Positions 1 to 64,000 of a stretch of DNA of 64,000 nucleotides are shown here, piece by piece. Source of the stretch: an uncultured virus (IMG/VR IMGVR_UViG_3300020042_010191) (lineage: Duplodnaviria > Heunggongvirae > Uroviricota > Caudoviricetes); the IMG/VR virus record IMGVR_UViG_3300020042_010191, one strand, 5' to 3'. The number at the start of each line of letters is the position of its first letter. Positions within the stretch are counted from its first letter, which is position 1. The notes beneath the pieces were generated by a model. That model ran no database searches and was not told where the DNA came from. It was given only the letters and a program-made list of their open reading frames with translations. A program made the position numbers and the translations under genes.

Positions 1-2
1 AG

Positions 3-335
3 GTGTTCATCAAGCTCAAAGAATTTCAGAAGAGCATGGTTGCCAACCGGACGAACTTCAAGCGTCTCGAAGTTTATTTCGGGTCCTTTGATTTCAACGA
101 ATACATCGGCAAAGAGATTGTGCTTGGTGTTGAGAAGGTCAAGAGTCCACAAGGTGTGGTTGATGCGCTGCGATTCAGCACACGACCGCTACCTAAAAAG
201 GAGAAGCCAAGCATCACACCTGAGCGATTCGCCAAGGCCTTGCAGGCCATTGCTGATGGCAAGACTACAGCTGAGAAGTTAATCAGTGACTTTAATCTAA
301 CACCTGAGCAACATGCTGAAGTTACGAGCAAGTAA
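3..335 (+). CDS. Hypothetical phage protein (probably 5' truncated), recombination-module associated
   Basis: ORF open at the window edge, directly upstream of the exonuclease. Confidence 0.6.
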   Translation: MFIKLKEFQKSMVANRTNFKRLEVYFGSFDFNEYIGKEIVLGVEKVKSPQGVVDALRFSTRPLPKKEKPSITPERFAKALQAIADGKTTAEKLISDFNLTPEQHAEVTSK

Positions 336-1098
336 GTGTGCACCGCTATTCAACAGCGGCTCACCAGGGCTTACGCCTAATCAACAGGCAACCCTTGATG
401 GTTTACTAGCCAAGATCAAGTTGACTGAATTACAGGCAGCCAAGCGCGACGAGTTGGTTACAAAGCGTGACCAACAGCCTGAGCTAAGTCAAGGTGCCAA
501 GACATTGATCGAGGAGATCATTGACGAGAAGGTATACCAGTACAAAGATCACTTCTGGAGCAAGGAGACTGACAAGGGTACAGCTGTTGAGGACGAGGCG
601 ATTGAGCTGTATAACCGCGTGTTCTTTACGTCATACAAGAAATTGTATGACAATGACGAGTATGCATACCTCAACACACCACTCATGCATGGTCACCCTG
701 ACATCGTTGACGCTGAGCGACTTAAGGTGCTTGACATAAAGTCATCATACACCAAGAAGACGTTCCCGAAGACTGAGGAGAAGGCCGCTAAGAAGGTCAA
801 GGAGTCAGGGTATGACTGGCAGGTGAAGGCATACTTATGGATGCTACGTCAGATGACTGGCCTTGATTGGCGTGATGGTGAGGTGGCATACATGCTATGC
901 AACACACCTGAGGAGTTGTTAGGTGAATGGGACGAACCAAGCTTGCACTACATGGATGACATTGACGACAATATGAGGGCCACCATAGTTAAGGTGGCCC
1001 TAACTGACGATGACATCTCAACGATCGAGAATTGGTTGAAGGTAGCTAATGATTATGCTGATAAATATATTGGCGTATTAAAAACCAAGAACCTATGA
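313..1098 (+). CDS. YqaJ/lambda-exonuclease-like PD-(D/E)xK nuclease
   Basis: KGTAVEDEAI, GHPDIV...DIKSS and YDWQVKAYLW motifs. Confidence 0.75.
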   Translation: MLKLRASKCAPLFNSGSPGLTPNQQATLDGLLAKIKLTELQAAKRDELVTKRDQQPELSQGAKTLIEEIIDEKVYQYKDHFWSKETDKGTAVEDEAIELYNRVFFTSYKKLYDNDEYAYLNTPLMHGHPDIVDAERLKVLDIKSSYTKKTFPKTEEKAAKKVKESGYDWQVKAYLWMLRQMTGLDWRDGEVAYMLCNTPEELLGEWDEPSLHYMDDIDDNMRATIVKVALTDDDISTIENWLKVANDYADKYIGVLKTKNL

Positions 1099-1355
1099 GA
1101 GTCCGGTTGTTAACAGATGGCGGGTATGGCTTACGTCATGACGAGGTCGGTAAGATCTACGAGGCCAAGCGACATAACTACGGTTACCTAGTTAATGTAG
1201 GTACTGATGAGTTATACTTCTATGCAGATGAGGTTGAGGTGATCCAGGACCATATCTACTTTTTAGAGGCTGTAGAAGACAAGGCTGAAAACTATGTCTT
1301 AGGTATTGCAGTGGCAATAATATGTATTGTCACAATTATTTTAGTAATCTTTTAA
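1095..1355 (+). CDS. Hypothetical protein with C-terminal transmembrane segment
   Basis: ATGA overlap with upstream gene; hydrophobic C-terminus. Confidence 0.6.
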   Translation: MRVRLLTDGGYGLRHDEVGKIYEAKRHNYGYLVNVGTDELYFYADEVEVIQDHIYFLEAVEDKAENYVLGIAVAIICIVTIILVIF

Positions 1356-1363
1356 TTATATAT

Positions 1364-1705
1364 ATGTTTAAATTCAGAGGAATTGTCTACAAGGTAGGCA
1401 ATGTGGAGGTAATCTCCGAAAAGTTCAGCAAGCGTGAGCTAGTATTAACTGATGGTGATGACCAGTATCCGCAGTACATTTCATTTACATTTGTTAAGGA
1501 CAAGTGTGCACTTCTTGACAACCTAGCTGAAGGCCAGGAGACAGAGGTGTCGTTCAGCTTGAAAGGTCGTGAGTGGACTAGTCCACAGGGTGATGTCAAG
1601 TACTTCAACACCATTGAGGGATTCGCAGTAACGGGTGCAACTAACGTAGCGCCTAGCACACCGGGATCAGGTCACACTGACGATTCGGATGATCTACCCT
1701 TCTAA
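1364..1705 (+). CDS. DUF3127-family (Bacteroidetes SSB-like) protein
   Basis: FSKRELVL...YPQYI...VSFSLKGREW...YFNTI and acidic DDLPF tail. Confidence 0.8.
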   Translation: MFKFRGIVYKVGNVEVISEKFSKRELVLTDGDDQYPQYISFTFVKDKCALLDNLAEGQETEVSFSLKGREWTSPQGDVKYFNTIEGFAVTGATNVAPSTPGSGHTDDSDDLPF

Positions 1706-1739
1706 GAAGTTGTTTGCCCACTAGTCTGGGTATTGGTTC

Positions 1740-1768
1740 AATGGGTGTAGGCTAGTGCACCCATTTTT
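1740..1768 (+). terminator. Intrinsic terminator
   Basis: AATGGGTGTA/TGCACCCATT stem followed by a T run. Confidence 0.6.
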
Positions 1769-1781
1769 AATCTAATGTAAT

Positions 1782-2018
1782 ATGTGGTATAGAACATCTA
1801 CGGCTGATCAGCCGACCGACCCAATAGTTGATAGAGTAATCAAGAAATATCATGAGAGGTCCCAAGCTGGGATCAAGAAGTATGGGACGATGCTAACGCG
1901 TGACGACTACGAACTGATAGACTGGCTTAAAGAAGCTCAGTCTGAAGCTATGGATTTTGCATTGTATTGTGAAGCAGCAATAAATAAAATACAAAAAGAT
2001 GGGAGCAAAACAGCGTAA
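1782..2018 (+). CDS. Conserved small phage protein (GIKKYG...DWL..AQxEAMD type)
   Basis: Motif pattern common in phages; possibly MazG-like helical fold. Confidence 0.55.
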   Translation: MWYRTSTADQPTDPIVDRVIKKYHERSQAGIKKYGTMLTRDDYELIDWLKEAQSEAMDFALYCEAAINKIQKDGSKTA

Positions 2019-2709
2019 TTTAATAGGTCTTAGATATAACATGCTTATTGTTTTAGAAAGCCTACCTAGTACAAATCTTGGAACTAGTGGTTACAAAAAA
2101 AGAATGTGGCTATGTAAATGCGACTGTGGAAATTTGACTAAAGCAGCTACAGGAGATCTTACTGGGGACCATAAGAAATCTTGCGGTTGTTTAACTGCTA
2201 CGAAATCAGCTCAAAACTCTATAAATTCAAGGCATAAGATAGCTAAACAAGACGCTGGATATAGGAGTATTTATTCAAGTTACAAGGGAAACGCAAGGTC
2301 AAGAGAATTAAATTTTAATGTTGATTTTGACTATGCGGTAAGTATTATGAAGTCTAATTGCCATTATTGTGGAATAGAGCCATCTAATATTTATATGAAA
2401 TCTTATTACAATGCGACTTATAATGGAATTGATAGAGTAGATAATACTAAAGGATATGAAAATGACAATGTTGTTTCTTGTTGCAAGATGTGTAACATAG
2501 CAAAAAATAATAACACAGAGCAAGAGTTTATTACATGGATCAGTAGAGCCTATCATCACCAAAACAATAAGATGATTGTGAGAAAGAAGATGTGCGCCGA
2601 TGCATTCGAATGGCTTGAGCAGCAGCTTTACAAAACAAAGTGGGACGAGCTCACACACAATGAGAAGATGAATATTTTCGGATCAGCAAGACTAATGGCT
2701 AACCTTTAA
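1999..2709 (+). CDS. HNH homing endonuclease
   Basis: WLCKCDCGN, KSCGC, CHYCG, GIDRVDNTKGY...NVVSCCKMCN. Confidence 0.85.
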   Translation: MGAKQRNLIGLRYNMLIVLESLPSTNLGTSGYKKRMWLCKCDCGNLTKAATGDLTGDHKKSCGCLTATKSAQNSINSRHKIAKQDAGYRSIYSSYKGNARSRELNFNVDFDYAVSIMKSNCHYCGIEPSNIYMKSYYNATYNGIDRVDNTKGYENDNVVSCCKMCNIAKNNNTEQEFITWISRAYHHQNNKMIVRKKMCADAFEWLEQQLYKTKWDELTHNEKMNIFGSARLMANL

Positions 2710-2720
2710 ATCAGAATAAG

Positions 2721-2957
2721 ATGACAGCAGTAGAAAAAATAATTGCAGAAATAAACAATGAACTCCAAACCCTTGAAAGTTTACACGGAAAAGAAATATT
2801 TGGAAGAAAAGTAGGTTTGGCATTTGCTAAAAGAGTAGCAGAACAAGCCAAAGAAATGGAGAAGGAGCAAATAGTAACTGCTCATTATCAAGGATATAGA
2901 AATGATATTGGTACTACTGAAGTATCAGAACAATACTACAACGAAACCTTTAAATAA
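2721..2957 (+). CDS. Cassette protein (TAVE...AKEMEKEQI...YYNETFK type)
   Basis: Starts at the repeat ATG. Confidence 0.7.
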   Translation: MTAVEKIIAEINNELQTLESLHGKEIFGRKVGLAFAKRVAEQAKEMEKEQIVTAHYQGYRNDIGTTEVSEQYYNETFK

Positions 2958-2964
2958 GAATAAG

Positions 2965-3105
2965 ATGGAAAATAGATTAATAGAAAAAATGAAAGGCATG
3001 GTTCTCATTATAGTAATAGCAATATTGGGATTTGGTATTGTAAATACATTTATATTATTCCAGAGAATACAAGATTTAGAAAATAAAATAGAAGCGATTA
3101 AATAA
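2965..3105 (+). CDS. Cassette membrane microprotein
   Basis: Starts at the repeat ATG; one hydrophobic helix. Confidence 0.6.
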   Translation: MENRLIEKMKGMVLIIVIAILGFGIVNTFILFQRIQDLENKIEAIK

Positions 3106-3112
3106 GAATAAT

Positions 3113-3250
3113 ATGACAGGTCTATTTTTATTCACATTCATTTTTATCATTGCTCATTTTTTTGAAAAGTCAGACTATGATAGAATGAAAGAAGCAGAAA
3201 AACTACAAGAAGCAGAAAAATACTATAACGAAACATTTAAATTAAAATAA
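3113..3250 (+). CDS. Cassette membrane microprotein, 45 aa (MTGLFLFTF...), paralog of 4678-4803
   Basis: Hand translation between two junction repeats. Confidence 0.65.
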   Translation: MTGLFLFTFIFIIAHFFEKSDYDRMKEAEKLQEAEKYYNETFKLK

Positions 3251-3251
3251 G

Positions 3252-3410
3252 ATGGAAAACATTACAATAAAAACAACATTAAAAGTTAGTGGTTATAAAT
3301 TAGGAAACACAACATTAGCACTACCTTACAAACCAAAATGGATTCATAGAAAGATGATGAGCATATTTTTTGGAGTAAAATGGGTAGATGAAACCTTTAA
3401 ATCAGAATAA
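3252..3410 (+). CDS. Cassette protein, 52 aa, ending ETFKSE
   Basis: Hand translation between two junction repeats. Confidence 0.65.
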   Translation: MENITIKTTLKVSGYKLGNTTLALPYKPKWIHRKMMSIFFGVKWVDETFKSE

Positions 3411-3411
3411 G

Positions 3412-3735
3412 ATGACAGCAGTAAAACAATTAACAGCAATGCAAGAACTAAGAGATGACTTAGTTTTAACTTTAGAAAATGGAAATGAAGCTCTTAATGA
3501 AATCAGTGACCCATTTATCCGTGAAACTTGTCAAAAGTTAGTAGAGATAACTCTTAATGAGATAATCAAAAGAATTGATGATGAGTTGTTAGGTAAATGT
3601 TATAGCGAGAAAGAAGTAAGAACGGCTTTTGCAATTGGTATGGACTATTATACTGAGCGTGAGGTATGGGATAAAAATTCTCCATCTCAAAAACTAGAAA
3701 ATTTACTAAATAAACAAGAAATTATTAACCTTTAA
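3412..3735 (+). CDS. Cassette protein
   Basis: Starts at the repeat ATG. Confidence 0.65.
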   Translation: MTAVKQLTAMQELRDDLVLTLENGNEALNEISDPFIRETCQKLVEITLNEIIKRIDDELLGKCYSEKEVRTAFAIGMDYYTEREVWDKNSPSQKLENLLNKQEIINL

Positions 3736-3746
3736 AACAAAATAAG

Positions 3747-4097
3747 ATGAAGAAAACTAAAAATAGTACCCCAAGTTCAGAATGGGAGTCTAAAGACAGA
3801 TGTCCTTCTTGCGGTAGCTTTTGTGATATACACTTAGACCTAGATGAAAATGACGAATGTAATGACTGCAGAAGTATTAAAACAGCAGTAGAATATATTT
3901 TAAATCTTGTAGTAGGAGAAGACGAGCAAGGAAAAGATGTTAGAGTTAAGGACACCATTAGTAAGTCTGAAATTGCCAAAGCCAAAGAAATGGAGAAGCA
4001 AGAGAAGATTGAATTTGCTTGCAAAGTTTATAATGAAAATTATCTAAAGGATAAATCTTTTAGAAAAATAGCAGAAGAATTAATTAAATCAGAATAA
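3747..4097 (+). CDS. Cassette protein with CxxC/CxxC zinc-finger-like N-terminus and AKEMEK module
   Basis: CPSC...CNDC; ends KSE inside the repeat. Confidence 0.65.
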   Translation: MKKTKNSTPSSEWESKDRCPSCGSFCDIHLDLDENDECNDCRSIKTAVEYILNLVVGEDEQGKDVRVKDTISKSEIAKAKEMEKQEKIEFACKVYNENYLKDKSFRKIAEELIKSE

Positions 4098-4098
4098 G

Positions 4099-4281
4099 AT
4101 GAATAAGTTAAAAATGATATACATTAGTTTATTTAAAGTTATAACTCTTGAACAAGCACTTGAATATAATTTAACATTTGTAAGAAATGTTTATGGTGAT
4201 GAAATTAACCAAATAAATTGTAGGTCAATTTGGGCTGATAAAAATGGTAGAATTTATAGAGTTGACTCTTTTTACAACTAA
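4099..4281 (+). CDS. Cassette protein
   Basis: Flanked by exact repeats. Confidence 0.65.
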   Translation: MNKLKMIYISLFKVITLEQALEYNLTFVRNVYGDEINQINCRSIWADKNGRIYRVDSFYN

Positions 4282-4299
4282 CCTTTAAATCAGAATAAG

Positions 4300-4530
4300 A
4301 TGACATCGGATATTACATTAGACATAAAAGATTATGTTTACTTGCAAAGACGTTCTTCATACAATAACAACTACTACCAATACAAAGAAACGGGTGAAGT
4401 TATTTTAGAACAATATGAGGAGTGTTCAAACGCCTATGAGTATTTTCTTTATGTTCAAGACCAACCATTAACCTTTTTAGGTGCAAGTGTTAAGAGTATT
4501 GAAGATGGTATTATTACACTAACTAAATAA
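4300..4530 (+). CDS. Cassette protein
   Basis: Flanked by repeats. Confidence 0.65.
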   Translation: MTSDITLDIKDYVYLQRRSSYNNNYYQYKETGEVILEQYEECSNAYEYFLYVQDQPLTFLGASVKSIEDGIITLTK

Positions 4531-4541
4531 ATCAAAATAAT

Positions 4542-4676
4542 ATGACAGCATTAATTATAACATCATTTTTATTTGTGGCATCCGTGTTTTACTACATTGG
4601 AAAGCACCAAGAGAGAATTGAGTGGAACAAACTAATTAAAGACGGAATACTTCCTAAACCAAATAAATCAGAATAA
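4542..4676 (+). CDS. Cassette membrane microprotein, 44 aa, ending KSE
   Basis: Hand translation MTALIITSFLFVASVFYYIGKHQ... Confidence 0.6.
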   Translation: MTALIITSFLFVASVFYYIGKHQERIEWNKLIKDGILPKPNKSE

Positions 4677-4677
4677 G

Positions 4678-4803
4678 ATGACAGGACTATTTTTATTTAC
4701 ATTGATTTTTATCATTGCTCAATTTTTTGAGAAATCAGATTATGATAGAATGAAAGAAGCGGAAAGGATAACTTCTTTTACTAAACAAGAAGTGGGGAAT
4801 TGA
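4678..4803 (+). CDS. Cassette membrane microprotein, 41 aa, paralog of 3113-3250
   Basis: MTGLFLFTLIFIIAQFFEKSDYDRMKEAE. Confidence 0.65.
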   Translation: MTGLFLFTLIFIIAQFFEKSDYDRMKEAERITSFTKQEVGN

Positions 4804-4916
4804 TAAGAAAATAAAAGGTATAAATACCCTAATTAACTAGTAATCGTTCTACTCCTTTGAAAAACTATTGTCGTTTTATTATAAAAAAACTAATTTTATA
4901 AAAAAAACAAAAAACC

Positions 4917-5780
4917 ATGAAAAACCTATTATTATTTTTATTTCTATTACCAACAGTATTGTGGAGTCAATATCAGAAAATGTCCATATATTACACTTTA
5001 CCCACATTCCAATATCCAAACGATACGTGTACAATTCACGTAGAACCCGCACAATGTACTAATGACGCTTGTTTAATCAGTGGATACATTCAAGGAGGAA
5101 CTAGACCTTATTTCTACAAATGGAGATATGTTTCTAACAACACAATAGTTCAGGACTCAACACCGTCTACTATTGTACCTGGATATGATTACCCACAAGG
5201 ATTTGATATATTAGACCGATTTAATGTCAGTCTGAATACACCACAAGTAAGATTGTTTGGTACTTTAAATTGGACAGGACAATGGGAACTAACCGTAATT
5301 GATAGTCGTGTTACTTCGGCAACTGATAAACACGATACATTAAAAGTTATTGTTACTCATAAGTGGCCAGAGACACCAATCATTAATATAAATGCTTGTG
5401 ATACTTGTGTTGATGATTATCTATGGGTCACACCTCAGAGAGGAACACCACCATATAACATCACGGTATCAAGAATAGTTGATGATTTTGGTGGTTCTGT
5501 TGTAGAATACTATGGTGAACATTGTAGTGGATTAAATATTACCAATTTGGCTCAATTACCTCCAGCCTGTTATATTATTTCGGTTGCCGATGTTTGGGGT
5601 TGTTATAATGAAACAACATATTGTTATGGTGTAACGACAGGTATTGATGAATTACAATTAAATAAAGAGTTGGTAAAGATAGTTGATTTAATGGGAAGAC
5701 CAACCGAACCAACACCAAATAAAATCCTGATATATTATTATAGTGACGGAACAATTATTAAACAATTAAAAACAGAATAA
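4917..5780 (+). CDS. Secreted protein with SprB-like repeats and T9SS type A-like C-terminal sorting domain
   Basis: Signal peptide followed by Q; GGTRPYFYKW and GTPPYNI repeats; C-terminal TGIDE...KIVDLMGR...ILIYYYSDGTIIK. Confidence 0.7.
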   Translation: MKNLLLFLFLLPTVLWSQYQKMSIYYTLPTFQYPNDTCTIHVEPAQCTNDACLISGYIQGGTRPYFYKWRYVSNNTIVQDSTPSTIVPGYDYPQGFDILDRFNVSLNTPQVRLFGTLNWTGQWELTVIDSRVTSATDKHDTLKVIVTHKWPETPIININACDTCVDDYLWVTPQRGTPPYNITVSRIVDDFGGSVVEYYGEHCSGLNITNLAQLPPACYIISVADVWGCYNETTYCYGVTTGIDELQLNKELVKIVDLMGRPTEPTPNKILIYYYSDGTIIKQLKTE

Positions 5781-5781
5781 G

Positions 5782-5937
5782 ATGAAGATAACAGTAGAAG
5801 TAGAAGGAGTAACTTATTCCGCAGAAATACAAGAAGCTAAAAGTTTTGATACACTAATTGATTTAGTGGTTAATTTATCAAGAGCAGTTGGTTATACAGA
5901 TGAAACTATTAATAAACGGATAAAAGAAGAACAATGA
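5782..5937 (+). CDS. Cassette protein, 51 aa
   Basis: Starts at the repeat ATG; ATGA-coupled to the next gene. Confidence 0.6.
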   Translation: MKITVEVEGVTYSAEIQEAKSFDTLIDLVVNLSRAVGYTDETINKRIKEEQ

Positions 5938-6230
5938 AATTAACAACAAATGAACAGGGAGTAATCCAATTGGAAGAAGTATTTAATGGGATTATTTTAA
6001 AAACAAAAGATGGTGAGGAAATGACCATCTGTATGAGAGATGGTGGATTTGAGTTTAGATATCAAGGAGAACGGTATTTCGCAAAAGAAGGATTTGTTAT
6101 GCAATTTAAGAAATCAATTCGTGGTAATAATTTAGTAGACCAAAGTCACGAAGAAGATTTGGTGGGACCAGGACCAGCACACTTAGCAAGGATGAGTGAA
6201 AAAAATAGATATATACCTAAATCAGAATAA
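5934..6230 (+). CDS. Cassette protein ending KSE
   Basis: Ends inside an exact repeat. Confidence 0.65.
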   Translation: MKLTTNEQGVIQLEEVFNGIILKTKDGEEMTICMRDGGFEFRYQGERYFAKEGFVMQFKKSIRGNNLVDQSHEEDLVGPGPAHLARMSEKNRYIPKSE

Positions 6231-6231
6231 G

Positions 6232-6321
6232 ATGAAAAGAAACTATATCATCAAAGTTAATGGTCAATATGTTGTTTTAACAGAAGGTCAGTATGAACAG
6301 TATTTAATTTATGGTATTTAA
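6232..6321 (+). CDS. Cassette microprotein, 29 aa
   Basis: Between two exact repeats. Confidence 0.5.
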   Translation: MKRNYIIKVNGQYVVLTEGQYEQYLIYGI

Positions 6322-6340
6322 ATCAGAATAAGATGACAGA

Positions 6341-6368
6341 AAGAGTCGACTCGGGTTGGCTCTTTTTT
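6341..6368 (+). terminator. Intrinsic terminator closing the cassette array
   Basis: AAGAGTCGAC/GTTGGCTCTT stem followed by a T run. Confidence 0.7.
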
Positions 6369-6480
6369 ACTGTGCGATATTTATATATGTAGAGTTGCGG
6401 CTACCATGTAAAATATTTTTAAAGAAGCCTTGTATTGAGTAGAGACCGCAACCTCGAAAAATACAAGGCTATTTACTAGT

Positions 6481-7053
6481 ATGAATTATCAAAGAATACA
6501 TGATCAAATCATTGAACGTGCGAAAACAAGAAAATTAAAAGGTTATCGAGAACGACATCACATCAACCCGCGGTGCCTAGGTGGAACAGATGATTTAGAT
6601 AATCTAGTTGAATTAACGGCTCGTGAGCATTTTATTATACATAAATTACTATGCGAAATTTATCCTAATAATAACAAATTAATTTATGCATACTGGATGA
6701 TGTGTAATATGAAATCTAATACACAAAATCGAAGTTATTTAATTAGTTCGCACGAATACGAACGAGCTAGATTGTTATTTAGCTATATGCATAGTAATAG
6801 AATAATAACTTCAGATACGAGAGAAAAATTAAGATTAGCTAGATTAGGTAAGACTATTAATATGCCTAATGGCCCATATACCCATACTACAGAAGCACGA
6901 GAAAAAATTCGAAATTCTAAGTTAGGAAAAAAACGAGGACCGTTGTCAGAAGACCAGAAAACTAAAATGTCATTAAAATTAAAAGGGCGTAAGTTATCTG
7001 ATGATCATAAGAAAAAAATAAGTGAGGCTCGTAAACGGAAAACTAATTTGTAG
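6481..7053 (+). CDS. HNH homing endonuclease with NUMOD3-like repeats
   Basis: ERHHINPRCLGGTDDLDNLVELTAREHFIIH; repeated (H/L)S/TxxxxxK(I/M)S units. Confidence 0.9.
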   Translation: MNYQRIHDQIIERAKTRKLKGYRERHHINPRCLGGTDDLDNLVELTAREHFIIHKLLCEIYPNNNKLIYAYWMMCNMKSNTQNRSYLISSHEYERARLLFSYMHSNRIITSDTREKLRLARLGKTINMPNGPYTHTTEAREKIRNSKLGKKRGPLSEDQKTKMSLKLKGRKLSDDHKKKISEARKRKTNL

Positions 7054-7471
7054 AATTAGATTTTACGGGTACTGCAGAAGAATACATAGTAAGCATATAC
7101 GAAGAACGCAAAGAGTAATACAAGTACGAGTATTAAGTATATAGTAAGTATATAAGCATATACATATACGTATAAAGATTCTCTATTACCCAGGTTTTCC
7201 CATAGACGCTACTACAGGGTAGAAATTGAGGATAGAGTCTAGTATGATCTCCCGCTCCCGTTATTTTTAGTTTGTATTCAGTAAAAGTACTAGTCGTATA
7301 TTTAGATTGATTTTTAAATTTAGTGTCTAGTAGCATCAGCTCGGGAAGGTTATATATCTCCCTGCCTGTCCTTCGCGTTTTAATGGGGCGTATGCTCTTT
7401 ATTACCCAGTCAATGGATATCTAGCATATTCGAGGCCCTAGATGTTCTTAAACGAACTAAAAGGGCTATCC

Positions 7472-7737
7472 TATTTTTAGTCCAATATAGTCTATTTTTA
7501 GTCCAATATGCGTTATTTTTAGATGAATCGACCTTCTCCCCCCGTCTATTTTTAGTCCAATTTCAGATTCTATTTTTAGAAGCATTGGGTTTATTTTTAG
7601 TTGACTCTCTATATATAGTGATTTCAATGCGTTTATTTTTAGATGGATATAGTCTATTTTTAGTCCAATATGTGTTATTTTTAGATGATTTTTAGTGTGT
7701 ATGCGTATATCTATTTTTAGATGTGGGTTATTTTTAG
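7472..7737. repeat. Phased TATTTTTAG repeat cluster (iteron-like)
   Basis: 11 exact copies at 7472, 7493, 7514, 7547, 7571, 7592, 7634, 7655, 7676, 7712, 7729; one more at 7262. Confidence 0.9.
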
Positions 7738-7859
7738 GTGCTGTATTTAGGTTTTAGTTCGGTTTCCTAGCTATTGAGCGTAAACATAATCCGTAACTTT
7801 TAGCTCGATCCGGTTGGATTCTCGCAGTATGTTTCATATAATATAAGAGTAAAAAGGAA

Positions 7860-7955
7860 ATGATTATGCCTTTAGTAGGATATATAGCAATTGGATTGAT
7901 AGCAGGCCTGTTTGCCTTAGGCATTTGGAATGACTTCATCCGACCTAGAAAGTAA
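7860..7955 (+). CDS. Membrane microprotein, 31 aa
   Basis: MIMPLVGYIAIGLIAGLFALGIWNDFIRPRK downstream of a TTGGAT-N17-TATAAT promoter. Confidence 0.55.
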   Translation: MIMPLVGYIAIGLIAGLFALGIWNDFIRPRK

Positions 7956-7960
7956 CGTTA

Positions 7961-8135
7961 GAAGGGATCCGGTGTTTGCTGGACCTTCACTATATAGTTC
8001 CAGGTTGTAACCACAGTCGATGCTCTCTGTTGGCGGCTCGATGAACACCTCAACCTGGACGACATTCGCTGGACCTGGTTTCTCTCTCTTATTTCCCAGG
8101 CGTGCACGTAGGGAGTCGTAATGGCTCCCTTTTTT
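7961..8135 (+). ncRNA. Putative structured small RNA or 3' RNA domain with terminator
   Basis: GC-rich; three stems (7961-7988, 7999-8059, 8074-8100) plus terminator stem 8110-8135. Confidence 0.55.
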
Positions 8136-8306
8136 ACAGTTCAATCGATGGTTTAAGTTCAACCAACGGTTTAAGTAGATTTCCATAGATATCATTTATA
8201 AGGATCCAACTTTCCATAAAAACATTTTATGAAACTTTTTTTGCCAAAATGCTTGACACGCACGGATATTTTGCTTATCTTTATATTATAATAAAAAATA
8301 AGAGAT

Positions 8307-8510
8307 ATGAAAAAGAACCGTTATTTAGTTAAAGTATTTGGAATCCAGGGCCGAGCTGTCAATGATGTTGATCTGCAATGGATCGTAACAGAAATTTCAG
8401 GCCATCATGCAATCCGATCAGTTAAGGAGCAATTGCAATGGTCACGTAAGTTAACCGACTTTGAGATTGCACAATATTCATTTAGTGCTGATTATTTAGA
8501 ATCTGCATAA
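8307..8510 (+). CDS. Early-region hypothetical protein
   Basis: Follows a promoter/leader unit. Confidence 0.7.
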   Translation: MKKNRYLVKVFGIQGRAVNDVDLQWIVTEISGHHAIRSVKEQLQWSRKLTDFEIAQYSFSADYLESA

Positions 8511-8594
8511 AAAACTTTTATGAAACTTTTTTTGGAAAAGACTAGGATCCTATCCTAAAAATGCTTATCTTTATATAAATTAAAAATAAGAGAT

Positions 8595-8723
8595 ATGAAG
8601 ACACTTAGAGAAAAGCAGGAGCATGCATTGCATTATGTATGTGGACTTGATTTTGACACGCTTAAGGCAATGTCAGATTCAGAAGTTAATCAGTTATTTA
8701 TAAAGCATTTAAAAAATATATAA
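8595..8723 (+). CDS. Early-region microprotein, 42 aa
   Basis: Hand translation after a leader unit. Confidence 0.6.
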   Translation: MKTLREKQEHALHYVCGLDFDTLKAMSDSEVNQLFIKHLKNI

Positions 8724-8726
8724 GAG

Positions 8727-9131
8727 ATGAAAAAGACAGCAAATTTAGCAACACAATTAAATGGATTCGCAAACGGAGTGATCTTAGACCCGCAGGGCAA
8801 CAACACAGACTGTTTCAATTTCTATGATTGGTTCTGTAAAGATTCTAGCTTGGAACGTAAATCATGGAATTTAATGAAGAAGGTAAAGACGTTCCTTAAA
8901 CATAATCCGGATATTGATTTATTAACGCATTACGTGTTCTTTAAGAACAATTGTCCATTGAATGGTCCAATGTATGATGATTTTAGAATTTGCAACGTTG
9001 AGACAAGCGATGTAGTATATACAGTAATTCCTAAATGTGGCCATTCTGGGTTAGCTGAAATATGGGGACGTGAAAATGGCTTCGAAGGCCCTATTAAGAC
9101 AGCTGAAACTTTTTCGAAACTTTTTTCATAA
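8727..9131 (+). CDS. Early-region conserved phage protein (FYDWFC, FFKNNCP...YDDFRI)
   Basis: ORF with TAAGAG leader. Confidence 0.7.
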   Translation: MKKTANLATQLNGFANGVILDPQGNNTDCFNFYDWFCKDSSLERKSWNLMKKVKTFLKHNPDIDLLTHYVFFKNNCPLNGPMYDDFRICNVETSDVVYTVIPKCGHSGLAEIWGRENGFEGPIKTAETFSKLFS

Positions 9132-9190
9132 AAGATTAGGTTCGCATTCTGAAAATGCTTATCTTTATATTATAATAAAAAATAAGAGAT

Positions 9191-9565
9191 ATGAAAAAAG
9201 AAATTAAAACACAGTACGGAATCCAAATCGTTAAACCTTGGAGCAAAGAGATGTATGCACACAATGAGATGGTTGCAGAAGCAGTCCGCATATTAGTAAC
9301 TCAACGTTGGGAGAATGAATTAAATGCATTTGAAGAAACATTGGGTGAGTTTGCTGAAGATGTAGAATGGATCTCTGAAGCACCTAAAAGCTTAAAGGAC
9401 ATACAACGAGCCATTACATGTTACGGGTTTGGTTATGGCTATGACGTAGAGCGAGTATCTCGCATAGTAGAGCAAGAGTTAGAAGATGCTCCATTATACC
9501 GTCTCAATGAGATAGCAGAAGAGTTAGAGTTAGATTTGAAAGTAGGGTTTGTTGGCTTTAATTAG
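9191..9565 (+). CDS. Early-region hypothetical protein
   Basis: Leader unit. Confidence 0.7.
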   Translation: MKKEIKTQYGIQIVKPWSKEMYAHNEMVAEAVRILVTQRWENELNAFEETLGEFAEDVEWISEAPKSLKDIQRAITCYGFGYGYDVERVSRIVEQELEDAPLYRLNEIAEELELDLKVGFVGFN

Positions 9566-9608
9566 CCAGCAAACTTTTCTATATTATATAAATTAAAAAA
9601 TAAGAGCA

Positions 9609-9791
9609 ATGATAAATTTAGATAAAGCAATATTGATTGGAGAAGGCAAATGGGTTAATGATGTAGCTCATCAAGTATATAAACAAGATGATAGTTACTA
9701 CGTAGTTACAATTGTTGATCACCAAAATAAAGAAGTTATAGAGGAATTGACTGTTGAAATCGAAGAGAAAGATATCAATCAATATATCTAA
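9609..9791 (+). CDS. Early-region hypothetical protein
   Basis: AAATAAGAG leader. Confidence 0.65.
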   Translation: MINLDKAILIGEGKWVNDVAHQVYKQDDSYYVVTIVDHQNKEVIEELTVEIEEKDINQYI

Positions 9792-9863
9792 AAAAAAGCT
9801 GCTAAAAAGCTTGTTTCCTATCAGAATAAACCTTATCTTTAAGTATTATAAAAAATAAGAGCG

Positions 9864-10130
9864 ATGACACATAAAGAGTTTAAATTGACAGTTAAGAAAG
9901 ACATAATGGAGTCAGCTGGATATAATAGACAAGCTGTAAAGTACCATGTAGGAGATACAATGATAGTTGATGAGGCTACGTTCGAGCGCATCCAATCCGG
10001 AAAGTTTGTTGAAAGAATGACACAAGAAGGCTTTATCCATTTTGATAAGTATAACTTTGAGAATGAGGTTTCATTCACAGCCATCACCGTTGAGTATGGG
10101 ATCCGTAGATTAGGTCAAAGAAAAAAGTAA
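9864..10130 (+). CDS. Early-region hypothetical protein
   Basis: Leader unit. Confidence 0.7.
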   Translation: MTHKEFKLTVKKDIMESAGYNRQAVKYHVGDTMIVDEATFERIQSGKFVERMTQEGFIHFDKYNFENEVSFTAITVEYGIRRLGQRKK

Positions 10131-10212
10131 AAAAAGTTTAAAAAAAGTTGCCAAAACGGTTGACACGCATCGATTTATTCCTTATCTTTAAGTATAATAA
10201 AAAATAAGAGAT

Positions 10213-10371
10213 ATGACAAAGACACAAAAAAAAGCATTAGCAAAGAAATGAGAAAAGCAATTAGCCGCGGCAGACAAGCAATGGGATGAAAAAGGACCAG
10301 ATGCAGCAGCATATTGCTACGGGTATTTGATTGGAACTATTCGCGAAACCATTTACCAATTAGAAAACTAA
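10213..10371 (+). pseudogene. Early-region gene interrupted by an in-frame TGA at 10249
   Basis: Full leader unit; MTKTQKKALAKK*EKQLAAADKQWDEKG...LEN. Confidence 0.55.
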
Positions 10372-10376
10372 GAGAC

Positions 10377-10556
10377 ATGAAGAAATGGCATTTCACAGAA
10401 AGGATTGAGAACGTAACAGTGTTACAATTCTATAGCGTAGAAGCAGAGACGGAAGCAGAAGCATTAGCAATGGTCCAAAATGGTCATGGGTTTGTAGACT
10501 CGTGGACGGAATCTGGAGTAACGGGAGACATCACATTAGTAGACACAACCGAATAA
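10377..10556 (+). CDS. Early-region hypothetical protein (VEAETEAEA motif)
   Basis: TAAGAGAC-ATG start. Confidence 0.65.
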   Translation: MKKWHFTERIENVTVLQFYSVEAETEAEALAMVQNGHGFVDSWTESGVTGDITLVDTTE

Positions 10557-10626
10557 AAAAGTTTAAAAAAGATTAGGATCGCATTAAGAAAATGCTTATC
10601 TTTAAGTATAATAAAAAATAAAAGAT

Positions 10627-10869
10627 ATGACACAAACAGAAAGATTACTCAAAGCAGGTTTTGTACCAGTAGACCTTAAGGCTGGTAACGTGAAGGTAGG
10701 AGATAACATTTCTAACCATGGTATGTGTTTTGGGACACTGAAGAAGATAACCAAGAAGGGTAACTATAAGGTTCGCTTTGATATGGATTACTATGGAGAG
10801 CCATTGACAAAGTTCACTCCAGAGGATTTTGAAAGAATCTTCCTTGTAGATAAAAGAAAAAAAGATTAA
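10627..10869 (+). CDS. Early-region hypothetical protein (SH3/KOW-like pattern)
   Basis: Leader unit; VKVGDNI...YKVRFD. Confidence 0.65.
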   Translation: MTQTERLLKAGFVPVDLKAGNVKVGDNISNHGMCFGTLKKITKKGNYKVRFDMDYYGEPLTKFTPEDFERIFLVDKRKKD

Positions 10870-10923
10870 AAAAGATTAGGATCTGAAGTGAAAAATGCTT
10901 ATCTTTAATAAAAAATAAGAGAT

Positions 10924-11133
10924 ATGACAAAAGCAGAAAAGAAAGAATTGCAATTAAGCGCTGAATTATTCAGCTCTTTAAGAGCCGAGTATGAGCAATA
11001 CCAAGCTAAAGCTCATCTAGAGGATCGAATGTCATTCATTGACTATGCTCAGGGTTTAGGAAGATTCCAAGGCTACAAGATAGTTGTAAAGACAAACGGA
11101 TATTTGGATTACATGATAACTTTCATGAAATGA
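10924..11133 (+). CDS. Early-region hypothetical protein
   Basis: Leader unit. Confidence 0.65.
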   Translation: MTKAEKKELQLSAELFSSLRAEYEQYQAKAHLEDRMSFIDYAQGLGRFQGYKIVVKTNGYLDYMITFMK

Positions 11134-11276
11134 GTAAGTTGGATCAACATAGGCTATGGGAAACTTACTCAGTAGACCTATTGCTAGCAATCCGTTGGGA
11201 ATTGCTTACCGGACATCGCTTTGAGGCAGTAAAAATTGTGGATAAAATAATTGAAAAAAAGTTGCCGAAAGATTAG
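11130..11276 (+). CDS. Early-region microprotein, 48 aa
   Basis: ATGA coupling; hand translation. Confidence 0.5.
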   Translation: MSKLDQHRLWETYSVDLLLAIRWELLTGHRFEAVKIVDKIIEKKLPKD

Positions 11277-11326
11277 GATCTGAACATTATTTTACTTATC
11301 TTTATTAAAATTAAAAAGAGAGATAT

Positions 11327-11527
11327 ATGACAAGAGACATTACAGTAGTAGATAGCTTAGCGGCAGTGACAAATCGATTTGATCAATACACGCTTTGCAA
11401 CGCAGTGCAATCCTTAACCCGACAAGCATTAGCCGAAGGCTTTGATGTTGAGGATATCAAAGCAGTGTTAAGTTTCATGATGGAAACGGAAGTAGATGTG
11501 ACAGTCGATGTTTGGGAATGTGAATAA
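11327..11527 (+). CDS. Early-region hypothetical protein
   Basis: Leader unit. Confidence 0.65.
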   Translation: MTRDITVVDSLAAVTNRFDQYTLCNAVQSLTRQALAEGFDVEDIKAVLSFMMETEVDVTVDVWECE

Positions 11528-11608
11528 CTTTGTTAAACAAAGTTTGCAAAAGACTAGGATCGCATTAGATAATTTATTAAATTTATATAAATTAAAAAAA
11601 TAAGAGAT

Positions 11609-11833
11609 ATGACAGTAGCAGATTTAATTTACGAGTTAGAGCAATTGAACCCAGAAGCGCAAGTAAGATTTGCATCGCAGCCAAATTGGCCATTTGAGTA
11701 TAGTATTGCTAGTGTAGTGCAAGTTGAGATCGAAGATCGCCGGACCGAAGAAGTTGTAGAGACTGTTTATTTAGAGGAAGGTCGTCAAATAGGTTACTTG
11801 CCAGGAGAAGCTAAAGACGAGTTAGGCTGGTAA
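11609..11833 (+). CDS. Early-region conserved small protein (MTVADLI...QPNWPFEYSI...EGRQIGYLP)
   Basis: Leader unit. Confidence 0.7.
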   Translation: MTVADLIYELEQLNPEAQVRFASQPNWPFEYSIASVVQVEIEDRRTEEVVETVYLEEGRQIGYLPGEAKDELGW

Positions 11834-11915
11834 AAAAGTTTAAAAAAAGTTACCAAAATATTAGGATCGCATTGAAATAAACCTTAAATTTATATAAATT
11901 AAAAAAATAAGAGAT

Positions 11916-12107
11916 ATGGCTAAAGGCACAAAGAATTCAGGAAAGTTTCAGCAAGATGCAGTAATTGGTCGCTTCACAGCAGACGCACGCAAGCCGCAGG
12001 AGTTAAATGCTATTGTTAAGGCAGCATTGGCAGCGGGAGAAAGAAACCGAATCTACCGCGAAGAGCAAGCACGTAAGGCAGCATTAAACCCACGCATTGT
12101 AAGATGA
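11916..12107 (+). CDS. Early-region basic protein
   Basis: Leader unit. Confidence 0.65.
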   Translation: MAKGTKNSGKFQQDAVIGRFTADARKPQELNAIVKAALAAGERNRIYREEQARKAALNPRIVR

Positions 12108-12196
12108 TAAGCGTGGTATTAGGGATCCTGGGATTGGCGATAGTGATTACCGGGTTTGTAGCATCAATCATTGTATTAGTAGAAAACCGTAAATAA
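12104..12196 (+). CDS. Membrane microprotein, 30 aa
   Basis: ATGA coupling; single hydrophobic helix. Confidence 0.5.
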   Translation: MISVVLGILGLAIVITGFVASIIVLVENRK

Positions 12197-12208
12197 GTTA
12201 TAAGAGTT

Positions 12209-12949
12209 ATGGCAAAGAAGATTCACGTAAGTAATGGGGCAATTGTAACCGATGTTAACAGCACCCGTCAGTATGTAAAGGAGTTGAAAAAGACTCAAGG
12301 CTTATCCAAAGAGGTAGAGCAATCATTAGCAACCAAAGCGCAAGCAGGGGACATTGCAGCACGCAACCAACTCGTAGTAGCCAATCTTAAATTTGCGATC
12401 CAGGTAGCTCGTCAATATCAAGGCATGGGCTTAGAGTTAGAAGACCTTATTGCATTTGCCAATATTGGACTCTTCGAAGCAGCAGAGCGATTTGATTCAT
12501 CCAAGAACGTTAAGTTTGTTACCTTCGCAGTATGGTATATCAGAGCCGAGTTGCAAAAGGCACTCAATGATATGTCCCGCACAGTTAGGATCCCATCGCA
12601 TCGTACCAAGACTGAAGAGTATTCAACCAAGAGCATCCACACTCCGGTAGGCGATGATGAGAACAAAGAGACTTATGCGGATCGTTACTTGGAGGCTGAG
12701 TCAATCCGTAGCGCGAGAGACATCAATGACCTTCGCTTTGATTTGCAACGCGCGTTGAGTCAATTACCTGAGAAGCAACGTGAAGCATTGACTCGCTTCT
12801 ATGGTATTGATCGCGAGTATGCTCAGTGCATGGAGCAGATTGCTGAAGATCTCAATGTTACCGGAGAGCGTGCACGACAGTTGGTTAGAGCGGCAGAAAA
12901 GAATATTGCAACACTTCCGGGCATCGAATTGCTAGAGCAATACTTGTAA
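12209..12949 (+). CDS. Phage-encoded RpoD/SigA-like sigma-70 factor
   Basis: ARNQLVVANLKF..VARQYQ, DLI...GLFEAAERFD, FVTFAVWYIR, RTVRIP, region 4 HTH EQIAEDLNVTGERARQ. Confidence 0.92.
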   Translation: MAKKIHVSNGAIVTDVNSTRQYVKELKKTQGLSKEVEQSLATKAQAGDIAARNQLVVANLKFAIQVARQYQGMGLELEDLIAFANIGLFEAAERFDSSKNVKFVTFAVWYIRAELQKALNDMSRTVRIPSHRTKTEEYSTKSIHTPVGDDENKETYADRYLEAESIRSARDINDLRFDLQRALSQLPEKQREALTRFYGIDREYAQCMEQIAEDLNVTGERARQLVRAAEKNIATLPGIELLEQYL

Positions 12950-13033
12950 AAAAAGTTTAAAAAAAGTTTCAAAAAGATTAGGATCGCATTGATATTATAC
13001 TTATCTTTATTATAAGATAAAAAAATAAGAGAT

Positions 13034-13165
13034 ATGAAAAAAGGAGAAGTTTTAGCATTAGCATTAATTGGCACAATGTTTGTAGGATTAACATTGGTAG
13101 CATTTGGTAACCCGATCGGCGCATTTGTTGTAGCTGGAGTAGTAATGTTAGGTAGCGGATTGTAA
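13034..13165 (+). CDS. Membrane microprotein, 43 aa, two hydrophobic segments
   Basis: Leader unit; hand translation. Confidence 0.6.
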   Translation: MKKGEVLALALIGTMFVGLTLVAFGNPIGAFVVAGVVMLGSGL

Positions 13166-13166
13166 T

Positions 13167-13265
13167 ATGATACCAGAAGGAATGAGCCAAAAAGAGTTTG
13201 AGCGTATAGTGACTCAAGCAACCTTAGCTGTAATGGCGTGTATGTATGCCGAAATTAATAGCTAA
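13167..13265 (+). CDS. Microprotein, 32 aa
   Basis: Hand translation; fills the gap to the next promoter. Confidence 0.45.
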   Translation: MIPEGMSQKEFERIVTQATLAVMACMYAEINS

Positions 13266-13373
13266 AAAAAGTTTAAAAAAAGTTACCAAAAGATTAGGAT
13301 CGCATCATTATTATCCTTATCTTTATTATAAGGAAGTTAGGGAATAGTCCCACAATTTAAAAAAAGAGAGAAT

Positions 13374-13763
13374 ATGAAAAAAAATGAATTGATTGCAAAG
13401 TTAGAAGGCGCTAAAGAATTAACGTCAGTAGTATCGATCGACTTAGTATTGACAGCATTGGGTATGTTGGAAGATGAGACACCACAACCAAAGGGATTCA
13501 GTTTTAAGCCATCACAGTTTGAAATGTTGATGGACAAGATCCAGCAAGCAGTTGATGGTATGGATCGACGTGAGTTGGTAGACAGATCCTCAGCAGAGTT
13601 TGAGTTGGATTGGAATAATTGCATTAGCTTGAATGATGTGGAAGTTGACTTTGATTATGTATACAATAGCATCCGCGAAGAGTTGGAGGAGCTTGTTGAA
13701 GATGAAGAAGAAGAAACTGAGGAAGGCACCTTAAAGGATATTGAATCCGACACAGCAGAATAA
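13374..13763 (+). CDS. Early-region acidic protein
   Basis: Leader unit; very acidic C-terminus. Confidence 0.7.
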   Translation: MKKNELIAKLEGAKELTSVVSIDLVLTALGMLEDETPQPKGFSFKPSQFEMLMDKIQQAVDGMDRRELVDRSSAEFELDWNNCISLNDVEVDFDYVYNSIREELEELVEDEEEETEEGTLKDIESDTAE

Positions 13764-13829
13764 AAATATATCTCTCAGTCCAAAGCCCTAGCAGAAATGT
13801 TAGGGCATGCGGACGTAAAAAGAGAGCAT

Positions 13830-14009
13830 ATGAAAAAATTGAATCGTTACAAAGAGAATCTTCGAATAGACGGAGATCGAGTTATTTCTTATTCTACCCA
13901 TGTAGCAACCATTAATAGCAACACATTGCGGATATTAGGCTACTGGAGCAAGACAACCACTAAACATGTTAATTATGTAGCAGCAGAATTAGACCTAAAA
14001 AAAGTTTAA
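13830..14009 (+). CDS. Early-region conserved small protein (ISYSTHVA...WSKTTTKHVN)
   Basis: AAGAGAGCAT-ATG start. Confidence 0.65.
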   Translation: MKKLNRYKENLRIDGDRVISYSTHVATINSNTLRILGYWSKTTTKHVNYVAAELDLKKV

Positions 14010-14103
14010 AAAAAGTTACCAAAAAGGTTGTTTCCGAAGTGAAAAATGCTTATCTTTATATAAGCAGAAAGGGAAAGGCCCAAGACGCATTTTAATTTAA
14101 ATC

Positions 14104-15060
14104 ATGAGAGAGATGATGAACAATGTTTTTGAACCAGTAAGAGTAAAAGGTAAGTTAATGGGTAAGAATGTGGCAACGGGCCAATTCGCATCCAAGGATC
14201 AAATCCGACACATTCAATTGCTTAACGCAGAAAAGAATCGCGAAGTATTGTTTGTATCAGCAACGGGTAGAGTAACAAGAGTCCCAGCAGCACAGGCAGG
14301 CGTAGCAACGACTCCACCGCCAGCGATGAAGATGTCATTTCTTCTTGCCAAGGAGGCACAAGATCCATCGGAGATGTTCAAGAACATTGAGCGACTCACT
14401 AAAATGGTAGGGCGTGGATTGCAACCATCATTAGTTATAACGGGTAGTGCTGGCACAGGTAAGACTCACATTGTAAAGAGCACCTTAGAAGAAATGGGTT
14501 TGAAGGAATCCACAGACTTTGTTCACTTCAAGGGACGTGCAACACCGGCCGGCTTGTTTGTTACCCTTTATGAGAACAATGACAAGATCATAGTGTTGGA
14601 TGACTGCGATTCGGTATTCAAAGACGATGATGCAGTGAACATCCTTAAAGGAGCATTAGACAGCTATGACACACGCAAGATCTCTTACATCAGCACCAAG
14701 AGCCTCAAAGACGAGTTTGGCAGTGAAGTGCCGCGCCACTTTGAATTCTCAGGTCGCATCATCTTCATCAGCAATATCAACCAAAGCAAATTGGATGAAG
14801 CAATTCGTTCACGCAGCTTTGTAGCAGATGTTGATTTGACCAACGACCAAATGTTTGAGCGCATCGAGCAGCTCATGGAGAAGATGGAGTCACGAGTTCC
14901 AGCAGCAGCTAAGGCCCAGGCATTAGAATTGATGAAGGAGCTCGACAAAGAATATGAAATTGAAATCAACCTCCGTAGCTTCATCAAAGCGGCTCGCATT
15001 TGTGCAATGGGCTTCGAGAATCCAAAGATGCTTGTAGCAGAGCAAATTTGTAAATTGTAA
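14104..15060 (+). CDS. AAA+ family ATPase
   Basis: Walker A GSAGTGKT, Walker B IIVLDDCD, sensor FISN, AIRSR arginine finger. Confidence 0.85.
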   Translation: MREMMNNVFEPVRVKGKLMGKNVATGQFASKDQIRHIQLLNAEKNREVLFVSATGRVTRVPAAQAGVATTPPPAMKMSFLLAKEAQDPSEMFKNIERLTKMVGRGLQPSLVITGSAGTGKTHIVKSTLEEMGLKESTDFVHFKGRATPAGLFVTLYENNDKIIVLDDCDSVFKDDDAVNILKGALDSYDTRKISYISTKSLKDEFGSEVPRHFEFSGRIIFISNINQSKLDEAIRSRSFVADVDLTNDQMFERIEQLMEKMESRVPAAAKAQALELMKELDKEYEIEINLRSFIKAARICAMGFENPKMLVAEQICKL

Positions 15061-15080
15061 ATCATATCTCTCAATATGAA

Positions 15081-15110
15081 GGATCCGGCATCGAAAGGTG
15101 TCGGATTCTA
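15081..15110 (+). terminator. Stem-loop after the ATPase
   Basis: GGATCCGGCATC-GAAA-GGTGTCGGATTC hairpin. Confidence 0.5.
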
Positions 15111-15200
15111 CTGTAAAAAAAGTTTAAACAAATCGGCAAAAAGATTAGGATCGTATTGATATTATCGATATCTTTATATTATAAATAAAAAATAAGAGAT

Positions 15201-15551
15201 ATGAAAAACATTAATGAAATCATCCAAGACCAATTAGCAACATTAGACCGAGGCTTTATTGCAACTCCAGAGAACTTCGAAACGCTTGAAGCATTCGCAA
15301 AAGCCAATCATGGCAGCAACGACTTCCTTTTAACGCATATGGCAATGCAATACGGAATGAAGCTAGCATTAGAGTTCTTAGCAACAGAGTTGGCAGAGTC
15401 AGCCACAGCAGTTAATCCAAACAATATAGACCGATCGGCATACGTAGCAAACGCTTTAGGCCATGCATGGAATATGGGTAAAGGTAATAATGCAATTGAT
15501 TCAGAATCGCTAGCCCAGACAATTGTAACTGATATGTTCGGAGGCAAGTAA
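15201..15551 (+). CDS. Early-region hypothetical protein
   Basis: Leader unit. Confidence 0.7.
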   Translation: MKNINEIIQDQLATLDRGFIATPENFETLEAFAKANHGSNDFLLTHMAMQYGMKLALEFLATELAESATAVNPNNIDRSAYVANALGHAWNMGKGNNAIDSESLAQTIVTDMFGGK

Positions 15552-15584
15552 TAGTATTAATAATATAAATAATAAGAGATAGAC

Positions 15585-15770
15585 ATGTACGCACGCAAAG
15601 ACATAGAGAGAATATTCCTTAACCTGAACGCACTCACAGACAGATTAGAAGACCTCCAGAAGGACTTAATGCCAGACAGCTTTCACGTAGAGCGTCAGGT
15701 AGATCATCTCAGAGCCACTCTGCAACACATAGAAAGAGCAATGGAGTCAGAGATAGCTAAGGTGCAATAG
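15585..15770 (+). CDS. Early-region coiled-coil protein
   Basis: AATAAGAGA leader. Confidence 0.6.
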   Translation: MYARKDIERIFLNLNALTDRLEDLQKDLMPDSFHVERQVDHLRATLQHIERAMESEIAKVQ

Positions 15771-15790
15771 GATATCGTAGTCCTAGATGA

Positions 15791-15955
15791 GGGGCAAGAG
15801 AGGGGGGTGTGATAGCCCCCCTTTTTTTGCGGGCATGCCCCCCGGTTAGACCCCCGTTAGCCCCCCTTAAAACAGGGGGGTGGGGGAGGGTTTCGTTAAG
15901 GGGTAAAGGACCCCCTGGTTGAGGATGGAGGTTATATATGTTTCTGCCGCGCGGG
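15791..15955. other. G/C-homopolymer-rich non-coding element with terminator (15801-15828)
   Basis: Many G4-6 and C5-6 runs and hairpins in an AT-rich genome. Confidence 0.75.
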
Positions 15956-16080
15956 TAAAATTTTTGCTATATAGGTGCTCTTTATTGAATATGACGGTGT
16001 CATAGAGGGTAGTACATTGTTCGCCTAGCGGCTCGCAAACGTATCTTCCGTATATTTATATTAAATACACAAGGAATACA

Positions 16081-16476
16081 ATGAAAAATACGTTAGCAGA
16101 AAATATGCGTCGTTTCAACACAAAGAATTTACGCGAATTTACAGACGCGCCGGGCACGACCCAATGGGCCACGTGGCTTTCGTCATACGCACAAAACCAT
16201 GGTTTAAAAGCTTCGTCGTCACCTAGCACGGGAGTAATGACATATTCTAAAAAATCGCTGCGCGGCACGGTACTAATTCAATCGGTAAGCGCTATCGAGG
16301 GGAGTCGCATTGCTAGATTATACGTGCAAGTTAAAAATCAGCGTGGTGAAGAAGTGTACACTGAAACATTCGTAGAATCGGGTGGTGAGTATGCCGCAGC
16401 GCTCGAATCAGAGAAAAAATGGTCACGTGATTCACAAGGTGCAATCGAAGGTATTTTATTACCGTACGTAAAATAA
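16081..16476 (+). CDS. Hypothetical protein with MKNxLxENMxRFxxKNL leader
   Basis: Leader shared with the minus-strand genes starting at 25766 and 26713. Confidence 0.7.
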   Translation: MKNTLAENMRRFNTKNLREFTDAPGTTQWATWLSSYAQNHGLKASSSPSTGVMTYSKKSLRGTVLIQSVSAIEGSRIARLYVQVKNQRGEEVYTETFVESGGEYAAALESEKKWSRDSQGAIEGILLPYVK

Positions 16477-16478
16477 TC

Positions 16479-17012
16479 ATGATACGACTACAAGACATAT
16501 TAACGGAAATCTCTTTGGCGAGCGTAACCCCTTACGCGACCCAATTTGTATGGCATCAACGTCATCCAGAAGATGATATATGGGAATCGGACTTCAGCGC
16601 TGAATCTCAGCCCGTAAAAATGGTAATGCAACGTTGGAGAACCCCGGTACCACACTTCGAATCAGAATACCAATTTGCGTTCATGACACGTGGTGCAGAT
16701 GATGCGGGTTGGTCTACGGCAGGCGGCAACACATCGGCTTCTGGCGCGGTTAATGTGCTTGCGTTGCTCAAAACGGTTGCACTTGCTATACGCGATTTTT
16801 CCGATCAAACGCCTGATTGTGATGTTATTGACATTACTGGAGCAGATGCTGCTTATGCCAAGGGTGAGCAGAAGTCTCGCATCTATGCTGAATTGTTTCG
16901 GGAAAACGGAATGAATACTGGATTTGCTATGAAAGAGTATGGAGGTAAATTATATTTAATAAGGACGGGGATTCGTGGGCGTACCGCAGATGCAACGGGT
17001 GTGAGTTCATGA
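16479..17012 (+). CDS. Hypothetical protein with MIRLxxILxE leader
   Basis: ORF; leader motif. Confidence 0.7.
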   Translation: MIRLQDILTEISLASVTPYATQFVWHQRHPEDDIWESDFSAESQPVKMVMQRWRTPVPHFESEYQFAFMTRGADDAGWSTAGGNTSASGAVNVLALLKTVALAIRDFSDQTPDCDVIDITGADAAYAKGEQKSRIYAELFRENGMNTGFAMKEYGGKLYLIRTGIRGRTADATGVSS

Positions 17013-17163
17013 TGCGGGTCTAGAGCGGTCCTGTAGTCCGAAGGACGGTGGGTCAGCGTAGCGTACCCGGCGGGACGCTCTATATATTAAGCCGGCGCAA
17101 CGTACTAACTTGCTATGTATTTACAACGTACTAATATTTATTTTATGTAATAAGGTGTATATC

Positions 17164-17553
17164 ATGATTAAATTAAAAAATCTAATATTTGAACAAGATC
17201 CGAAAGCTTCGGATCCGGTACTAGGCGATCCTGGTATTGAAGTCAATGTAACCCCAATCAATCCGGAAGTATATGATGTTGATGGAAATTTAATTCCATG
17301 GAAACAAATACCTAGCGATATTGAGAAACGAGTTCAAACTACTCCGGATATGCGTGTTAATACTAAGTATTATTTTGCAACTAAAAAAATGAACAGCGGA
17401 ACTAGTTTAGCTGTATATGATAAAGTAACTGGCGAACTAAAAGATAATGATACAAAAGAATTACTTGTTAAATTAAATAAAGATTTACCAGCACGTCAAG
17501 TTTATTTATGGTTGAGAAGAAATCATATAGGTAAATTAAATAGTAAATTTTAA
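17164..17553 (+). CDS. Hypothetical protein with MIKLKNLIFE leader
   Basis: ATG chosen by the leader motif. Confidence 0.7.
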   Translation: MIKLKNLIFEQDPKASDPVLGDPGIEVNVTPINPEVYDVDGNLIPWKQIPSDIEKRVQTTPDMRVNTKYYFATKKMNSGTSLAVYDKVTGELKDNDTKELLVKLNKDLPARQVYLWLRRNHIGKLNSKF

Positions 17554-17562
17554 AAGGAAATT

Positions 17563-17961
17563 ATGATTAAATTAAAAAACATATTATCTGAAGCGTATGC
17601 GTGGGAACGCCAAGACGGACGACCTCTACCAACACTTAAAGATGTTCAAGAAGCTTATGATGCTAAAGGCGTAGAGGATGCAGTAGACGAAGCCGAAGAA
17701 GATGCTAAACCTGATTATATCGATTTAGATAAAGACGGCAACGAAGAAGAGTCAATGAAACAAGCTGCAAAAGATGCTAAGAAATCAGATAAAGAAGTTA
17801 ATGAAGAAGAAACTGAAGAAGAGTCTGATGAAGCCGTTGACGCTGCAGATGTAGATATGGATGTATTGAATATGGGTTCTTTAGAAGAAGGATTTTGGAG
17901 TCGTGTTAAAGGTAACTTGCATGGCCATGAATATATTTTAAGAGAAGCGTTCCGCAAATAA
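17563..17961 (+). CDS. Acidic protein with MIKLKNILSE leader and DxDxDG motif
   Basis: KPDYIDLDKDGNEEESMK. Confidence 0.7.
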   Translation: MIKLKNILSEAYAWERQDGRPLPTLKDVQEAYDAKGVEDAVDEAEEDAKPDYIDLDKDGNEEESMKQAAKDAKKSDKEVNEEETEEESDEAVDAADVDMDVLNMGSLEEGFWSRVKGNLHGHEYILREAFRK

Positions 17962-18001
17962 CGCCTGCTACCTTGGGCATAACATTGCAGAGGCCAGTGT
18001 T

Positions 18002-18032
18002 AAGAGTGCGTCTTTAATGGCGCACTTTTTTT
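18002..18032 (+). terminator. Intrinsic terminator
   Basis: AAGAGTGCGTC/GGCGCACTTTT followed by a T run. Confidence 0.7.
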
Positions 18033-18143
18033 GTGTTCAATATTTATTAATATGAATAGGTTATTTGCTATCATGTTAGGATTGTTGTCTTTCACGGCAG
18101 TTGGGTTATGGTCGTTATGTAAAATTTTAATACAAGGAATACG

Positions 18144-18290
18144 ATGGCTGCGAAAGCGAAAACAAGTATGGTAAATACATATGCGTCAAAACCAAAAGTT
18201 AAAAGACCTGGGGTTCACGCTAAAAGTAAAACGAGCAAACTTAAAACAAGTAAAAATTACGCAAAAGCATATAAAGCGCAAGGAAAATGA
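18144..18290 (+). CDS. Small very basic protein, 48 aa
   Basis: Hand translation ...KRPGVHAKSKTSK...NYAKAYKAQGK; ATGA-coupled to the next gene. Confidence 0.6.
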   Translation: MAAKAKTSMVNTYASKPKVKRPGVHAKSKTSKLKTSKNYAKAYKAQGK

Positions 18291-19552
18291 TTGGAATTAA
18301 GAAAATATTGATTGAACAGACATTGATACAACTCAATGTGTTGTTTATTGGCGACTCGCAAGTAGCAAGTCCAGATAGTTTTGGACGAGATCTTATACGC
18401 GATAAAGTTGTAGCAGGACGGGTTGTTGCAAAACCTGGGGCTAGCACTGCTGAAATGTATAGATTCTTACGAGATAGCTATGATCCTAAATATGATGTAG
18501 TTGTTATTATGGGTGGAGGAAATGACTCTAGAAATGCATCTCCGGATAGAGCTATACAAAATTTATCAGCAATGTATAAGTTGGCTCAAAATGGAGGCTC
18601 TGTAGTTATTGCAGTATCTAATCCAACAAAAGATTTTACAAGTAATCCAGCATCATATCCTAGCAATGAATTGATTGCAAAATGGGTATCGAGTCAACAA
18701 ATTTCAAACTTCACAATCGATAGCAATAAAATTACACACAATAAAGTATATTTCTTGCAAGATAAAGTGCATTTAAATAATAGCGGACATGAAGCAATAT
18801 ATGATACGATTATTCCGATATTAAAATCGATTGCTAATGGCGAAACAGAACAAGATGAAGGTGTATTAAAACTTCAAAAAGGCTTAGAACGATTGGGTTT
18901 TGAATTAGGAAATGAATCAAAATCCGGTGTTGCTGGGTCGCAAACTAAAAATGCTGTTCGTAAACTTGAAAAAGTATATAATAAACAACAAAGATCTCAA
19001 TCAATTAGTGATACTGCATTCGGATTGATACGCGATTTAATTTCATCAGAGACTGTTAGTCGCGTGTTTGGCGTTAAAACTGATGAAAAACCAATAAAAA
19101 CACCTAAATCAAGCACAGCATCAGCATCTCCAGAGAAAAAAATGATGACATTTCTAAAAAATAAAGGATTAACTACATCTCAGGCTGCAGGAATTGTTGG
19201 AAATCTGCAAGCAGAGTCTGGTTTTGATCCGAATATTGCGGGAGATAATGGAACATCATATGGTATTGCACAATGGCATAAGGAACGTTTTACAACTTTA
19301 AAGAATTGGTCCAAGAAAAATGGTTTAAAGTGGAATACAATTGATGCACAATTGGAATTTTTGTGGTGGGAATTGAATAATTCAGAGTCAGGTGCATTAT
19401 CTAAGTTAAAATTACAAAATAACCCAGAAGATGCTGCGTATGCATTTGCTAAATATTTCGAACGTCCGGCAGAAATTGCACCGGTGCGCATGGCAAATGC
19501 TACAAAAGTATACAATATGTTTACTGCAGACATAATAAAAAGAATTGCATAA
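18287..19552 (+). CDS. SGNH/GDSL hydrolase + PG-binding-like + phage tail lysozyme fusion
   Basis: GDSQ, GGND, DKVH (SGNH blocks); AAGIVGNLQAES, GIAQW, FERP (Phage_lysozyme2-like). Confidence 0.85.
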   Translation: MIGIKKILIEQTLIQLNVLFIGDSQVASPDSFGRDLIRDKVVAGRVVAKPGASTAEMYRFLRDSYDPKYDVVVIMGGGNDSRNASPDRAIQNLSAMYKLAQNGGSVVIAVSNPTKDFTSNPASYPSNELIAKWVSSQQISNFTIDSNKITHNKVYFLQDKVHLNNSGHEAIYDTIIPILKSIANGETEQDEGVLKLQKGLERLGFELGNESKSGVAGSQTKNAVRKLEKVYNKQQRSQSISDTAFGLIRDLISSETVSRVFGVKTDEKPIKTPKSSTASASPEKKMMTFLKNKGLTTSQAAGIVGNLQAESGFDPNIAGDNGTSYGIAQWHKERFTTLKNWSKKNGLKWNTIDAQLEFLWWELNNSESGALSKLKLQNNPEDAAYAFAKYFERPAEIAPVRMANATKVYNMFTADIIKRIA

Positions 19553-19572
19553 TATAAAAAAGGATTAATACA

Positions 19573-19947
19573 ATGTTTAAAAAGTTAATTTCTACATTAA
19601 TGGCTTCTAGAGACCAAGCTCATATATTTCATTGGCAAACAACAGGCCCAGGTGCATATGCTGCACATAAAGCATTAGGTACATATTATGATGCATTACC
19701 TGATATGATTGATGCTATAGTTGAAGCATACCAAGGTAAACATGGAATTTTAAAAGGATTCGAACCTGCAGAGCGTTTTGATGAATATTCTAAAGATGGA
19801 GCTATCAAATATTTTAAAGCATTAGCTACTTACATAGACCGCGTATATAATAAAATTCCAAAAGAAGATACTAACATTGTTAATCAGTTAGATGGCTTCA
19901 AGGATTTAATTTATACAACTATTTATAAATTGGAAAATTTGGCATAA
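19573..19947 (+). CDS. Ferritin/Dps-like (DUF5856-type) protein
   Basis: HIFHWQT...AAHKALGTYYD...DAIVEAYQG. Confidence 0.75.
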   Translation: MFKKLISTLMASRDQAHIFHWQTTGPGAYAAHKALGTYYDALPDMIDAIVEAYQGKHGILKGFEPAERFDEYSKDGAIKYFKALATYIDRVYNKIPKEDTNIVNQLDGFKDLIYTTIYKLENLA

Positions 19948-19948
19948 T

Positions 19949-20341
19949 ATGAAACTACTTGATTTAAAAAATTCTAGACACATCGAAATTTTACGAGAAG
20001 AATTATCTCGTGCTAAAAAAATAATTACTGAAAATCAGCATGCTAATATGTATATGCGAGGCATTTTTAGTATTATTTATCGAGATAATGAATTTAAGAA
20101 TACTAATGCAATGCAAGATTTTATTGCCGGCGTTGTAAATGCAAAATCTACCGATAAAGATGATATATTAAATGCTTTAAAGGATTATGCAAAAGCAAAC
20201 CCAGAAAAAATGCAAGATTTAAATACAGAAATTTCACAAATGACTGAGCCGATACACACTAGAACATCTGCTGAGACATCATCATTAGATGCTGATTCAT
20301 ACCGAGCAGGTCAAGGTCGAGGCGGCTGGCAAGGAGACTAG
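19949..20341 (+). CDS. Hypothetical protein
   Basis: ORF in operon. Confidence 0.65.
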   Translation: MKLLDLKNSRHIEILREELSRAKKIITENQHANMYMRGIFSIIYRDNEFKNTNAMQDFIAGVVNAKSTDKDDILNALKDYAKANPEKMQDLNTEISQMTEPIHTRTSAETSSLDADSYRAGQGRGGWQGD

Positions 20342-20576
20342 AATGGAATCAGGGAGTTGCACGTTTCATAATGGTTATGGATACTGATAAAAAAGGAATC
20401 AAGACCAAAAGGTTTATCAACATAAACCACATTCAACAAGTATACCAACGAGACGCAGATGTTATCATTGAGTTGGCAGATTATTACGAGATTTGTGTAA
20501 TAGACCAAAACCTTGATGTATTTATGGACCGTTTTATTTGAGTTAAATATTTATAATAAATTAAAAGAAAGTTTTT

Positions 20577-20762
20577 ATGACATCACAAGAATTATTTGAA
20601 ACGATGAAAGAACATTGGTTATCATTTGAAGAAAATCACAATCGATTTGTTGATAAGGGTACAAAAGCAGCTGGAGTTAGAGCTCGCAAATCAATCAATG
20701 AATTAAAAAAATTATCAAGCAAATATCGATCAACGCAATTAGCTGAATCAAAAGTTAAGTAA
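20577..20762 (+). CDS. Bacteroidetes histone H1-like (Hc1-type) protein
   Basis: KGTKAAGVRARK motif. Confidence 0.75.
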   Translation: MTSQELFETMKEHWLSFEENHNRFVDKGTKAAGVRARKSINELKKLSSKYRSTQLAESKVK

Positions 20763-20763
20763 C

Positions 20764-21813
20764 ATGAAAAAGAATGCTTTAGAACATATAATACGTACCA
20801 CACTCAATCAATTGGTAAAAGAGCAAGCGGATACGCAGCCAGCAGCAATTGAAACTGATAATGCACCTTCTAGTGCAGTAGATTCACCATTTACTCCAGC
20901 AGAAGAAAGATTTTTAGGTAAATTTGATGCATATGGTACAACTCATTTAGGTATTATATATTCTCCATCAATAACTGGCATTCGTGAATTTATTACCAGG
21001 AGCGGCAAAGACTTGAATGTTACTCCTGGTATTTTACTTAAACTGTTTCGCAAAAAAATTATTAAATTAGTTCCATACTCTGGCTTTGGTCGCAATGATG
21101 ATTATACAATTGAATTGCAATTATCATTGGATGATGTTAAAGGTTTAGGAGCTGCCGATAAAGAAAAGGCTGAAAAAGGTGCTTCAGCATCTGGCGCACC
21201 TATGGGCGGCGGTGATATGGGAGCAGCAGCTCCGCCGGCAGAAAATGCCGGTTTCGTGCCTAAAGGTAATGTACTTAAAGAAACAATATTATCTGAAAAT
21301 AAAATAACTGTTGATCAGTTACAACAAGGTTTTATGTTTTGGACAACTTTAAGTGTTGAATTACCAAGTGGCATGTTCTCTGATTGGGATGAAGAAAAAA
21401 TTCTAAAAATAATTAAAACTATTAAAAATGCGAATCAAGCTATATTAATTGATGCAGTCGGCCGATTAATTTTTGATTCAATTAACTCATCTAAATATAC
21501 AGATCAAGCTAACAATGTATTAGAAAAAATATTTGGTACTAGTAGATATCCGCAAATACCTAAAATTAGAGGCGAATGGATTTACACTTTAAAACGATTA
21601 TTTGAAAATTCATCTTTTAATAGTTTTGTAATTAACGATATGGGGCGATTTAGTGATATTAACAAACAATTTATAACATTATTATATAATCGAGGAATAG
21701 GACGATTACAAACAACAACTGGTTTAAGTAAATTCTATCCATCTTATAGTACACAAACGATGTGGACTCAATATATGGAAGTATTAAATACATACGGTAA
21801 AACTGAAAAATAA
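20764..21813 (+). CDS. Hypothetical protein (LVKE/ILSE motifs, Gly/Ala linker)
   Basis: 349-aa ORF. Confidence 0.7.
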   Translation: MKKNALEHIIRTTLNQLVKEQADTQPAAIETDNAPSSAVDSPFTPAEERFLGKFDAYGTTHLGIIYSPSITGIREFITRSGKDLNVTPGILLKLFRKKIIKLVPYSGFGRNDDYTIELQLSLDDVKGLGAADKEKAEKGASASGAPMGGGDMGAAAPPAENAGFVPKGNVLKETILSENKITVDQLQQGFMFWTTLSVELPSGMFSDWDEEKILKIIKTIKNANQAILIDAVGRLIFDSINSSKYTDQANNVLEKIFGTSRYPQIPKIRGEWIYTLKRLFENSSFNSFVINDMGRFSDINKQFITLLYNRGIGRLQTTTGLSKFYPSYSTQTMWTQYMEVLNTYGKTEK

Positions 21814-21876
21814 TTTTGAATTGCTAATTATTTTTCATATTATACATATATAAAATAAATCTTTAAATTTTAACAA

Positions 21877-22086
21877 ATGAGTTATTATATTGCAAAAATC
21901 CAATTAACGGATGCGGTTGACACACCTAAAGGTCCAAAAGAAAAGAAAGTTACAGAGACTTATTTAGTAGAAGCTCTTTCAGTAACTGAAGCAGAAGCAA
22001 AAGTAGTAAATGATTTCCAAGGTTATACCATGGATTTCGAAGTTAAATCAGTTTCTGCAAGTAAAATCATTAAAATTATTGAATAA
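21877..22086 (+). CDS. DUF4494-like protein
   Basis: KKVTETYLVEALSVTEAEA...FEV. Confidence 0.8.
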   Translation: MSYYIAKIQLTDAVDTPKGPKEKKVTETYLVEALSVTEAEAKVVNDFQGYTMDFEVKSVSASKIIKIIE

Positions 22087-22385
22087 TGGCATATAAAGCT
22101 GGAGACGAAGTAATCGTGACATCTGAAGGTGTTAATCGAGTAGGTGTGGTCTTAGATCGCCGAATTATTAATAAGTCATCAGTATATGATGTATTATTAG
22201 AAAATCGAAGTGCATTGGTTATGTTGAATACCTCACAAAACGCACGAAATTTTATTAATAGAACTCTTACTGAAAGATTATGTACTAGTGGACAAATTCA
22301 ATCTACAATTCCTTATAAGGATTTAGTAGCAAACGAACAAATTCCACATCTAGATGCAAACTCTGCAGGTAAAGCTTCTTGGTAA
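22086..22385 (+). CDS. Hypothetical protein
   Basis: Coupled ORF. Confidence 0.65.
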   Translation: MAYKAGDEVIVTSEGVNRVGVVLDRRIINKSSVYDVLLENRSALVMLNTSQNARNFINRTLTERLCTSGQIQSTIPYKDLVANEQIPHLDANSAGKASW

Positions 22386-22404
22386 TCGTATAAATTATAA
22401 TAAT

Positions 22405-23067
22405 ATGGATGTTAATGAATTAACAAATCAAATTCTAAACAATCTGCAGAATACAGATGATCAATATCAACGTTGGGATTCTTTAGAATCAACCGATCCA
22501 GAATACATGATGTATCATCCAGCGCCAGTTGGTTATAATACAACTGCTGAGCAACGTTATCTGATGCAAAATTTATTAGTAGGATTTAGTGGCGGATCTT
22601 TATTGGATATCGGTGCAGGCCGGTGTGATTTGTATGACGTAGCTCGCGAAATAGCTGCGTTAAACAATGACACTGTAGCATATAATGCCATAGACCATAA
22701 TCCTATTATGACTGCATTAGGCGAACAAAAATGGGGCTTAAATGGAATTATTGTAGGTGCATTTGAAACTGCTAAATTTAATCCACACGAATGGGTTGTT
22801 GCCTCAGGCGTATTTACACAGCGTCGTTGCGAAACAGAAGATGCAGACTTACAAAAACTATTTGAAGATATTGATATTCTTTACAACACTGCAACTAGTG
22901 TAGTATCATTCAATCTTCTTTCTCCAATCAACACTACACATCATGAAGGATTCTTTTATGTACATCCTGGATTGATGTTGGACATGTTGATTGAAAAATA
23001 TCAAAACGTTGTGTTGCGACATAACTATTCACCAGATGTATATACAATATTAATTTATAAATTTTAA
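22405..23067 (+). CDS. Class I SAM-dependent methyltransferase
   Basis: LLDIGAGRCD, AID, VVASGVF motifs. Confidence 0.75.
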   Translation: MDVNELTNQILNNLQNTDDQYQRWDSLESTDPEYMMYHPAPVGYNTTAEQRYLMQNLLVGFSGGSLLDIGAGRCDLYDVAREIAALNNDTVAYNAIDHNPIMTALGEQKWGLNGIIVGAFETAKFNPHEWVVASGVFTQRRCETEDADLQKLFEDIDILYNTATSVVSFNLLSPINTTHHEGFFYVHPGLMLDMLIEKYQNVVLRHNYSPDVYTILIYKF

Positions 23068-23073
23068 AAAACA

Positions 23074-23466
23074 ATGTTAAAAAGTATTAATCAACCATGG
23101 GCAATTTCTGAAAAATATGCTAATCGATATGGAGAAACATGGACCAAACTAGATTTTGTATTTGAAGATAAAATTTCAGAAGAAAATTTTAAAACAGATC
23201 CGATGAATTGCACAATTGGAACTTTGCACGTAGCAGGTCAAAAAATTGTAATGCGTTATAAAGATTTAATTTCTTATGCAAAGACAATAGAAACAATGAC
23301 TGTTAACATGTATGCTTCTAGACCATCTAAAACGGATACATTTGCAGTAGATATTAAAGGCCGCACCGTAATGTTAGCAAAACATGAAGTTGGTAAATTA
23401 AATGAAACTATTGCAGAAGCATATCATTCAACCCTACGTGGATATGAATTAGGACTATATTTATAA
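23074..23466 (+). CDS. Hypothetical protein
   Basis: ORF in operon. Confidence 0.65.
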   Translation: MLKSINQPWAISEKYANRYGETWTKLDFVFEDKISEENFKTDPMNCTIGTLHVAGQKIVMRYKDLISYAKTIETMTVNMYASRPSKTDTFAVDIKGRTVMLAKHEVGKLNETIAEAYHSTLRGYELGLYL

Positions 23467-23484
23467 TTAAATAAAAGGTCCACT

Positions 23485-23661
23485 ATGATCTACATTTTTC
23501 ATTATAAATCAGATACGAAATGTGAACCAATTGGTCGTGTAATGGCAACGAGTTTGGACGAGGCACGAGAAATGATATCGGAAATGAAAGCACTTTCCGA
23601 AGATTTAATCGATGAATTGTTTGTAATTAAAAGGCTTAATGATCATGAGGACGACATTTGA
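23485..23661 (+). CDS. Hypothetical protein, 58 aa
   Basis: Hand translation; fills the intergenic gap. Confidence 0.55.
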   Translation: MIYIFHYKSDTKCEPIGRVMATSLDEAREMISEMKALSEDLIDELFVIKRLNDHEDDI

Positions 23662-24079
23662 TAATATTTTTGTTAGCAAATTTGAATACAATTATTTTGC
23701 ACAATTGGATTCTGTAGATCAATTGAATTATTTCTTTGATATGTATGCTGCATCAGTTTCTACAAAAAAGAATTTGGATCTTTCTGAATTTTTTGGCAGT
23801 ATCAAGGATGCTATACAAGATAATTCGATATCAGAAAAAGATGAATATGATGTACCTAGAGATGCTGATCGTGTTGATGTAATGATTGACGATCAAAACA
23901 TTTTGATTGAATCAAATAGTTTAAAGGCAACTAAACACATTGCTTTGCAATTTATAGAAGCAGGTTATATTTTGTCTCGAGACAAAAACATGGAAAAAAT
24001 GTTTCGCAAAGACAAAGTAACTAGGTACATTCGCATCTTTAAAATAATCAATCAAGTATCAACATTATGTCTTAATTAA
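23639..24079 (+). CDS. Hypothetical protein
   Basis: ORF in operon. Confidence 0.65.
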   Translation: MIMRTTFDNIFVSKFEYNYFAQLDSVDQLNYFFDMYAASVSTKKNLDLSEFFGSIKDAIQDNSISEKDEYDVPRDADRVDVMIDDQNILIESNSLKATKHIALQFIEAGYILSRDKNMEKMFRKDKVTRYIRIFKIINQVSTLCLN

Positions 24080-24639
24080 TGGCAAAAAAATCAAACGTTC
24101 CTGATAGCGTTCAAAAACAATTTGAAAAGCCTCAATTCAAAATAGGAGATCCAGTATTCTTTACGTGGTTAGGTTCTAAAAAATATGGTTATGTTACAAC
24201 ATTTAAAACAGTGGGTTGGGGCGTTCAATATACGGTTGAAGAAGACAATGTACGCTATCCTTGCGGCATTGAAATTAAAACCCACAAAACAACGTATACA
24301 ACAGGATACATCCGTTACGACGAAACAAGAGCTATTGGACAAGATGAGCTCATTAAACGCATCCAAACCGGACACTCAAGCACTTATTCAGAGCTTTTTA
24401 TCGACACCCGAAGGACAACGGTACAAAGCGGAAGCAAGTCTGCAACTAGCAAACGCATATCTACAAAGAATACTAAAGGAATTAAATCAACCGAACCTAT
24501 CGATGCGGGAGAACATGTTATACAATCTAGCTCTAATGGAAATACTAAAGGAGTTAGAAAAAAACGAGGAAATCATGAACTCGACGACGCAATACAACGA
24601 CAACGAGATTTTTTAAATGGGTTTGTAAAAAAAGATTGA
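24079..24639 (+). CDS. Hypothetical protein, SH3-like N-terminus and basic tail
   Basis: FKIGDPVFF...GYV. Confidence 0.6.
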   Translation: MAKKSNVPDSVQKQFEKPQFKIGDPVFFTWLGSKKYGYVTTFKTVGWGVQYTVEEDNVRYPCGIEIKTHKTTYTTGYIRYDETRAIGQDELIKRIQTGHSSTYSELFIDTRRTTVQSGSKSATSKRISTKNTKGIKSTEPIDAGEHVIQSSSNGNTKGVRKKRGNHELDDAIQRQRDFLNGFVKKD

Positions 24640-24736
24640 TTTTTTAAACTTTTATTTTTTATTGGTTGGATTGTACTAACTTATTTTATATATTATTAAT
24701 ATAATTAACCAGTTAATCATTTAAAAAATAAGAGAC

Positions 24737-25123
24737 ATGAAACGTTTATTTCTTTCCGCTATTTTTGCAATCATTGCACTTGCAAGTAATGCTCAAGAAG
24801 TTATTGCAGTAAAAGTAACCGAATATCGTTTAACAGTTTTTACTGATACAAATTCTAGACAAAGTGAATTTATTCCGTATACAGCAACTTACTTTTTTGA
24901 TATAGATAATAATATTATTACATCGTTTATTAATGGCAATGTTGTTACAAAGAGTGTATTTACATGTGACATTACTGATGAAGACGGCGTTCGTATTGTT
25001 GGGTTTACATACAATGACTCTCCGCATTTTTCTTGGATAATTAATTTAACTACTCGAGAAATTACATATCGCGAAGGATACATGACGGAAGATTGGTTGT
25101 TTGAATTTGTAGCAAAATTTTAA
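24737..25123 (+). CDS. Secreted protein (signal peptide followed by Gln)
   Basis: MKRLFLSAIFAIIALASNA-Q. Confidence 0.7.
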   Translation: MKRLFLSAIFAIIALASNAQEVIAVKVTEYRLTVFTDTNSRQSEFIPYTATYFFDIDNNIITSFINGNVVTKSVFTCDITDEDGVRIVGFTYNDSPHFSWIINLTTREITYREGYMTEDWLFEFVAKF

Positions 25124-25127
25124 ATAT

Positions 25128-25157
25128 AAAAAATGGGGTAGCTTAACTACCCCATTA
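25128..25157. terminator. Terminator-like hairpin between convergent genes
   Basis: AATGGGGTAG/CTACCCCATT. Confidence 0.75.
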
Positions 25158-25175
25158 CTACTATTTAATATGTTA

Positions 25176-25766
25176 TTACATTCCTGGTTTCGGTGCGCCT
25201 GGTGATTGTGGATTTGGAGTAGTGGCTGGAATGCCTTGTGGAAATGCAGTTGCAAATGCTTTTTCGAAAGTTGGAATAAACCAATTTACTACCCAATTAT
25301 CTGTTTTAGAATTAGCTATTACATTTTTTTGAATTGCATCAAAATTTGCCCAACCGCCTTTTTGTTTAACCATTGATATACCTTCCGGTGTTTTTGCAGC
25401 AGCAGACAATAAACGTTTGATATCCATTACTTTGTTGCCACTTGCTTTCAAAATTTGTGGAGTAATTCCTTTTTGTGCTAATAATAACAATACATCTGCA
25501 TATAGAGCTCGTAACGTTGCAATTGTAGATGCATCATTCATTTTATCAAATCTACCAGCTGCAGCTGCAGCAGCTTCATTCCATGGCGCCGCATTTCCTA
25601 GATACGATGTATTTAAATGATTTGCATCTTTAAATGGGAATTTATATGTAATGCCATTAATTACAACATCTTCATTTAATGCAGTTTCATGAATCTTTTT
25701 GATATCAGATTCTTTTAGATTTTTTACTCCGAATCGAAGCATGTTTTCTGCTAAGGTATTTTTCAT
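25176..25766 (-). CDS. Hypothetical protein with MKNTLAENMLRFGVKNL leader
   Basis: Leader family; upstream ATATTTAT on the minus strand. Confidence 0.75.
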   Translation of the reverse strand: MKNTLAENMLRFGVKNLKESDIKKIHETALNEDVVINGITYKFPFKDANHLNTSYLGNAAPWNEAAAAAAGRFDKMNDASTIATLRALYADVLLLLAQKGITPQILKASGNKVMDIKRLLSAAAKTPEGISMVKQKGGWANFDAIQKNVIANSKTDNWVVNWFIPTFEKAFATAFPQGIPATTPNPQSPGAPKPGM

Positions 25767-25877
25767 TGTTTCCTAATTATAGTTCTAAACTTTTTTATAT
25801 AAATATTTGGATTCTTGAAAAAGATATCTTATTATAGTAATATAATTAAATAGTTAAATAATTAAAAAGTAAAAGTT

Positions 25878-26090
25878 ATGAAAAAAGTATTGTCTATTGC
25901 AAATGTAGTTATTGTTAATATTACATTAGTAATTACCTTTCTAGAATTATTCAATCCGTTTAATCGTACCATTGGATTCATGATAACAAGGCCAGAATGG
26001 TTCTTTTCGCCAAGTCCAATTTATAATATTGTAATGATTGGTTGTTTATTGGGTTTGATTACATTTAATCTTAAATTGATTAAAAAATAA
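25878..26090 (+). CDS. Two-TM membrane protein
   Basis: Two hydrophobic helices. Confidence 0.6.
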   Translation: MKKVLSIANVVIVNITLVITFLELFNPFNRTIGFMITRPEWFFSPSPIYNIVMIGCLLGLITFNLKLIKK

Positions 26091-26108
26091 AAATTAGTTA
26101 TTAAACAT

Positions 26109-26141
26109 AAAAAATGGGGTAGTTATTAAGCTACCCCATTA
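26109..26141. terminator. Terminator-like hairpin between convergent genes
   Basis: AATGGGGTAG/CTACCCCATT, same arms as at 25128. Confidence 0.75.
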
Positions 26142-26167
26142 ATAATATTTATATAAACTGGTAAAAT

Positions 26168-26713
26168 TTATTTACCATATCTTAGGTTATATAATGTTTT
26201 ATCTATAGTTGCACCCATACCAGCTGAATTAATACCTTCACTAGTATCGCCTGATATGCGTTGTAAATGAGTTGTAATTTTACCTGCAATTTCATTACTA
26301 GTTTTATCAAGTGACATAACATCTGTATCTGCATAAGACCCCATATCAGTCGATATCCAATCACCAACATTTGCGTAATTTTGTCCAAATTCGGCTTTAA
26401 TTTTTGGGGAAGTTTTTACAATTTTTAAAACTGAATTATAAATATCTTTTGTTTTAATCATTAATACTGCTTTTAAAATTTTCTGTTCATCAGTTCCCAT
26501 GCCTGACATTGCTGTCCAAATCATACCTACGATTTTTTGAGCCAATCCTAAATTCGGATCTGCTTGCTCAGCTAAAGCCTTACGTACTTCTCTTTGTAAG
26601 CCATATTGATCAATTGTTTCTAAAATTGATTTCAATGTTAATTCTTTTTGTGCAGCTTCAGATAAATTTTTAGTTCCGAAACGCATCATGTTTTCTGAAA
26701 GTAGATTTTTCAT
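26168..26713 (-). CDS. Leader-family protein with annexin-repeat-like motif
   Basis: MKNLLSENMMRFGTKNL; AMSGMGTDEQKILKAV. Confidence 0.7.
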   Translation of the reverse strand: MKNLLSENMMRFGTKNLSEAAQKELTLKSILETIDQYGLQREVRKALAEQADPNLGLAQKIVGMIWTAMSGMGTDEQKILKAVLMIKTKDIYNSVLKIVKTSPKIKAEFGQNYANVGDWISTDMGSYADTDVMSLDKTSNEIAGKITTHLQRISGDTSEGINSAGMGATIDKTLYNLRYGK

Positions 26714-26820
26714 TATGTGTATCCTTTAAGGTTATTTTCTTTCTAATAAATATATGATAATAAAAAAAAACAAAGTTTTTTGATTGTTGCAAAAAATTTC
26801 ATATAATATAAAAAAATCCT

Positions 26821-27846
26821 ATGATACGTTACGGTTATTGTTGTATCAATCAGGAGTTATCGGCTCAAGGTATTCGTACCGGTCGTACTATGATTGATCG
26901 CAAATTTAAACAAGGCGGTTTGCAACTTGCCTCCGACATTGCTCTTGCCAATGCACGCGATTTATTAACTATTCTGCAATGGAATGAAGCACGAGGTATT
27001 CGTTTGTTCCGTGTTGGCTCTGAGCTATTTCCTCGTTGGAATCATTATGAGCTTGCAGATCTTCCTGACATTGCACTTATCACAAAGCATCTACGTGCCG
27101 CAGGTGATTATGCACGTGCACATGGTCATCGCATTACAACGCATCCTGGTCCGTTCCATATCTTAGGTAGTCCTGATGCTACGGTAGTTGATAATTCTAT
27201 TATCAGTCTCGAACGACACTCTGAGCTCTTTGATCTTATGGGTTTTGCTCCTAGCTTTGATAATCTTATTAATATTCACGTAGGTGCTACATACAATGAC
27301 AAGCCCGGTACTATTCAACGTTGGTTGCACAATTGGGATCGTTTATCAGATTCTTGCAAGTCACGTTTAGTCATTGAGAATGATGATAAGGCTTCTATGT
27401 ATTCAGTTCGTGAATTGTATTCTATGCTTCATACCGAGATAGGTATTCCGATTACATTTGACTATTGGCATCACACTTTCAATACTGGTGACTTATCCGA
27501 AGAAGAAGCATTCTTTATGGCTCGCGAAACATGGACTCGTTATGGTGTTACTCAATGCACTCATTATTCAGAATCTCGTCGCCGCGAAGCTCAGGTTCTT
27601 ATTGAGCGTATGTTTGCTCATCACAACATTGATATGGCAGATTTGCCGAAGTGGCCTACCTTTCACAAGCAATACAAGGAGTTTACCAAGATCAAGGAAC
27701 AAGCCCATGCTGATTTCATTTTGAATACTCCCAATACATACGGCGTTGCAGATTTAGATATCGAGGTTGAGGCTAAGGCTAAAGAGCAAGCATTATCTAA
27801 CATAAAATTGCAATGTTGTCAAAATAATGCTTTAATTTTATCGTAA
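26821..27846 (+). CDS. uvsE: UV damage endonuclease
   Basis: GYCCIN, LFRVGSELFP, TTHPG, INIHVG, LVIENDD, TFDYWHH, HYSES, AHAD, EAKAKE. Confidence 0.93.
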   Translation: MIRYGYCCINQELSAQGIRTGRTMIDRKFKQGGLQLASDIALANARDLLTILQWNEARGIRLFRVGSELFPRWNHYELADLPDIALITKHLRAAGDYARAHGHRITTHPGPFHILGSPDATVVDNSIISLERHSELFDLMGFAPSFDNLINIHVGATYNDKPGTIQRWLHNWDRLSDSCKSRLVIENDDKASMYSVRELYSMLHTEIGIPITFDYWHHTFNTGDLSEEEAFFMARETWTRYGVTQCTHYSESRRREAQVLIERMFAHHNIDMADLPKWPTFHKQYKEFTKIKEQAHADFILNTPNTYGVADLDIEVEAKAKEQALSNIKLQCCQNNALILS

Positions 27847-27889
27847 TATATTTATTATAAATAATATTAATAATATAAATAAGGTTATA

Positions 27890-28069
27890 ATGGGTAATTT
27901 TAAATTTAAAAATAAATTCACAGATGATATCGAAGATGCTCGAGAAATCATCCGTGTTCTTGGTCGCATGATACAAGAAGGTAAAATTGACAAACAATCT
28001 ACGTTGGATAATTTAGCACGTGCTTTGAAAAAATTAGACTCTGCAAAATATTATATTGATCGCGAATAA
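27890..28069 (+). CDS. Hypothetical protein, 59 aa
   Basis: Hand translation after ATATTTAT. Confidence 0.6.
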   Translation: MGNFKFKNKFTDDIEDAREIIRVLGRMIQEGKIDKQSTLDNLARALKKLDSAKYYIDRE

Positions 28070-28080
28070 ATCTTTTCTAA

Positions 28081-28242
28081 ATGAAACCAAAATCCACTCC
28101 GCCCCCAAAAGGGTATAAAAGATTACAATGTAAATATTGTGATGCAATTTGCCAACGTGTTGACGAAAAAGCAACAGCCGTTACATGTTGGCAATGCACT
28201 TCTAAATTAGTTCATGGACAGCATTTGGAAGTACGCAAATAA
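28081..28242 (+). CDS. Small zinc-ribbon protein, 53 aa
   Basis: CKYC...CWQC. Confidence 0.65.
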   Translation: MKPKSTPPPKGYKRLQCKYCDAICQRVDEKATAVTCWQCTSKLVHGQHLEVRK

Positions 28243-28259
28243 TTTCTTATATTAATTTT

Positions 28260-29036
28260 ATGTTAGAAGCAGAAACAATCAAATCAAATTGGGAACAATA
28301 TCGATCATTAGTGAATGATTATTTTCCAACCCGGGCCGAGTCACTGAATCAAATGTATGATGCATTTGAAGATCGATTAGTAATGATGCCAGCATCATCA
28401 ATGGCTCATTTTCATAATGCATTTGCTGGAGGATATGTAGATCATGTACTTCGTGTTATTGCATGTGCTGAGAAACTTTATGAGACTTGGAGTGAAATGG
28501 GTGCAGATATGTCTGGATATACTTTAGAAGAACTTCGTTTTGCTGCAATGCATCATGATTTAGGTAAAGTAGGTTTTCCTGGCGATGGTAATGAAGTTTA
28601 TCAAGTTGAAACATCTGATTGGCATCGCAAGAATCAAAACAAGATGTATAAACATAACGAAAACATTCCATTCACCATGGTACCAGATCTTTCAATTTGG
28701 TTGCTACAAGAATATGATGTGAAAATGTCTTGGACAGAATATCAAGCAATCAAGATTCACGATGGAATGTATGATGATGCAAATAAGCCATATTTTGTTG
28801 CTCGTTCAGCACAAGCCAAATTGAAAACAAATTTACCTATCGTTTTGCATCATGCAGATCATATGGCAGCACAAATTGAATTCGAGCGTTGGAGAAACAA
28901 AGACAATGCTACTCCAAAGGCATCTGCAGAAAAGAGTAAAATTACAAAAAGTAATGGTTTAAAAAATCTAGCAGAAAATAATCCGGATGTCGAAAAAACA
29001 TTAACGGATATTTTTAGTGCATTTAATCAGGATTAA
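28260..29036 (+). CDS. HD-domain phosphohydrolase
   Basis: PASS..HFH..GGYVDHV, HHDLGK, IHDG, HHAD. Confidence 0.88.
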   Translation: MLEAETIKSNWEQYRSLVNDYFPTRAESLNQMYDAFEDRLVMMPASSMAHFHNAFAGGYVDHVLRVIACAEKLYETWSEMGADMSGYTLEELRFAAMHHDLGKVGFPGDGNEVYQVETSDWHRKNQNKMYKHNENIPFTMVPDLSIWLLQEYDVKMSWTEYQAIKIHDGMYDDANKPYFVARSAQAKLKTNLPIVLHHADHMAAQIEFERWRNKDNATPKASAEKSKITKSNGLKNLAENNPDVEKTLTDIFSAFNQD

Positions 29037-29037
29037 T

Positions 29038-29331
29038 ATGATATCAGGTTTAATAATAGTATCATTGCTATTAACTTCAATATATTTAGGTTATCGTACA
29101 TGGTATTTAGCAGGAACATTAGCAGACGCACAAGAATATATTGAAGGTTTAGAATCTACTAATCAATACATGTTTGAACGTATTGATCAATCATATTCAG
29201 CAATGAAACAGATTGATAGATTAGGCGCTTTTGAAAAAGATGATGAGGCAGGAACTACATTTCAGTTACTGAGTCAAGTAGTAGAAGAATTAAAGGAACA
29301 ATTTAATGACAGCGAAGCGCAAGAAAAGTAA
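29038..29331 (+). CDS. Membrane-anchored coiled-coil protein
   Basis: N-terminal TM; DRLGAFEKDDEAG. Confidence 0.65.
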   Translation: MISGLIIVSLLLTSIYLGYRTWYLAGTLADAQEYIEGLESTNQYMFERIDQSYSAMKQIDRLGAFEKDDEAGTTFQLLSQVVEELKEQFNDSEAQEK

Positions 29332-30007
29332 TGTATATTTTACAAAAGTAACCGAATATGCAATTTCTGCATATAACAGAACCGATAACAATTCATCATT
29401 GCGTGAAAAAATTTATCGTAGATTTATATATCCTGCTTTCATGAAGATGGCAGAAAATCTTATTAATAAAGTTAAGCCTACTTATATTGATTCAACTTTT
29501 ATGGATTTGCAGACAGATTTAGTTACGTATTTAACAGAACGTTTAAATAAATTTAATCCTAATGCTGGTAAAGCATATTCATATTATACTAGAACATCAT
29601 TTAATTATTTGATTGCTGAAAATCAAAAAGCATATTCTAAATTAAAATCAGATGCTTTAGAATTAGATGTAGATGAACAGCGTAATATTATTACAGAAAT
29701 TCATAATGATGAAATGCGAGAAACGCTTTTTGAATTCATGGATGCATATATTGAATATTGTTATGACAATTTAAACTACATATTTACAAGTCCAACTGAT
29801 ATTCACGTTGCAGATTCAATTCTTCATATATTTGAAAGTCGAGAAAACATTGAAGACTTCAATAAAAAAGCACTTTATATTTTTATTAGAGAACGTACGG
29901 GATTAGAAACAACAAATATTACCAGAGTCATTAAAGTTCTAAAACAATTATACGAAGAAAAATTTCTAGAGTATGAACGTACAAACTTCGTAAATCTGCC
30001 GTTTTAA
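29306..30007 (+). CDS. T4 gp55-like late-transcription sigma factor
   Basis: NVYF, KMAENLI, KFNPNAGKAYSYYT region-2-like motifs. Confidence 0.65.
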   Translation: MTAKRKKSNVYFTKVTEYAISAYNRTDNNSSLREKIYRRFIYPAFMKMAENLINKVKPTYIDSTFMDLQTDLVTYLTERLNKFNPNAGKAYSYYTRTSFNYLIAENQKAYSKLKSDALELDVDEQRNIITEIHNDEMRETLFEFMDAYIEYCYDNLNYIFTSPTDIHVADSILHIFESRENIEDFNKKALYIFIRERTGLETTNITRVIKVLKQLYEEKFLEYERTNFVNLPF

Positions 30008-30031
30008 TATTTATTATTAAAGGATTTGCGC

Positions 30032-30463
30032 ATGGACAAGAATGATGAAATATTTAAAGGCACTAGCTTTTCCGATTTAATGTCCGATGTCTATCATAAT
30101 TCTAAAAAGAAAGATAGGCAAATGAATCAATTAATTGCATCATTACAGCCATTAATAAAAAATGCGTCAGATGCAACCGTTGTTATGCCATTGATTAAAG
30201 ACATATTAGATGTATCGATTAAAAATGACGATCATTTAGTCAAATTAACTGCAATCGTTCAGCGATATATTTCAACTAAACAAACCATAACGGGTGCTGA
30301 TAGTTTGTTAAGTGAAGAAGAAAAACAACAACTTCTTCGTGTTGCAGAACAAACTTTATCTTCTGATTTAGATGAATTAGATGAATTCAAACAAGAAGAC
30401 CGCATATTGCAGCAACGCGCAGAACAAATTAAAGAGCAATTGAATAAAGGTATGAATGACTAA
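30032..30463 (+). CDS. Conserved helical phage protein
   Basis: First gene after a late motif. Confidence 0.65.
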   Translation: MDKNDEIFKGTSFSDLMSDVYHNSKKKDRQMNQLIASLQPLIKNASDATVVMPLIKDILDVSIKNDDHLVKLTAIVQRYISTKQTITGADSLLSEEEKQQLLRVAEQTLSSDLDELDEFKQEDRILQQRAEQIKEQLNKGMND

Positions 30464-31436
30464 TGTACATTTTCATATCGGAGAAGTTGTTGCAAATAAT
30501 AATACGTATCAATATGTTCAAGAAAAAAACTTTGAAATACGCGTTATAACATATACTGATTTTTACAATAGAGAAGAAATTAGTGCTATACCGTATGACA
30601 ATAATACAAAAAAGATACCAGCAATTGGTGAACATGTTTTACTTGTTCGAGGTTTATCTGTAGATAACGTTTCTCAATCAAATTATCCACAATGGTATTA
30701 TTTGTCATCATTTTCTATCAATTCAAATGCAAATGATAACAAGTTGTTAGGCTATGCAACAACTGAATCTACCGTTACTGGTTCTGTGAATTTAACATCT
30801 AAACAAGTTTCATGGCTGCAACCATTTAGTGGCGATTTAATGTTCGAAGGCCGATTTGGAAACAGTCTTAGGATGTCTAGTACGACTAAACAACAGTATC
30901 CGGTTGCCCCGTCATGGTTAGGCCAAAATGATGGCGATCCTATCATTGTTTTATCAAATGGTAGAACATATGATGAAAGCAAATATGTTGTAGAAAACGT
31001 TAATGAAGATGCTAGTTCATTGTATTTAACGAGTACTCAAAAACTTCCTATTCTATTAGGAGATAAAAACAATAGAAATCCGTTATCTTGTTTTGCACCT
31101 GTTGAATCAGCGTTTGAACGTTCACAATTTATTGGTGTAGCAGATAGAATTATCTTAAAAGCAAAATCCGATGTTGTTGTTATAGATTCCCCAAAAGGTA
31201 TTGTTTTAAATACAACTGGAGAAGTTAAAATAGGAAATGATGAAGCTAATATTAGTTTAGTGCACGGCGATGTATTGTTAACTATCTTACAAAAAATTTT
31301 AAATCAATTAGCACAGCCAGTTCAATGCGGCACTGCACAAGGTACATTTATCAATAGGTCTAATTTATCAGCAGCTCAGCGTGAATTACAAAATCTTTTA
31401 AATTCTAAATATTTTATAACCAAAGAAACATATTGA
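30456..31436 (+). CDS. Baseplate hub/spike-like protein (gp5 N-terminal OB-like)
   Basis: IPAIGEHVLL, GD..FEGRFGNSLR, beta-repeat C-terminus; position before gp25. Confidence 0.55.
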   Translation: MTNVHFHIGEVVANNNTYQYVQEKNFEIRVITYTDFYNREEISAIPYDNNTKKIPAIGEHVLLVRGLSVDNVSQSNYPQWYYLSSFSINSNANDNKLLGYATTESTVTGSVNLTSKQVSWLQPFSGDLMFEGRFGNSLRMSSTTKQQYPVAPSWLGQNDGDPIIVLSNGRTYDESKYVVENVNEDASSLYLTSTQKLPILLGDKNNRNPLSCFAPVESAFERSQFIGVADRIILKAKSDVVVIDSPKGIVLNTTGEVKIGNDEANISLVHGDVLLTILQKILNQLAQPVQCGTAQGTFINRSNLSAAQRELQNLLNSKYFITKETY

Positions 31437-31437
31437 T

Positions 31438-32265
31438 ATGAGTTCTATTGTTCCACCATTAGATTTAATACCAACGTTGCCTGGCAAGACAGCGTCTGTT
31501 ATAATGCAACAACTAGATATTCAAATGGATAATTTAGTTGATCAAGTTAGTACAACAGTTCAAGATTCTATAAAATTGCCTAGTAATATACAATGCAATG
31601 ATCCTAGAATAGAAAAAATCAAAACAAATCTAAAACAAATACAAACTCAAATTACTGAGTTACAACAAAATTTACCTAAAATACAACAAACTATTGATAA
31701 TGTTAAAACTGCAGTTCAAACGGCACAAACAATTAAAGCTATTATAACTGTAGCACAATTATCTAACCCAATCACTGCACCAGTATTTATAGCTCAAAAT
31801 TTAATGGCTATACAAGATGCATTAATTGTTAATAGTTTAGGAGCATTGCAATCATTTTCAACAGTACCAACATCATTAACTTCAAAATTTCAAACTATTG
31901 TACCAGTTTTAGCACAATCAATTCAAAAACTAAATTCTGTTTGTAATTCAGATAATAGCGGAGATGGTATTGAAATCCCAAATTTTGATGGAGATATTGA
32001 TTACAATGATTTAGTAGATACTGATTTTTATACAGAACAAAATGTTTCTGATAATGATTTACAGTTTAGATCAGATACTATACAACAATTGGTAGAACAA
32101 CAACGAGACTTGATATCATCATTGCTTGAAGCACCTAGTCAAGTTTATAAAGAATCCGGATTGCCTTCCGACGATTTAGGTAAAGCCGGCGACTATTACG
32201 TAGACATTTCTACAAATAAAATATATGGGCCTAAAACATCAGTTTGGGGAACACCCGTAAACTAA
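31438..32265 (+). CDS. Virion-associated coiled-coil protein
   Basis: C-terminal GKAGDYYVD...IYGPK motif. Confidence 0.55.
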   Translation: MSSIVPPLDLIPTLPGKTASVIMQQLDIQMDNLVDQVSTTVQDSIKLPSNIQCNDPRIEKIKTNLKQIQTQITELQQNLPKIQQTIDNVKTAVQTAQTIKAIITVAQLSNPITAPVFIAQNLMAIQDALIVNSLGALQSFSTVPTSLTSKFQTIVPVLAQSIQKLNSVCNSDNSGDGIEIPNFDGDIDYNDLVDTDFYTEQNVSDNDLQFRSDTIQQLVEQQRDLISSLLEAPSQVYKESGLPSDDLGKAGDYYVDISTNKIYGPKTSVWGTPVN

Positions 32266-32296
32266 CATTTAGTATATTTATATATAAAATATTCAT

Positions 32297-32791
32297 ATGG
32301 ATTCAAAAACACTTATAAAAGCACTAAAAGTAGCCGTACGTGAGGTTATAAAAGAAGAATTAACAGAAATTCTTCGAGAAGGTTTACAATCTACTATTAC
32401 AGAGATAAATCAACCACAGACAAAACGACAAGCTCCGCCGCCGCCTATGCCAAAACGTAAGACAGTGCAATTCAATGAAAATAGATGGGCGTCTATTTTA
32501 AATGAAACTGATCCGCTTATTGAACAAGGGCCTTCGACAATAAATAGTTTTGCGGAATTAATGAACGAAGGTATGGATGATACTATTACAATGACATCAC
32601 GTGATGCTCAAGGTTTTGGTGCAATGCGTCAAAATATGGCTGCTGCAATGGGATTAGCCCCACAAGCCCCATCTGTAATGGAAGATCCAGAAACTGGTAA
32701 AACATATGAAGTAGCACCAGAAGTGCAACAAGCTATGACTCGAGACTATTCTGCGTTAATGAAAGCAATGAATAAAAAGAAAGGTAACTAA
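32297..32791 (+). CDS. Hypothetical protein
   Basis: VREVIKEE leader; RDYSALMK. Confidence 0.65.
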   Translation: MDSKTLIKALKVAVREVIKEELTEILREGLQSTITEINQPQTKRQAPPPPMPKRKTVQFNENRWASILNETDPLIEQGPSTINSFAELMNEGMDDTITMTSRDAQGFGAMRQNMAAAMGLAPQAPSVMEDPETGKTYEVAPEVQQAMTRDYSALMKAMNKKKGN

Positions 32792-33273
32792 TGCCATATC
32801 AAATAGTAAATGTAGTAGCTGAAGCTTCATTAAACACTGCATTAGGAATTAATATTCCTTTTACGGGCCCGTTTGGAGTATTTAATTCTACATTTACAAC
32901 AAATGATCAAGCATTAGCAAATTTAAAAAATCTTCTTTTAACATATAAAGGAGAGCGTATATATCAACCAAATTTTGGTACTGATTTGCCGAAATTATTA
33001 TTCGAGCCGAATACGAAAGAATTAAAACCAATTGTATCTGAAGTAATTGCAGAGGCGGTAGAATATTGGCTACCTTATATTAATATAATTGACATCAGTA
33101 CTGTAACTGCAGAAGATGATCCAAATTCACCACATGAATTAAAAATTACAATTACATTTTCAGTGGCTCCGCAACAAGGTGTTGCGTCTAGTAATACAAC
33201 AAGTTATGATACAGAAAACAATTTGAGTCAATTAGTGTTAGCTGTAAATCAAAATCAATTATTGGTATTATAA
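32791..33273 (+). CDS. Baseplate wedge protein, gp25-like
   Basis: NLKNLLLTYKGERIYQPNFGTDL..LLFEP...YWLPYI. Confidence 0.9.
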   Translation: MPYQIVNVVAEASLNTALGINIPFTGPFGVFNSTFTTNDQALANLKNLLLTYKGERIYQPNFGTDLPKLLFEPNTKELKPIVSEVIAEAVEYWLPYINIIDISTVTAEDDPNSPHELKITITFSVAPQQGVASSNTTSYDTENNLSQLVLAVNQNQLLVL

Positions 33274-33274
33274 C

Positions 33275-35152
33275 ATGGAAACAAAAAAAGATATATCATA
33301 TTTAGGAAAAGATTTTAGTCAATTCAAACAAGGATTGATTGATTTTACTAAACAGTATTTTCCAACATCATACACTGATTTTACTGATGCTGCACCTGGA
33401 ATGATATTTTTAGAATTAGCTGCATACGTAGGAGATGTATTATCATATTATGCAGATAATAATTTAAAAGAGTCAATGCTTGAACAAGCAACCGAACGTT
33501 CGAATATATATGATATTGCAAAAAGTTTAGGTTATAGTCCTAATAATGTTGTTCCTGCATATGTTACATTAGATGTATTTCAATTAGTCCCGGCTATTGG
33601 CACCGGAGTAAATGTAGCTCCCGATTACAATTATGCGTTATCAATTAAATCTGGGTTACGAGTAAAACAAAGCACTGGTAATTCGGTATTTAGGACGTTG
33701 GATAGCATTGAATTTAATTTTTCAAGTTCTGCAAATCCTACGGAAGTAACAATATATGAAACAGATTCTGCAACAAATTTACCAACATATTATCTTTTAA
33801 AGAAACAAGTTCGTGCAGTATCTGGAAATGTAAAAACATCAACTTTCACATTTGGAACACCAGTTGCATATGACAAAATAGTTTTACCTGATACTAATAT
33901 TATTGAAATTATTTCAGTAACTGAATCAGATGGAGATAATTGGTATGAAGTTCCATATTTAGCTCAAGACACGGTATTTGAATCAGTTCCAAATTTATTA
34001 GAAAATGATCCGGATTTATCACAATATAGATCTGCGGCACCTAGTTTATTAAAACTAAGAAAATCTGCAAAACGATTTATAACTAGATTGCGAAGTGATA
34101 ATAAAATAGAATTGCAATTTGGTGCAGGTATATCGGATAATAATGATGAAGAAGTTGTTCCAAATCCAGACAACGTCGGAAATGGATTAGCTGGGTTTCG
34201 TCGTTCAGTAGATGTTGATATTGATCCGTCAAATTTTTTATATACAAGAACATACGGACAAGCACCATCAAATACTACATTAACAGTAACATATACTATT
34301 GGTAATGGTATTTCTGACAATGTTCCGGCAAATGTATTAACTCAACTAGAATTTGTTGAATTCAATGATGATATTAATACTTCAAATAGTGCGCCATTGG
34401 TTAATTTTGTTAAATCAACGGTTGCAGTAAACAATGCAATTCCGGCAGTTGGTGCAAAGACTGCAGATACATTGCAAGATATTAAAAATAATGCATTAGC
34501 AAACTTTGCCACACAAAATCGCCTTGTAACACGCGAAGACTATATTATACGGTCTTACTCGATGCCGGCAAAATATGGTAGCGTTGCAAAGGCATATATT
34601 GTGCCTGATGATCAAATATCTCAAAAAGATTTAGAATCTAGAATTGCAAATCCATTAGCAATGAACATGTATGTTTTGGGTTATAATGATTTAAAACAAT
34701 TAACAACATTGAATCAAGCAATCAAAGAAAATTTAAAAACATATTTGAATTTTTATAGAATTTTAACTGATGCTGTAAATATAAAAGATGCTTTTATCAT
34801 TAATATAGGAGTTGACTTTGAAATTTCAGTATTGCCAAACTATAATAGTAATGAAGTTTTATTGCGTTGTGTTAATGAATTAAAATCATTATTCAATGTT
34901 GATAAATGGCAAATCAATCAACCGATTATTAAATCGGATATTAGTACAGCACTAGCAAATGTAAAAGGCGTTCAATCAGTAGTTGGTTTTGCATTGACTA
35001 ATTTATATGATTCTGATCAAGGATATTCTGGAAATCTTTATGATTTAACTACTGCGACAAAAAATGGCGTAATTTATCCGTCATTAGATCCTAGTATTTT
35101 TGAAATTAAATTTCCGAACCGCGACATTAAAGGCCGCGTTGTAAATTATTAA
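33275..35152 (+). CDS. Baseplate wedge protein, gp6/J-like
   Basis: KDF...DF...GMIFLELAAYVGDVLSYY, AKSLGY, LQFG, QNRLVTREDY. Confidence 0.9.
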   Translation: METKKDISYLGKDFSQFKQGLIDFTKQYFPTSYTDFTDAAPGMIFLELAAYVGDVLSYYADNNLKESMLEQATERSNIYDIAKSLGYSPNNVVPAYVTLDVFQLVPAIGTGVNVAPDYNYALSIKSGLRVKQSTGNSVFRTLDSIEFNFSSSANPTEVTIYETDSATNLPTYYLLKKQVRAVSGNVKTSTFTFGTPVAYDKIVLPDTNIIEIISVTESDGDNWYEVPYLAQDTVFESVPNLLENDPDLSQYRSAAPSLLKLRKSAKRFITRLRSDNKIELQFGAGISDNNDEEVVPNPDNVGNGLAGFRRSVDVDIDPSNFLYTRTYGQAPSNTTLTVTYTIGNGISDNVPANVLTQLEFVEFNDDINTSNSAPLVNFVKSTVAVNNAIPAVGAKTADTLQDIKNNALANFATQNRLVTREDYIIRSYSMPAKYGSVAKAYIVPDDQISQKDLESRIANPLAMNMYVLGYNDLKQLTTLNQAIKENLKTYLNFYRILTDAVNIKDAFIINIGVDFEISVLPNYNSNEVLLRCVNELKSLFNVDKWQINQPIIKSDISTALANVKGVQSVVGFALTNLYDSDQGYSGNLYDLTTATKNGVIYPSLDPSIFEIKFPNRDIKGRVVNY

Positions 35153-35162
35153 AAGGTAAAAC

Positions 35163-36278
35163 ATGTTTAGAATATTTTATGCAGAAAAAGATACAACGTT
35201 ATATGAATCATCGCCGGAATATAATACTGGTTTAGATGAAGTATTAGAAATTGGTAAACGTTTAGGTACTGATGGTGCTAATTTGTTAAAAGCTAGAAGT
35301 ATTATCAAGTTTGATATGTCTGAAATTTCTGCATCATTAGCAACATATAATCAAAATGTAACTAATTGTAAATTCGTATTGCAAATGTTTACAACTGATG
35401 CTAAAAATTTACCATCTGATTATACAATTGCAGTAAAAATGTTAGGACAAGATTGGGTTAATGGTTTAGGAAATTTATCTGCATTAACTGATGATGGTGC
35501 TAGTTGGAATTTTCCACAAAGTGGGTCTAATTGGATATCAGGTAGTCAACAAATTGAAATTGGAACTAGCGATTTATATATCTCCGGTTCAGGTACTGGA
35601 GGTAATTATTTATATCATTCAGGATCTGGTACAGCTCCGCAACTTATTACATCTGAATCCTTTTCATATAGAACAACGGACCTCAATATTAACGTTACAA
35701 ATCAAATACGAATTTGGATGAGTGGTAGTAATGCAAATGCAATTCCTAATTATGGATTCTTGATTCAATATTCAGATACAGATGAGGCTGATAATAATGT
35801 TAGGGGTTATGTAAGATTCTTTAGTAGAGATACACATACTATCTATGTTCCTAAACTAACTATGTATTGGGATAATAGTGCTTTTACAACGGGATCATTA
35901 ACATCGGCTAACTTAGAGTCATATGTTGTTTATACCAACGTTAAACCGGAGTATAAAGACACCGAAATTGCTAAAGTTAGAATTTATAGTAGAGACAAAT
36001 ATCCACAAAAATCTCCTACAAATTTATTTCCAATTCAAACAGTTAAATATCTTCCAACAACTACTTATTATGCGGTCTTCGATGCTCAAACAGATGAGAC
36101 CATAATTCCATATGATAATATTTATAATAAAGTTAGTTGCGATAGTACTAGTAATTTTATTTACATTGACATGAACGGTTTTATGCCGGAACGATATTAT
36201 CGTTTAGAATTTAAAATTGTAGATGGATTTACAGAACAGTATGTTAGCGACAAAATTTATTTTAAAGTAGTTAGATAA
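35163..36278 (+). CDS. Virion protein with DNRLRE-like domain
   Basis: KDTTLYE, RSIIKFD, NYGFLI, FFSRDT...PKL. Confidence 0.6.
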   Translation: MFRIFYAEKDTTLYESSPEYNTGLDEVLEIGKRLGTDGANLLKARSIIKFDMSEISASLATYNQNVTNCKFVLQMFTTDAKNLPSDYTIAVKMLGQDWVNGLGNLSALTDDGASWNFPQSGSNWISGSQQIEIGTSDLYISGSGTGGNYLYHSGSGTAPQLITSESFSYRTTDLNINVTNQIRIWMSGSNANAIPNYGFLIQYSDTDEADNNVRGYVRFFSRDTHTIYVPKLTMYWDNSAFTTGSLTSANLESYVVYTNVKPEYKDTEIAKVRIYSRDKYPQKSPTNLFPIQTVKYLPTTTYYAVFDAQTDETIIPYDNIYNKVSCDSTSNFIYIDMNGFMPERYYRLEFKIVDGFTEQYVSDKIYFKVVR

Positions 36279-37492
36279 TGGCAAAACAAATTCAATCAGT
36301 TGGTAATAGCAATACTATTCCTAGTAAATTGTTCGATGCAGTAGCAGGTCAACAACAAGCTAAATACTATAAAGAAGGATTGGATTATATTTCAAATGAT
36401 ACCAACATTATTCCTAGGGATGAAGTTGGAAATATTGTTTTAAATGAAGATGCTCAAAATAATCCAACATTGGTAATTGCTGCAGTTACAGAGCAAATAT
36501 CTACAAAATCTGTATTACGAGTTATTGACAGTAGATTTCAATATTTTAAGTTTCCTGTGCAATTGGCACAAGGAGATAATATTAATATCAATACTAATTT
36601 TAATATCGATATTGACACGATTACTACGGAATTAAAACTACCTATAGAAGTAGATGATGCAAATCAACCTATAGATTTAATTAAAATCAATACATCATAT
36701 GAAAGTACTTGGCTTTATGGCGAAGAAAATGGCATTGTATCAATTGGATTTAAACAATTACCGTTTGTTGGAAATTTACAGTCTGTGCCAAATTCTTATG
36801 TATTATCTAAAGACATTATTGACATATTAATAAGAAGAAATCAAACATTAAAATTTACAATACAAACACAATACTTAACTCGAGATGGCAATCGTACCGG
36901 TGTTAATCTTCGATTGAATCGCAGTAACGCAAAAACATTTAGACAATTTAATCCAGTTATCATTTATAGTGAAGCAAATACATCAGGTGATGTGGGATCT
37001 AGTACTAATCCATATGGGTTTGCATCATCTGGATTTCCTGTATTATTTATGGAATATTTTGTAGATGCAACTGATTTAGCAGATGGCGATACGTATTTTT
37101 TAGAAGCAGTCGGCGGCAATCCTGTTTGGATTTTAGCTGCAAATTCATATTGGTTAATTGAGCCAATAGCTATTCCTACAAATGCATCACTTTGGGGAGC
37201 ATCTCCAAATAACGTGCAAGGCAACGGTGGAATATATGATTTATATGCAGATAATGTATTATATACTAATGACTATACAACAATAGCAAAAAGAACTTTA
37301 GGTACTAATTATGAATTAGTATTAGAAAATGGTGCAGTTATAACAAATAATGATCCGGTAGTTATTGAAGATTTATCGCCATTTGGTTTCCCGGGGGAAA
37401 TTGATGGAGAAACAAGAATTTTATCGCCAGGAGGCGTTACTCAAATACCATATACTTGGAATGAATCACAAAATCGTTGGATACAAACATAA
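36278..37492 (+). CDS. Putative virion structural protein
   Basis: In the baseplate operon. Confidence 0.55.
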   Translation: MAKQIQSVGNSNTIPSKLFDAVAGQQQAKYYKEGLDYISNDTNIIPRDEVGNIVLNEDAQNNPTLVIAAVTEQISTKSVLRVIDSRFQYFKFPVQLAQGDNININTNFNIDIDTITTELKLPIEVDDANQPIDLIKINTSYESTWLYGEENGIVSIGFKQLPFVGNLQSVPNSYVLSKDIIDILIRRNQTLKFTIQTQYLTRDGNRTGVNLRLNRSNAKTFRQFNPVIIYSEANTSGDVGSSTNPYGFASSGFPVLFMEYFVDATDLADGDTYFLEAVGGNPVWILAANSYWLIEPIAIPTNASLWGASPNNVQGNGGIYDLYADNVLYTNDYTTIAKRTLGTNYELVLENGAVITNNDPVVIEDLSPFGFPGEIDGETRILSPGGVTQIPYTWNESQNRWIQT

Positions 37493-40400
37493 TGTTAACA
37501 CAGTATAAAAATATTGAACAAATTAATTCTGCTACTAAAGCAGTTACTGGCCAACGAATTGATAAAACTAAAACAGAATTTTTTAGTTATGATAAAGATA
37601 CTCGTGTTGTACCAGTTCCGATTCTAACAACACAAAATTCTGCTACAAAAATTGAATTGCATGTATATTCTGGAGATTCGTGGATTACTGGAAATCATGA
37701 TATTCAATTACAACAGAAAACTAAAAGCTTTGTAAATAAATTAACTAAAGCTCCATTACGGTCTGTAAGTAATGCATTATCTATAAATTTATATAGTGAA
37801 TTTTCTAAATTAAAATTAACATCTGGAAATTTTAGAATTGCTGTTAATTTCTTTAGAAATATTATAGGTAATTATAACGAACAATATTTACGAATTGATG
37901 AAATATCTCCAGATCGTACAGAAATACGTTTAAGAGCTATTGATGACGAGAATCCATTATTTCTTCAACAATTAATAAATTACATTGAAACAGTTAAACC
38001 TGTTGATACACAATTTTATAAAACATATATTTTAAATTTTAGCAGAAATAAAACTGCAGTAATAGTTAATACGACAGTTATTGGAGAATTTGTTTATTTA
38101 AAATTATATGAACCATTATCGCAAGATATTGACGTTGATTTTAAATGTTGGATTGCAGAAGAATTACGTCCTACATATATTGATAAAGTTGCAATATTAC
38201 CTGCGATACCAGAAAAACAATTTAAAAAATTGTCGAATCCGAATTGGTATGCAAATGCAATTTATAATACTACAACTGAGACAGGATTCAAGGCTTGGAC
38301 GGATCTATTAGGAACTACGACTCAAACATCACAACAAATTGTTGACTCGTATTTTTCCGGGTCATTAGCTGGTGTTAAATTGAATATTGATTATTCTGAT
38401 TTTAATAATTTTGTTTTTTATAGTTCCGGAACTGAACGTTTAGAGAACTTTAAATATAAATTAACATTATTAGAATATTATACTTCACAAAGTTTAGTTG
38501 TATCTCAAATATCTGGAAGTGTTGCAACTACAAATGTTTCTGATTTTGAAAATTCAAAAGCAGCACTTATCGGTGGATTTGATGATTTTGAAAAATATTT
38601 GTATTATGAATCATCATCTCGTTTAACTACATATGATATTCCAAATGAAACAGCGTATGTTAAGCAATTAACGGGTAGTTATGTAACACCGGTACCCAAA
38701 ACAAATTCAACAATACCATATGTGTTAGCATCAGTAAATAGTACTACATTTAATAATTGGTATGATAATGTTTATAACTCAGCATCATTATATGATACTT
38801 TAAATTATAATGCTCTTCGTTATGCTATACCTGAATTTATTAGATTTGATTCTACTAATTCAGATATGTTATCATTTGTTGATATGTTAGGTCAGCACTA
38901 TGATATAATGTATACGTACATTAATCATATGTCTCGTATTAATAAACGAGAAGAAAATCCTAAATTAGGAATGCCAAATGAATTGTTATATTCAGTAGCA
39001 AAACAGTTTGGTTGGAATTTAACTGACGGTAATCAAGGTCAAGAATTATGGCAATATGTTTTAGGAACTAATGAAGCTGGCACACCGTTAACGGGTTCTA
39101 ATTCTATAGGTGATCCATCAGTTTCAGGTAAAAATATGACTGCTACAATTTGGAGACGAATTGTTAACAATTTACCGTTACTTTTAAAAAGTAAAGGTAC
39201 TAAACGTAGTATTCAAGCATTGTTATCTTGTTATGGCATACCACAATCATTTGTAAGTATCAATGAATATGGCGGACCTAGATTAGAACGAGCGCCTATA
39301 TATGAAAAATTAAATTTTGATTATGCATTAGATTTAATTGGTAATACTGCAGGAACAGTAACTGTAAATTATACACAACCAATTGAATCAGTAGAGTTAC
39401 GTTTTCGTACAGACAATGTAATAAAAAATCCAGCAATGCCGTCTACAATGAATCTATATACAATAGGTTCGAATACAGTAACTATAGACTTTAGTTCGGG
39501 CACAAAAGGAGTTGTACAAATCAATGGAACTAGTTCTGGTGACTTTGAGATATTTAACGGAGATTGGATTAATACTGTATTAAGAACAAATGGAACAAAT
39601 TTAGATCTAATTGCAAAAAAATCTAAATATGGAAAAATTATTACAACGGTGTCTGCATCAGCAACTGCATCATTTACTAGCACAGGAACATTGACATTAG
39701 GAGGAACTAGCACAGGCGCTAGCCGATTATTAGGCCAAGTTCAAGAATTGAGATTGTGGTCTTCTAGTTTACAAAATTCTCCATTTGAAAATCATACCAA
39801 AGCTCCAGCTGCATATGATGGAAACGTAGATGCATATGACGAGTTAGTATTTAGATTACCATTAACACAAAATATAAATCATGCAACTACTAGTAGTTTA
39901 ACTGGAGTACAGCCATATTCTTCTAGCATATCTGCATCATTTACATCTTGGTCATCAAACACTCCATATGATTCAATTGAAGAGACATATTATTATGATG
40001 CTATATCATTAGGTGCGGGTACTTTAGATGATAATAAAATTCGTTTAGAAGAAAATGAATTGATTGGAACATTGGATGTTGCAACCAGAGCAGAACGAAG
40101 TCAATTTGATAAAGCACCATTAGACAGTAAAAAAATAGGAGTATATTTTTCTCCGCAAACAATGATTAATGAAGATATCATTGCACAACTAGGTTTTACT
40201 GAATTAGATCAATATATTGGAGATCCTGGACAAATAAATTCAAAATCATATCCAGATTTGATTCAGACAGCTCAATCATATTGGAAAAAATATGAATCTA
40301 GTAATGATATAAATTCATATATTTCTATTTTTACATTGTACGATTTGTCATTTTTTAGGCAGATTGAACAACTATTACCTGCAAGAACTGATAAATTAAC

Positions 40401-41082
40401 TGGTTTATTGATACAACCAAATATATTAGAACGTAGCAAAGATACAATTCTTCCAAAAATAAAACGATTTGAAACATTATATAGTGCATCTATAGATGAA
40501 ACAAAAATACAGTCAGTTGGAACTTATTTATTATTCAATGGATCGATATCAGATGATATTTTAACTATACAAGGTTCTGATGATGATCAGTGGAAAATGT
40601 ATTTAACAGCATCTACATCTGACAAATATGATAGTACACCATATTCATATGAATATTTATTACGCTCAGGTAGTACATGGATTACTGGATCTACTCCGTA
40701 TTGGTTAAGTGATGCATTGCAACCAACATATGTAAATTCAGTAGCATCTGAATATCGATTAATATCTAGCTCTGTTACGTATGCAACTGGATCAGCTGGG
40801 GGCGGCACTACATATGGTAGCGGCGTTTATGGAACTTCTACATATTTTAATGATCCAATGGGATCTGGCTTTAGTGGAGTATTAGCACAAGTTCAAGATT
40901 ATTTACCAATTGGTATCAACCATCAAAGATATGAAGGCACGAAAATAACATCTCCGGCGTTCAATGTAAATTCAACTCAAACTATAGATGGCGGTCCAGT
41001 TGTAGAATGGAGAACAGCTAATCCAAATCAATTGATATATCAAAATCAAAATAATAGTCAAGGTAGTTTTAGATTAGTTTGA
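37492..41082 (+). CDS. Large baseplate/tail protein with LamG-like domain
   Basis: LKSKGTKRSIQALL..YG (gp7/gpI-like), GQVQELRLWS. Confidence 0.65.
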   Translation: MLTQYKNIEQINSATKAVTGQRIDKTKTEFFSYDKDTRVVPVPILTTQNSATKIELHVYSGDSWITGNHDIQLQQKTKSFVNKLTKAPLRSVSNALSINLYSEFSKLKLTSGNFRIAVNFFRNIIGNYNEQYLRIDEISPDRTEIRLRAIDDENPLFLQQLINYIETVKPVDTQFYKTYILNFSRNKTAVIVNTTVIGEFVYLKLYEPLSQDIDVDFKCWIAEELRPTYIDKVAILPAIPEKQFKKLSNPNWYANAIYNTTTETGFKAWTDLLGTTTQTSQQIVDSYFSGSLAGVKLNIDYSDFNNFVFYSSGTERLENFKYKLTLLEYYTSQSLVVSQISGSVATTNVSDFENSKAALIGGFDDFEKYLYYESSSRLTTYDIPNETAYVKQLTGSYVTPVPKTNSTIPYVLASVNSTTFNNWYDNVYNSASLYDTLNYNALRYAIPEFIRFDSTNSDMLSFVDMLGQHYDIMYTYINHMSRINKREENPKLGMPNELLYSVAKQFGWNLTDGNQGQELWQYVLGTNEAGTPLTGSNSIGDPSVSGKNMTATIWRRIVNNLPLLLKSKGTKRSIQALLSCYGIPQSFVSINEYGGPRLERAPIYEKLNFDYALDLIGNTAGTVTVNYTQPIESVELRFRTDNVIKNPAMPSTMNLYTIGSNTVTIDFSSGTKGVVQINGTSSGDFEIFNGDWINTVLRTNGTNLDLIAKKSKYGKIITTVSASATASFTSTGTLTLGGTSTGASRLLGQVQELRLWSSSLQNSPFENHTKAPAAYDGNVDAYDELVFRLPLTQNINHATTSSLTGVQPYSSSISASFTSWSSNTPYDSIEETYYYDAISLGAGTLDDNKIRLEENELIGTLDVATRAERSQFDKAPLDSKKIGVYFSPQTMINEDIIAQLGFTELDQYIGDPGQINSKSYPDLIQTAQSYWKKYESSNDINSYISIFTLYDLSFFRQIEQLLPARTDKLTGLLIQPNILERSKDTILPKIKRFETLYSASIDETKIQSVGTYLLFNGSISDDILTIQGSDDDQWKMYLTASTSDKYDSTPYSYEYLLRSGSTWITGSTPYWLSDALQPTYVNSVASEYRLISSSVTYATGSAGGGTTYGSGVYGTSTYFNDPMGSGFSGVLAQVQDYLPIGINHQRYEGTKITSPAFNVNSTQTIDGGPVVEWRTANPNQLIYQNQNNSQGSFRLV

Positions 41083-41129
41083 TGATAAAAATTACAAAAT
41101 GTATATTTATATAAAATTAAGGTCAAAAT

Positions 41130-41786
41130 ATGGGATATTTAGATAATACTAGTGTTACAGTTGATGCCATCTTAACATTAAAGGGGCGTGAACTTTTAGC
41201 TAAAGGCGGTAATGCGTTTAACATTACACAATTCGCAGTAGGCGATGATGAGATTGATTATTCGTTATGGAATCCAGATCATCCACTAGGAACTGATTAT
41301 TATGGTACTATTATTGAGAATATGCCAATAACTGAAGCTATTCCGGATGAAACTCAAGCTCTTCGTTATAAATTAATTACGTTGCCAAAACAAACAACTA
41401 ATATTCCAGTTATTAGTGTTGGTAACACATCTATAACATTGAATGCTCCGGGTGATAGTGCTGTTATTTCTCCGAATACAAGTAATTTACAAGGCGGAAA
41501 TGCAAACTTAGGATATACCGCGATTTTATCAGATTCATCAGTTGCTGATATTCAAATTACGCAAGCATTACAAAATACAGTATTACCAACAACTCCTAGA
41601 TTTATTGGTGATAATGAAGATGCACAAAGTATTGCTGTTGCTGGATTTGGTTTCCGTATCATTGCAAAAACACAATATTTATCAGATAAAACTGCAACGA
41701 TTACAATTATCGGCAATGAAACTGGTGGTAGCGTTACTATTAATTTAACTGTTAAACAAGTAACAGCAGTAACTGCAAATGTATAA
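41130..41786 (+). CDS. Baseplate/tail-fibre attachment protein
   Basis: DAILTLKGRELLA...ITQFAVGDDEIDY. Confidence 0.6.
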   Translation: MGYLDNTSVTVDAILTLKGRELLAKGGNAFNITQFAVGDDEIDYSLWNPDHPLGTDYYGTIIENMPITEAIPDETQALRYKLITLPKQTTNIPVISVGNTSITLNAPGDSAVISPNTSNLQGGNANLGYTAILSDSSVADIQITQALQNTVLPTTPRFIGDNEDAQSIAVAGFGFRIIAKTQYLSDKTATITIIGNETGGSVTINLTVKQVTAVTANV

Positions 41787-41799
41787 TATAGGTCAAAAC

Positions 41800-43110
41800 A
41801 TGCAAATGAAAAATTTCATTGAAACATTAAAACAACAACCGCGCCATGGAGGCGTTCCTAGGAATTTATTATCAGCAGTAGGTGCTGCTAATCAAGCTAC
41901 TAGAACACCAATTACTCCAACTCCGGCTCCTGCTGCAGCTGGCACTGCAAATACTGCTATTATTAATGAGCAAGTACAACAATTGGCTCAGCAATTAGCA
42001 AATCAAATGGTTGCAGAAATGCAACAATCGCAAGTAATTGCAAGAAATGGTAGAACGTTTACAAAATTTGATACGGTAAATGATGTTGTGTCAAATCAAA
42101 CGGAAGTTGTAACGGCAGGTGTATGGAGTGATGGCATTGCAAGTTTAACAACATTCTTTACATCATCAATACAAACAAATGCTCAACGATCATATTATGT
42201 CGATGTGGCACAAAAGACACCAGCAGCAACTGGCTCGGCTGTTCAATTTTCATTAGCATTTGGTCATGCTTTAGGTAGTGGTTCTGATTCGCAAGGTCAA
42301 CTTAATGATTCGCCATCGAAAGCAGTTTATTCTCAATACCGTCAGTTATTATTGAATCCTAGTGATACACGTTTTACAACAGCTGGATCAGGTAGTACAG
42401 ATTATGTTTATGTAGTAAACTTTAAACGCAATCGTTTAAAAGAACGTTTAGATGCGGGTAATTGGGAATTGCCATTAGTTCGAATTTCATCTAGAGCTAC
42501 TAATGCAACAGGTTCGGTTGCAACAGGCTCAGGCGTAATTAAATTGATTGATGATTCATCAGTAGCAAATCCTAGGATTGGTGATTCTGGTAAAATTTAT
42601 AACATTGTTTCAGGTTCAATTTCAAGTGGTATTCATAATCCAAATGCACCAGTATATTATGGTTTAGCTTATCCAGATCATGGTACATTGATTTTAGATG
42701 GAAAAATGTTAGATCAACAATTAGGATTTGCAACCAATACAGGTTCTAGTTCAGAAGGAAATAATCATTTTGTATTGTTCCATTCAATCTCTGGTTCTAG
42801 TTATTTCACTGATCCACAAACAAGTGATCCATATGGTTTCCAAGCACGTAATTCTGAAAAAGTAACAAGCACGCATTATTTTGTAAGAATTAAAAATGCT
42901 GAATACAATTTCTCAAATAACCCATCTTATATAACTGGGTCAGTTGGTCAAATTGCACAATCAACATTTGTAGGCGATCCTAAAACATATATTACTACGG
43001 TAGGTTTATATAATGAACGTCAAGAATTATTAGCAGTAGCAAAACTTTCTAAACCATTATTGAAATCATTCCAAAGAGAAGCACTTATCCGAGTTAAATT
43101 GGATTTCTAA
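41800..43110 (+). CDS. Baseplate/tail structural protein
   Basis: C-terminal YITTVGLYN...LLAVAKLSKP, shared with the next gene. Confidence 0.6.
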   Translation: MQMKNFIETLKQQPRHGGVPRNLLSAVGAANQATRTPITPTPAPAAAGTANTAIINEQVQQLAQQLANQMVAEMQQSQVIARNGRTFTKFDTVNDVVSNQTEVVTAGVWSDGIASLTTFFTSSIQTNAQRSYYVDVAQKTPAATGSAVQFSLAFGHALGSGSDSQGQLNDSPSKAVYSQYRQLLLNPSDTRFTTAGSGSTDYVYVVNFKRNRLKERLDAGNWELPLVRISSRATNATGSVATGSGVIKLIDDSSVANPRIGDSGKIYNIVSGSISSGIHNPNAPVYYGLAYPDHGTLILDGKMLDQQLGFATNTGSSSEGNNHFVLFHSISGSSYFTDPQTSDPYGFQARNSEKVTSTHYFVRIKNAEYNFSNNPSYITGSVGQIAQSTFVGDPKTYITTVGLYNERQELLAVAKLSKPLLKSFQREALIRVKLDF

Positions 43111-43125
43111 ATTAATCGCAGATTT

Positions 43126-43164
43126 AAGCCCCGTTATATTTATATAAAATGTAGCGGGGTTTTT
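43126..43164 (+). terminator. Terminator-like hairpin containing the late motif
   Basis: AAGCCCCGTTATATTT/AAATGTAGCGGGGTTT. Confidence 0.65.
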
Positions 43165-43171
43165 ACTGAAT

Positions 43172-44746
43172 ATGGCCGAAACTAGAATAAAAAATCAAGA
43201 TGAATATAAAGGTGTATATCCAACTGTCTTTAAAAAGATAGATACATCAGATATTTCAATTAATCCATTTCAAGCATTTAAAACTTGGAGTGTAATATCT
43301 GGTAGTAGTACCGGTAGTGTATTGCCTTTAGTTGGTATATATTCAGATGTTAATAATTTACCAGCATTAGGTACAAATTTAACATATAATGATGCTACAA
43401 ATGTTGATGGAACATTACAAACATTAACATACTTTTCTATCAATCACTTGTTTTATAAAAATAAAAAAGAACCATCAAAGACGTATGGTCCTACTAATTT
43501 AAACTTAACTAAAAAGCTTTTGTTTCAAAGTGCATCTATACTTTCATTCCCTCAAGTTAAAGTAGGAGAAGGAATTAAACCTAGATCATTTACTTTAACA
43601 GGTTCAGGATTATATTTTGCTAGTGATCGTAACGGAAATGTTTATGATACATCATATAACACTAGTTCATTTGTAACTGGTTATAAATATTATGAAGGTT
43701 TCAATGAGTATTTTGATACTACTAGAATTCAATATGAATCAGTAGGTGTTACATATGAGCCAGGTGTTAATACTAGTAATGGTTCACAATCTGCTATAGG
43801 ATATGCTGCAAAATTTTCAGGCGCCGGGTATATACGAGATTCGATATCTGGATATTATGACCGCGATCATGATTATGCAATTTCATTTTTCATAACAAGT
43901 TCTAATGTTGGTACTAGTGATGAACTAATATTAGCAAAAGCTTCTAGTAGTTTGCAGCCATCATATCCATTTAAAGTTGAATTAAGTGGAAGCAAACAAA
44001 TTGTATTTACAATAGCAGGTAGTACTGAATTTAAAGCTCAATTGACATCTTCATTAGCAGTTTCAAGTTCATGGACTCATGTAGTTTGTCAAAAATCTGG
44101 AAGTTGGATGCAAATGTATATTAATGGAACATTACATGCATCTGCGTCTAATGATTTATTGATTAATACATTCTCGCCATTTACTGCTTCAGCTCGTATT
44201 GACAATACAAGTGATTTATATATAGGCGGTTTTAATAGCCAAAGCTCAAACGTAAACGCATATTTAGATGAAGTTAGAATCTTTAATAAGTCACTAACAG
44301 GTGCCAACATAAGTTCTTTAAATAGCCGTACAGAAGGCGGTACATTGTTACAAACAAATGTTGTAGGTACTGTTTTTGATAAACAAGGAATTGTTGTAAT
44401 ATCATCTCCAGATTATCGTTATTATAATCTTATCAATGCACCATTTTCAGCATCATATAAAAGTACTGTAACTATTCATGAAATGAATGTTATTACTAGA
44501 ATGGATTCTGGAGATTTTAATATGTCGACAAATTTAACATTGACTCGAGATGATGATTCTACTTATTTACCATTTGTTAGTGGAAGTTCTTTTGCGCCAT
44601 ACATAACTACTATAGGATTATATGATGAAGCTGGACAGTTATTAGCAATTGGTAAATTAGCACAACCAATTCGTAAAAGAAATAATGTTGATATGAATTT
44701 CATGATTCGAATTGATTTAGATAAAAATATTTCAGCCAAGGAATAA
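43172..44746 (+). CDS. LamG/concanavalin-like domain structural protein
   Basis: WTHVV...MYING, LYIGG, LDEVRIFNKSL; YITTIGLYD C-terminus. Confidence 0.75.
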   Translation: MAETRIKNQDEYKGVYPTVFKKIDTSDISINPFQAFKTWSVISGSSTGSVLPLVGIYSDVNNLPALGTNLTYNDATNVDGTLQTLTYFSINHLFYKNKKEPSKTYGPTNLNLTKKLLFQSASILSFPQVKVGEGIKPRSFTLTGSGLYFASDRNGNVYDTSYNTSSFVTGYKYYEGFNEYFDTTRIQYESVGVTYEPGVNTSNGSQSAIGYAAKFSGAGYIRDSISGYYDRDHDYAISFFITSSNVGTSDELILAKASSSLQPSYPFKVELSGSKQIVFTIAGSTEFKAQLTSSLAVSSSWTHVVCQKSGSWMQMYINGTLHASASNDLLINTFSPFTASARIDNTSDLYIGGFNSQSSNVNAYLDEVRIFNKSLTGANISSLNSRTEGGTLLQTNVVGTVFDKQGIVVISSPDYRYYNLINAPFSASYKSTVTIHEMNVITRMDSGDFNMSTNLTLTRDDDSTYLPFVSGSSFAPYITTIGLYDEAGQLLAIGKLAQPIRKRNNVDMNFMIRIDLDKNISAKE

Positions 44747-44748
44747 CA

Positions 44749-45285
44749 ATGATACGCTTAAAACAACTTCTTCAAGAAATGTCTGAACGAGATTTAGATC
44801 GCTGTTTAGATAAAATACGCAATAAACAATTTCGTTTGATTGGCGCTGGTGATAATGGACGTGTATATGAAATTGATGGCGAAGATAAAACGTTTAAAAT
44901 TACAAAAGAGCAAGATGAATATGAAGTTGCTGATATTATTGTGAATCGATACAATGAATTTACTACATTTATTCCAGTATATTATGTTGATGGAAAAAAT
45001 ATGTATATAATGGCAAATGCATCAGAATTACCGATACGCATTAAAAAATCAATTGATATGTTTATGCAAGACTTTGCTAACTTTGCTAGAGATGAAGGCG
45101 GAGAAGTTTCAATATTTGATTTTACTGCAGAAACTGATAGTTTAGATCCGATGTTAGATAATTTTTTAAATGCATTGCAATCGGATGTTGAAAAATTAAA
45201 CATTCCAGAATTTGATTTAGATTTAGATTTTCGATCAGATAACATCATGATGTGGGATGGAAAAATGGTCATGGTTGATTGGTGA
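44749..45285 (+). CDS. Minimal protein-kinase-like protein with MIRLKQLLQE leader
   Basis: IGAGDNGRVY Gly loop, FKIT, DFRSDNIM catalytic loop, VDW. Confidence 0.7.
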   Translation: MIRLKQLLQEMSERDLDRCLDKIRNKQFRLIGAGDNGRVYEIDGEDKTFKITKEQDEYEVADIIVNRYNEFTTFIPVYYVDGKNMYIMANASELPIRIKKSIDMFMQDFANFARDEGGEVSIFDFTAETDSLDPMLDNFLNALQSDVEKLNIPEFDLDLDFRSDNIMMWDGKMVMVDW

Positions 45286-45312
45286 TACATATTTATATAA
45301 AATTGGATTGAA

Positions 45313-46500
45313 ATGCAAACACAATTATTAGAAAATATTATTCGTAAATTTTTATTTGAACAAGGTGGCAAGCTAACTATGGATTTGGCTAAAGTTACTG
45401 AAAAAGACCGCAAGTTAGCTAAAGACCAAATGAGCAAAGTTTTAATGTCAACCGTTAACGTTAACGCAGTTAATGTTAAAGATTTTGGTCAAATTCGTAT
45501 TGAACTAATTAGATCAGGGGGTCGAACAAAAGTTGGTGATACAAAAATATCAACATATCGTACAAAACAAATATTAGATGATGCAACTAATTATTTAAAA
45601 AGAAGTCAAGGCCCTTTGTTTTTAACTCTTACAACGTCTGATTTTGTTTGGTTTTTAATAAGTGATTCAACAGATAATGAACAAGAAAAACTACGAGCAA
45701 AATATTCTGTTATTGCAATATATGCTAAAAAAACATTATTTGGTAAAACGCCGGCTGTAAAAATGGGTAATGGATTTATCGATGTATTACCTCGAGGCGC
45801 AGCGGTATATAATTTTGCTGATATTAAAGTTACAGATTGGAAAGGATATAACAATCCAGCTCCGCCAGAAAAAGATATAATACAAGATAGATCATTTACT
45901 GGAATGCCTTTACAACAATTAGAATATGGTAATAGATATAGTACAGATATAGATTGGTTATATTCATATTTTGAAAATAATTTTATTAAATTAAATATTA
46001 CAACTAATTTAGAATTTAAACAAGCTGTTGGTTTTGGCTGTGAATTAAAATCTATGATAGAACAATTTCAAGAAGAACAAAATATACCAGTAACTAGTAT
46101 ATGGGATACTAAAACTAGAGAAACAGTTTCAAGTTTAAAAAAATTAGAATATGAAATAAAAAATACAAACGCTTTAAAATCTAAATATAATACATGTAAA
46201 ATAGAAAATTTAGATTTACAAAATATTAAATACCCAGCTGGCGGATCATTTACTCCGGAAAATACTAAAGAAAAAAATATAGAATTTATAAAAGTGCAAA
46301 TATTAATGTTAAATTATGTTAATAATAACAGTAAAAATGGGCCGGCCCCGGTAAATAAAGAATGGTATAAAGAATTACAATCAAAAACAGGTATTTATTC
46401 CGAAGATTTAATCAATGGTGTACGAGTAATACGAAGTCTTGCTGGCTTACCTAGTGATAGAATTGATATAACTTCGGAATTAATTGAAAAGATACGATAA
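45313..46500 (+). CDS. Hypothetical protein (FLFE leader)
   Basis: 395-aa ORF after a late motif. Confidence 0.65.
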   Translation: MQTQLLENIIRKFLFEQGGKLTMDLAKVTEKDRKLAKDQMSKVLMSTVNVNAVNVKDFGQIRIELIRSGGRTKVGDTKISTYRTKQILDDATNYLKRSQGPLFLTLTTSDFVWFLISDSTDNEQEKLRAKYSVIAIYAKKTLFGKTPAVKMGNGFIDVLPRGAAVYNFADIKVTDWKGYNNPAPPEKDIIQDRSFTGMPLQQLEYGNRYSTDIDWLYSYFENNFIKLNITTNLEFKQAVGFGCELKSMIEQFQEEQNIPVTSIWDTKTRETVSSLKKLEYEIKNTNALKSKYNTCKIENLDLQNIKYPAGGSFTPENTKEKNIEFIKVQILMLNYVNNNSKNGPAPVNKEWYKELQSKTGIYSEDLINGVRVIRSLAGLPSDRIDITSELIEKIR

Positions 46501-47345
46501 TGAAATCAAAAATAATATTTGAGCAAGTAGTTGATTGGGATGCGTTAGAACAACAAGTACTAGCAGAGCCAATTGCAAATGATTCGAAACTAAAACCGGC
46601 GCCGAAGCCAAAGCCACTAAAACCAGATCCTCCTAAAGTGAAAACGGATGCTTGGGGTAGACCGGAAGGTGATGAATGGTATGGATATGATCCTAAATTA
46701 AAAAAATATGTTACTGGTCCGAAAGTGAAAAAAGATGACACGGAAGGAAATGATACATCTAGTAATGCAACTGCTAAATACGCACAACAACAGTTTAAAT
46801 TGATTCAGAATGCAGTACAATTTTATGAAAACATATCTAAATTAGGACGTTATAACAATTGGGATGAAGAACGTATGCAAACCGTATTCGTAAAGTTTTC
46901 AATGACAAATCGAGACGGTATGACACCGGTAGAAATGGCTAAGTATTGTGATGTAATATATCGAATATTATTTAAAATGTCTGGTACTAGAAAATCAAAT
47001 AGCGCAGCGTATGAATATTGGTTGTCTAGAAACTATGCATCGTCAACGTCATGGGAATATTTACAATCAATATCAGTGCCTGATTATAAATCATATGAAG
47101 ATTGGTTTAAGGGTGATCGATTCGATTACATGGATTGGGATGAATTTGCGAACGTACGATATCTTAAAAATATATTCTCTAATGTTGATCTGAAACAAAT
47201 AAAAAACAAACCTAGTACGGTTGCATTAACGTTAAAATCAAAATTTACAAATGACGAAATTCACAAAATGGTTTTATCAGCATATAAAAACAAAATATGG
47301 GGTGAACCACGTGGAAAGCGTAAAAATGCTGCTTGGATTAAATAA
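46500..47345 (+). CDS. Hypothetical protein (IIFE leader, Pro/Lys linker)
   Basis: Coupled ORF. Confidence 0.65.
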   Translation: MKSKIIFEQVVDWDALEQQVLAEPIANDSKLKPAPKPKPLKPDPPKVKTDAWGRPEGDEWYGYDPKLKKYVTGPKVKKDDTEGNDTSSNATAKYAQQQFKLIQNAVQFYENISKLGRYNNWDEERMQTVFVKFSMTNRDGMTPVEMAKYCDVIYRILFKMSGTRKSNSAAYEYWLSRNYASSTSWEYLQSISVPDYKSYEDWFKGDRFDYMDWDEFANVRYLKNIFSNVDLKQIKNKPSTVALTLKSKFTNDEIHKMVLSAYKNKIWGEPRGKRKNAAWIK

Positions 47346-47374
47346 ATTCTAAAAATAAAAATAATGAATAAGTT

Positions 47375-47854
47375 ATGAAACGAAATCACTTTCATAGTTC
47401 TGGAAATTCAAAACGAGCTAATGCCTTAAAACATGGTTACAAATCTGGCTTAGAATTATCCGTGTCAATGCAAATAAATCAAACAGAATATCCTTTGAAT
47501 TATGAGACAGAAACACTAAAATATATAGTACCAGAACGCAAAGCAAAATATACTCCTGATTTTGTATTTACAAAACAGAATGGTGAAATCATGTATATCG
47601 AAACAAAAGGACGATGGACTACAATTGATCGTACTAAAATGAAACATGTATTAGCATCGAATCCTGGAATTGATATTAGAATAGTATTTCAAAATCCAGG
47701 ACAAAAAATTACAAAAGGTTCGCCAACTACATATGAAGCATACGCTATGAAGTTAGGAATTAAACATGTTGCTAAGAAAGATATTCCTACGGAATGGCTA
47801 GAAGAATGTTTGAAAAAAGGCGAAGAACCAAAAATAGTTAAGAAATTCTTTTGA
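47375..47854 (+). CDS. T7 endonuclease I-like Holliday junction resolvase
   Basis: YKSGLE, YTPDF, IETKGR, DIRIVFQ. Confidence 0.85.
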   Translation: MKRNHFHSSGNSKRANALKHGYKSGLELSVSMQINQTEYPLNYETETLKYIVPERKAKYTPDFVFTKQNGEIMYIETKGRWTTIDRTKMKHVLASNPGIDIRIVFQNPGQKITKGSPTTYEAYAMKLGIKHVAKKDIPTEWLEECLKKGEEPKIVKKFF

Positions 47855-48034
47855 TTTGTGAAATATTTTTAATATATTGTTCATGTATTGATGAAATTTA
47901 TTTAATTAATAGATTGAAGAATTTATTGATTCAATCGTTAAGCCAGGAATGTAATGTATGTGCTTAACCAATAATATATTTAATAATATTAATATTAATT
48001 GGATTCCTTACAGAATTTTATTATTATTTAAATA

Positions 48035-48979
48035 ATGAAGAATCTTAAGTTATTGCAATTACTTGAATCAGTATTAGGTAAAGGTAAATCTACATCTGGT
48101 AATAATATTGCGTTCTTCTCTCCATTTACTTCACATTACAAGCCGAAATTAGAAATTGATATCAATACCACTCATGATGGTGAAAATGCATGGCATTGTT
48201 GGATATCGGACAAAAAAGGTCGTTCTATTTCTAGTTTGTTTAAGCAAATGAATCTGCCTAAGCAGTATCATGAACAACTTGCAAGAATCATTCAATCATC
48301 TCGTTATAAAACTCAAACAGAAACTAAACGAGAAAATGCTAGCATACAATTGCCGCAAGATTATATTCCATTATGGAAACCAAAAAAGACTCCTGATTAT
48401 CGCAATGCAATTGCATATCTTAAGAATCGTGGAGTTACAATGTTTGATATTTTAAAGTATCGAATTGGTTATTGTGAATCTGGAGAATATTCCGGTAAAA
48501 TAATTATTCCTAGTTATGATGACGCTGGACAATTAAATTATTTTGTTAGCCGAGCTTTTTACAAAGCAGATAAACAAAAGCATAAAAATCCTAAAATTTC
48601 TAAAGATATAATTGGTTTTGATTTAACTATAAATTGGAATGAGCCAATCATACTTTGTGAAGGTGCATTTGATGCAATTGCAATAAAACGCAATGCAATA
48701 CCATTATTTGGTAAAATTATTCAACCGGCACTGCAAAAGAAAATTATTGAAAAGCGAGTACGAGACATTTATATTTGTCTTGATGCAGATGCTTTAAAGA
48801 ATGCTATTCAAATTGCAGAACGTTTTATGGCAGAAGGTCTTAATGTATACTTTGTTGAATTGCAAGATGCTGATGCATCTGAATTAGGATTCGAACGCAT
48901 ACGAGCAATATTAAATGAAACTGATATATTAACATTTGAGGGTATTATGCATCTCAAAATGGGCATGTTATGGACATAA
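48035..48979 (+). CDS. DNA primase (TOPRIM)
   Basis: WHCW, YLKNRG, IIIP, CEGAFDA, CLDADA, DASE. Confidence 0.88.
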   Translation: MKNLKLLQLLESVLGKGKSTSGNNIAFFSPFTSHYKPKLEIDINTTHDGENAWHCWISDKKGRSISSLFKQMNLPKQYHEQLARIIQSSRYKTQTETKRENASIQLPQDYIPLWKPKKTPDYRNAIAYLKNRGVTMFDILKYRIGYCESGEYSGKIIIPSYDDAGQLNYFVSRAFYKADKQKHKNPKISKDIIGFDLTINWNEPIILCEGAFDAIAIKRNAIPLFGKIIQPALQKKIIEKRVRDIYICLDADALKNAIQIAERFMAEGLNVYFVELQDADASELGFERIRAILNETDILTFEGIMHLKMGMLWT

Positions 48980-51900
48980 AAAAACTAGATACACACATTG
49001 AAAAGATAGATAAAATCTTTCATATTTCAGATGTACATATTCGTACATTGAAACGACATAAAGAATACCGACAAGTATTTCAACGTATGTTTGATTTTAT
49101 TGCAATACATTCTACTGGAAATAGTATTGCAGTTGTTACAGGTGATATTGTACATAGCAAACTAGATATGTCTCCGGAGCTAGTTCAAATGTTAGTTGAC
49201 TTCTTTAATGGATTCGAAATTCCTACCATTGTTATCTTAGGTAACCATGACATGAATTTAAACAATATGCATCGTGTGGATGCAATTAGTCCTGTATTAG
49301 ATGTGATAAAAAATTCTAATATTCATTTTATCAAAGAAAATGGGTTGTTTGAATTAGGAGGCGTTACATGGAATCATATGGCTGTTGATAAAACACCTGC
49401 AGATTACATTCGTGCCAATGAATTTGATGCTGAATATAAAATTGCATTACATCATGGTGCAGTAAATACTGCTCGAACTGATATTGGCTATCAAATTTCA
49501 AATGAGCACGTTGGTGTTGATTTATTTGCAGGTCATGATATTACATTGTTAGGGGATATTCATAAACCAGCTCAATTCTTAGATGACGCACGTACTATTG
49601 CATATCCGGGTTCATTAATTCAACAAAATCATGGCGAAGCTCTTATACATGGCGTATTAGTTTGGGATGTAGAACGAAGAACTGCAGATTTTCATGAAAT
49701 TGAAAATGAATATGGTTACGTAACAATTGAAACTCAAGGTGCATCTATTATTAATGCTCCTGCAAAAATGCCAAAGCGTCCTAGAGTTCGTATTAAATTC
49801 AACGGCACTAGTGCAGCAGATATGAAAAAACTTATTGCATCAATTCGCAAGAAATATGCAGTAGAAGACATAACAATTCAACGAACGATGGGGTCAACTG
49901 AAACTGCAGCATCATCTAGTATTGCAATAGGCAATGTTCGCGATGTTGAATATCAAAACGTATTATTAACAGAATATATTGACAATAACTTTCCACAAGC
50001 AACTACACAAGAACAAGATGCAATTAGACATATTAACCGTACAATTAATTCTAAATTACCAGCAGTTGAGTCAGTACGTCACACAACATGGCATCCGATA
50101 TCTTTTGAATTCGATAACATGTTTAGTTATGGCGAAGGCAATATTTTAAATTTTGAAAATCTACAAGATGTTTGTGGTTTATTTGCTGCAAATACATCTG
50201 GTAAATCTTCTTTGCTTGATGCAATTACATATACTATATTTGATAAATGTAGTAAAACAGGCAAAGCAAATGAAGTATTAAACAATAAAAAAGATTGGTT
50301 TCGTGGTGTATTTCGTTTTGAAATGAATGGCATTGTATATACCATTGAACGTAGAGGTACTCAAAATAAAAAGAAAGAAACTCACGTTAAAGTAGATGTA
50401 GATTTTTATACTGAATCAGAAAATTTAAACGGAGAAGAACGCAGTGAAACAAATAAAAATATTCGTCGCTTCTTAGGCACATATGATGACTTTATTTTAA
50501 CGGCATTTTCATTGCAAGCTGACAACAATAACTTTATTGAAAAATCGCAAAAAGAACGTAAAGATCTTTTATCACAATTTTTAGACATTACGGTATTTGA
50601 ACAATTATACCAACTTGCGGCAGATGAAATTAAAGAGACTGCTGGTCGATTAAAAGAATATAAGAAAACAGATTTTGCAGAAATTATGTTGCAAGCAGAT
50701 GAAATTATTTCTGCAAATCAAGATACAATTCAATCTTTAGAACAACAAGAAGATAAAGCTCAAGAAGATAGAAACGATTTGCAAAATCGCATCGTTGAGC
50801 TTATTGAATCAAAATTACCTACAACATATGAAGGCCCAGATATCGATGTTTTAAACTTACAAGAAACTAAACTTACTGAAAAAATAGAAACACTACAATC
50901 AGATATTGAAACTGCAGAACAACGAATTGTTGAAATGAAACAACAAAATGCAGAGCAAAAGTCTATTGTACAATCTCAATATAATCTGCAAGAAATACAA
51001 GAAAATATTGAAATACATAAAAAACTATTACAAGAAAAAGAAACACTTAGTTTACAAATAAAAGAGCAACAAGGAGTAATTGATGCAAAGCAACAAAAAA
51101 TTGAACATCTCGATGCTCATGAATATGACCCGAACTGCAAATACTGTACATCTAACATTTTTGTACAAGATGCAATCGAAGCCCAAGATACAATTGATCA
51201 AGATCGAGCAATATTAACAGAATTGCAATTTCGTTTTAATAAATTAGAAACAAATATTGAAACAGTATCTATATATCAAGTACAATATGATGAATTAACA
51301 CATTATTCACAAACTATTCGTACAACTACAACTAATATTGAACGCAAAGAACTTCAGCTTCAATTATTAGAATCAGAATTACAAACCCGAGAATCTGAAT
51401 TAGAAACGATATTAGAGCGACAGGAATCATTTACAAAAAATGAAACTGCAATCAAACATAATCGACGTGTTGATGTTAAGATTGGATCATGCAAAGATGA
51501 TATAGAAATACATACTGAAGCTATAAAATCTATTCAATCGCAAATTAAAGCTCTATTCGGTGCTATTGAAGTTGCAAAAACAAATCGAAGCACTGCACTT
51601 AAAAATTTAGAAGCATATCAACAACTAGAAACTGAATATAAAGCATATGAATATTATTTAGCAGCAGTTCAACGCAATGGTATTCCATATGAGTTGGTTG
51701 GTAAAGCTCTACCTAAAATTGAATCTGAAATAAACAATGTTCTCAATCAAATTGTTGAGTTTAACATGGTGTTAAATACTGACGGTAAAAATATTAATGG
51801 ATATATTATATATGATGAAGATAATTATTGGCCATTAGAATTAACATCTGGAATGGAACGATTTATTTCGTCATTGGCTATTAGAATTGCACTTATCAAT

Positions 51901-52119
51901 GTATCTGCTTTACCTCGTCCAAATTTCATTGCAATCGATGAAGGATGGGGTTCATTAGACTCAGAACATATTTCTGCAGTAGTTAACTTATTTGATTATT
52001 TTAGAACTAAATTTGATTTCTCAATCATTATTTCACACGTTGATTCTATGCGAGATATGGTTGATAATTTAATTGAAGTAAACAAGACAAACGGATTTAG
52101 CCAGATTCATCACGTGTAA
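48970..52119 (+). CDS. Fused SbcD/Mre11 nuclease - SbcC/Rad50 ATPase (gp47-gp46-like)
   Basis: SDVH, GDIVH, GNHD, GDIH; NTSGKSS, CKYC hook, TSGMER, IDEGWG. Confidence 0.92.
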   Translation: MDIKKLDTHIEKIDKIFHISDVHIRTLKRHKEYRQVFQRMFDFIAIHSTGNSIAVVTGDIVHSKLDMSPELVQMLVDFFNGFEIPTIVILGNHDMNLNNMHRVDAISPVLDVIKNSNIHFIKENGLFELGGVTWNHMAVDKTPADYIRANEFDAEYKIALHHGAVNTARTDIGYQISNEHVGVDLFAGHDITLLGDIHKPAQFLDDARTIAYPGSLIQQNHGEALIHGVLVWDVERRTADFHEIENEYGYVTIETQGASIINAPAKMPKRPRVRIKFNGTSAADMKKLIASIRKKYAVEDITIQRTMGSTETAASSSIAIGNVRDVEYQNVLLTEYIDNNFPQATTQEQDAIRHINRTINSKLPAVESVRHTTWHPISFEFDNMFSYGEGNILNFENLQDVCGLFAANTSGKSSLLDAITYTIFDKCSKTGKANEVLNNKKDWFRGVFRFEMNGIVYTIERRGTQNKKKETHVKVDVDFYTESENLNGEERSETNKNIRRFLGTYDDFILTAFSLQADNNNFIEKSQKERKDLLSQFLDITVFEQLYQLAADEIKETAGRLKEYKKTDFAEIMLQADEIISANQDTIQSLEQQEDKAQEDRNDLQNRIVELIESKLPTTYEGPDIDVLNLQETKLTEKIETLQSDIETAEQRIVEMKQQNAEQKSIVQSQYNLQEIQENIEIHKKLLQEKETLSLQIKEQQGVIDAKQQKIEHLDAHEYDPNCKYCTSNIFVQDAIEAQDTIDQDRAILTELQFRFNKLETNIETVSIYQVQYDELTHYSQTIRTTTTNIERKELQLQLLESELQTRESELETILERQESFTKNETAIKHNRRVDVKIGSCKDDIEIHTEAIKSIQSQIKALFGAIEVAKTNRSTALKNLEAYQQLETEYKAYEYYLAAVQRNGIPYELVGKALPKIESEINNVLNQIVEFNMVLNTDGKNINGYIIYDEDNYWPLELTSGMERFISSLAIRIALINVSALPRPNFIAIDEGWGSLDSEHISAVVNLFDYFRTKFDFSIIISHVDSMRDMVDNLIEVNKTNGFSQIHHV

Positions 52120-52149
52120 ATATTTATATAAAAGAATGTAACGTGACGT

Positions 52150-54597
52150 ATGAAACGCAAAGAAGCTGTTTATAAAGGTTTAGAGTTTATTGATGTTTAT
52201 TTTAATGATACATCGGCTACGTCGCCGGATTATTTTCAAATATCCGATTTTCCAACTCGATTAACTGCAGGTAAAAATTTATTTAAACTTCGAGGACATC
52301 CTACAAATTTAAAAGTAGGCGGTTCTTTAAACATTGAAGTTTTAGATTATAATGGCAATCCAATTTACACGCAAGTTGTTGATTATATCGATGAAGATAA
52401 AAGTCGTGTCATTGCAATTTATATTTATGAAGATACATCTCCAGGTGATTGTACCGTAACATTATTAGCAGAGGCTGCTACAATTAATGGAGTTCCTGCA
52501 CCGCAAGAATGGCAAGGACGTGCAAACATAAAATGGACAAGATCTGTTCCGGTTAATCCAAATGTATCAAATGTATCAGAAATTATTTTTGAACAAGCTC
52601 CTGGAGTTACTGTAGATGAAATCATAGGTGTACAATTAAATAGAATATATTCCGGAAGTATTCAATTCCCAACATATTCTACAGGTACTGTTAGATATTT
52701 TTCATATAACAATCAGCCAGCAGTAGAATTAACCAGTGGAACATTTACAAGTGATATGTCTACGGGAACAATTACTGTAGCAACACCAGTTAATCCTACG
52801 CCTACACCTAATTACGCTGTATCTACAACGCCGTATGTGTCTACTATTAAAAAGATACTAAACCCAACTACGGCTTTATTAGATCGAGAATATACGGCAC
52901 TTAGTAGCCAGAGTATATCAGTACATACTTATAATGCTTTTGACGCATCAACATATTCATTGGCATATGAAGCAACACCTACTTATGTTGAAACAGAAAA
53001 TTCTCAATCATTTGCGTTTATTCAAATACGAGGTTTAGAACCTGCAACAGGAGATGTTTCTCGTGTTAAAGTATTTACTAATAATAATGGTACAGTTGGT
53101 ACATGGGAATTAATTAATGATATAGAATTAGAAGAAACGGAAATATTTGTCCCTAGTACTTCATCATTATATCCGGACAAATCAATTGGCGTTTTTACCA
53201 CTCAAAGTATTATTAATACATATTGGGAAGGCAAATCATATAACGGTATACAAACATTAGCTCCTGCAACATTAACTTGGACTACTGCATCTATAGAAAA
53301 TGGAATGCAAATTTCATCAGGATCATTAAATTTAGAAAACACTGATCAAGTTTTAGTAGCACAAATTAAATCTAGTTATGCAGGTATATTTTTAGCAAGT
53401 TCTTCATATAAAGTATCATTAGATGCTATAGGAACAACGGTTAGTGCAACACCTGCAAAATTAGCTGTATATGTTTCCGGAAGTTCATTTTATCAAGATC
53501 CAACTGATTTTTTCAACCAAGCATTTTCAACTAAATTAGGAAAACGAGTAGGAGAAATTGTTGTAACTGGAACTACACAAAGATTTGATGATAAAACATT
53601 TAGCTTTGAATCAGATTATTCAGGCACTGGTACGTTATTATTAGTTATAGAATCAGGCCAATGGATAGTATCAGATATTCACGTTACATCTGATAATGAT
53701 GCTGGATATACTCCTAATTATACACGCATAAAATCATATGTAAATACTCCACATAAAATTGACAATCAAATTAATTTTAAAGTTGAGTATTACAATGTCA
53801 ATGGTGAAAAAAGCAAACAAATATCATATGTAAATAATAAAGATTGGGAAGGCGGCAATCGTTATATTGATGGCGATTATTCAATGCTTACTGGTTCATT
53901 GTATGTTGCAGATTCATTGCAGTCGGGTATTGCAATTTCAGGTTATTCAAATAGTGGGTTTGTTCGTTCATTAGGATATGAAGGATTTGACTCAGGCTTT
54001 CCTGGATTCTTATTGTGGTCTGGCTCTGCATTGAATGGTCAAACATCAAAAGGATCTGCATATAGTGGTGTAGGTTTAGAGTTATATGCAAATACATCTA
54101 GTTATTTTAGATATAGTACCAGAGATAATGAAATTGATATACGAACTAAAACATTTTTCTTTGGAGATCCTAACACAACGTTTATAAGTGGCAGCAATGG
54201 TTTATTACAAATATCTTCAAGTAATTTTCATTTAAAAGCAAATGGGGATGTAACAGCAAGTAATGCAGATATTGCCGGCGTTGCTCAAGCAAATATTATT
54301 CGTCAAAAATCAGTAACTATTACTACAGCAAATTCATCATCTTATTTACAACCTTTAGGTGACGGAACACCTATCGATCCGTATCTTTATAATTTACGAT
54401 TAGACGGATTTTTAGGTGGCCAAAAAATACAAAGAGTAATATTCGATGTAGATATACCATTCAGTAGACCACTAGCAGGATTTTATTTACCAAATATTAC
54501 TACTGGTCAATCTGGGTTTGTATATATTGAAATAGCAGCAAATCGATCGGTTTATATTGATGATACAATTGGTGATATGGCTAATGCAACAAAGTAA
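52150..54597 (+). CDS. Large virion/tail structural protein
   Basis: S/T/G-rich beta-type composition; late motif upstream. Confidence 0.55.
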   Translation: MKRKEAVYKGLEFIDVYFNDTSATSPDYFQISDFPTRLTAGKNLFKLRGHPTNLKVGGSLNIEVLDYNGNPIYTQVVDYIDEDKSRVIAIYIYEDTSPGDCTVTLLAEAATINGVPAPQEWQGRANIKWTRSVPVNPNVSNVSEIIFEQAPGVTVDEIIGVQLNRIYSGSIQFPTYSTGTVRYFSYNNQPAVELTSGTFTSDMSTGTITVATPVNPTPTPNYAVSTTPYVSTIKKILNPTTALLDREYTALSSQSISVHTYNAFDASTYSLAYEATPTYVETENSQSFAFIQIRGLEPATGDVSRVKVFTNNNGTVGTWELINDIELEETEIFVPSTSSLYPDKSIGVFTTQSIINTYWEGKSYNGIQTLAPATLTWTTASIENGMQISSGSLNLENTDQVLVAQIKSSYAGIFLASSSYKVSLDAIGTTVSATPAKLAVYVSGSSFYQDPTDFFNQAFSTKLGKRVGEIVVTGTTQRFDDKTFSFESDYSGTGTLLLVIESGQWIVSDIHVTSDNDAGYTPNYTRIKSYVNTPHKIDNQINFKVEYYNVNGEKSKQISYVNNKDWEGGNRYIDGDYSMLTGSLYVADSLQSGIAISGYSNSGFVRSLGYEGFDSGFPGFLLWSGSALNGQTSKGSAYSGVGLELYANTSSYFRYSTRDNEIDIRTKTFFFGDPNTTFISGSNGLLQISSSNFHLKANGDVTASNADIAGVAQANIIRQKSVTITTANSSSYLQPLGDGTPIDPYLYNLRLDGFLGGQKIQRVIFDVDIPFSRPLAGFYLPNITTGQSGFVYIEIAANRSVYIDDTIGDMANATK

Positions 54598-54605
54598 AGT
54601 ATTAT

Positions 54606-55067
54606 ATGGGAAGAGTAAAATTACAACAAGGCGGTGTTTATACAATAACTACTCAAGGCAATACTAGCACTACGCCTAGATCGATGACTGGTACAGAAGA
54701 AATTTTTGAAAAAACGTTTTTAGAGGGTATAAATAATACCGGCTCAATGAAAATTGGTCAATATCGAGAACCAACTGGTCCATCACCAGCAATCACTAGC
54801 ACTGATACATTTATTGCAATAGATACTGTATCTACTGCAAAAACCATCGTATTACCAACAGCTGCTGTTGCCGGCGTAGGTAGAATATTTTTTATAAAAA
54901 AAATAGGCGGTACTAATACATTAACGATTAATCCAACTAGTACTACACCAATCGATGGTGCATTAACGAAAGCTACAACTGATGCATCTGCATCGATGCA
55001 AGTATATTCATCTGGAGATAATACTAAAGGATATTATATAATATCTTCATATGGTACTTGGACATAA
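54606..55067 (+). CDS. Small tail-fibre-tip-like protein
   Basis: TIVLPTAA..GRIFFIKK...TI...IDG pattern. Confidence 0.55.
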   Translation: MGRVKLQQGGVYTITTQGNTSTTPRSMTGTEEIFEKTFLEGINNTGSMKIGQYREPTGPSPAITSTDTFIAIDTVSTAKTIVLPTAAVAGVGRIFFIKKIGGTNTLTINPTSTTPIDGALTKATTDASASMQVYSSGDNTKGYYIISSYGTWT

Positions 55068-55091
55068 TATATTTATATAAAACGGAAACAT

Positions 55092-57098
55092 ATGAATAAA
55101 ATAACAGTTTTATTTCCTGGCGGATTCAAACCTTTAACAGGAGCACATTTAGCATTAGCCCAACGCTATGCTCAACATCCTGAAGTAGAACGCGTAATTC
55201 TTTTAATTGGTCCAAAAGATCGAGATGGAATTACTAGAGATAAAACTATTGAATTATTCAATATTTTAAATTCAAATCCTAATGTAGAAATACAGCCAAC
55301 TGAATTTAATTCTCCGATCATGGCGGCATATGAATATTTATTTGCATTGCCGCAAAATGCAACAGGTCGTTATGCCATGGCTGCATCAACTAAAGGAGAT
55401 GATTATGTACGTGCAAAAGATTTCGTTCCTAATGTTGATAAATATATTACAATTGGCGACAAAAAAGGTCGACAAATGCCGGCCGGTATTGACGCTACAG
55501 AATTAAGTGTAGACGTTGATCCATTGTCATATAAAAATGGAGAACCTATTTCTGCAACCGTAGTACGAAATGCATTAGTCAATAACGATTATGACGCATT
55601 TCGTGCATCATATCCAAATAATAATGACGCGGAAGTTAAAAATGCTTGGCAAATACTAAAAGGTGTTCAAGAAGCTTCTATATTTTCAGAATCATGGTGG
55701 ATAAATGAATTGCAAGAAGAAGTTGATGAAGTATTTGCAGCTACAATGAATAAAGCTGAAACACAACGACATAAAAAGAAAATTAACAAACTAAATAAAT
55801 TTTTAGATCGCCAAGGTGATTCATCATTTGTTTATGATTTTGATGAATTTCCAAAAACAGTTATGGGTGTTGTTTTAACTGAAGGTGGCGCAGCCGGACA
55901 TATGGCACACCCATATGATGATCATGGATTAACTTTCAATGACATTAAAGAAATTATTTCCCGCGGATTAGAAGGACGTTTAGATATCGAAGCGGCAGTT
56001 ACTGAAAAGACTGATGGTCAAAACATTCAAGTTACGTGGAAAGATGGACAAATTGGATTTGCTAGAAATAAAGGTACTGTAATTAACCCGATGTCAGTAC
56101 AAGAAATACAAGCAAAATTTGATAACAGAGGGCCTATATCAGATGCATTTGGCGGAGCAGCAGAAGATTTATCTGAAGCATTCAATAAAGTTAATGCGGA
56201 TACTTTGAATCAAATATTTAAAAACGGACGAGTATTTGCTAACATGGAAATTATTTATCCTGCAACTAAAAATGTTATTTCATATGAAGTTGCAGTCTTA
56301 CAATTTCATAATTTAGTTGAATATGATGAACAAGCAAATATTGTTCAAACTGATTTAACTGGGGGCGCAACTGTACAACGTATCATACAAGATGCAAATG
56401 CACATCTTCAAAAAACATTTTCATTTATTCCTCCGCAACAAATTAAAATGGGTAGAATAAGTAATTTTGAAGATCAACAAGCTGCATTTTTTAATGAAGT
56501 AGATCAATTACGTAATCGATATAATTTAAAAGATACCGATCGCGTTACTGAATATCATAAAGCATGGTGGCGAGATGTTATTCAATCAAAAGCTAAACAA
56601 GTAGGATATGATATTCCAGAAGATATTTTAACGGCATTGATTTTCCGATGGGGTTTCTTTGATAAATCTGCAAATTTAACTGGACTTAAAAAACAAATAA
56701 CAAATCCAGAATTTTTAAATTGGGTGTTAGAATTTGATAAAAAAGAATTTAAACAATATTACAAACAAAACATGGAACCATTTGAAACTATCTTTTTAAG
56801 ATTAGGTGCGGTGGTTTTAAAAAATGCTACAAATTTCTTAGCTGCAAATCCTTCGAAGTCAGTTCAAGAAATTAAACAAGAAATGGCACAATTAATTCGT
56901 GATTTGCAAAATAATCCAAATCCAGATACTATTTCTAAATTAGAACTAGAATTAAAACGCATTGAGCGATTAGGAGGATTTGATGCAATTGTACCATCAG
57001 AAGGAGTAGTATTCACATATGGCGGCAATACATATAAATTAACAGGTGCGTTTGCTCCAGTTAATCAGATACTAGGAGTATTGAAATACGCACGTTGA
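55092..57098 (+). CDS. Cytidyltransferase-like domain fused to a KxDG (DUF6267-like) domain
   Basis: FPGGFKPLTGAH, ISATVVR; EGGAAGHMAHP, TEKTDGQN, SEGVVF, YKLTG. Confidence 0.7.
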   Translation: MNKITVLFPGGFKPLTGAHLALAQRYAQHPEVERVILLIGPKDRDGITRDKTIELFNILNSNPNVEIQPTEFNSPIMAAYEYLFALPQNATGRYAMAASTKGDDYVRAKDFVPNVDKYITIGDKKGRQMPAGIDATELSVDVDPLSYKNGEPISATVVRNALVNNDYDAFRASYPNNNDAEVKNAWQILKGVQEASIFSESWWINELQEEVDEVFAATMNKAETQRHKKKINKLNKFLDRQGDSSFVYDFDEFPKTVMGVVLTEGGAAGHMAHPYDDHGLTFNDIKEIISRGLEGRLDIEAAVTEKTDGQNIQVTWKDGQIGFARNKGTVINPMSVQEIQAKFDNRGPISDAFGGAAEDLSEAFNKVNADTLNQIFKNGRVFANMEIIYPATKNVISYEVAVLQFHNLVEYDEQANIVQTDLTGGATVQRIIQDANAHLQKTFSFIPPQQIKMGRISNFEDQQAAFFNEVDQLRNRYNLKDTDRVTEYHKAWWRDVIQSKAKQVGYDIPEDILTALIFRWGFFDKSANLTGLKKQITNPEFLNWVLEFDKKEFKQYYKQNMEPFETIFLRLGAVVLKNATNFLAANPSKSVQEIKQEMAQLIRDLQNNPNPDTISKLELELKRIERLGGFDAIVPSEGVVFTYGGNTYKLTGAFAPVNQILGVLKYAR

Positions 57099-57126
57099 TA
57101 TATTTATATTAAAATTGGATAATAAA

Positions 57127-57993
57127 ATGGCTGAAAAACATAAAAGCAAGTACAAAGCACCAAAAGATTTAGAAAAATCTCAAAAACCAAAAGCAAGAAA
57201 AGATTTAAAAGATTATACTACCGACGATAAAGACGGAGGTATGAATCCTAACTCTACTAAAGACAAACAACTTAATGTACTTCGCAAAACCGATAAACCT
57301 GTACAGGATGACGGTAAAATGTATCCAACATATAATGCAGACGATCGTCTTTATAAAGATTTAGAAGATGGTAACTATGATCCAAAAACTGCAGCAAAGC
57401 GTTTAAAGAAACGCCAAGATGATGAACAAAAAGATGTTGAAGATGTTTTGCAAGACAAAATTGAAAATTTAACTAGAGAACAAAAAGAAGTTTTAATTCG
57501 CGAATATATTCGAAGAAAAATTGCAAAAGTATTACGCGAACAAGCAGCTCCAGAAGAAGAAACACCTGCAGAAGAAATACCAGCTGAAGATCCGGCAGCA
57601 TTACCTGCCGCAGAGCCAGGCACTGATGCAGCTGCTACAGATCCTAATGCCGCAGTCGCTACAGATCCTAATGCCGCAGCTCCTGCACCAACAGATACAA
57701 CAGCAGCACCGGCAGCTCCAGGAGCAGACGCAACGACAGGAGCAGAAACACCTGCAGAAGAAACACCAGCTGAACCTGAAAAAGAACTAGACCCAGCTGC
57801 ACAAGAAGCATTAGCAATTCAAAAATTTGTTAATCATTTACGCGAAAAAGAAGTAGGTAATATTTCTAGAATTAAAGCATTTTCAAAAGTAATGAATGCA
57901 TTAATGAAAGATGCCGAACCAGAAGATACAAATAATTTTTATACACTGCTTCGTCAATTAGCTATTAGTAAATTGCAAAAAAGTAAAAAATAA
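57127..57993 (+). CDS. Hypothetical protein with Ala/Pro/Glu-rich linker
   Basis: ORF after a late motif; tandem ATDPNAA. Confidence 0.7.
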   Translation: MAEKHKSKYKAPKDLEKSQKPKARKDLKDYTTDDKDGGMNPNSTKDKQLNVLRKTDKPVQDDGKMYPTYNADDRLYKDLEDGNYDPKTAAKRLKKRQDDEQKDVEDVLQDKIENLTREQKEVLIREYIRRKIAKVLREQAAPEEETPAEEIPAEDPAALPAAEPGTDAAATDPNAAVATDPNAAAPAPTDTTAAPAAPGADATTGAETPAEETPAEPEKELDPAAQEALAIQKFVNHLREKEVGNISRIKAFSKVMNALMKDAEPEDTNNFYTLLRQLAISKLQKSKK

Positions 57994-58006
57994 ATAAAAT
58001 AGTTAT

Positions 58007-58657
58007 ATGTCTAAAAAGTTACAAAATGTCAAAGCAATTCAACAAATGTTGGAAGGCAATCACAAGTTTCAAACCAAAAAAACAGTAGGTTTTTCAGATG
58101 CTAAAGATGCAGCTAAAAAATCTGAACATCACATAGTAGGTGATACATGGGAAGAAACTGATGCAACTGGAGTTACATACGTAATAGAACAGCGTGATGG
58201 ATTTCGTGTACGAAAAACAAAAAATTCTGAAATATTTCAATCTATTCGTGAAGAAATGAGATCATTTCCTAATTGTAGGAAAGAAACATGTACATGTTTA
58301 AAAGCAAATTCAGTTGATGAAAAAATGAGAAAAATACATGGTATGTGCGGCGATTGTGTAATTGATATGGAACACGAAATGCGCAAAGCTGGAACATATG
58401 AAGAATATGAAAAAAATAAAATTCGAGAAAATGCTTTAGCTTGGCTTCGTAACGCAGAACGAGATGTTGAGCTATTAAAACAAGCATATACACAAGCTTC
58501 AGAATTTGTTACTAATGCAGATGGCGAAACTGAATCGTGGGGTGCAAAAATGACTCCAGATGAATTTGAAGAAACTGTACAGAAACAATTTGAACGATTC
58601 AAAGAAAATTTTTTAAATAAACTAAATGGAGTTGAAGAAACAAATGAAAACAATTAA
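58007..58657 (+). CDS. Conserved phage protein with Cys cluster
   Basis: GDTWEE, C..C.C, CGDC. Confidence 0.65.
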   Translation: MSKKLQNVKAIQQMLEGNHKFQTKKTVGFSDAKDAAKKSEHHIVGDTWEETDATGVTYVIEQRDGFRVRKTKNSEIFQSIREEMRSFPNCRKETCTCLKANSVDEKMRKIHGMCGDCVIDMEHEMRKAGTYEEYEKNKIRENALAWLRNAERDVELLKQAYTQASEFVTNADGETESWGAKMTPDEFEETVQKQFERFKENFLNKLNGVEETNENN

Positions 58658-58979
58658 AAACGTCGTGTTAGCAGTTGCCGGAGTTATAGGTGCAATTGTT
58701 GCATTTTTCTTATTAACAGGAAAAAGAAAATCAAAACAAATTGAAAAAATTGATGCAGCAATTGCAGAAAAAAAGCAACATGTAGATCGCATCGAAACTG
58801 AAGTAAAGCAAGTTGCAAAAAAACGAAAAGAAGTTAAAAAAGAAATTGCTGAAGTAAAAGAACAAATTGCTGATTTAGAATCACAAAAAGAAAATTTGGT
58901 AGTTGAAGAAAAACCTGCAGAAGAAGTGAAAGATAATATCTTGAAACAAACACGTAGAGGTCGTCCTAAAAAGGCATAA
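58644..58979 (+). CDS. TM-anchored coiled-coil protein with C-terminal RGRP (AT-hook-like)
   Basis: N-terminal TM; heptads; RRGRPKKA. Confidence 0.65.
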   Translation: MKTIKNVVLAVAGVIGAIVAFFLLTGKRKSKQIEKIDAAIAEKKQHVDRIETEVKQVAKKRKEVKKEIAEVKEQIADLESQKENLVVEEKPAEEVKDNILKQTRRGRPKKA

Positions 58980-58980
58980 C

Positions 58981-59379
58981 ATGAAAAACATATTATTTAT
59001 TTTCTTGTTTGTATCTGTTTTAGGTTTTGCTCAAAAAACTAACAAACAAATACCCGATACAGTTTGTTTTACTAAAGAGCAAGCAGCAGACATTTCATTT
59101 GTTTTAGATTCACTTTGGATGGCAGATGATATTAATAATGCATTGATTACAACATATCAAACTGCAATTAAAAAACAAGATTCATTGATTGTTTTAGATT
59201 CAATTCAAATCACAAAACAAGATAGTATTATTTTGCTTCAAAAAAGCATTGTATTGGATTTAGAAAAGAAAATACAATTGTTACAGCCAAAATGGTATGA
59301 TAAAAAAGCAATTTGGTTCGGCTTTGGATTTTTATCAACATTAGGTACTGGAATATTGATTAATTCATTCATAAACTAA
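58981..59379 (+). CDS. Exported coiled-coil protein with C-terminal TM (spanin-like candidate)
   Basis: Signal peptide followed by Q; hydrophobic C-terminus. Confidence 0.55.
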   Translation: MKNILFIFLFVSVLGFAQKTNKQIPDTVCFTKEQAADISFVLDSLWMADDINNALITTYQTAIKKQDSLIVLDSIQITKQDSIILLQKSIVLDLEKKIQLLQPKWYDKKAIWFGFGFLSTLGTGILINSFIN

Positions 59380-59380
59380 T

Positions 59381-60958
59381 ATGACACAAAATATAAAACA
59401 GATCATTCAACAACAGTACACAATGTGTGCTAAAGATCCTGTTTTCTTTATGCGTCAATATTGTTATATCCAACATCCTAAAAAAGGTAAAATTAAATTT
59501 AATCTTTATCCTTTTCAAGAAGATTCATTAACTGAATTGCGAGATAATCGTTACAATGTAATATTAAAGTCTCGTCAGTTAGGTATCTCAACATTATCTG
59601 CAGGATTCGCGCTGTGGAGCATGTTGTTCAAAGAAGATTTTAACGTACTTGTTATTGCAACAACTCAAGAAGTAGCAAAAAACTTAGTAACAAAAGTACG
59701 TGTCATGCACGACAATTTACCTAGTTGGTTAAAAGGTAATATTGAAGCAGACAATAAACTTTCACTCAAATTTAAAAATGGTTCGCAAATCAAAGCAGTA
59801 TCATCAGCAACTACCGGTGCACGTTCAGAAGCACTTTCTTTGCTTATTATAGATGAGGCTGCATTTATTCGAAACATTGAAGAAATTTGGGTAGCATCGC
59901 AAGCAACATTATCAACAGGTGGTGGAGCAATTGTATTATCTACACCAAACGGGGTAGGTAATTGGTTTCACTCAGTATGGTCTGAAGCAGAACAAGAAAT
60001 CAATGGATTTCATACAATCAAGCTACATTGGACTGTTCATCCAGATCGCGATCAATTTTGGCGCGATGAACAAACCAAACTACTTGGCGAACGAGGTGCT
60101 GCTCAGGAATGTGACTGTGACTTTATTAGTTCCGGGCATACAGTAATAGACAGCGGCATATTAATGGACTATGAATCAAAATGTTCCGATCCGATTGAAA
60201 AACGAGGCTATGACAATGCATATTGGGTTTGGGAATATCCAAACTATGAAAAAGATTATATAGTAGTAGCTGACGTTGCCCGTGGCGATGGGGGCGACTG
60301 GTCTACATTTCATGTTATCGATGTACAAGATGTTGTGCAAGTTGCAGAATATAAAGGCAAGATTCCACCTAAGGATTTTGGTAACATGTTAGTATCAGTT
60401 GCAACAGAATGGAACAATGCATTGCTAGCAATTGAAAATGCTAATATTGGGTGGGCAGCAATTCAACCCGTATTAGATCGCAGCTACGAAAATTTATTCT
60501 ATACATATAAAGATGATGGATATGTAGATGTAGACGTTCAACTTAAAAAAGGTTATGATATGAAAGATAAGAGCCAAATGGTTCCTGGAGTATCAACAAC
60601 GTCTAGAACTCGTCCATTGATGATATCAGCATTAGAAATGTATATGCGAGAAAAAACGCCAGTTATACGAAGCAAACGATTAATTCAAGAATTGTTTGTA
60701 TTTGTTTGGTTGAATGGAAAAGCTCAATCACAAAATGGTTATAATGATGACTTGGTAATGGCTTTTGCTATTGGCTTATGGCTTCGTGATACATCATTAA
60801 AATTACGTCAACAAGGAATTGAACTTCACAAAAGAACTTTGAGTCAATTTCAAAAATCTACACAACAAGTTATATTTACAGGCAAAGCTGCTCCTGGAGC
60901 AGATGGGTGGACATGGAATAATGGCCATAACAACGAGAATTTGACCTGGCTTCTGTAA
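59381..60958 (+). CDS. terL: Terminase large subunit (gp17-like)
   Basis: LYPFQ, KSRQLGIST, IIDEAAF, LSTPNG, ADVARG, DDLVMA. Confidence 0.95.
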   Translation: MTQNIKQIIQQQYTMCAKDPVFFMRQYCYIQHPKKGKIKFNLYPFQEDSLTELRDNRYNVILKSRQLGISTLSAGFALWSMLFKEDFNVLVIATTQEVAKNLVTKVRVMHDNLPSWLKGNIEADNKLSLKFKNGSQIKAVSSATTGARSEALSLLIIDEAAFIRNIEEIWVASQATLSTGGGAIVLSTPNGVGNWFHSVWSEAEQEINGFHTIKLHWTVHPDRDQFWRDEQTKLLGERGAAQECDCDFISSGHTVIDSGILMDYESKCSDPIEKRGYDNAYWVWEYPNYEKDYIVVADVARGDGGDWSTFHVIDVQDVVQVAEYKGKIPPKDFGNMLVSVATEWNNALLAIENANIGWAAIQPVLDRSYENLFYTYKDDGYVDVDVQLKKGYDMKDKSQMVPGVSTTSRTRPLMISALEMYMREKTPVIRSKRLIQELFVFVWLNGKAQSQNGYNDDLVMAFAIGLWLRDTSLKLRQQGIELHKRTLSQFQKSTQQVIFTGKAAPGADGWTWNNGHNNENLTWLL

Positions 60959-60989
60959 CTAGTTATATTTATTATAAAAATAATATACT

Positions 60990-62828
60990 ATGGCGTCATT
61001 AAGAAAACGTTTACAAAATTTATTTAGTACCAATGTCATTGTACGTGCATATGGTAATGATAAATTAAAAGTTGTTGATACTAACCGTTTGCAAGGGGTT
61101 GGTAACATAAATCAAACTAAAGTAGCAGATCGATATACAAGAATGCATGGTGCTAATAAGCACATGGTAGGTGGTATGGGAGGATATGATTCCAACTATT
61201 ATATGCATCAAAATCGTATGCAACTCTATGCTGATTATGAAATGATGGACCGAGATCCAATTATTAGTTCAGCATTGGATATATATTCAGATGAATCTAC
61301 ATTAGCAGACCAATTTGGCGATATCTTAACAATTAAAACAAACAACACTCGTATTCAAAAAATACTTTATAATTTATTTTATGATGTTTTAAACATTGAA
61401 TTCAATTTATGGACTTGGATTCGAAACATGGCAAAGTATGGCGACTTCTTTTTAAAATTGGATATTGCTGAAGAAATTGGTATCATGAATGCTCGACCAC
61501 TTTCTAGTTATGAAGTAGAACGTTTTGAAGAGTATGATGAAGCAACTGGTGAATATAAAATTACATTTAAACATGTAGGTTCTCCGAATATAACATATGA
61601 TGTTTTTGAAATGGCACATTTCCGCATGTTGTCAGATTCTAACTTTTTACCATATGGTAGATCGATGTTAGAAGGAGCTCGTAAAGAGTTTCAAAAATTA
61701 ATGATGCTAGAAGATGCAATGTTAATACATCGAATTATGCGCGCACCTGAAAAACGTATTTTTAAAATCGATATTGGTAATATTCCACCAAATGAAGTTG
61801 ATACATTCATGGAACAGATTATTACTAAAATGAAAAAAATTCCACATATTGATCAACAAACAGGAAATTATAATCTTAAATTCAATTTGAACAACATGTT
61901 GGAAGATTATTACTTACCAGTTCGAGGCGGTAACTCTACGACGTCGATAGACACGTTGCCAGGCATGACATTTACAGGTATGGATGACATTGAATATGTT
62001 AGAAACAAAATGATGGCAGCTTTAAAGATTCCTAAACCATTTTTAGGTTACGATGAAGGCGTTGAAGGTAAAACTACATTAGCATCAATGGATATTCGTT
62101 TTGCTAGAACAATTGAACGTATTCAAAAAATTACAATTTCTGAATTAACAAAGATTGCAATTATACATTTATATGCTCAAGGGTTTGAAGGCGAAGATTT
62201 AGTAGGTTTTGAACTAGAATTAACATCGCCTTCTATAATTTATGATCAACAAAAAGTTGCATTAATGAACGAAAAAATTACGTTGGCAAATGCAATGAAA
62301 GATAGCAAATTAGTTTCTGATCGATACATTTACGAATATATCTTTAATATGTCAGAAGAACAATGGCTACAAGAACGCACAGACATCGTTGAAGATCTTA
62401 AATTAAGATTCCGTCAAAATCAAATTGAACAAGAAGGTAATGACCCGGCAGTAACTGGTATATCGTATGGAACGCCGCATGATTTAGCAACAGTTCATAT
62501 GTCAAGCAAAGACGTAGAAGAAAAAGATAAAGGCGGAAGACCACCAGAAGGAATTAAACCAGAGCAACATAAAAATGCATTAGGATGGGATCCGACAGGT
62601 AAAAAAGAATTGAAACAAGCATTTAACGTGCAAAATCAAAAATCAACATTTGAACCAGATACTAGATGGGATCGCGCAGTCAGACCAGTTTCTACAGAGA
62701 GTCACAACATAATGAAATATTTAAAAAACAAACAACCTAAAATATTATTTGAATCATTGAATTCTGCAAAAACAAAACAAGATGATTTAGATAAAGGTAC
62801 TATGTTGGACGAAAACAACATTTTGTAA
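60990..62828 (+). CDS. Portal protein (gp20-like)
   Basis: ALDIYSDE, PYGRSMLE, LEDAMLIHRIMRAPEKRIFKIDIGN, EDYYLPVRG, IDTLPG. Confidence 0.95.
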   Translation: MASLRKRLQNLFSTNVIVRAYGNDKLKVVDTNRLQGVGNINQTKVADRYTRMHGANKHMVGGMGGYDSNYYMHQNRMQLYADYEMMDRDPIISSALDIYSDESTLADQFGDILTIKTNNTRIQKILYNLFYDVLNIEFNLWTWIRNMAKYGDFFLKLDIAEEIGIMNARPLSSYEVERFEEYDEATGEYKITFKHVGSPNITYDVFEMAHFRMLSDSNFLPYGRSMLEGARKEFQKLMMLEDAMLIHRIMRAPEKRIFKIDIGNIPPNEVDTFMEQIITKMKKIPHIDQQTGNYNLKFNLNNMLEDYYLPVRGGNSTTSIDTLPGMTFTGMDDIEYVRNKMMAALKIPKPFLGYDEGVEGKTTLASMDIRFARTIERIQKITISELTKIAIIHLYAQGFEGEDLVGFELELTSPSIIYDQQKVALMNEKITLANAMKDSKLVSDRYIYEYIFNMSEEQWLQERTDIVEDLKLRFRQNQIEQEGNDPAVTGISYGTPHDLATVHMSSKDVEEKDKGGRPPEGIKPEQHKNALGWDPTGKKELKQAFNVQNQKSTFEPDTRWDRAVRPVSTESHNIMKYLKNKQPKILFESLNSAKTKQDDLDKGTMLDENNIL

Positions 62829-62869
62829 GAAACATTATATTTATAATAAATAAAAAGCGATCGTATAGT

Positions 62870-63721
62870 ATGAAAAAATTAAAACATTCAAAATATAAGA
62901 ATACCGGTATTCTTTTTGAAATGTTAGTGCGAAAGTTAACATCAGAGACATTGTCTTCAAATAAATCTGTAACAGTAGATATTATTAAAAAATATTTTGG
63001 TAAAAATACTGAGTTATCAAAAGAATTACAATTATATAACGCACTACTAAAAGAACAATTTAAAAGTGAGGCACAAGCATTAGATTATATACGTACAGTA
63101 AAATCTACTCATGATAAACTAAATCAAACTACGTTAAAGAGACAACGATATAATCTTGTTAAAGAAATTTCAGAACGTTTTAATTTTGATGGTATTTCAA
63201 AGATACATATTAATAATTACAAAACATTGGCATCGATTTACATGATCTTTGAATATCAAGAAACAGATAATCCGAAACAATTGTTAGAATGTAAAAATGT
63301 TATTCTAGAAAATTCAATGCTATCTGCAAAGCCTAAACGCATAGAAAAAGATGTTGTAATTGAAACATTTGAATCACAGCCAAAAGAAATACGATTACTT
63401 GCATATAAAATGTTAGTAGACAAATTCAATGAAAAATATTCTGGATTAGATGAATCGCAGAAGCAATTGTTAAACAAATACATTACCAATGTAAATGATA
63501 CAAAAGCTTTGAAAGAATATGTAGAAATTATTATTCCGCAAATTAAAACAGCATTGTCTAATCAAGCAAAAACAATTACAGATAAAGCAACACAAATAAA
63601 AGTTCAAAAACTTTCAGAAATGTTATGCACTGTAGAAAATATGAAAACGATAAAAGAATCTCACGTATTATCTTTATTACGTTATTTTGATTTAATTCGC
63701 GAACTAAAGGAGATTAATTAA
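62870..63721 (+). CDS. Conserved head-morphogenesis-region protein
   Basis: KHSKYKNTGILFE; directly after the portal. Confidence 0.65.
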   Translation: MKKLKHSKYKNTGILFEMLVRKLTSETLSSNKSVTVDIIKKYFGKNTELSKELQLYNALLKEQFKSEAQALDYIRTVKSTHDKLNQTTLKRQRYNLVKEISERFNFDGISKIHINNYKTLASIYMIFEYQETDNPKQLLECKNVILENSMLSAKPKRIEKDVVIETFESQPKEIRLLAYKMLVDKFNEKYSGLDESQKQLLNKYITNVNDTKALKEYVEIIIPQIKTALSNQAKTITDKATQIKVQKLSEMLCTVENMKTIKESHVLSLLRYFDLIRELKEIN

Positions 63722-64000
63722 TGAATTCATTTTTACGATTAATAGAAAGTAAATTCATTGAATTAGAGTCTGAAGATCAAGTTGATGAAAACGAGATTGA
63801 AGAACAAAATACTACTGGCGCTATTGCTGGTTATAATACTCCTGGTGCTTTCTTAACGCCAGCACAATACGAAAAGAAAAAGAAAAAAATAAAATACGAA
63901 TCGGTAAATACACCACCAACGTTTAAATGGAAAGATACACAAGATCAAACGCCTGAGTCTGGAGAAGAAACGGCACAAGACAAATTTCCATTTTCTAGAG
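63721..64000 (+). CDS. Partial hypothetical protein (runs off the window)
   Basis: MNSFLRLIE...TTGAIAGYNTPGAF, open to the window end. Confidence 0.6.
   Translation, partial: MNSFLRLIESKFIELESEDQVDENEIEEQNTTGAIAGYNTPGAFLTPAQYEKKKKKIKYESVNTPPTFKWKDTQDQTPESGEETAQDKFPFSR

Follow-up and report, generated by a model that had tools for sequence, protein, structure and literature searches.

Integrons comprise the IntI integrase, attI and attC sites and a Pc promoter, and lambdoid phages carry 'boundary sequences' between modules. In the modular theory of phage evolution, linker or boundary sequences (Botstein 1980, as discussed in PMC2839356) are described as short conserved stretches between exchangeable modules. 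Phage annealing recombinases of the Rad52-like type are reported to carry out relaxed recombination on short or diverged homology, with a minimal efficient pairing segment (MEPS) of 23-27 bp for Red-beta and with the Erf/Exo pair of phage D3 matching Red in efficiency on diverged DNA (De Paepe et al. 2014, PMC3945230). The modules at issue in those cases are larger functional ones, carried by temperate phages. The closest known system to the locus described here is the promoter-early stem-loops (PeSL) of T4-type phages, conserved repeats of large myophages that border the small ORFan genes of hyperplastic regions (Arbiol et al. 2010, PMC2839356; Comeau et al. 2014, PMC4122927). In those accounts, relatives differ by repeat-bounded insertions, deletions and replacements, general homologous recombination on short patches is proposed with no dedicated recombinase invoked, and the authors themselves draw the comparison with integrons. 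The PeSL are described as intergenic elements of ~100 bp that contain a sigma-70 promoter, a stem-loop terminator and a Shine-Dalgarno site, hence each PeSL cassette is its own transcription unit.

The locus analysed here belongs to a freshwater phage represented by a DNA stretch of 64,000 nucleotides (the window). Its repeated element, AACCTT followed by the 17-mer TAAATCAGAATAAGATG, is only 23 nt long, has no promoter or hairpin, overlaps the end of the upstream coding sequence, whichever of the three frames this uses, and appears to link genes in one transcript; it is also common to records in which no portal homologue of the window phage was detected. Mini-circles are a feature reported for PeSL. 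In contrast to the modular-theory boundaries, the linker is also a translation junction, and the unit it delimits is the single microgene. The array resembles an integron in its co-oriented, promoterless cassettes read from one end, with a recombination-site-like repeat at their borders; it differs in having no integrase, attC hairpin or imperfect inverted repeat, and in that the repeat forms part of the reading frames, providing both stop and start codons. The window holds a second repeat class (~97 nt, 8272-15208) that looks more PeSL-like.

Thirteen co-oriented copies of the 17-mer are present at 2707-6335, seven exact, one with a single mismatch and five with two, in agreement with the original count of 13 junction copies. 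A scan of the window allowing up to 3 mismatches returned 16 matches, 16/16 on the plus strand and 0/16 on the minus strand, compared with a chance level of 0.77 on average and 3 at most (100 shuffles). The 17-mer contains TAA at positions 1-3 and 11-13 and ATG at 15-17, in three different frames, giving the layout AACCTT-TAAATCAGAATAAG-ATG. These stops and the start are invariant, while positions 5-8 and 14 vary to A or T only. All 13 copies are used as a stop/start junction: the upstream ORF ends in the frame reading ...K(S/T/L)(E/K) or ...K before the stop at 8/13, at the first TAA (...NL, ...TK or ...GI) at 4/13, and at a stop located 4 nt 5' of the 17-mer (...FYN) at 1/13. The motif indeed supplies the ATG, opening an ORF of 29-116 aa at 12/13 copies; at the thirteenth (ATG 6333), correctly described as empty, a 19-codon frame runs into the terminator hairpin and its U-tract (-20.2 kcal/mol, z -2.8; equalled by 1/200 shuffles). 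Thus joined by the motif, the 14 small ORFs of the array form one unit closed by that hairpin, only two ORFs (4917-5780 and 5934-6230) having no motif at their start. The cassettes had been called mostly unrelated, which is only partly the case: two are paralogues, those at 2721 and 3747 belong to one family (F0, see below), and those at 3113 and 3252 bear the C-terminal residues of F0.

Table 1. Coordinates of the array and its flanks in the window.
Feature	Position	Strand	Remarks
C-terminal part of 159-aa phrog_21613-type protein	3..335	+	cut by window start
PD-(D/E)XK exonuclease	313..1098	+	phrog_5715 E 3e-45; Pfam PDDEXK_1 E 3e-5
SSB-like protein (DUF3127 type)	1322..1705	+	phrog_4932 E 2e-26; L037 and L052 homologues match DUF3127
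Terminator-like hairpin	1740..1765	+	ahead of array-holding unit
Small protein, family F3	1782..2018	+	L037 homology stops inside, at 1907; F3 is itself a motif-preceded cassette in other loci
HNH endonuclease gene	1999..2709	+	last codons (...ANL, stop) are the junction in second frame
Junction copy 1	2701..2723	+	23 nt, exact 17-mer
Cassette, F0-family protein	2721..2957	+	78 aa
Junction copy 2	2945..2967	+	1 mismatch
Cassette	2965..3105	+	46 aa; hydrophobic stretch resembling a single-pass membrane segment (by eye); homologue in L109, 89% identical
Junction copy 3	3093..3115	+	2 mismatches
Cassette	3113..3250	+	45 aa; hydrophobic N-terminus, F0-type tail YYNETFKLK; paralogue of 4678-4803 (78% over 36 aa)
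Junction copy 4	3232..3254	+	2 mismatches; L109 homology stops here
Cassette	3252..3410	+	52 aa; unrelated body with ETFKSE tail
Junction copy 5	3392..3414	+	exact
Cassette	3412..3735	+	107 aa; MTAV start as in F0; second-frame end (...INL, stop)
Junction copy 6	3727..3749	+	2 mismatches
Cassette	3747..4097	+	116 aa; four-cysteine N-terminal part fused to F0 boxes
Junction copy 7	4079..4101	+	exact
Cassette	4099..4281	+	60 aa; phrog_35589; relatives in Cellulophaga phages
Junction copy 8	4280..4302	+	exact; upstream ORF stop 4279-4281 just ahead
Cassette	4300..4530	+	76 aa; 83% nt homologue in L066
Junction copy 9	4522..4544	+	2 mismatches
Cassette	4542..4676	+	44 aa; hydrophobic N-terminus (by eye)
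Junction copy 10	4658..4680	+	exact
Cassette	4678..4803	+	41 aa; paralogue of 3113-3250
287-aa protein	4917..5780	+	signal-peptide-like N-terminus; own 113-nt upstream region, no motif ahead; ends ...KTE (stop) in junction copy 11; no match in family search
Junction copy 11	5762..5784	+	2 mismatches
Cassette	5782..5937	+	51 aa; stop overlaps next start (ATGA), no motif there
98-aa ORF	5934..6230	+	end ...PKSE (stop)
Junction copy 12	6212..6234	+	exact
Cassette	6232..6321	+	29 aa
Junction copy 13	6313..6335	+	exact; no real gene after
Intrinsic-terminator hairpin (6338-6367) with U-tract	6338..6368	+	closes unit
HNH/NUMOD3 homing endonuclease gene	6481..7053	+	just beyond array; phrog_655 E 1e-49

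The 23-nt element corresponds to the 3' end (...YYNETFKSE, stop) of the F0 family plus the next start codon. F0 is a large, uncharacterised viral microprotein family of the pattern MKQTAVEWL...EQAKEMEKEQI...YYNETF-KSE (stop), with 105 members in 72 of the motif loci, often in tandem. A protein-similarity search found the KSE ending in only 9 of the best 120 F0 proteins, so the tail is not a protein-level feature. Frame use was determined for 232 non-redundant copies from the window and viral loci, of which 199 were retained after requiring an upstream ORF of at least 25 codons: 140 are read in the KSE frame (frame A), 39 end at the first TAA (21 of these as ...NL) and 20 lie in the start frame, where the ORF has a stop of its own immediately ahead. 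The AACCTT flank, located outside the search seed used for the motif, is kept in all three classes (50-95% per position). Conservation in three frames is therefore at the nucleotide level, as originally proposed. A better account of the element than an integron-like mechanism is that a paralogous microgene family's conserved 3' end has been fused to a translation start. Other F0 lineages have different junctions (NTNEK, or KQQEQ with an ATGA overlap), so the exact sequence is not required for translation in general.

Cassette content and order vary among relatives, as had been envisaged. Identity between the window and locus L109 is 94% across the 421 nt that lead up to junction 3238, and straight after the ATG the two are unrelated; homology with L074 spans one cassette, linker to linker, and in L066 the cassette at 4300 is flanked by other neighbours on both sides. 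A fourth locus, L037, shares 86% nucleotide identity with window positions 1-1907, followed by wholly different small genes. Among 109 internal alignment ends (at least 90% identity), 43 fall on the motif, which makes up 1.7% of bases, and 40 on other gene borders (8.5% of bases); synteny is broken at 63/120 motif junctions versus 96/543 others (small genes only, 55/112 versus 46/261; counted per junction, 40/56 versus 34/115), although the loci were ascertained through the motif and are related, so these counts are not independent and Fisher P is inflated. Conserved boxes within F0 genes (2841, 2872 and 2926) have breakpoints equally often, indicating that the linker is one of several short homologies as opposed to a unique site. 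Homology breakpoints coincide with the linker, where small accessory genes have been swapped, and the motif itself may be the crossover site.

Genes for an ssDNA-binding protein, a PD-(D/E)XK exonuclease and an SSB-like protein are found directly upstream of the array region (3-1705). The first of these (3..335) is 86% identical at the nucleotide level to the full-length L037 gene, and its product matches phrog_21613 (E 1e-19) and gave no match to Pfam ERF. An AF2 model of this protein (pLDDT 86.9) has as best PDB matches the OB-fold ssDNA binders PrgE and RPA, weakly (E 7e-3), and only a 40-aa C-terminal tail is shared with the L066 Erf. It is probably an OB-fold ssDNA-binding protein, encoded in the place occupied by an Erf-type annealing protein in other loci. 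An Erf and exonuclease module is found at the same place in many relatives, and the F1/F2 module lies upstream of the motif in 13/26 multi-copy loci with at least 2.5 kb of upstream sequence, being absent within 4 kb in the other half. The original statement that no recombinase is visible holds for integrases and overlooks these genes.

A search of viral sequences recovered the exact 17-mer in at least 126 contig stretches, 60 of which carry 2-6 co-oriented copies; whole records have 9, 8 and 7 copies on one strand, with 0 for a reversed control pattern. The 186 ORFs that begin at the motif sort into 107 families or singletons, F0 accounting for only 24. No homologue of the window portal was detected in five records (G002-G006) by a search run without a positive control. 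The motif occurs with many gene families and on several phage backbones, and recurs among numerous unrelated uncultured phages. Flavobacteriia are the probable hosts, consistent with the predicted Bacteroidetes phage. Among independent samples, 20 runs from 17 studies contain 31-53% of the array's words, and 10/24 of the loose ends listed diverge at a motif copy. While metagenome contigs often end at the motif, an assembly artefact, with fragments concatenated at a shared k-mer, is almost certainly the wrong explanation: at 17-32 nt the repeat does not exceed the k-mer sizes in usual use, the contigs listed for four independent runs bridge 7/13 junctions in window order with 0-7 differences, and the same adjacent cassettes are reproduced in L109, L074 and L041.

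The motif could in principle be a by-product of F0 tandem duplication, consisting of the F0 C-terminal codons and the next F0 start, with the other cassettes being diverged F0 copies. The size and tandem habit of F0, the xTFK(SE) ending of 79/140 frame-A upstream ORFs and the ATGACAG that follows 6/13 window copies, as in F0, are in line with this. However, the same 23 nt are kept at 59/199 junctions read in other frames, the downstream ORFs are non-F0 in 162/186 cases and comprise over 100 families (among their products a 366-aa protein and small hydrophobic, membrane-spanning-looking proteins), and KSE is rare among F0 proteins, making this origin decidedly improbable. A role in translation only merits more weight, and yet seems fairly unlikely. 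On this reading, selection would keep the linker because it couples stop to start and makes every downstream microgene initiate strongly, its homology would have no recombination role, and borders would coincide with it only as surviving recombinants must keep genes intact. Adenines at -3, -6, -12 and -13, all present in the linker, raise initiation in F. johnsoniae, and Shine-Dalgarno sites are described as not used in Flavobacterium, where adenine context favours initiation (Baez et al. 2019, PMC6847099). Across the 12 junctions ahead of the terminator, the minimum free energy ranges from 0 to -6.5 kcal/mol and 11 fold no better than shuffles, the exception (3213-3282) forming a small 4-bp hairpin downstream of the ATG (z -2.4). 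Together with the invariant stops and start, the A or T restricted variable positions and the 40/109 recent breakpoints at ordinary gene borders, this agrees with a translation signal. The linker thus resembles the Kozak-like context of Bacteroidia in its adenines, lack of a Shine-Dalgarno site and low start structure, but that context is reported as a loose adenine preference (PMC6847099), in contrast to a fixed 23-mer with non-adenine positions. Known determinants do not require C-9, G-7, T-10, T-4, G-1 or AACCTT, yet the conservation of these extends over 107 gene families and several phage backbones, the same gene family works with other junction classes, other genes of the same phage have different start contexts, and the rate of synteny breaks is ~3x that of other tight small-gene junctions.

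Strict identity over 17-23 nt, in excess of initiation needs, might instead mark where a sequence-specific factor binds or cleaves, such as a RegA-type (T4) translational repressor/activator, an RNA-processing nuclease or a DNA endonuclease, for example a flanking HNH enzyme cutting at junctions. HNH endonuclease genes do occur at both array ends, the first ending in a junction copy, but no candidate factor co-occurs with the motif: among 1346 ORFs from the motif loci and the window, each of the two window HNH proteins is a singleton. With no antisense copy among the 16 window matches, and with the motif in records without a detected portal homologue, each of which would have to rely on that same factor or on one from the host, such a site is improbable. 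The original reading was of an integron-like array serving gene exchange; as a mechanism, an integron-like platform would have a site-specific recombinase excise and insert circular cassettes at the motif. Despite the co-oriented, promoterless cassettes, the repeated site at each border and the 'empty' last site, this mechanism is highly improbable. A Pfam scan of 70 window ORFs gave neither a tyrosine nor a serine recombinase, and 20 scanned ORFs of related loci gave no integrase; the motif has no dyad symmetry, no hairpin is shared among 12 RNA folds or 6 DNA folds of junctions, and no recurring inverted repeat was found there. An integron is ruled against by the lack of an integrase in the 64 kb, of an attC-like hairpin and of dyad symmetry, and contig joints at the motif have sides of at most 33 nt and are ambiguous.

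We favour, with somewhat better than even confidence, a dual role as a stop-start translation linker for hosts that do not use Shine-Dalgarno sites and as a short homology patch for general recombination. Several observations weigh against this dual role: surviving breakpoints would also end up at gene borders if selection acted only to keep genes intact, 23 nt is at the lower edge of the efficient range for annealing recombinases, the upstream window protein is no recognised SSAP, half of the informative multi-copy loci have no module within 4 kb, and strict identity at non-adenine positions is unexplained by known initiation determinants. Under the dual role, the 23-nt intercistronic linker would join promoterless microgenes into one operon, which begins past the hairpin at 1740-1765 and runs as far as the terminator at 6338-6368. 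It stops an upstream ORF in two of three frames and starts the next in the third, probably coupling their translation, with its adenines set in an unstructured stretch that would favour initiation. As every copy is alike, the linker also provides a short patch of homology, and crossovers may occur within it, rather than being merely selected at gene borders. General phage recombination, possibly by the neighbouring module, would perform the exchange, and a dedicated site-specific recombinase would not be needed. Exchange at the linker between co-infecting phages would thereby leave intact, expressible genes on both sides.

The 17-nucleotide motif TAAATCAGAATAAGATG was found to match the window 16 times at up to three mismatches, in all 16 cases on the plus strand, compared with a mean of 0.77 matches (maximum 3) in the shuffled window. 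Thirteen copies (seven exact, one with one mismatch and five with two) separate the co-oriented ORFs of the microgene array, as in the original prediction. The conserved core of the aligned copies measures approximately 23 nt, AACCTT followed by the 17-mer, and is referred to here as the linker. Identity extends on as ATGACAG in six window copies and, by eye, copies 2701 and 3392 agree over as much as 32 nt. Motif positions 1-3 and 11-13 read TAA and positions 15-17 read ATG, each in a different frame, so that an upstream ORF is stopped in two frames and the next gene is started in the third. The motif does supply the start codon as proposed, with 12 of the ATGs opening ORFs of 29-116 aa; the last copy is indeed empty, its ATG being followed by only 19 codons that read into the terminator. 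Upstream ORFs stop in different frames of the motif, as had been noted: eight stop at the second TAA or at a variant (...KSE, ...KTE, ...KLK or ...K before the stop), four at the first TAA (...NL, ...TK or ...GI), and one, in the start frame, has a TAA of its own 4 nt ahead of the 17-mer.

The linker consensus has A at positions -2, -3, -5, -6, -8, -11, -12 and -13 relative to the start codon. According to excerpts of PMC6847099, A-3, A-6, A-12 and A-13 raise initiation in Flavobacterium johnsoniae, where Shine-Dalgarno sites are unused. As far as can be judged from its consensus and folds and those excerpts, the linker fits this Bacteroidia Kozak-like initiation region, with adenines at -3/-6/-12/-13, no Shine-Dalgarno site and an unstructured sequence. 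Folded as RNA, the 12 junctions that precede the terminator reach minimum free energies between 0 and -6.5 kcal/mol, and for 11 of them the fold is no better than in shuffles (z -0.65 to +1.66); the value for junction 3213-3282 (z -2.38) comes from a 4-bp hairpin 3' of the ATG. By eye, the motif seems to pair poorly with the 3' tail of 16S rRNA.

The linker is a real and widespread feature. The database search suggested by the original prediction recovered the exact motif in at least 126 viral contig stretches, 60 of which carry two to six co-oriented copies at up to three mismatches (five loci duplicate others). Whole virus records contain nine (223 kb), eight (66.7 kb, rated complete) and seven copies (80 kb), always on a single strand, and a reversed control pattern gave no match in whole records. 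No homologue of the window portal was detected in five whole motif records, in a search run without a positive control; if this holds, the linker is common to different backbones. The nearest record, G001, lacks the motif and does not reach into window positions 1-26000. Against GenBank phages, megablast with 2401-6700 gave no match and blastn with a 40-nt junction gave chance-level matches only (E 7); the linker is absent from the records searched, and no named phage among them carries the junction. Matches in cellular genome contigs are mostly single and spread across numerous unrelated taxa, conserved loci of Lachnospiraceae and Prochlorococcus among them, and we read the single matches as chance or unrelated. 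Five small cellular contigs have two or three copies, most with the AACCTT flank. With single matches scattered and multiple copies confined to small contigs, there is no sign that host chromosomes use the linker.

The dominant ORF cluster of the motif loci is a microprotein family, here named F0, with 105 members in 72 loci. Its members are 60-90 aa long and contain the boxes (K)QTAVEWL, EQAKEMEKEQI and YYNETF; the sequence separating these boxes is variable. The family comprises at least 1022 clusters at 90% identity in the protein collection, which are viral and all labelled hypothetical, and no Pfam, PHROG or NCBIfam model matches it. F0 and neighbouring proteins consist of short shuffled boxes (QTAVEWL, AKEMEKEQI, YSEEDV…, LKDFDTWKEWK and YYNETF), in varied orders and mixed with unrelated segments, in viral motif loci (L002-L127), in loci found via F0 (L248-L327) and in the window (2721-2957 and 3747-4097). 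Searched as strings, the motif and the F0 boxes gave nothing in the literature text covered, and a literature keyword search on Flavobacterium phage motifs returned nothing relevant.

Most F0 genes of the motif loci end ...ETF-KSE, encoded as ACC TTT AAA TCA GAA TAA and followed by G and ATG, which is the linker exactly. Of the 120 top-ranking F0 proteins in a protein-similarity search, only nine have the KSE end. In 80 loci found via F0 and not via the motif, the KSE class accounts for 21 of 96 F0-type ends, and 19 of these loci carry the motif, all 42 copies lying on the F0 strand and none on the opposite strand. The scarcity of KSE among the F0 proteins, together with other recurrent junction classes, indicates that the tail is not a protein feature of F0; it is one junction 'allele' common to a subset of phages. 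Other 'alleles' after YYNETF are AACACCAACGAGAAATGA (NTNEK then stop, ATGA overlap), AAACAACAAGAACAATGA (KQQEQ then stop, ATGA overlap) and GGAGGTGACAAATGA (GGDK then stop). Each of these is conserved between loci (L249, L251, L270, L272, L285, L298 and others), which hints at lineage-specific linkers. Of 232 non-redundant motif copies, 199 are preceded by an ORF of at least 25 codons: 140 in the KSE frame (F0-type xTFK tail in 79, other tails in 61), 39 in the first-TAA frame (21 ending ...NL, AAC CTT TAA) and 20 in the start frame. The AACCTT flank, which lay outside the search seed, shows per-position conservation of 75-95% for start-frame copies and of 50-85% for copies of the two remaining classes. 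Downstream, 186 motif-started ORFs form 107 families or singletons, with 24 of the ORFs being F0. Retention of AACCTT in all three frame classes, combined with the 107 downstream families, rules out a purely protein-level explanation and upholds the earlier view that conservation is at the nucleotide level.

Comparison with related loci confirms that cassette content varies between relatives. The window and locus L109 have 94% identity over 421 nt, covering three cassettes up to linker 3238, and are unrelated directly past the ATG, while L074 has one cassette in common with the window, linker to linker. Locus L066 contains the 4300-4530 cassette at 83% identity, with neither neighbour the same as in the window. 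L037 matches window 1-1907, the recombination module, at 86% identity, and its downstream small genes are all different. Breakpoints were taken as internal ends of alignments of at least 90% identity and at least 150 nt (n = 109). The motif, at 1.7% of bases, accounts for 43 of these ends and other gene borders, at 8.5%, for a further 40; gene interiors make up 76% of bases and contain 19, with the last 7 in intergenic sequence. Synteny was scored as broken where the neighbour across a tight junction was not shared, given a shared gene of at least 85% identity. Such breaks occur at 63 of 120 motif junctions versus 96 of 543 elsewhere, at 55 of 112 versus 46 of 261 when both genes are at most 130 aa and, for the same small genes counted per junction, at 40 of 56 versus 34 of 115; these ratios are indicative only and their P values carry no meaning, as the loci were ascertained via the motif, are mutually related, and close F0 paralogues may score as breaks. 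Breakpoints also cluster at F0 internal boxes (window 2841, 2872, 2926, 3207 and 3979), which points to the linker as one of several short homologies in these genes. The expectation of breakpoints exactly at the motif holds for the 43 recent ends and does not extend to those on the F0 boxes.

Parts of the array were also sought in metagenomes, and 20 runs from 17 studies each contain between 31 and 53% of the words sampled from 2600-6500. For four runs, contigs were aligned to the stretch, with 32 pieces listed of 997 and 24 loose ends listed of 281. Among the pieces listed, seven of the 13 junctions (3099, 3238, 3733, 4085, 4528, 4664 and 5768) are bridged in window order with at least 31 nt on each side. 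This argues against an assembly artefact, and runs counter to the concatenation that the original prediction had named as its possible undoing. Ten of the 24 listed loose ends diverge from the window at a motif copy (2947, 2949, 2952, 3232, 3240 in two runs, 3415, 3753, 4689 and 6236), indicating that the same cassettes adjoin other sequences in other genomes; most of the other listed ends diverge at F0 boxes. With sides of just 20-33 nt, joints of non-adjacent copies (e.g. 2735>6218 and 3420>6318) are indistinguishable from repeat-to-repeat matches and are not taken here to indicate excision; array stretches lacking contig cover in some runs are uninformative.

The original prediction had suggested looking for a co-occurring recombinase or single-strand annealing protein (SSAP). 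The motif lies downstream of a pair formed by an annealing or ssDNA-binding protein (F1) and an exonuclease (F2, phrog_5715) in 13 of 26 multi-copy and 8 of 21 single-copy loci with at least 2.5 kb upstream. F1 is heterogeneous: 24 members cluster with an Erf-family annealing protein, and the L066 member, the one checked, matches Pfam ERF (E 1e-32) and Erf-like PHROGs. Four members and the window protein are of a different type of 157-159 aa (phrog_21613), which has only the last ~40 residues in common with the Erf type. Assignment of the window upstream protein as an Erf SSAP, made on the basis of single-linkage clustering, was rejected, since Pfam ERF fits the L066 protein and not the window type. 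An AlphaFold2 model of the phrog_21613 type (pLDDT 86.9) gave weak best matches in a fold search to the OB-fold ssDNA binders PrgE (E 7e-3), RPA and PRD1 P12. We take an OB-fold ssDNA binder beside an exonuclease to recall gp2.5-type annealing proteins. In the portions of PMC3945230 used here, the minimal efficient pairing segment of Red-beta is 23-27 bp, and phage D3 Erf/Exo is as efficient as Red on diverged DNA. Set against that Red-beta range, a linker of 23 nt, with identity of up to 32 nt, lies at the recombination threshold.

The linker array is not an integron, in contrast to the original description of it as integron-like. No integrase or recombinase domain was found in Pfam scans of 16 + 54 = 70 window ORFs (the window being part of a genome), and no integrase among 20 scanned ORFs of related loci; the reported lack of a visible recombinase is thus borne out for site-specific types. 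An adjacent IntI tyrosine recombinase is therefore missing from the ORFs scanned, as are attC sites, imperfect inverted repeats that form hairpins when single-stranded, from the junctions folded. The 12 RNA-folded junctions before the terminator have no shared structure, six junctions folded as minus-strand DNA gave none (z -1.1 to +1.95), and none of 11 inverted-repeat pairs in 2600-6400 recurs at junctions. The cassettes are co-oriented and tightly packed, with a terminator on either side. No promoter was identified for the array by a sigma-70 type scan, which is unsuited to this host and gave 26 promoter-like matches in 1-9000, fewer than the mean of 36.3 in shuffles.

Among known systems, the PeSL of T4-type phages comes closest. 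In the sections of PMC2839356 and PMC4122927 drawn on here, PeSLs are ~100-bp repeats of promoter, stem-loop and Shine-Dalgarno sequence at ORFan borders, which recombine with each other, form mini-circles and are likened to integrons by their own authors. Compared with PeSLs as described there, the linker likewise marks the edges of ORFans in variable regions and delimits the indels and replacements by which relatives differ, again without a dedicated recombinase. Unlike the ~100-bp PeSL, it is conserved over 23 nt with no stem-loop terminator and no promoter (a promoter-like match overlaps one of 13 junctions in the sigma-70 type scan). It also differs from that description in being intra-operonic, overlapping coding ends in any frame, and providing stop and start codons.

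The window phage is a large myophage, encoding a T4-type portal and terminase, gp25 and wedge proteins, a fused SbcCD-like nuclease and its own sigma factor. By portal, the nearest cultured relatives are Microcystis phage Mel-JY01 (50%) and Flavobacterium phage vB_FspM_immuto (49%). Multi-copy motif contigs are included in Flavobacterium and Flavobacteriales bins, and the metagenome runs with parts of the array are mostly freshwater. Together with the Cellulophaga phage relatives of one cassette, this makes a host in the Flavobacteriia likely.

Coordinates and properties of features in and around the microgene array, in window order
Coordinates	Feature	Remarks
	phrog_21613 protein, C-terminal part	
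	PD-(D/E)XK exonuclease	
	86-aa ORF	
	SSB-like DUF3127 protein	
1740-1765	Terminator-like hairpin	
1782-2018	Small protein F3	
	HNH endonuclease gene	Last codons form first linker copy
2707-6335	13 motif copies	
2721-2957; 3747-4097	F0 ORFs	N-terminal (K)QTAVEWL, central AKEMEKEQI, C-terminal YYNETF
4099-4281	Cassette	Relatives in Cellulophaga phages
4917-5780	287-aa cysteine-rich protein	No motif start, own A/T-rich 113-nt leader; signal-peptide-like N-terminus; no family match
5934-6230	Array ORF	No motif start, ATGA overlap
6338-6368	13-bp hairpin and U-tract	-20.2 kcal/mol, z -2.8
	HNH/NUMOD3 homing endonuclease gene	3' of array terminator
6368-6480	Two nested inverted repeats (by eye), array terminator to homing endonuclease gene	GAGTTGCGG…CCGCAACCTC and AGCCTTGTATT…AATACAAGGCT
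7054-8306	1.2 kb without long ORF	Contains the 7472-7741 repeats
7472-7741	Iteron-like repeats	Many (G)TTATTTTTAG(TCCAATAT / ATGA), ~21-nt spacing
8215-15208	Second repeat class, before small genes	~12 copies, ~50-97-nt intergenic cassette, …AAAAAAAGTT.CCAAAAGATTAGGATCGCATT…GCTTATCTTTA…AAAAAATAAGAGATATG
12209-12949	Sigma factor gene	Adjoined by second repeat class
32297, 41130, 45313, 55092, 57127, 60990	ATTTATATAAAA-like motif	10-20 nt upstream of several structural genes

An association of HNH genes with the motif was rejected, as the motif loci contain no homologue of either window HNH protein. Visual inspection of the 287-aa protein had hinted at a T9SS sorting domain, but neither Pfam nor NCBIfam found one. 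A tRNA scan and Rfam found nothing in the window. GC content is 0.42-0.50 in the ssDNA-binding/exonuclease/SSB module (1-2000) versus 0.26-0.34 in the array (2000-6400), with a parallel drop from 0.45 to 0.29 in the microgene stretch of L037, whose homology to the window stops within the F3 ORF, shortly before the HNH gene. These compositional steps, and the end of homology at 1907, suggest an AT-rich cassette pool distinct from phage backbones. Elsewhere in the window, the second repeat class looks like a promoter-bearing regulatory cassette and is nearer to PeSLs in form than the 23-nt linker. The iteron-like repeats may mark an origin or regulatory region. The ATTTATATAAAA-like motif may be a late promoter, presumably reminiscent of the T4 late TATAAATA box.

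The linker is more than a translation signal, and we infer an exchange mechanism whereby microgene cassettes would be swapped at the linker by general phage recombination. It is probable, in our estimation, that the linker is a stop-start translation element, either originating in F0 gene ends or common to them, and that it doubles as a homology patch for this exchange. A bolder proposal, which we consider rather doubtful, is that the 23-mer is a selected universal adaptor of a recombinase-free cassette system. An ORF placed between two copies would then be stopped in two of three frames and its neighbour started, without a promoter or ribosome-binding site of its own. Identical copies would let the AT-rich microgene pool move between backbones of one host group by annealing-type recombination, and the ssDNA-binding/exonuclease or Erf/exonuclease module, often beside arrays, would service the exchange. 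If true, the adaptor would be a functional counterpart of the integron, built on translation junctions and homologous recombination.

Phage genomes are mosaic, and it has long been debated whether short conserved 'linkers' guide exchange or selection filters exchanges that are themselves random. The stop-start element described here is an unusually clean candidate for such a linker: it is only 23 nt long, is conserved in three frames, borders more than 100 gene families, and is common to records in which no homologue of the window portal was detected (by a search without a positive control). An adaptor shared across phages makes the hypothesis testable, using metagenome time series and a Flavobacterium phage-host pair. 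The array genes are predicted to be, probably, early accessory or host-takeover genes. Gene callers often miss such microgenes, and the motif provides a practical handle to find and delimit them. The linker also suggests how phages of non-Shine-Dalgarno hosts keep dozens of microgenes expressible during swapping.

Follow-up and report, generated by a model that had tools for sequence, protein, structure and literature searches.

The window, that is, the whole stretch of 64 kb (64,000 nucleotides) that was analyzed, comes from a large T4-like myovirus whose GC content is ∼33%. It encodes a terminase, a gp20-type portal, baseplate wedge proteins, an SbcCD-like nuclease, and homing endonucleases, together with the phage's own sigma-70-family factor, which has regions 1.2, 2, and 4. 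Judged from the portal, terminase, and baseplate matches, the phage is a distant T4-type myovirus. A nucleotide search of a phage collection with the window returned no close relative, the sole match being a homing endonuclease, and a scan of the window for tRNAs and tmRNA found none. The DNA and RNA runs that contain this stretch are chiefly freshwater metagenomes. By portal, the nearest isolates (∼50% at the amino acid level) are Flavobacterium phage immuto and "Microcystis" phage Mel-JY01; the early leader described below is absent from both (1+1 matches and 0 matches, respectively, counts at the control level), and these phages cannot be used as a model system.

The phage is, from its start regions, poor in Shine-Dalgarno (SD) sequences: AGG or GGA occurs at −16 to −5 in just 24 of 89 start regions, and pairing with a generic anti-SD at ≤ −6 kcal/mol is found for 7 of the 72 non-leader genes and for 0 of the 17 genes with an AAGAG leader. 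This low SD use suggests that the host is probably an SD-poor bacterium of the Flavobacterium type.

The RNA unit upstream of the early genes

Positions 7814-8136 of the + strand form a discrete unit, which is always found directly 5′ of the first early cassette and which consists of a conserved promoter, a small hydrophobic open reading frame (ORF), GC-rich hairpins, and a terminator:

7814..7842, + strand: promoter TTGGAT-N17-TATAAT, read from the sequence; its geometry recurs in related units
7860..7955, + strand: 31-codon ORF for a small hydrophobic peptide, with one predicted membrane helix and a basic tail, as judged by eye
7961..7988, + strand: hairpin 1, GAAGG...CCUUC, from the minimum free energy (MFE) fold; GAAGGGAUC...CCUUC is recognizable among relatives
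7999..8059, + strand: hairpin 2, with conserved internal ACCACAG and GAACAC, from the MFE fold
8074..8100, + strand: CU-loop hairpin with the stem CCUGG/CCAGG, the type A anti-leader, from the MFE fold and a motif match
8110..8136, + strand: intrinsic terminator, a 9-bp stem (8110-8130) followed by a T run, from the fold and the terminator call

The promoter, the ORF of 31 amino acids, and the GC-rich multi-hairpin element with its terminator had all been pointed out in the preliminary description, and they are present. The −35 box agrees with TTGACA at 3 of 6 positions, and a generic promoter scan did not list 7814-7842; the arrangement TTGGnn-N17-TATWAT, with a spacer of exactly 17 nt, is nevertheless found in 17 of 18 related units, the exception (L004) having TAATAT. 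From this sequence pattern the promoter is presumably active. The peptide of the 31-codon ORF has no match in Pfam. Small hydrophobic ORFs occupy the 5′ part of 13 of the 18 related units, and an extra structured RNA module takes their place in the other 5; from the −10 box to the T run, the units of relatives measure 243-497 nt. The longer RNA modules of relatives resemble the 3′ end of 16S rRNA, and a match to the Rfam SSU models is absent. An ORF of 92 codons on the minus strand (7917-8195), which overlaps the element, was considered as a real gene and dropped since it is not conserved.

The GC content over 7900-8149 is 45-53%, compared with 22-40% in the flanks. On the + strand, 7955-8135 folds at −61.7 kcal/mol (z −2.6; 4 of 200 shuffles are equally stable), and the fold contains the hairpin of CCTGG and CCAGG proposed earlier at 8074-8100, with its 17-nt loop UUUCUCUCUCUUAUUUC (8079-8095) unpaired. 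The minus strand of the same interval folds no better than shuffles (z −1.0). When full-length units are folded, the loop stays single-stranded in 8 of 12 relatives. Pairing between it and the 5′ leader of the same RNA shows no conservation, and the same goes for the partial pairings of the loop seen in the window, L001, and L009.

As for known RNA families, Rfam gives none at the gathering score in the window or for any version of the unit among relatives, and at E ≤ 10 over 7500-8400 it returns a single snoRNA-like chance match, located elsewhere. The RNA element is very probably real, and the unit defines an uncatalogued structured RNA family of freshwater and marine phages.

A first indication of expression comes from Logan contigs of four metatranscriptome runs, which were placed on 7300-10300. 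Contigs confined to the unit, which are without strand, ends, or level, were found in three runs from three studies: 7861-8105 (245 nt), 7869-8072 (204 nt), and 7869-8000, plus 7858-7898. On either side, 7603-7804 and 8108-8208 are without contigs in all four runs. These extents fit a transcript from ∼7850 (7-9 nt past the −10 box) to the terminator, which is a weak hint, DNA carry-over being possible. The contigs of X17 fell mainly on the repeated parts of the early cassettes, and X17, X19, and X20 represent small shares.

The early leader and its complement in the loop

Downstream of the unit, the early genes share a short leader placed just before the start codon:

8296..8309, + strand: leader AAATAAGAGAT plus the ATG of the first early gene, from the motif count
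8584, 9180, 10202, 10913, 11598, 11905, 13023, and 15190, + strand: identical leaders, from the motif count
11313..11329, + strand: leader variant AAAAAGAGAGAT(AT) plus ATG; similar variants lie 5′ of 13374 and 13830

The core of this leader, AAATAAGAGA, occurs 11 times in the 64 kb, compared with 0.62 expected, and 0 of 100 shuffles reach 11. Ten of the sites are on the + strand, each 1 nt 5′ of an ATG; the single site on the minus strand is the loop of 8074-8100, whose 17 nt contain the exact complement of AAATAAGAGA. The nine leader-bearing starts listed in the preliminary description (8307, 8595, 9191, 10213, 10924, 11609, 11916, 13034, and 15201) were all verified, as were the AAGAGAG variants at 11327, 13374, and 13830; the start at 10213 opens just 12 codons. 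The tenth leader site, at 24726 (gene 24737), has C as its spacer base and lies outside the early block.

The leader is the last part of a cassette common to the early genes: a direct repeat AAAGTTT...AAAGTTT is followed by a −35-like TTGACA or TTAGGATC, by (C)TTATCTTTA(TAT) placed 17 nt past the −35-like box, and, after ∼20 nt, by AAAAAATAAGAGAT-ATG. In relatives, the early promoters have the −35 box TTGGAT, TTGGTT, TTGACA, or TTAGGA with the same 17-nt spacer, and the RNA unit differs from them in the −10 box alone (TATAAT vs TATCTT or TAAATT). The second promoter class to which the unit had been assigned is thus doubtful. Since the early promoters of relatives resemble that of the unit, the RNA may, to go by these sequences, be made together with its own targets, and a temporal switch is not evident.

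Why is the leader so uniform? With the A of AUG as position 0, it has A at −2, −4, −6, −7, and −9 to −14. In Flavobacterium johnsoniae, A at −3, −6, −12, and −13 favors initiation, and the −7 promoter element is TAHHTTTG (PMC6847099), with which TATCTTTA agrees except for the final, nearly invariant base G-5. For an SD-blind ribosome, such a leader could thus serve as a strong start region. Because the phage and, probably, its hosts are SD-poor and the leader supplies A at positions (−6 and −9 to −14) that promote initiation in SD-blind Flavobacterium, no small RNA is needed to explain the conservation of the leader, as had been proposed. Pairing of the leader with the 16S tail was also considered, and the geometry speaks against it.

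The start regions were compared with shuffled controls by duplex energy, a check akin to one that the preliminary description had suggested, and the loop-leader match held: duplexes of ≤ −10 kcal/mol form between the loop and 13 of 89 start regions, a result that 2 of 1000 loop permutations attain. With the threshold at −8 kcal/mol, the count is 18 of 89, which 18 of 1000 permutations reach. Shuffled loops pair at this threshold with a mean of 5.1 of the 89 start regions, so that composition contributes to the match. The duplex of loop and leader is AU-rich and measures 10 bp, with ∼ −11 kcal/mol, a value also obtained for the leader variant at 11313-11329. When the hairpin stem is opened, RNAcofold gives net energies of −4 to −5 kcal/mol for the early leaders vs −0.4 to −3 kcal/mol for five other starts (the sigma gene, a variant leader, and three late genes), loop-to-strand kissing being outside the model of this program. 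To the extent that sequence and fold prediction tell, the loop is therefore complementary to start regions of the phage's own mRNAs.

Relatives retain the leader on many early genes, and the loop remains complementary to the leader in use. When the enrichment was computed for each of them, at most 4 of 200 shuffles matched the observed count in 11 of 17 loci; the signal is weak in the other six, where the number of such shuffles is 53 (L004), 40 (L024), 19 (L006), 18 (L015), 11 (L020), and 9 (L016).

Conservation and a second type of anti-leader

With the sigma factor as the query, 28 IMG/VR loci (95-58% identity) and 80 metagenome contigs were collected. Among the 24 IMG/VR loci that cover the syntenic site, the loop core CUCUCUUA is displayed by one hairpin or two in 21; the CU elements of L015 are variants, namely, UUUCUCUCUUUCC and the terminator loop AUCUCUCA. 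In the 58% subgroup (L026 and L027), the unit starts from the same promoter and has no CU loop, though the leader is kept. Among the 80 metagenome contigs, at least 22 have CU-loop hairpins, and the rest are for the most part too short for a verdict. An exact 16-mer scan of IMG/VR found 55 loci: 15 with G/C-rich hairpins, all among the contigs already found with the sigma factor, and 40 in unrelated contexts.

Among relatives with 65-95% sigma identity, the loop core is invariant, and it is carried by at least 11 stem types, all of them paired: CCUGG/CCAGG, GCCUAG/CUAGGC, GCACCCGGG/CCCGGGUGC, GGGGUCCUGGG/CCCGGGACUCC, GGGUGCUGG/CCAGCACCC, GGAUCCCGGG/CCUGGGAUCC, and others. Covariation of the stem was tested on six terminator-type hairpins of 37 nt with identical loops: 89% of the cells pair, 4 of 11 pairs changed on both sides, and the score of 0.455, compared with 0.256 in shuffles, is reached by 0 of 500 of them; the signal is lost when the partner columns are slid. 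Two MAFFT hairpin alignments, A1 and A3, were out of register and were excluded from the pair counts. Compensatory changes are also present in the outer helix of hairpin 2 (alignment columns 46-53 with 97-104), and RNAalifold gives a poor consensus for the whole 3′ domain because its modules vary.

Many units have the CU-loop hairpin twice, and in these the terminator hairpin is often the second copy. The loops of terminators are normally free to vary; that this one is invariant in two tandem hairpins therefore indicates, with high probability, a sequence-specific role. Compensatory covariation of the loop with the leaders, for which the preliminary description had proposed a search, was not found among relatives. 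In the L016 lineage, UAAGAG precedes 0-1 of ∼30-48 genes, yet the loops retain CUCUCUUA(C/U), which leaves 7-8 bp.

The loop is one of three places on the + strand of the 64 kb where at least 9 nt are complementary to the leader (8083-8094 in the loop, 13768-13776, and 15063-15072). The other two belong to a second type of anti-leader, denoted B or B′, with the sequence (C)AUAUCUCUC, the complement of GAGAGAUAUG, which comprises the start codon and the 3′ half of the leader. Each of the two is placed directly 3′ of a stop codon and is followed by a strong hairpin:

13764..13832, + strand: type B′ anti-leader AUAUCUCUC (13768-13776), a conserved hairpin, and the leader and AUG of 13830, after the stop of gene 13374-13763
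15061..15108, + strand: type B anti-leader CAUAUCUCUC (15063-15072) and a hairpin (15081-15108), after the stop of gene 14104-15060

Folding of the first element joins its anti-leader, in cis, to the leader and AUG of 13830 in a helix around the conserved inner hairpin. This pairing is part of the MFE structure in 12 of 14 relatives, and L012 has a compensatory double change in it (CAUGUCUCU:AGAGACAUG). For the element at 15063, pairing with the leader and AUG of 15201 is predicted on read-through RNA. The gene 5′ of it encodes ∼315 amino acids, and 13 of 15 relatives, among them the 58% group and one contig of marine origin, have CATATCTC within ∼15 nt of its stop; the copy in L004 is partial. 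The motif is missing in L154, the one contig with different leaders (AAAACCUAAAA).

Other members of the clade add variants of the same theme. In L164, the anti-leaders CAUAUCUCU and CAUAUCUUU, each 5′ of a terminator hairpin, match the leader variants AGAGAUAUG and AAAGAUAUG (6 and 3 leaders), and in L026 and L027 both anti-leader variants are found in the 3′ UTR of the sigma gene, before the terminator, and co-occur with the same two leader variants. The terminator after the sigma gene has the loop UUAUCUCUCUUU in L156 and L158. Seed and target are seen to change together for the type B elements only. Taken post hoc, these observations show that pairing of leader and anti-leader is under selection in this phage clade. 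A prediction regards L154: if pairing is the function, the RNA unit of this lineage should be without CUCUCUUA or should have loops similar to UUUUAGGUUUU. A scan with the leader pattern of L154 gave single chance matches only, and a scan with its sigma protein gave no close relative.

Possible roles of the loop and known systems

What, then, does the loop do? It probably pairs with the leader motif, be it in cis or in trans. The best reading, which is put forward tentatively, is that the RNA with the hairpin 8074-8100 is a trans-acting repressor of the early regulon with multiple targets. One RNA of ∼285 nt, with the small-peptide ORF first and the structured 3′ domain after it, would be made from ∼7850-8136; the hairpin would keep UUUCUCUCUCUUAUUUC single-stranded, and the loop would pair in trans with the purine-rich AAUAAGAGA (or AAGAGAGA) at −11 to −2 of the early mRNAs. 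The resulting 10-bp helix, ending 1-2 nt 5′ of the AUG, would not fit the mRNA channel of the 30S subunit, and initiation would be blocked. As an outcome, early protein synthesis would be damped or shut off, possibly with cleavage of the duplex. We infer the action in trans, its direction, and its timing; repression is expected because a duplex so near the AUG should be incompatible with the single-stranded mRNA path of the 30S subunit. The unit has features shared by trans-acting small RNAs in general, from the promoter geometry of its own and the intrinsic terminator to a conserved loop core that is unpaired in the folds. Action in trans is favored because the anti-leader is displayed in a closed loop, the hairpin is frequently duplicated, the RNA has its own promoter with the loop in or before the terminator, and the loop has no conserved pairing with the 5′ leader. 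Against it stand the lack of covariation between loop and leaders, the mixed enrichment among relatives, the ease with which CU-rich loops in general pair with these leaders, the unit without a CU loop in the 58% subgroup, the short AU-rich duplex, and the likeness of the promoter to the early promoters. In addition, the best-supported pairing in this phage, that at 13768, is in cis, and a single RNA gene would face at least 13 strongly promoted targets.

On a broader view, which we consider possible and hold with more reserve, the clade would label its whole early regulon with one leader "address", read by an RNA with one or two anti-leader loops as an off switch in trans, and the anti-leader strands after stop codons would gate single downstream genes in cis.

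The elements at 13768 and 15063 are also an argument for a different logic, in which the loop would act in cis only. Read-through RNA would pair with the first early leader (8296-8306) and remain untranslated, and RNA from the gene's own promoter would be translated, with an insulating or coupling effect like that of the two elements. The conserved cis pairing at 13768 with its compensatory change, the pairing predicted for 15063 on read-through RNA, and the invariable place of the unit next to the first early cassette agree with this model. It is hard to reconcile with an anti-leader shown in the loop of its own stable hairpin rather than as a free strand, and with a loop that is often present in two copies; when the second copy is the terminator, most transcripts should stop before the downstream leader. 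Moreover, the first early gene of some relatives (L015) has a poorly matching leader. On balance, an action confined to cis is unlikely.

Slightly less likely still is that the CU loop is bound by a protein, candidates being ribosomal protein S1, an RRM-type RNA chaperone such as RbpB, and a phage protein, or that it pairs with a host RNA, and that the match to the leader is a by-product of pyrimidines facing purines. The L016 lineage keeps UUAUU or UUAC at the 3′ side of the loop though the leaders there are without UAA, CU-rich permutations frequently pair with leaders, and the conserved unpaired motifs of hairpin 2 resemble protein contacts; in Bacteroides, RbpB binds small RNAs (PMC11697453). 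However, the complementarity is exact over 10 nt and is rarely equaled by permutations, and composition alone would hardly account for two more conserved elements that differ from the loop in sequence and yet are complementary to this leader.

As a third alternative, the RNA could be the structured 3′ part of the mRNA of a small membrane peptide, similar to a type I toxin, whose loop folds on its own leader to control the peptide. Small hydrophobic ORFs are indeed common in these units; in several relatives, the unit's own leader AAAUAAGAAGAU has an 8-nt match to the loop, and in the window AUAAGAG is present 3′ of the unit's −10 box. Yet the CU hairpin is kept in the 5 of 18 units without such an ORF, the leader of the ORF is not conserved, and the full-length folds give no conserved pairing between loop and 5′ leader, which makes a toxin-antitoxin arrangement of type I improbable. 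Finally, the match is short and AT-rich, and a minus-strand ORF overlaps the element, but a chance match or a relic of a minus-strand leader or gene is very improbable: L001, a relative with 80% identity, has this ORF interrupted; both the T run and the covariation of the stem agree with the + strand, which is also the one that folds; and the loop motif is kept across the clade down to ∼65% sigma identity.

For the timing of early genes in phages, the known means are mostly promoters, proteins (RegA and RegB), and, in a few temperate phages, antisense RNAs with single targets. A literature search with limited terms found no phage small RNA directed against a common early leader. Among host small RNAs, RepG of Helicobacter (with its terminator loop) and RsaE/RoxS of Firmicutes use C/U-rich loops as seeds for the purine-rich leader or SD regions of several mRNAs, their targets being G-rich SD sequences or G-repeats. 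Translational coupling by sequestered start regions, as in the operons of the RNA phage MS2, offers another parallel: the elements at 13768 and 15063 are within the footprint of the ribosome that terminates upstream and pair with the next start, a layout that suits the type B elements and not clearly the loop of 8074-8100.

In the SD-blind Bacteroides thetaiotaomicron, the small RNAs GibS and FopS repress several mRNAs by pairing with initiation regions (PMC11697453). As described there, they are encoded by the host and have a single-stranded 5′ seed before the terminator hairpin, whereas the seed considered here is in a hairpin loop; in layout they are closer to the elements of type B (13768 and 15063), where a hairpin likewise follows the seed, than to the loop of 8074-8100. 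The Rfam models of GibS and FopS have no match in the window or in 8 relatives.

By analogy, the closest described kind is the c4 RNA of phages P1 and P7, to which the CI RNA of P4 is similar in principle. In c4, stretches exposed in loops pair with a message of the same phage and block its ribosome-binding region (PMC12197685). The likeness lies in a phage small RNA with exposed stretches against its own start regions, which in the present case is a matter of sequence and predicted fold. The two differ in scope: c4 has one target operon (ant) and serves lysogenic immunity, and here at least 13 separately promoted early genes with one leader are found in a T4-like myovirus of the lytic type. 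The Rfam C4 model has no match in the window at the gathering score, nor at E ≤ 10 over 7500-8400.

In function, the closest analogues would be the T4 endoribonuclease RegB and the repressor RegA, which shut off many early mRNAs via a short motif in their initiation regions (PMC3014915). RegA and RegB are proteins, and here the recognizing element would be an RNA loop. If the proposal is true, the switch would be an RNA counterpart of RegA/RegB for T4-like phages of SD-poor hosts. An RNA directed against a leader common to at least 12 separately promoted genes would be a compact and evolvable switch for a regulon, and it would reveal a route to translational control where ribosomes ignore Shine-Dalgarno sequences. 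The partners are concrete, namely, the loop of 17 nt, the leader of 10 nt, and the two cis elements, of which a compensatory variant occurs naturally.

Anti-leader elements after stop codons

Stretches complementary to the early leader, the purine-rich motif that ends 1 nt before the ATG, occur directly after two stop codons in the window, each time together with a structured segment:

Intergenic elements that carry an anti-leader
13764-13832: structured intergenic element with stop codon, anti-leader AUAUCUCUC, helix plus hairpin, and leader plus AUG
15061-15108: anti-leader CAUAUCUCUC and a 13-bp hairpin, directly 3' of the stop codon of a 318-aa gene

In the first element, the stop codon is followed by AUAUCUCUC, then by a GUCC...GGAC helix, and finally by the next gene's leader and AUG. 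The helix encloses a conserved hairpin whose loop is GCAGAAAUG, and the element as a whole is highly conserved among relatives. This structure probably serves in translational coupling or as an operator.

The second element follows a clamp-loader-like gene (phrog_1250). Its CAUAUCUCUC is kept in 13 of 15 relatives, and the 13-bp hairpin behind it has a z of -5.7. This arrangement could act in cis as a gate for gene 15201, or it could be an sRNA derived from the 3'-UTR.

Early-type cassettes and the flank of the RNA unit

In nearly all early cassettes, the -35 is closely preceded by a direct repeat that reads (A)AAGTTT-N3-4-AAAGTTT or takes the form GAAACTTTTT; it is found at 8215-8250 and before each early promoter, and may be a UP element or a regulator site. 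At 10202-10251, a perfect cassette and leader precede an ORF just 12 codons long, which may encode a short peptide or be what is left of a decayed gene. Outside the early block, a second putative promoter, TTGGAT-N17-TATATT (24666-24739), would drive gene 24737, which has the early-type leader AAAAAATAAGAGAC and whose 128-aa product begins with a sequence resembling a signal peptide.

On its upstream side, the RNA unit (7814-8136, + strand) adjoins an array in which TATTTTTAG(A/T) is repeated at least 12 times, with a spacing of ∼21 nt in places (7260-7745). Comparable arrays of TATTTTTAG or TATTTTTCGTG occupy the equivalent place in relatives, and the array could function as an origin of replication or bind a regulator. 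Just to its left is a MobE-type homing endonuclease gene (6481-7053), which is ∼70% identical at the nucleotide level to T4-like phages of Acinetobacter and enterobacteria.

Variant RNA units and tRNA-like matches in relatives

In the relatives L005, L008, L009, L012, L015 (e.g., L009 6800-7110), and L026 (7850-8020), the unit lacks the small ORF and holds a longer structured RNA instead. This RNA starts with GGAAGGUUGAUCCAACC, and its module CGACGGGGUCCGGG...CCCGGCGGAUCG is widely shared; it had no match in Rfam. Matches to tRNA models in two others (L004 9616-9693 and 9800-9899; L006 5868-5979) have 16-39 additional bases within the variable or anticodon region; these matches may mark phage tRNA genes that contain an intron or have been disrupted. 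No tRNA is present in the window.

Other gene-start motifs

A second leader type, different from the early leader, is found at 2700-5940, where the conserved junction TTAAATCAGAATAAG-ATG precedes ∼10 tightly packed small genes (2721, 3252, 3747, 4099, 4300, 4542, 4678, 5782, and others). Its complementarity to the 17-nt loop of hairpin 8074-8100 is limited to AAUAAG. As for the late genes (41100-62870), ATATTTATATAAAA stands ∼20-25 nt ahead of the ATG:

Late genes with ATATTTATATAAAA ahead of the ATG
41130
43172
45313
52150
55092
57127
60990
62870

The motif is similar to the late promoter motif of T4.
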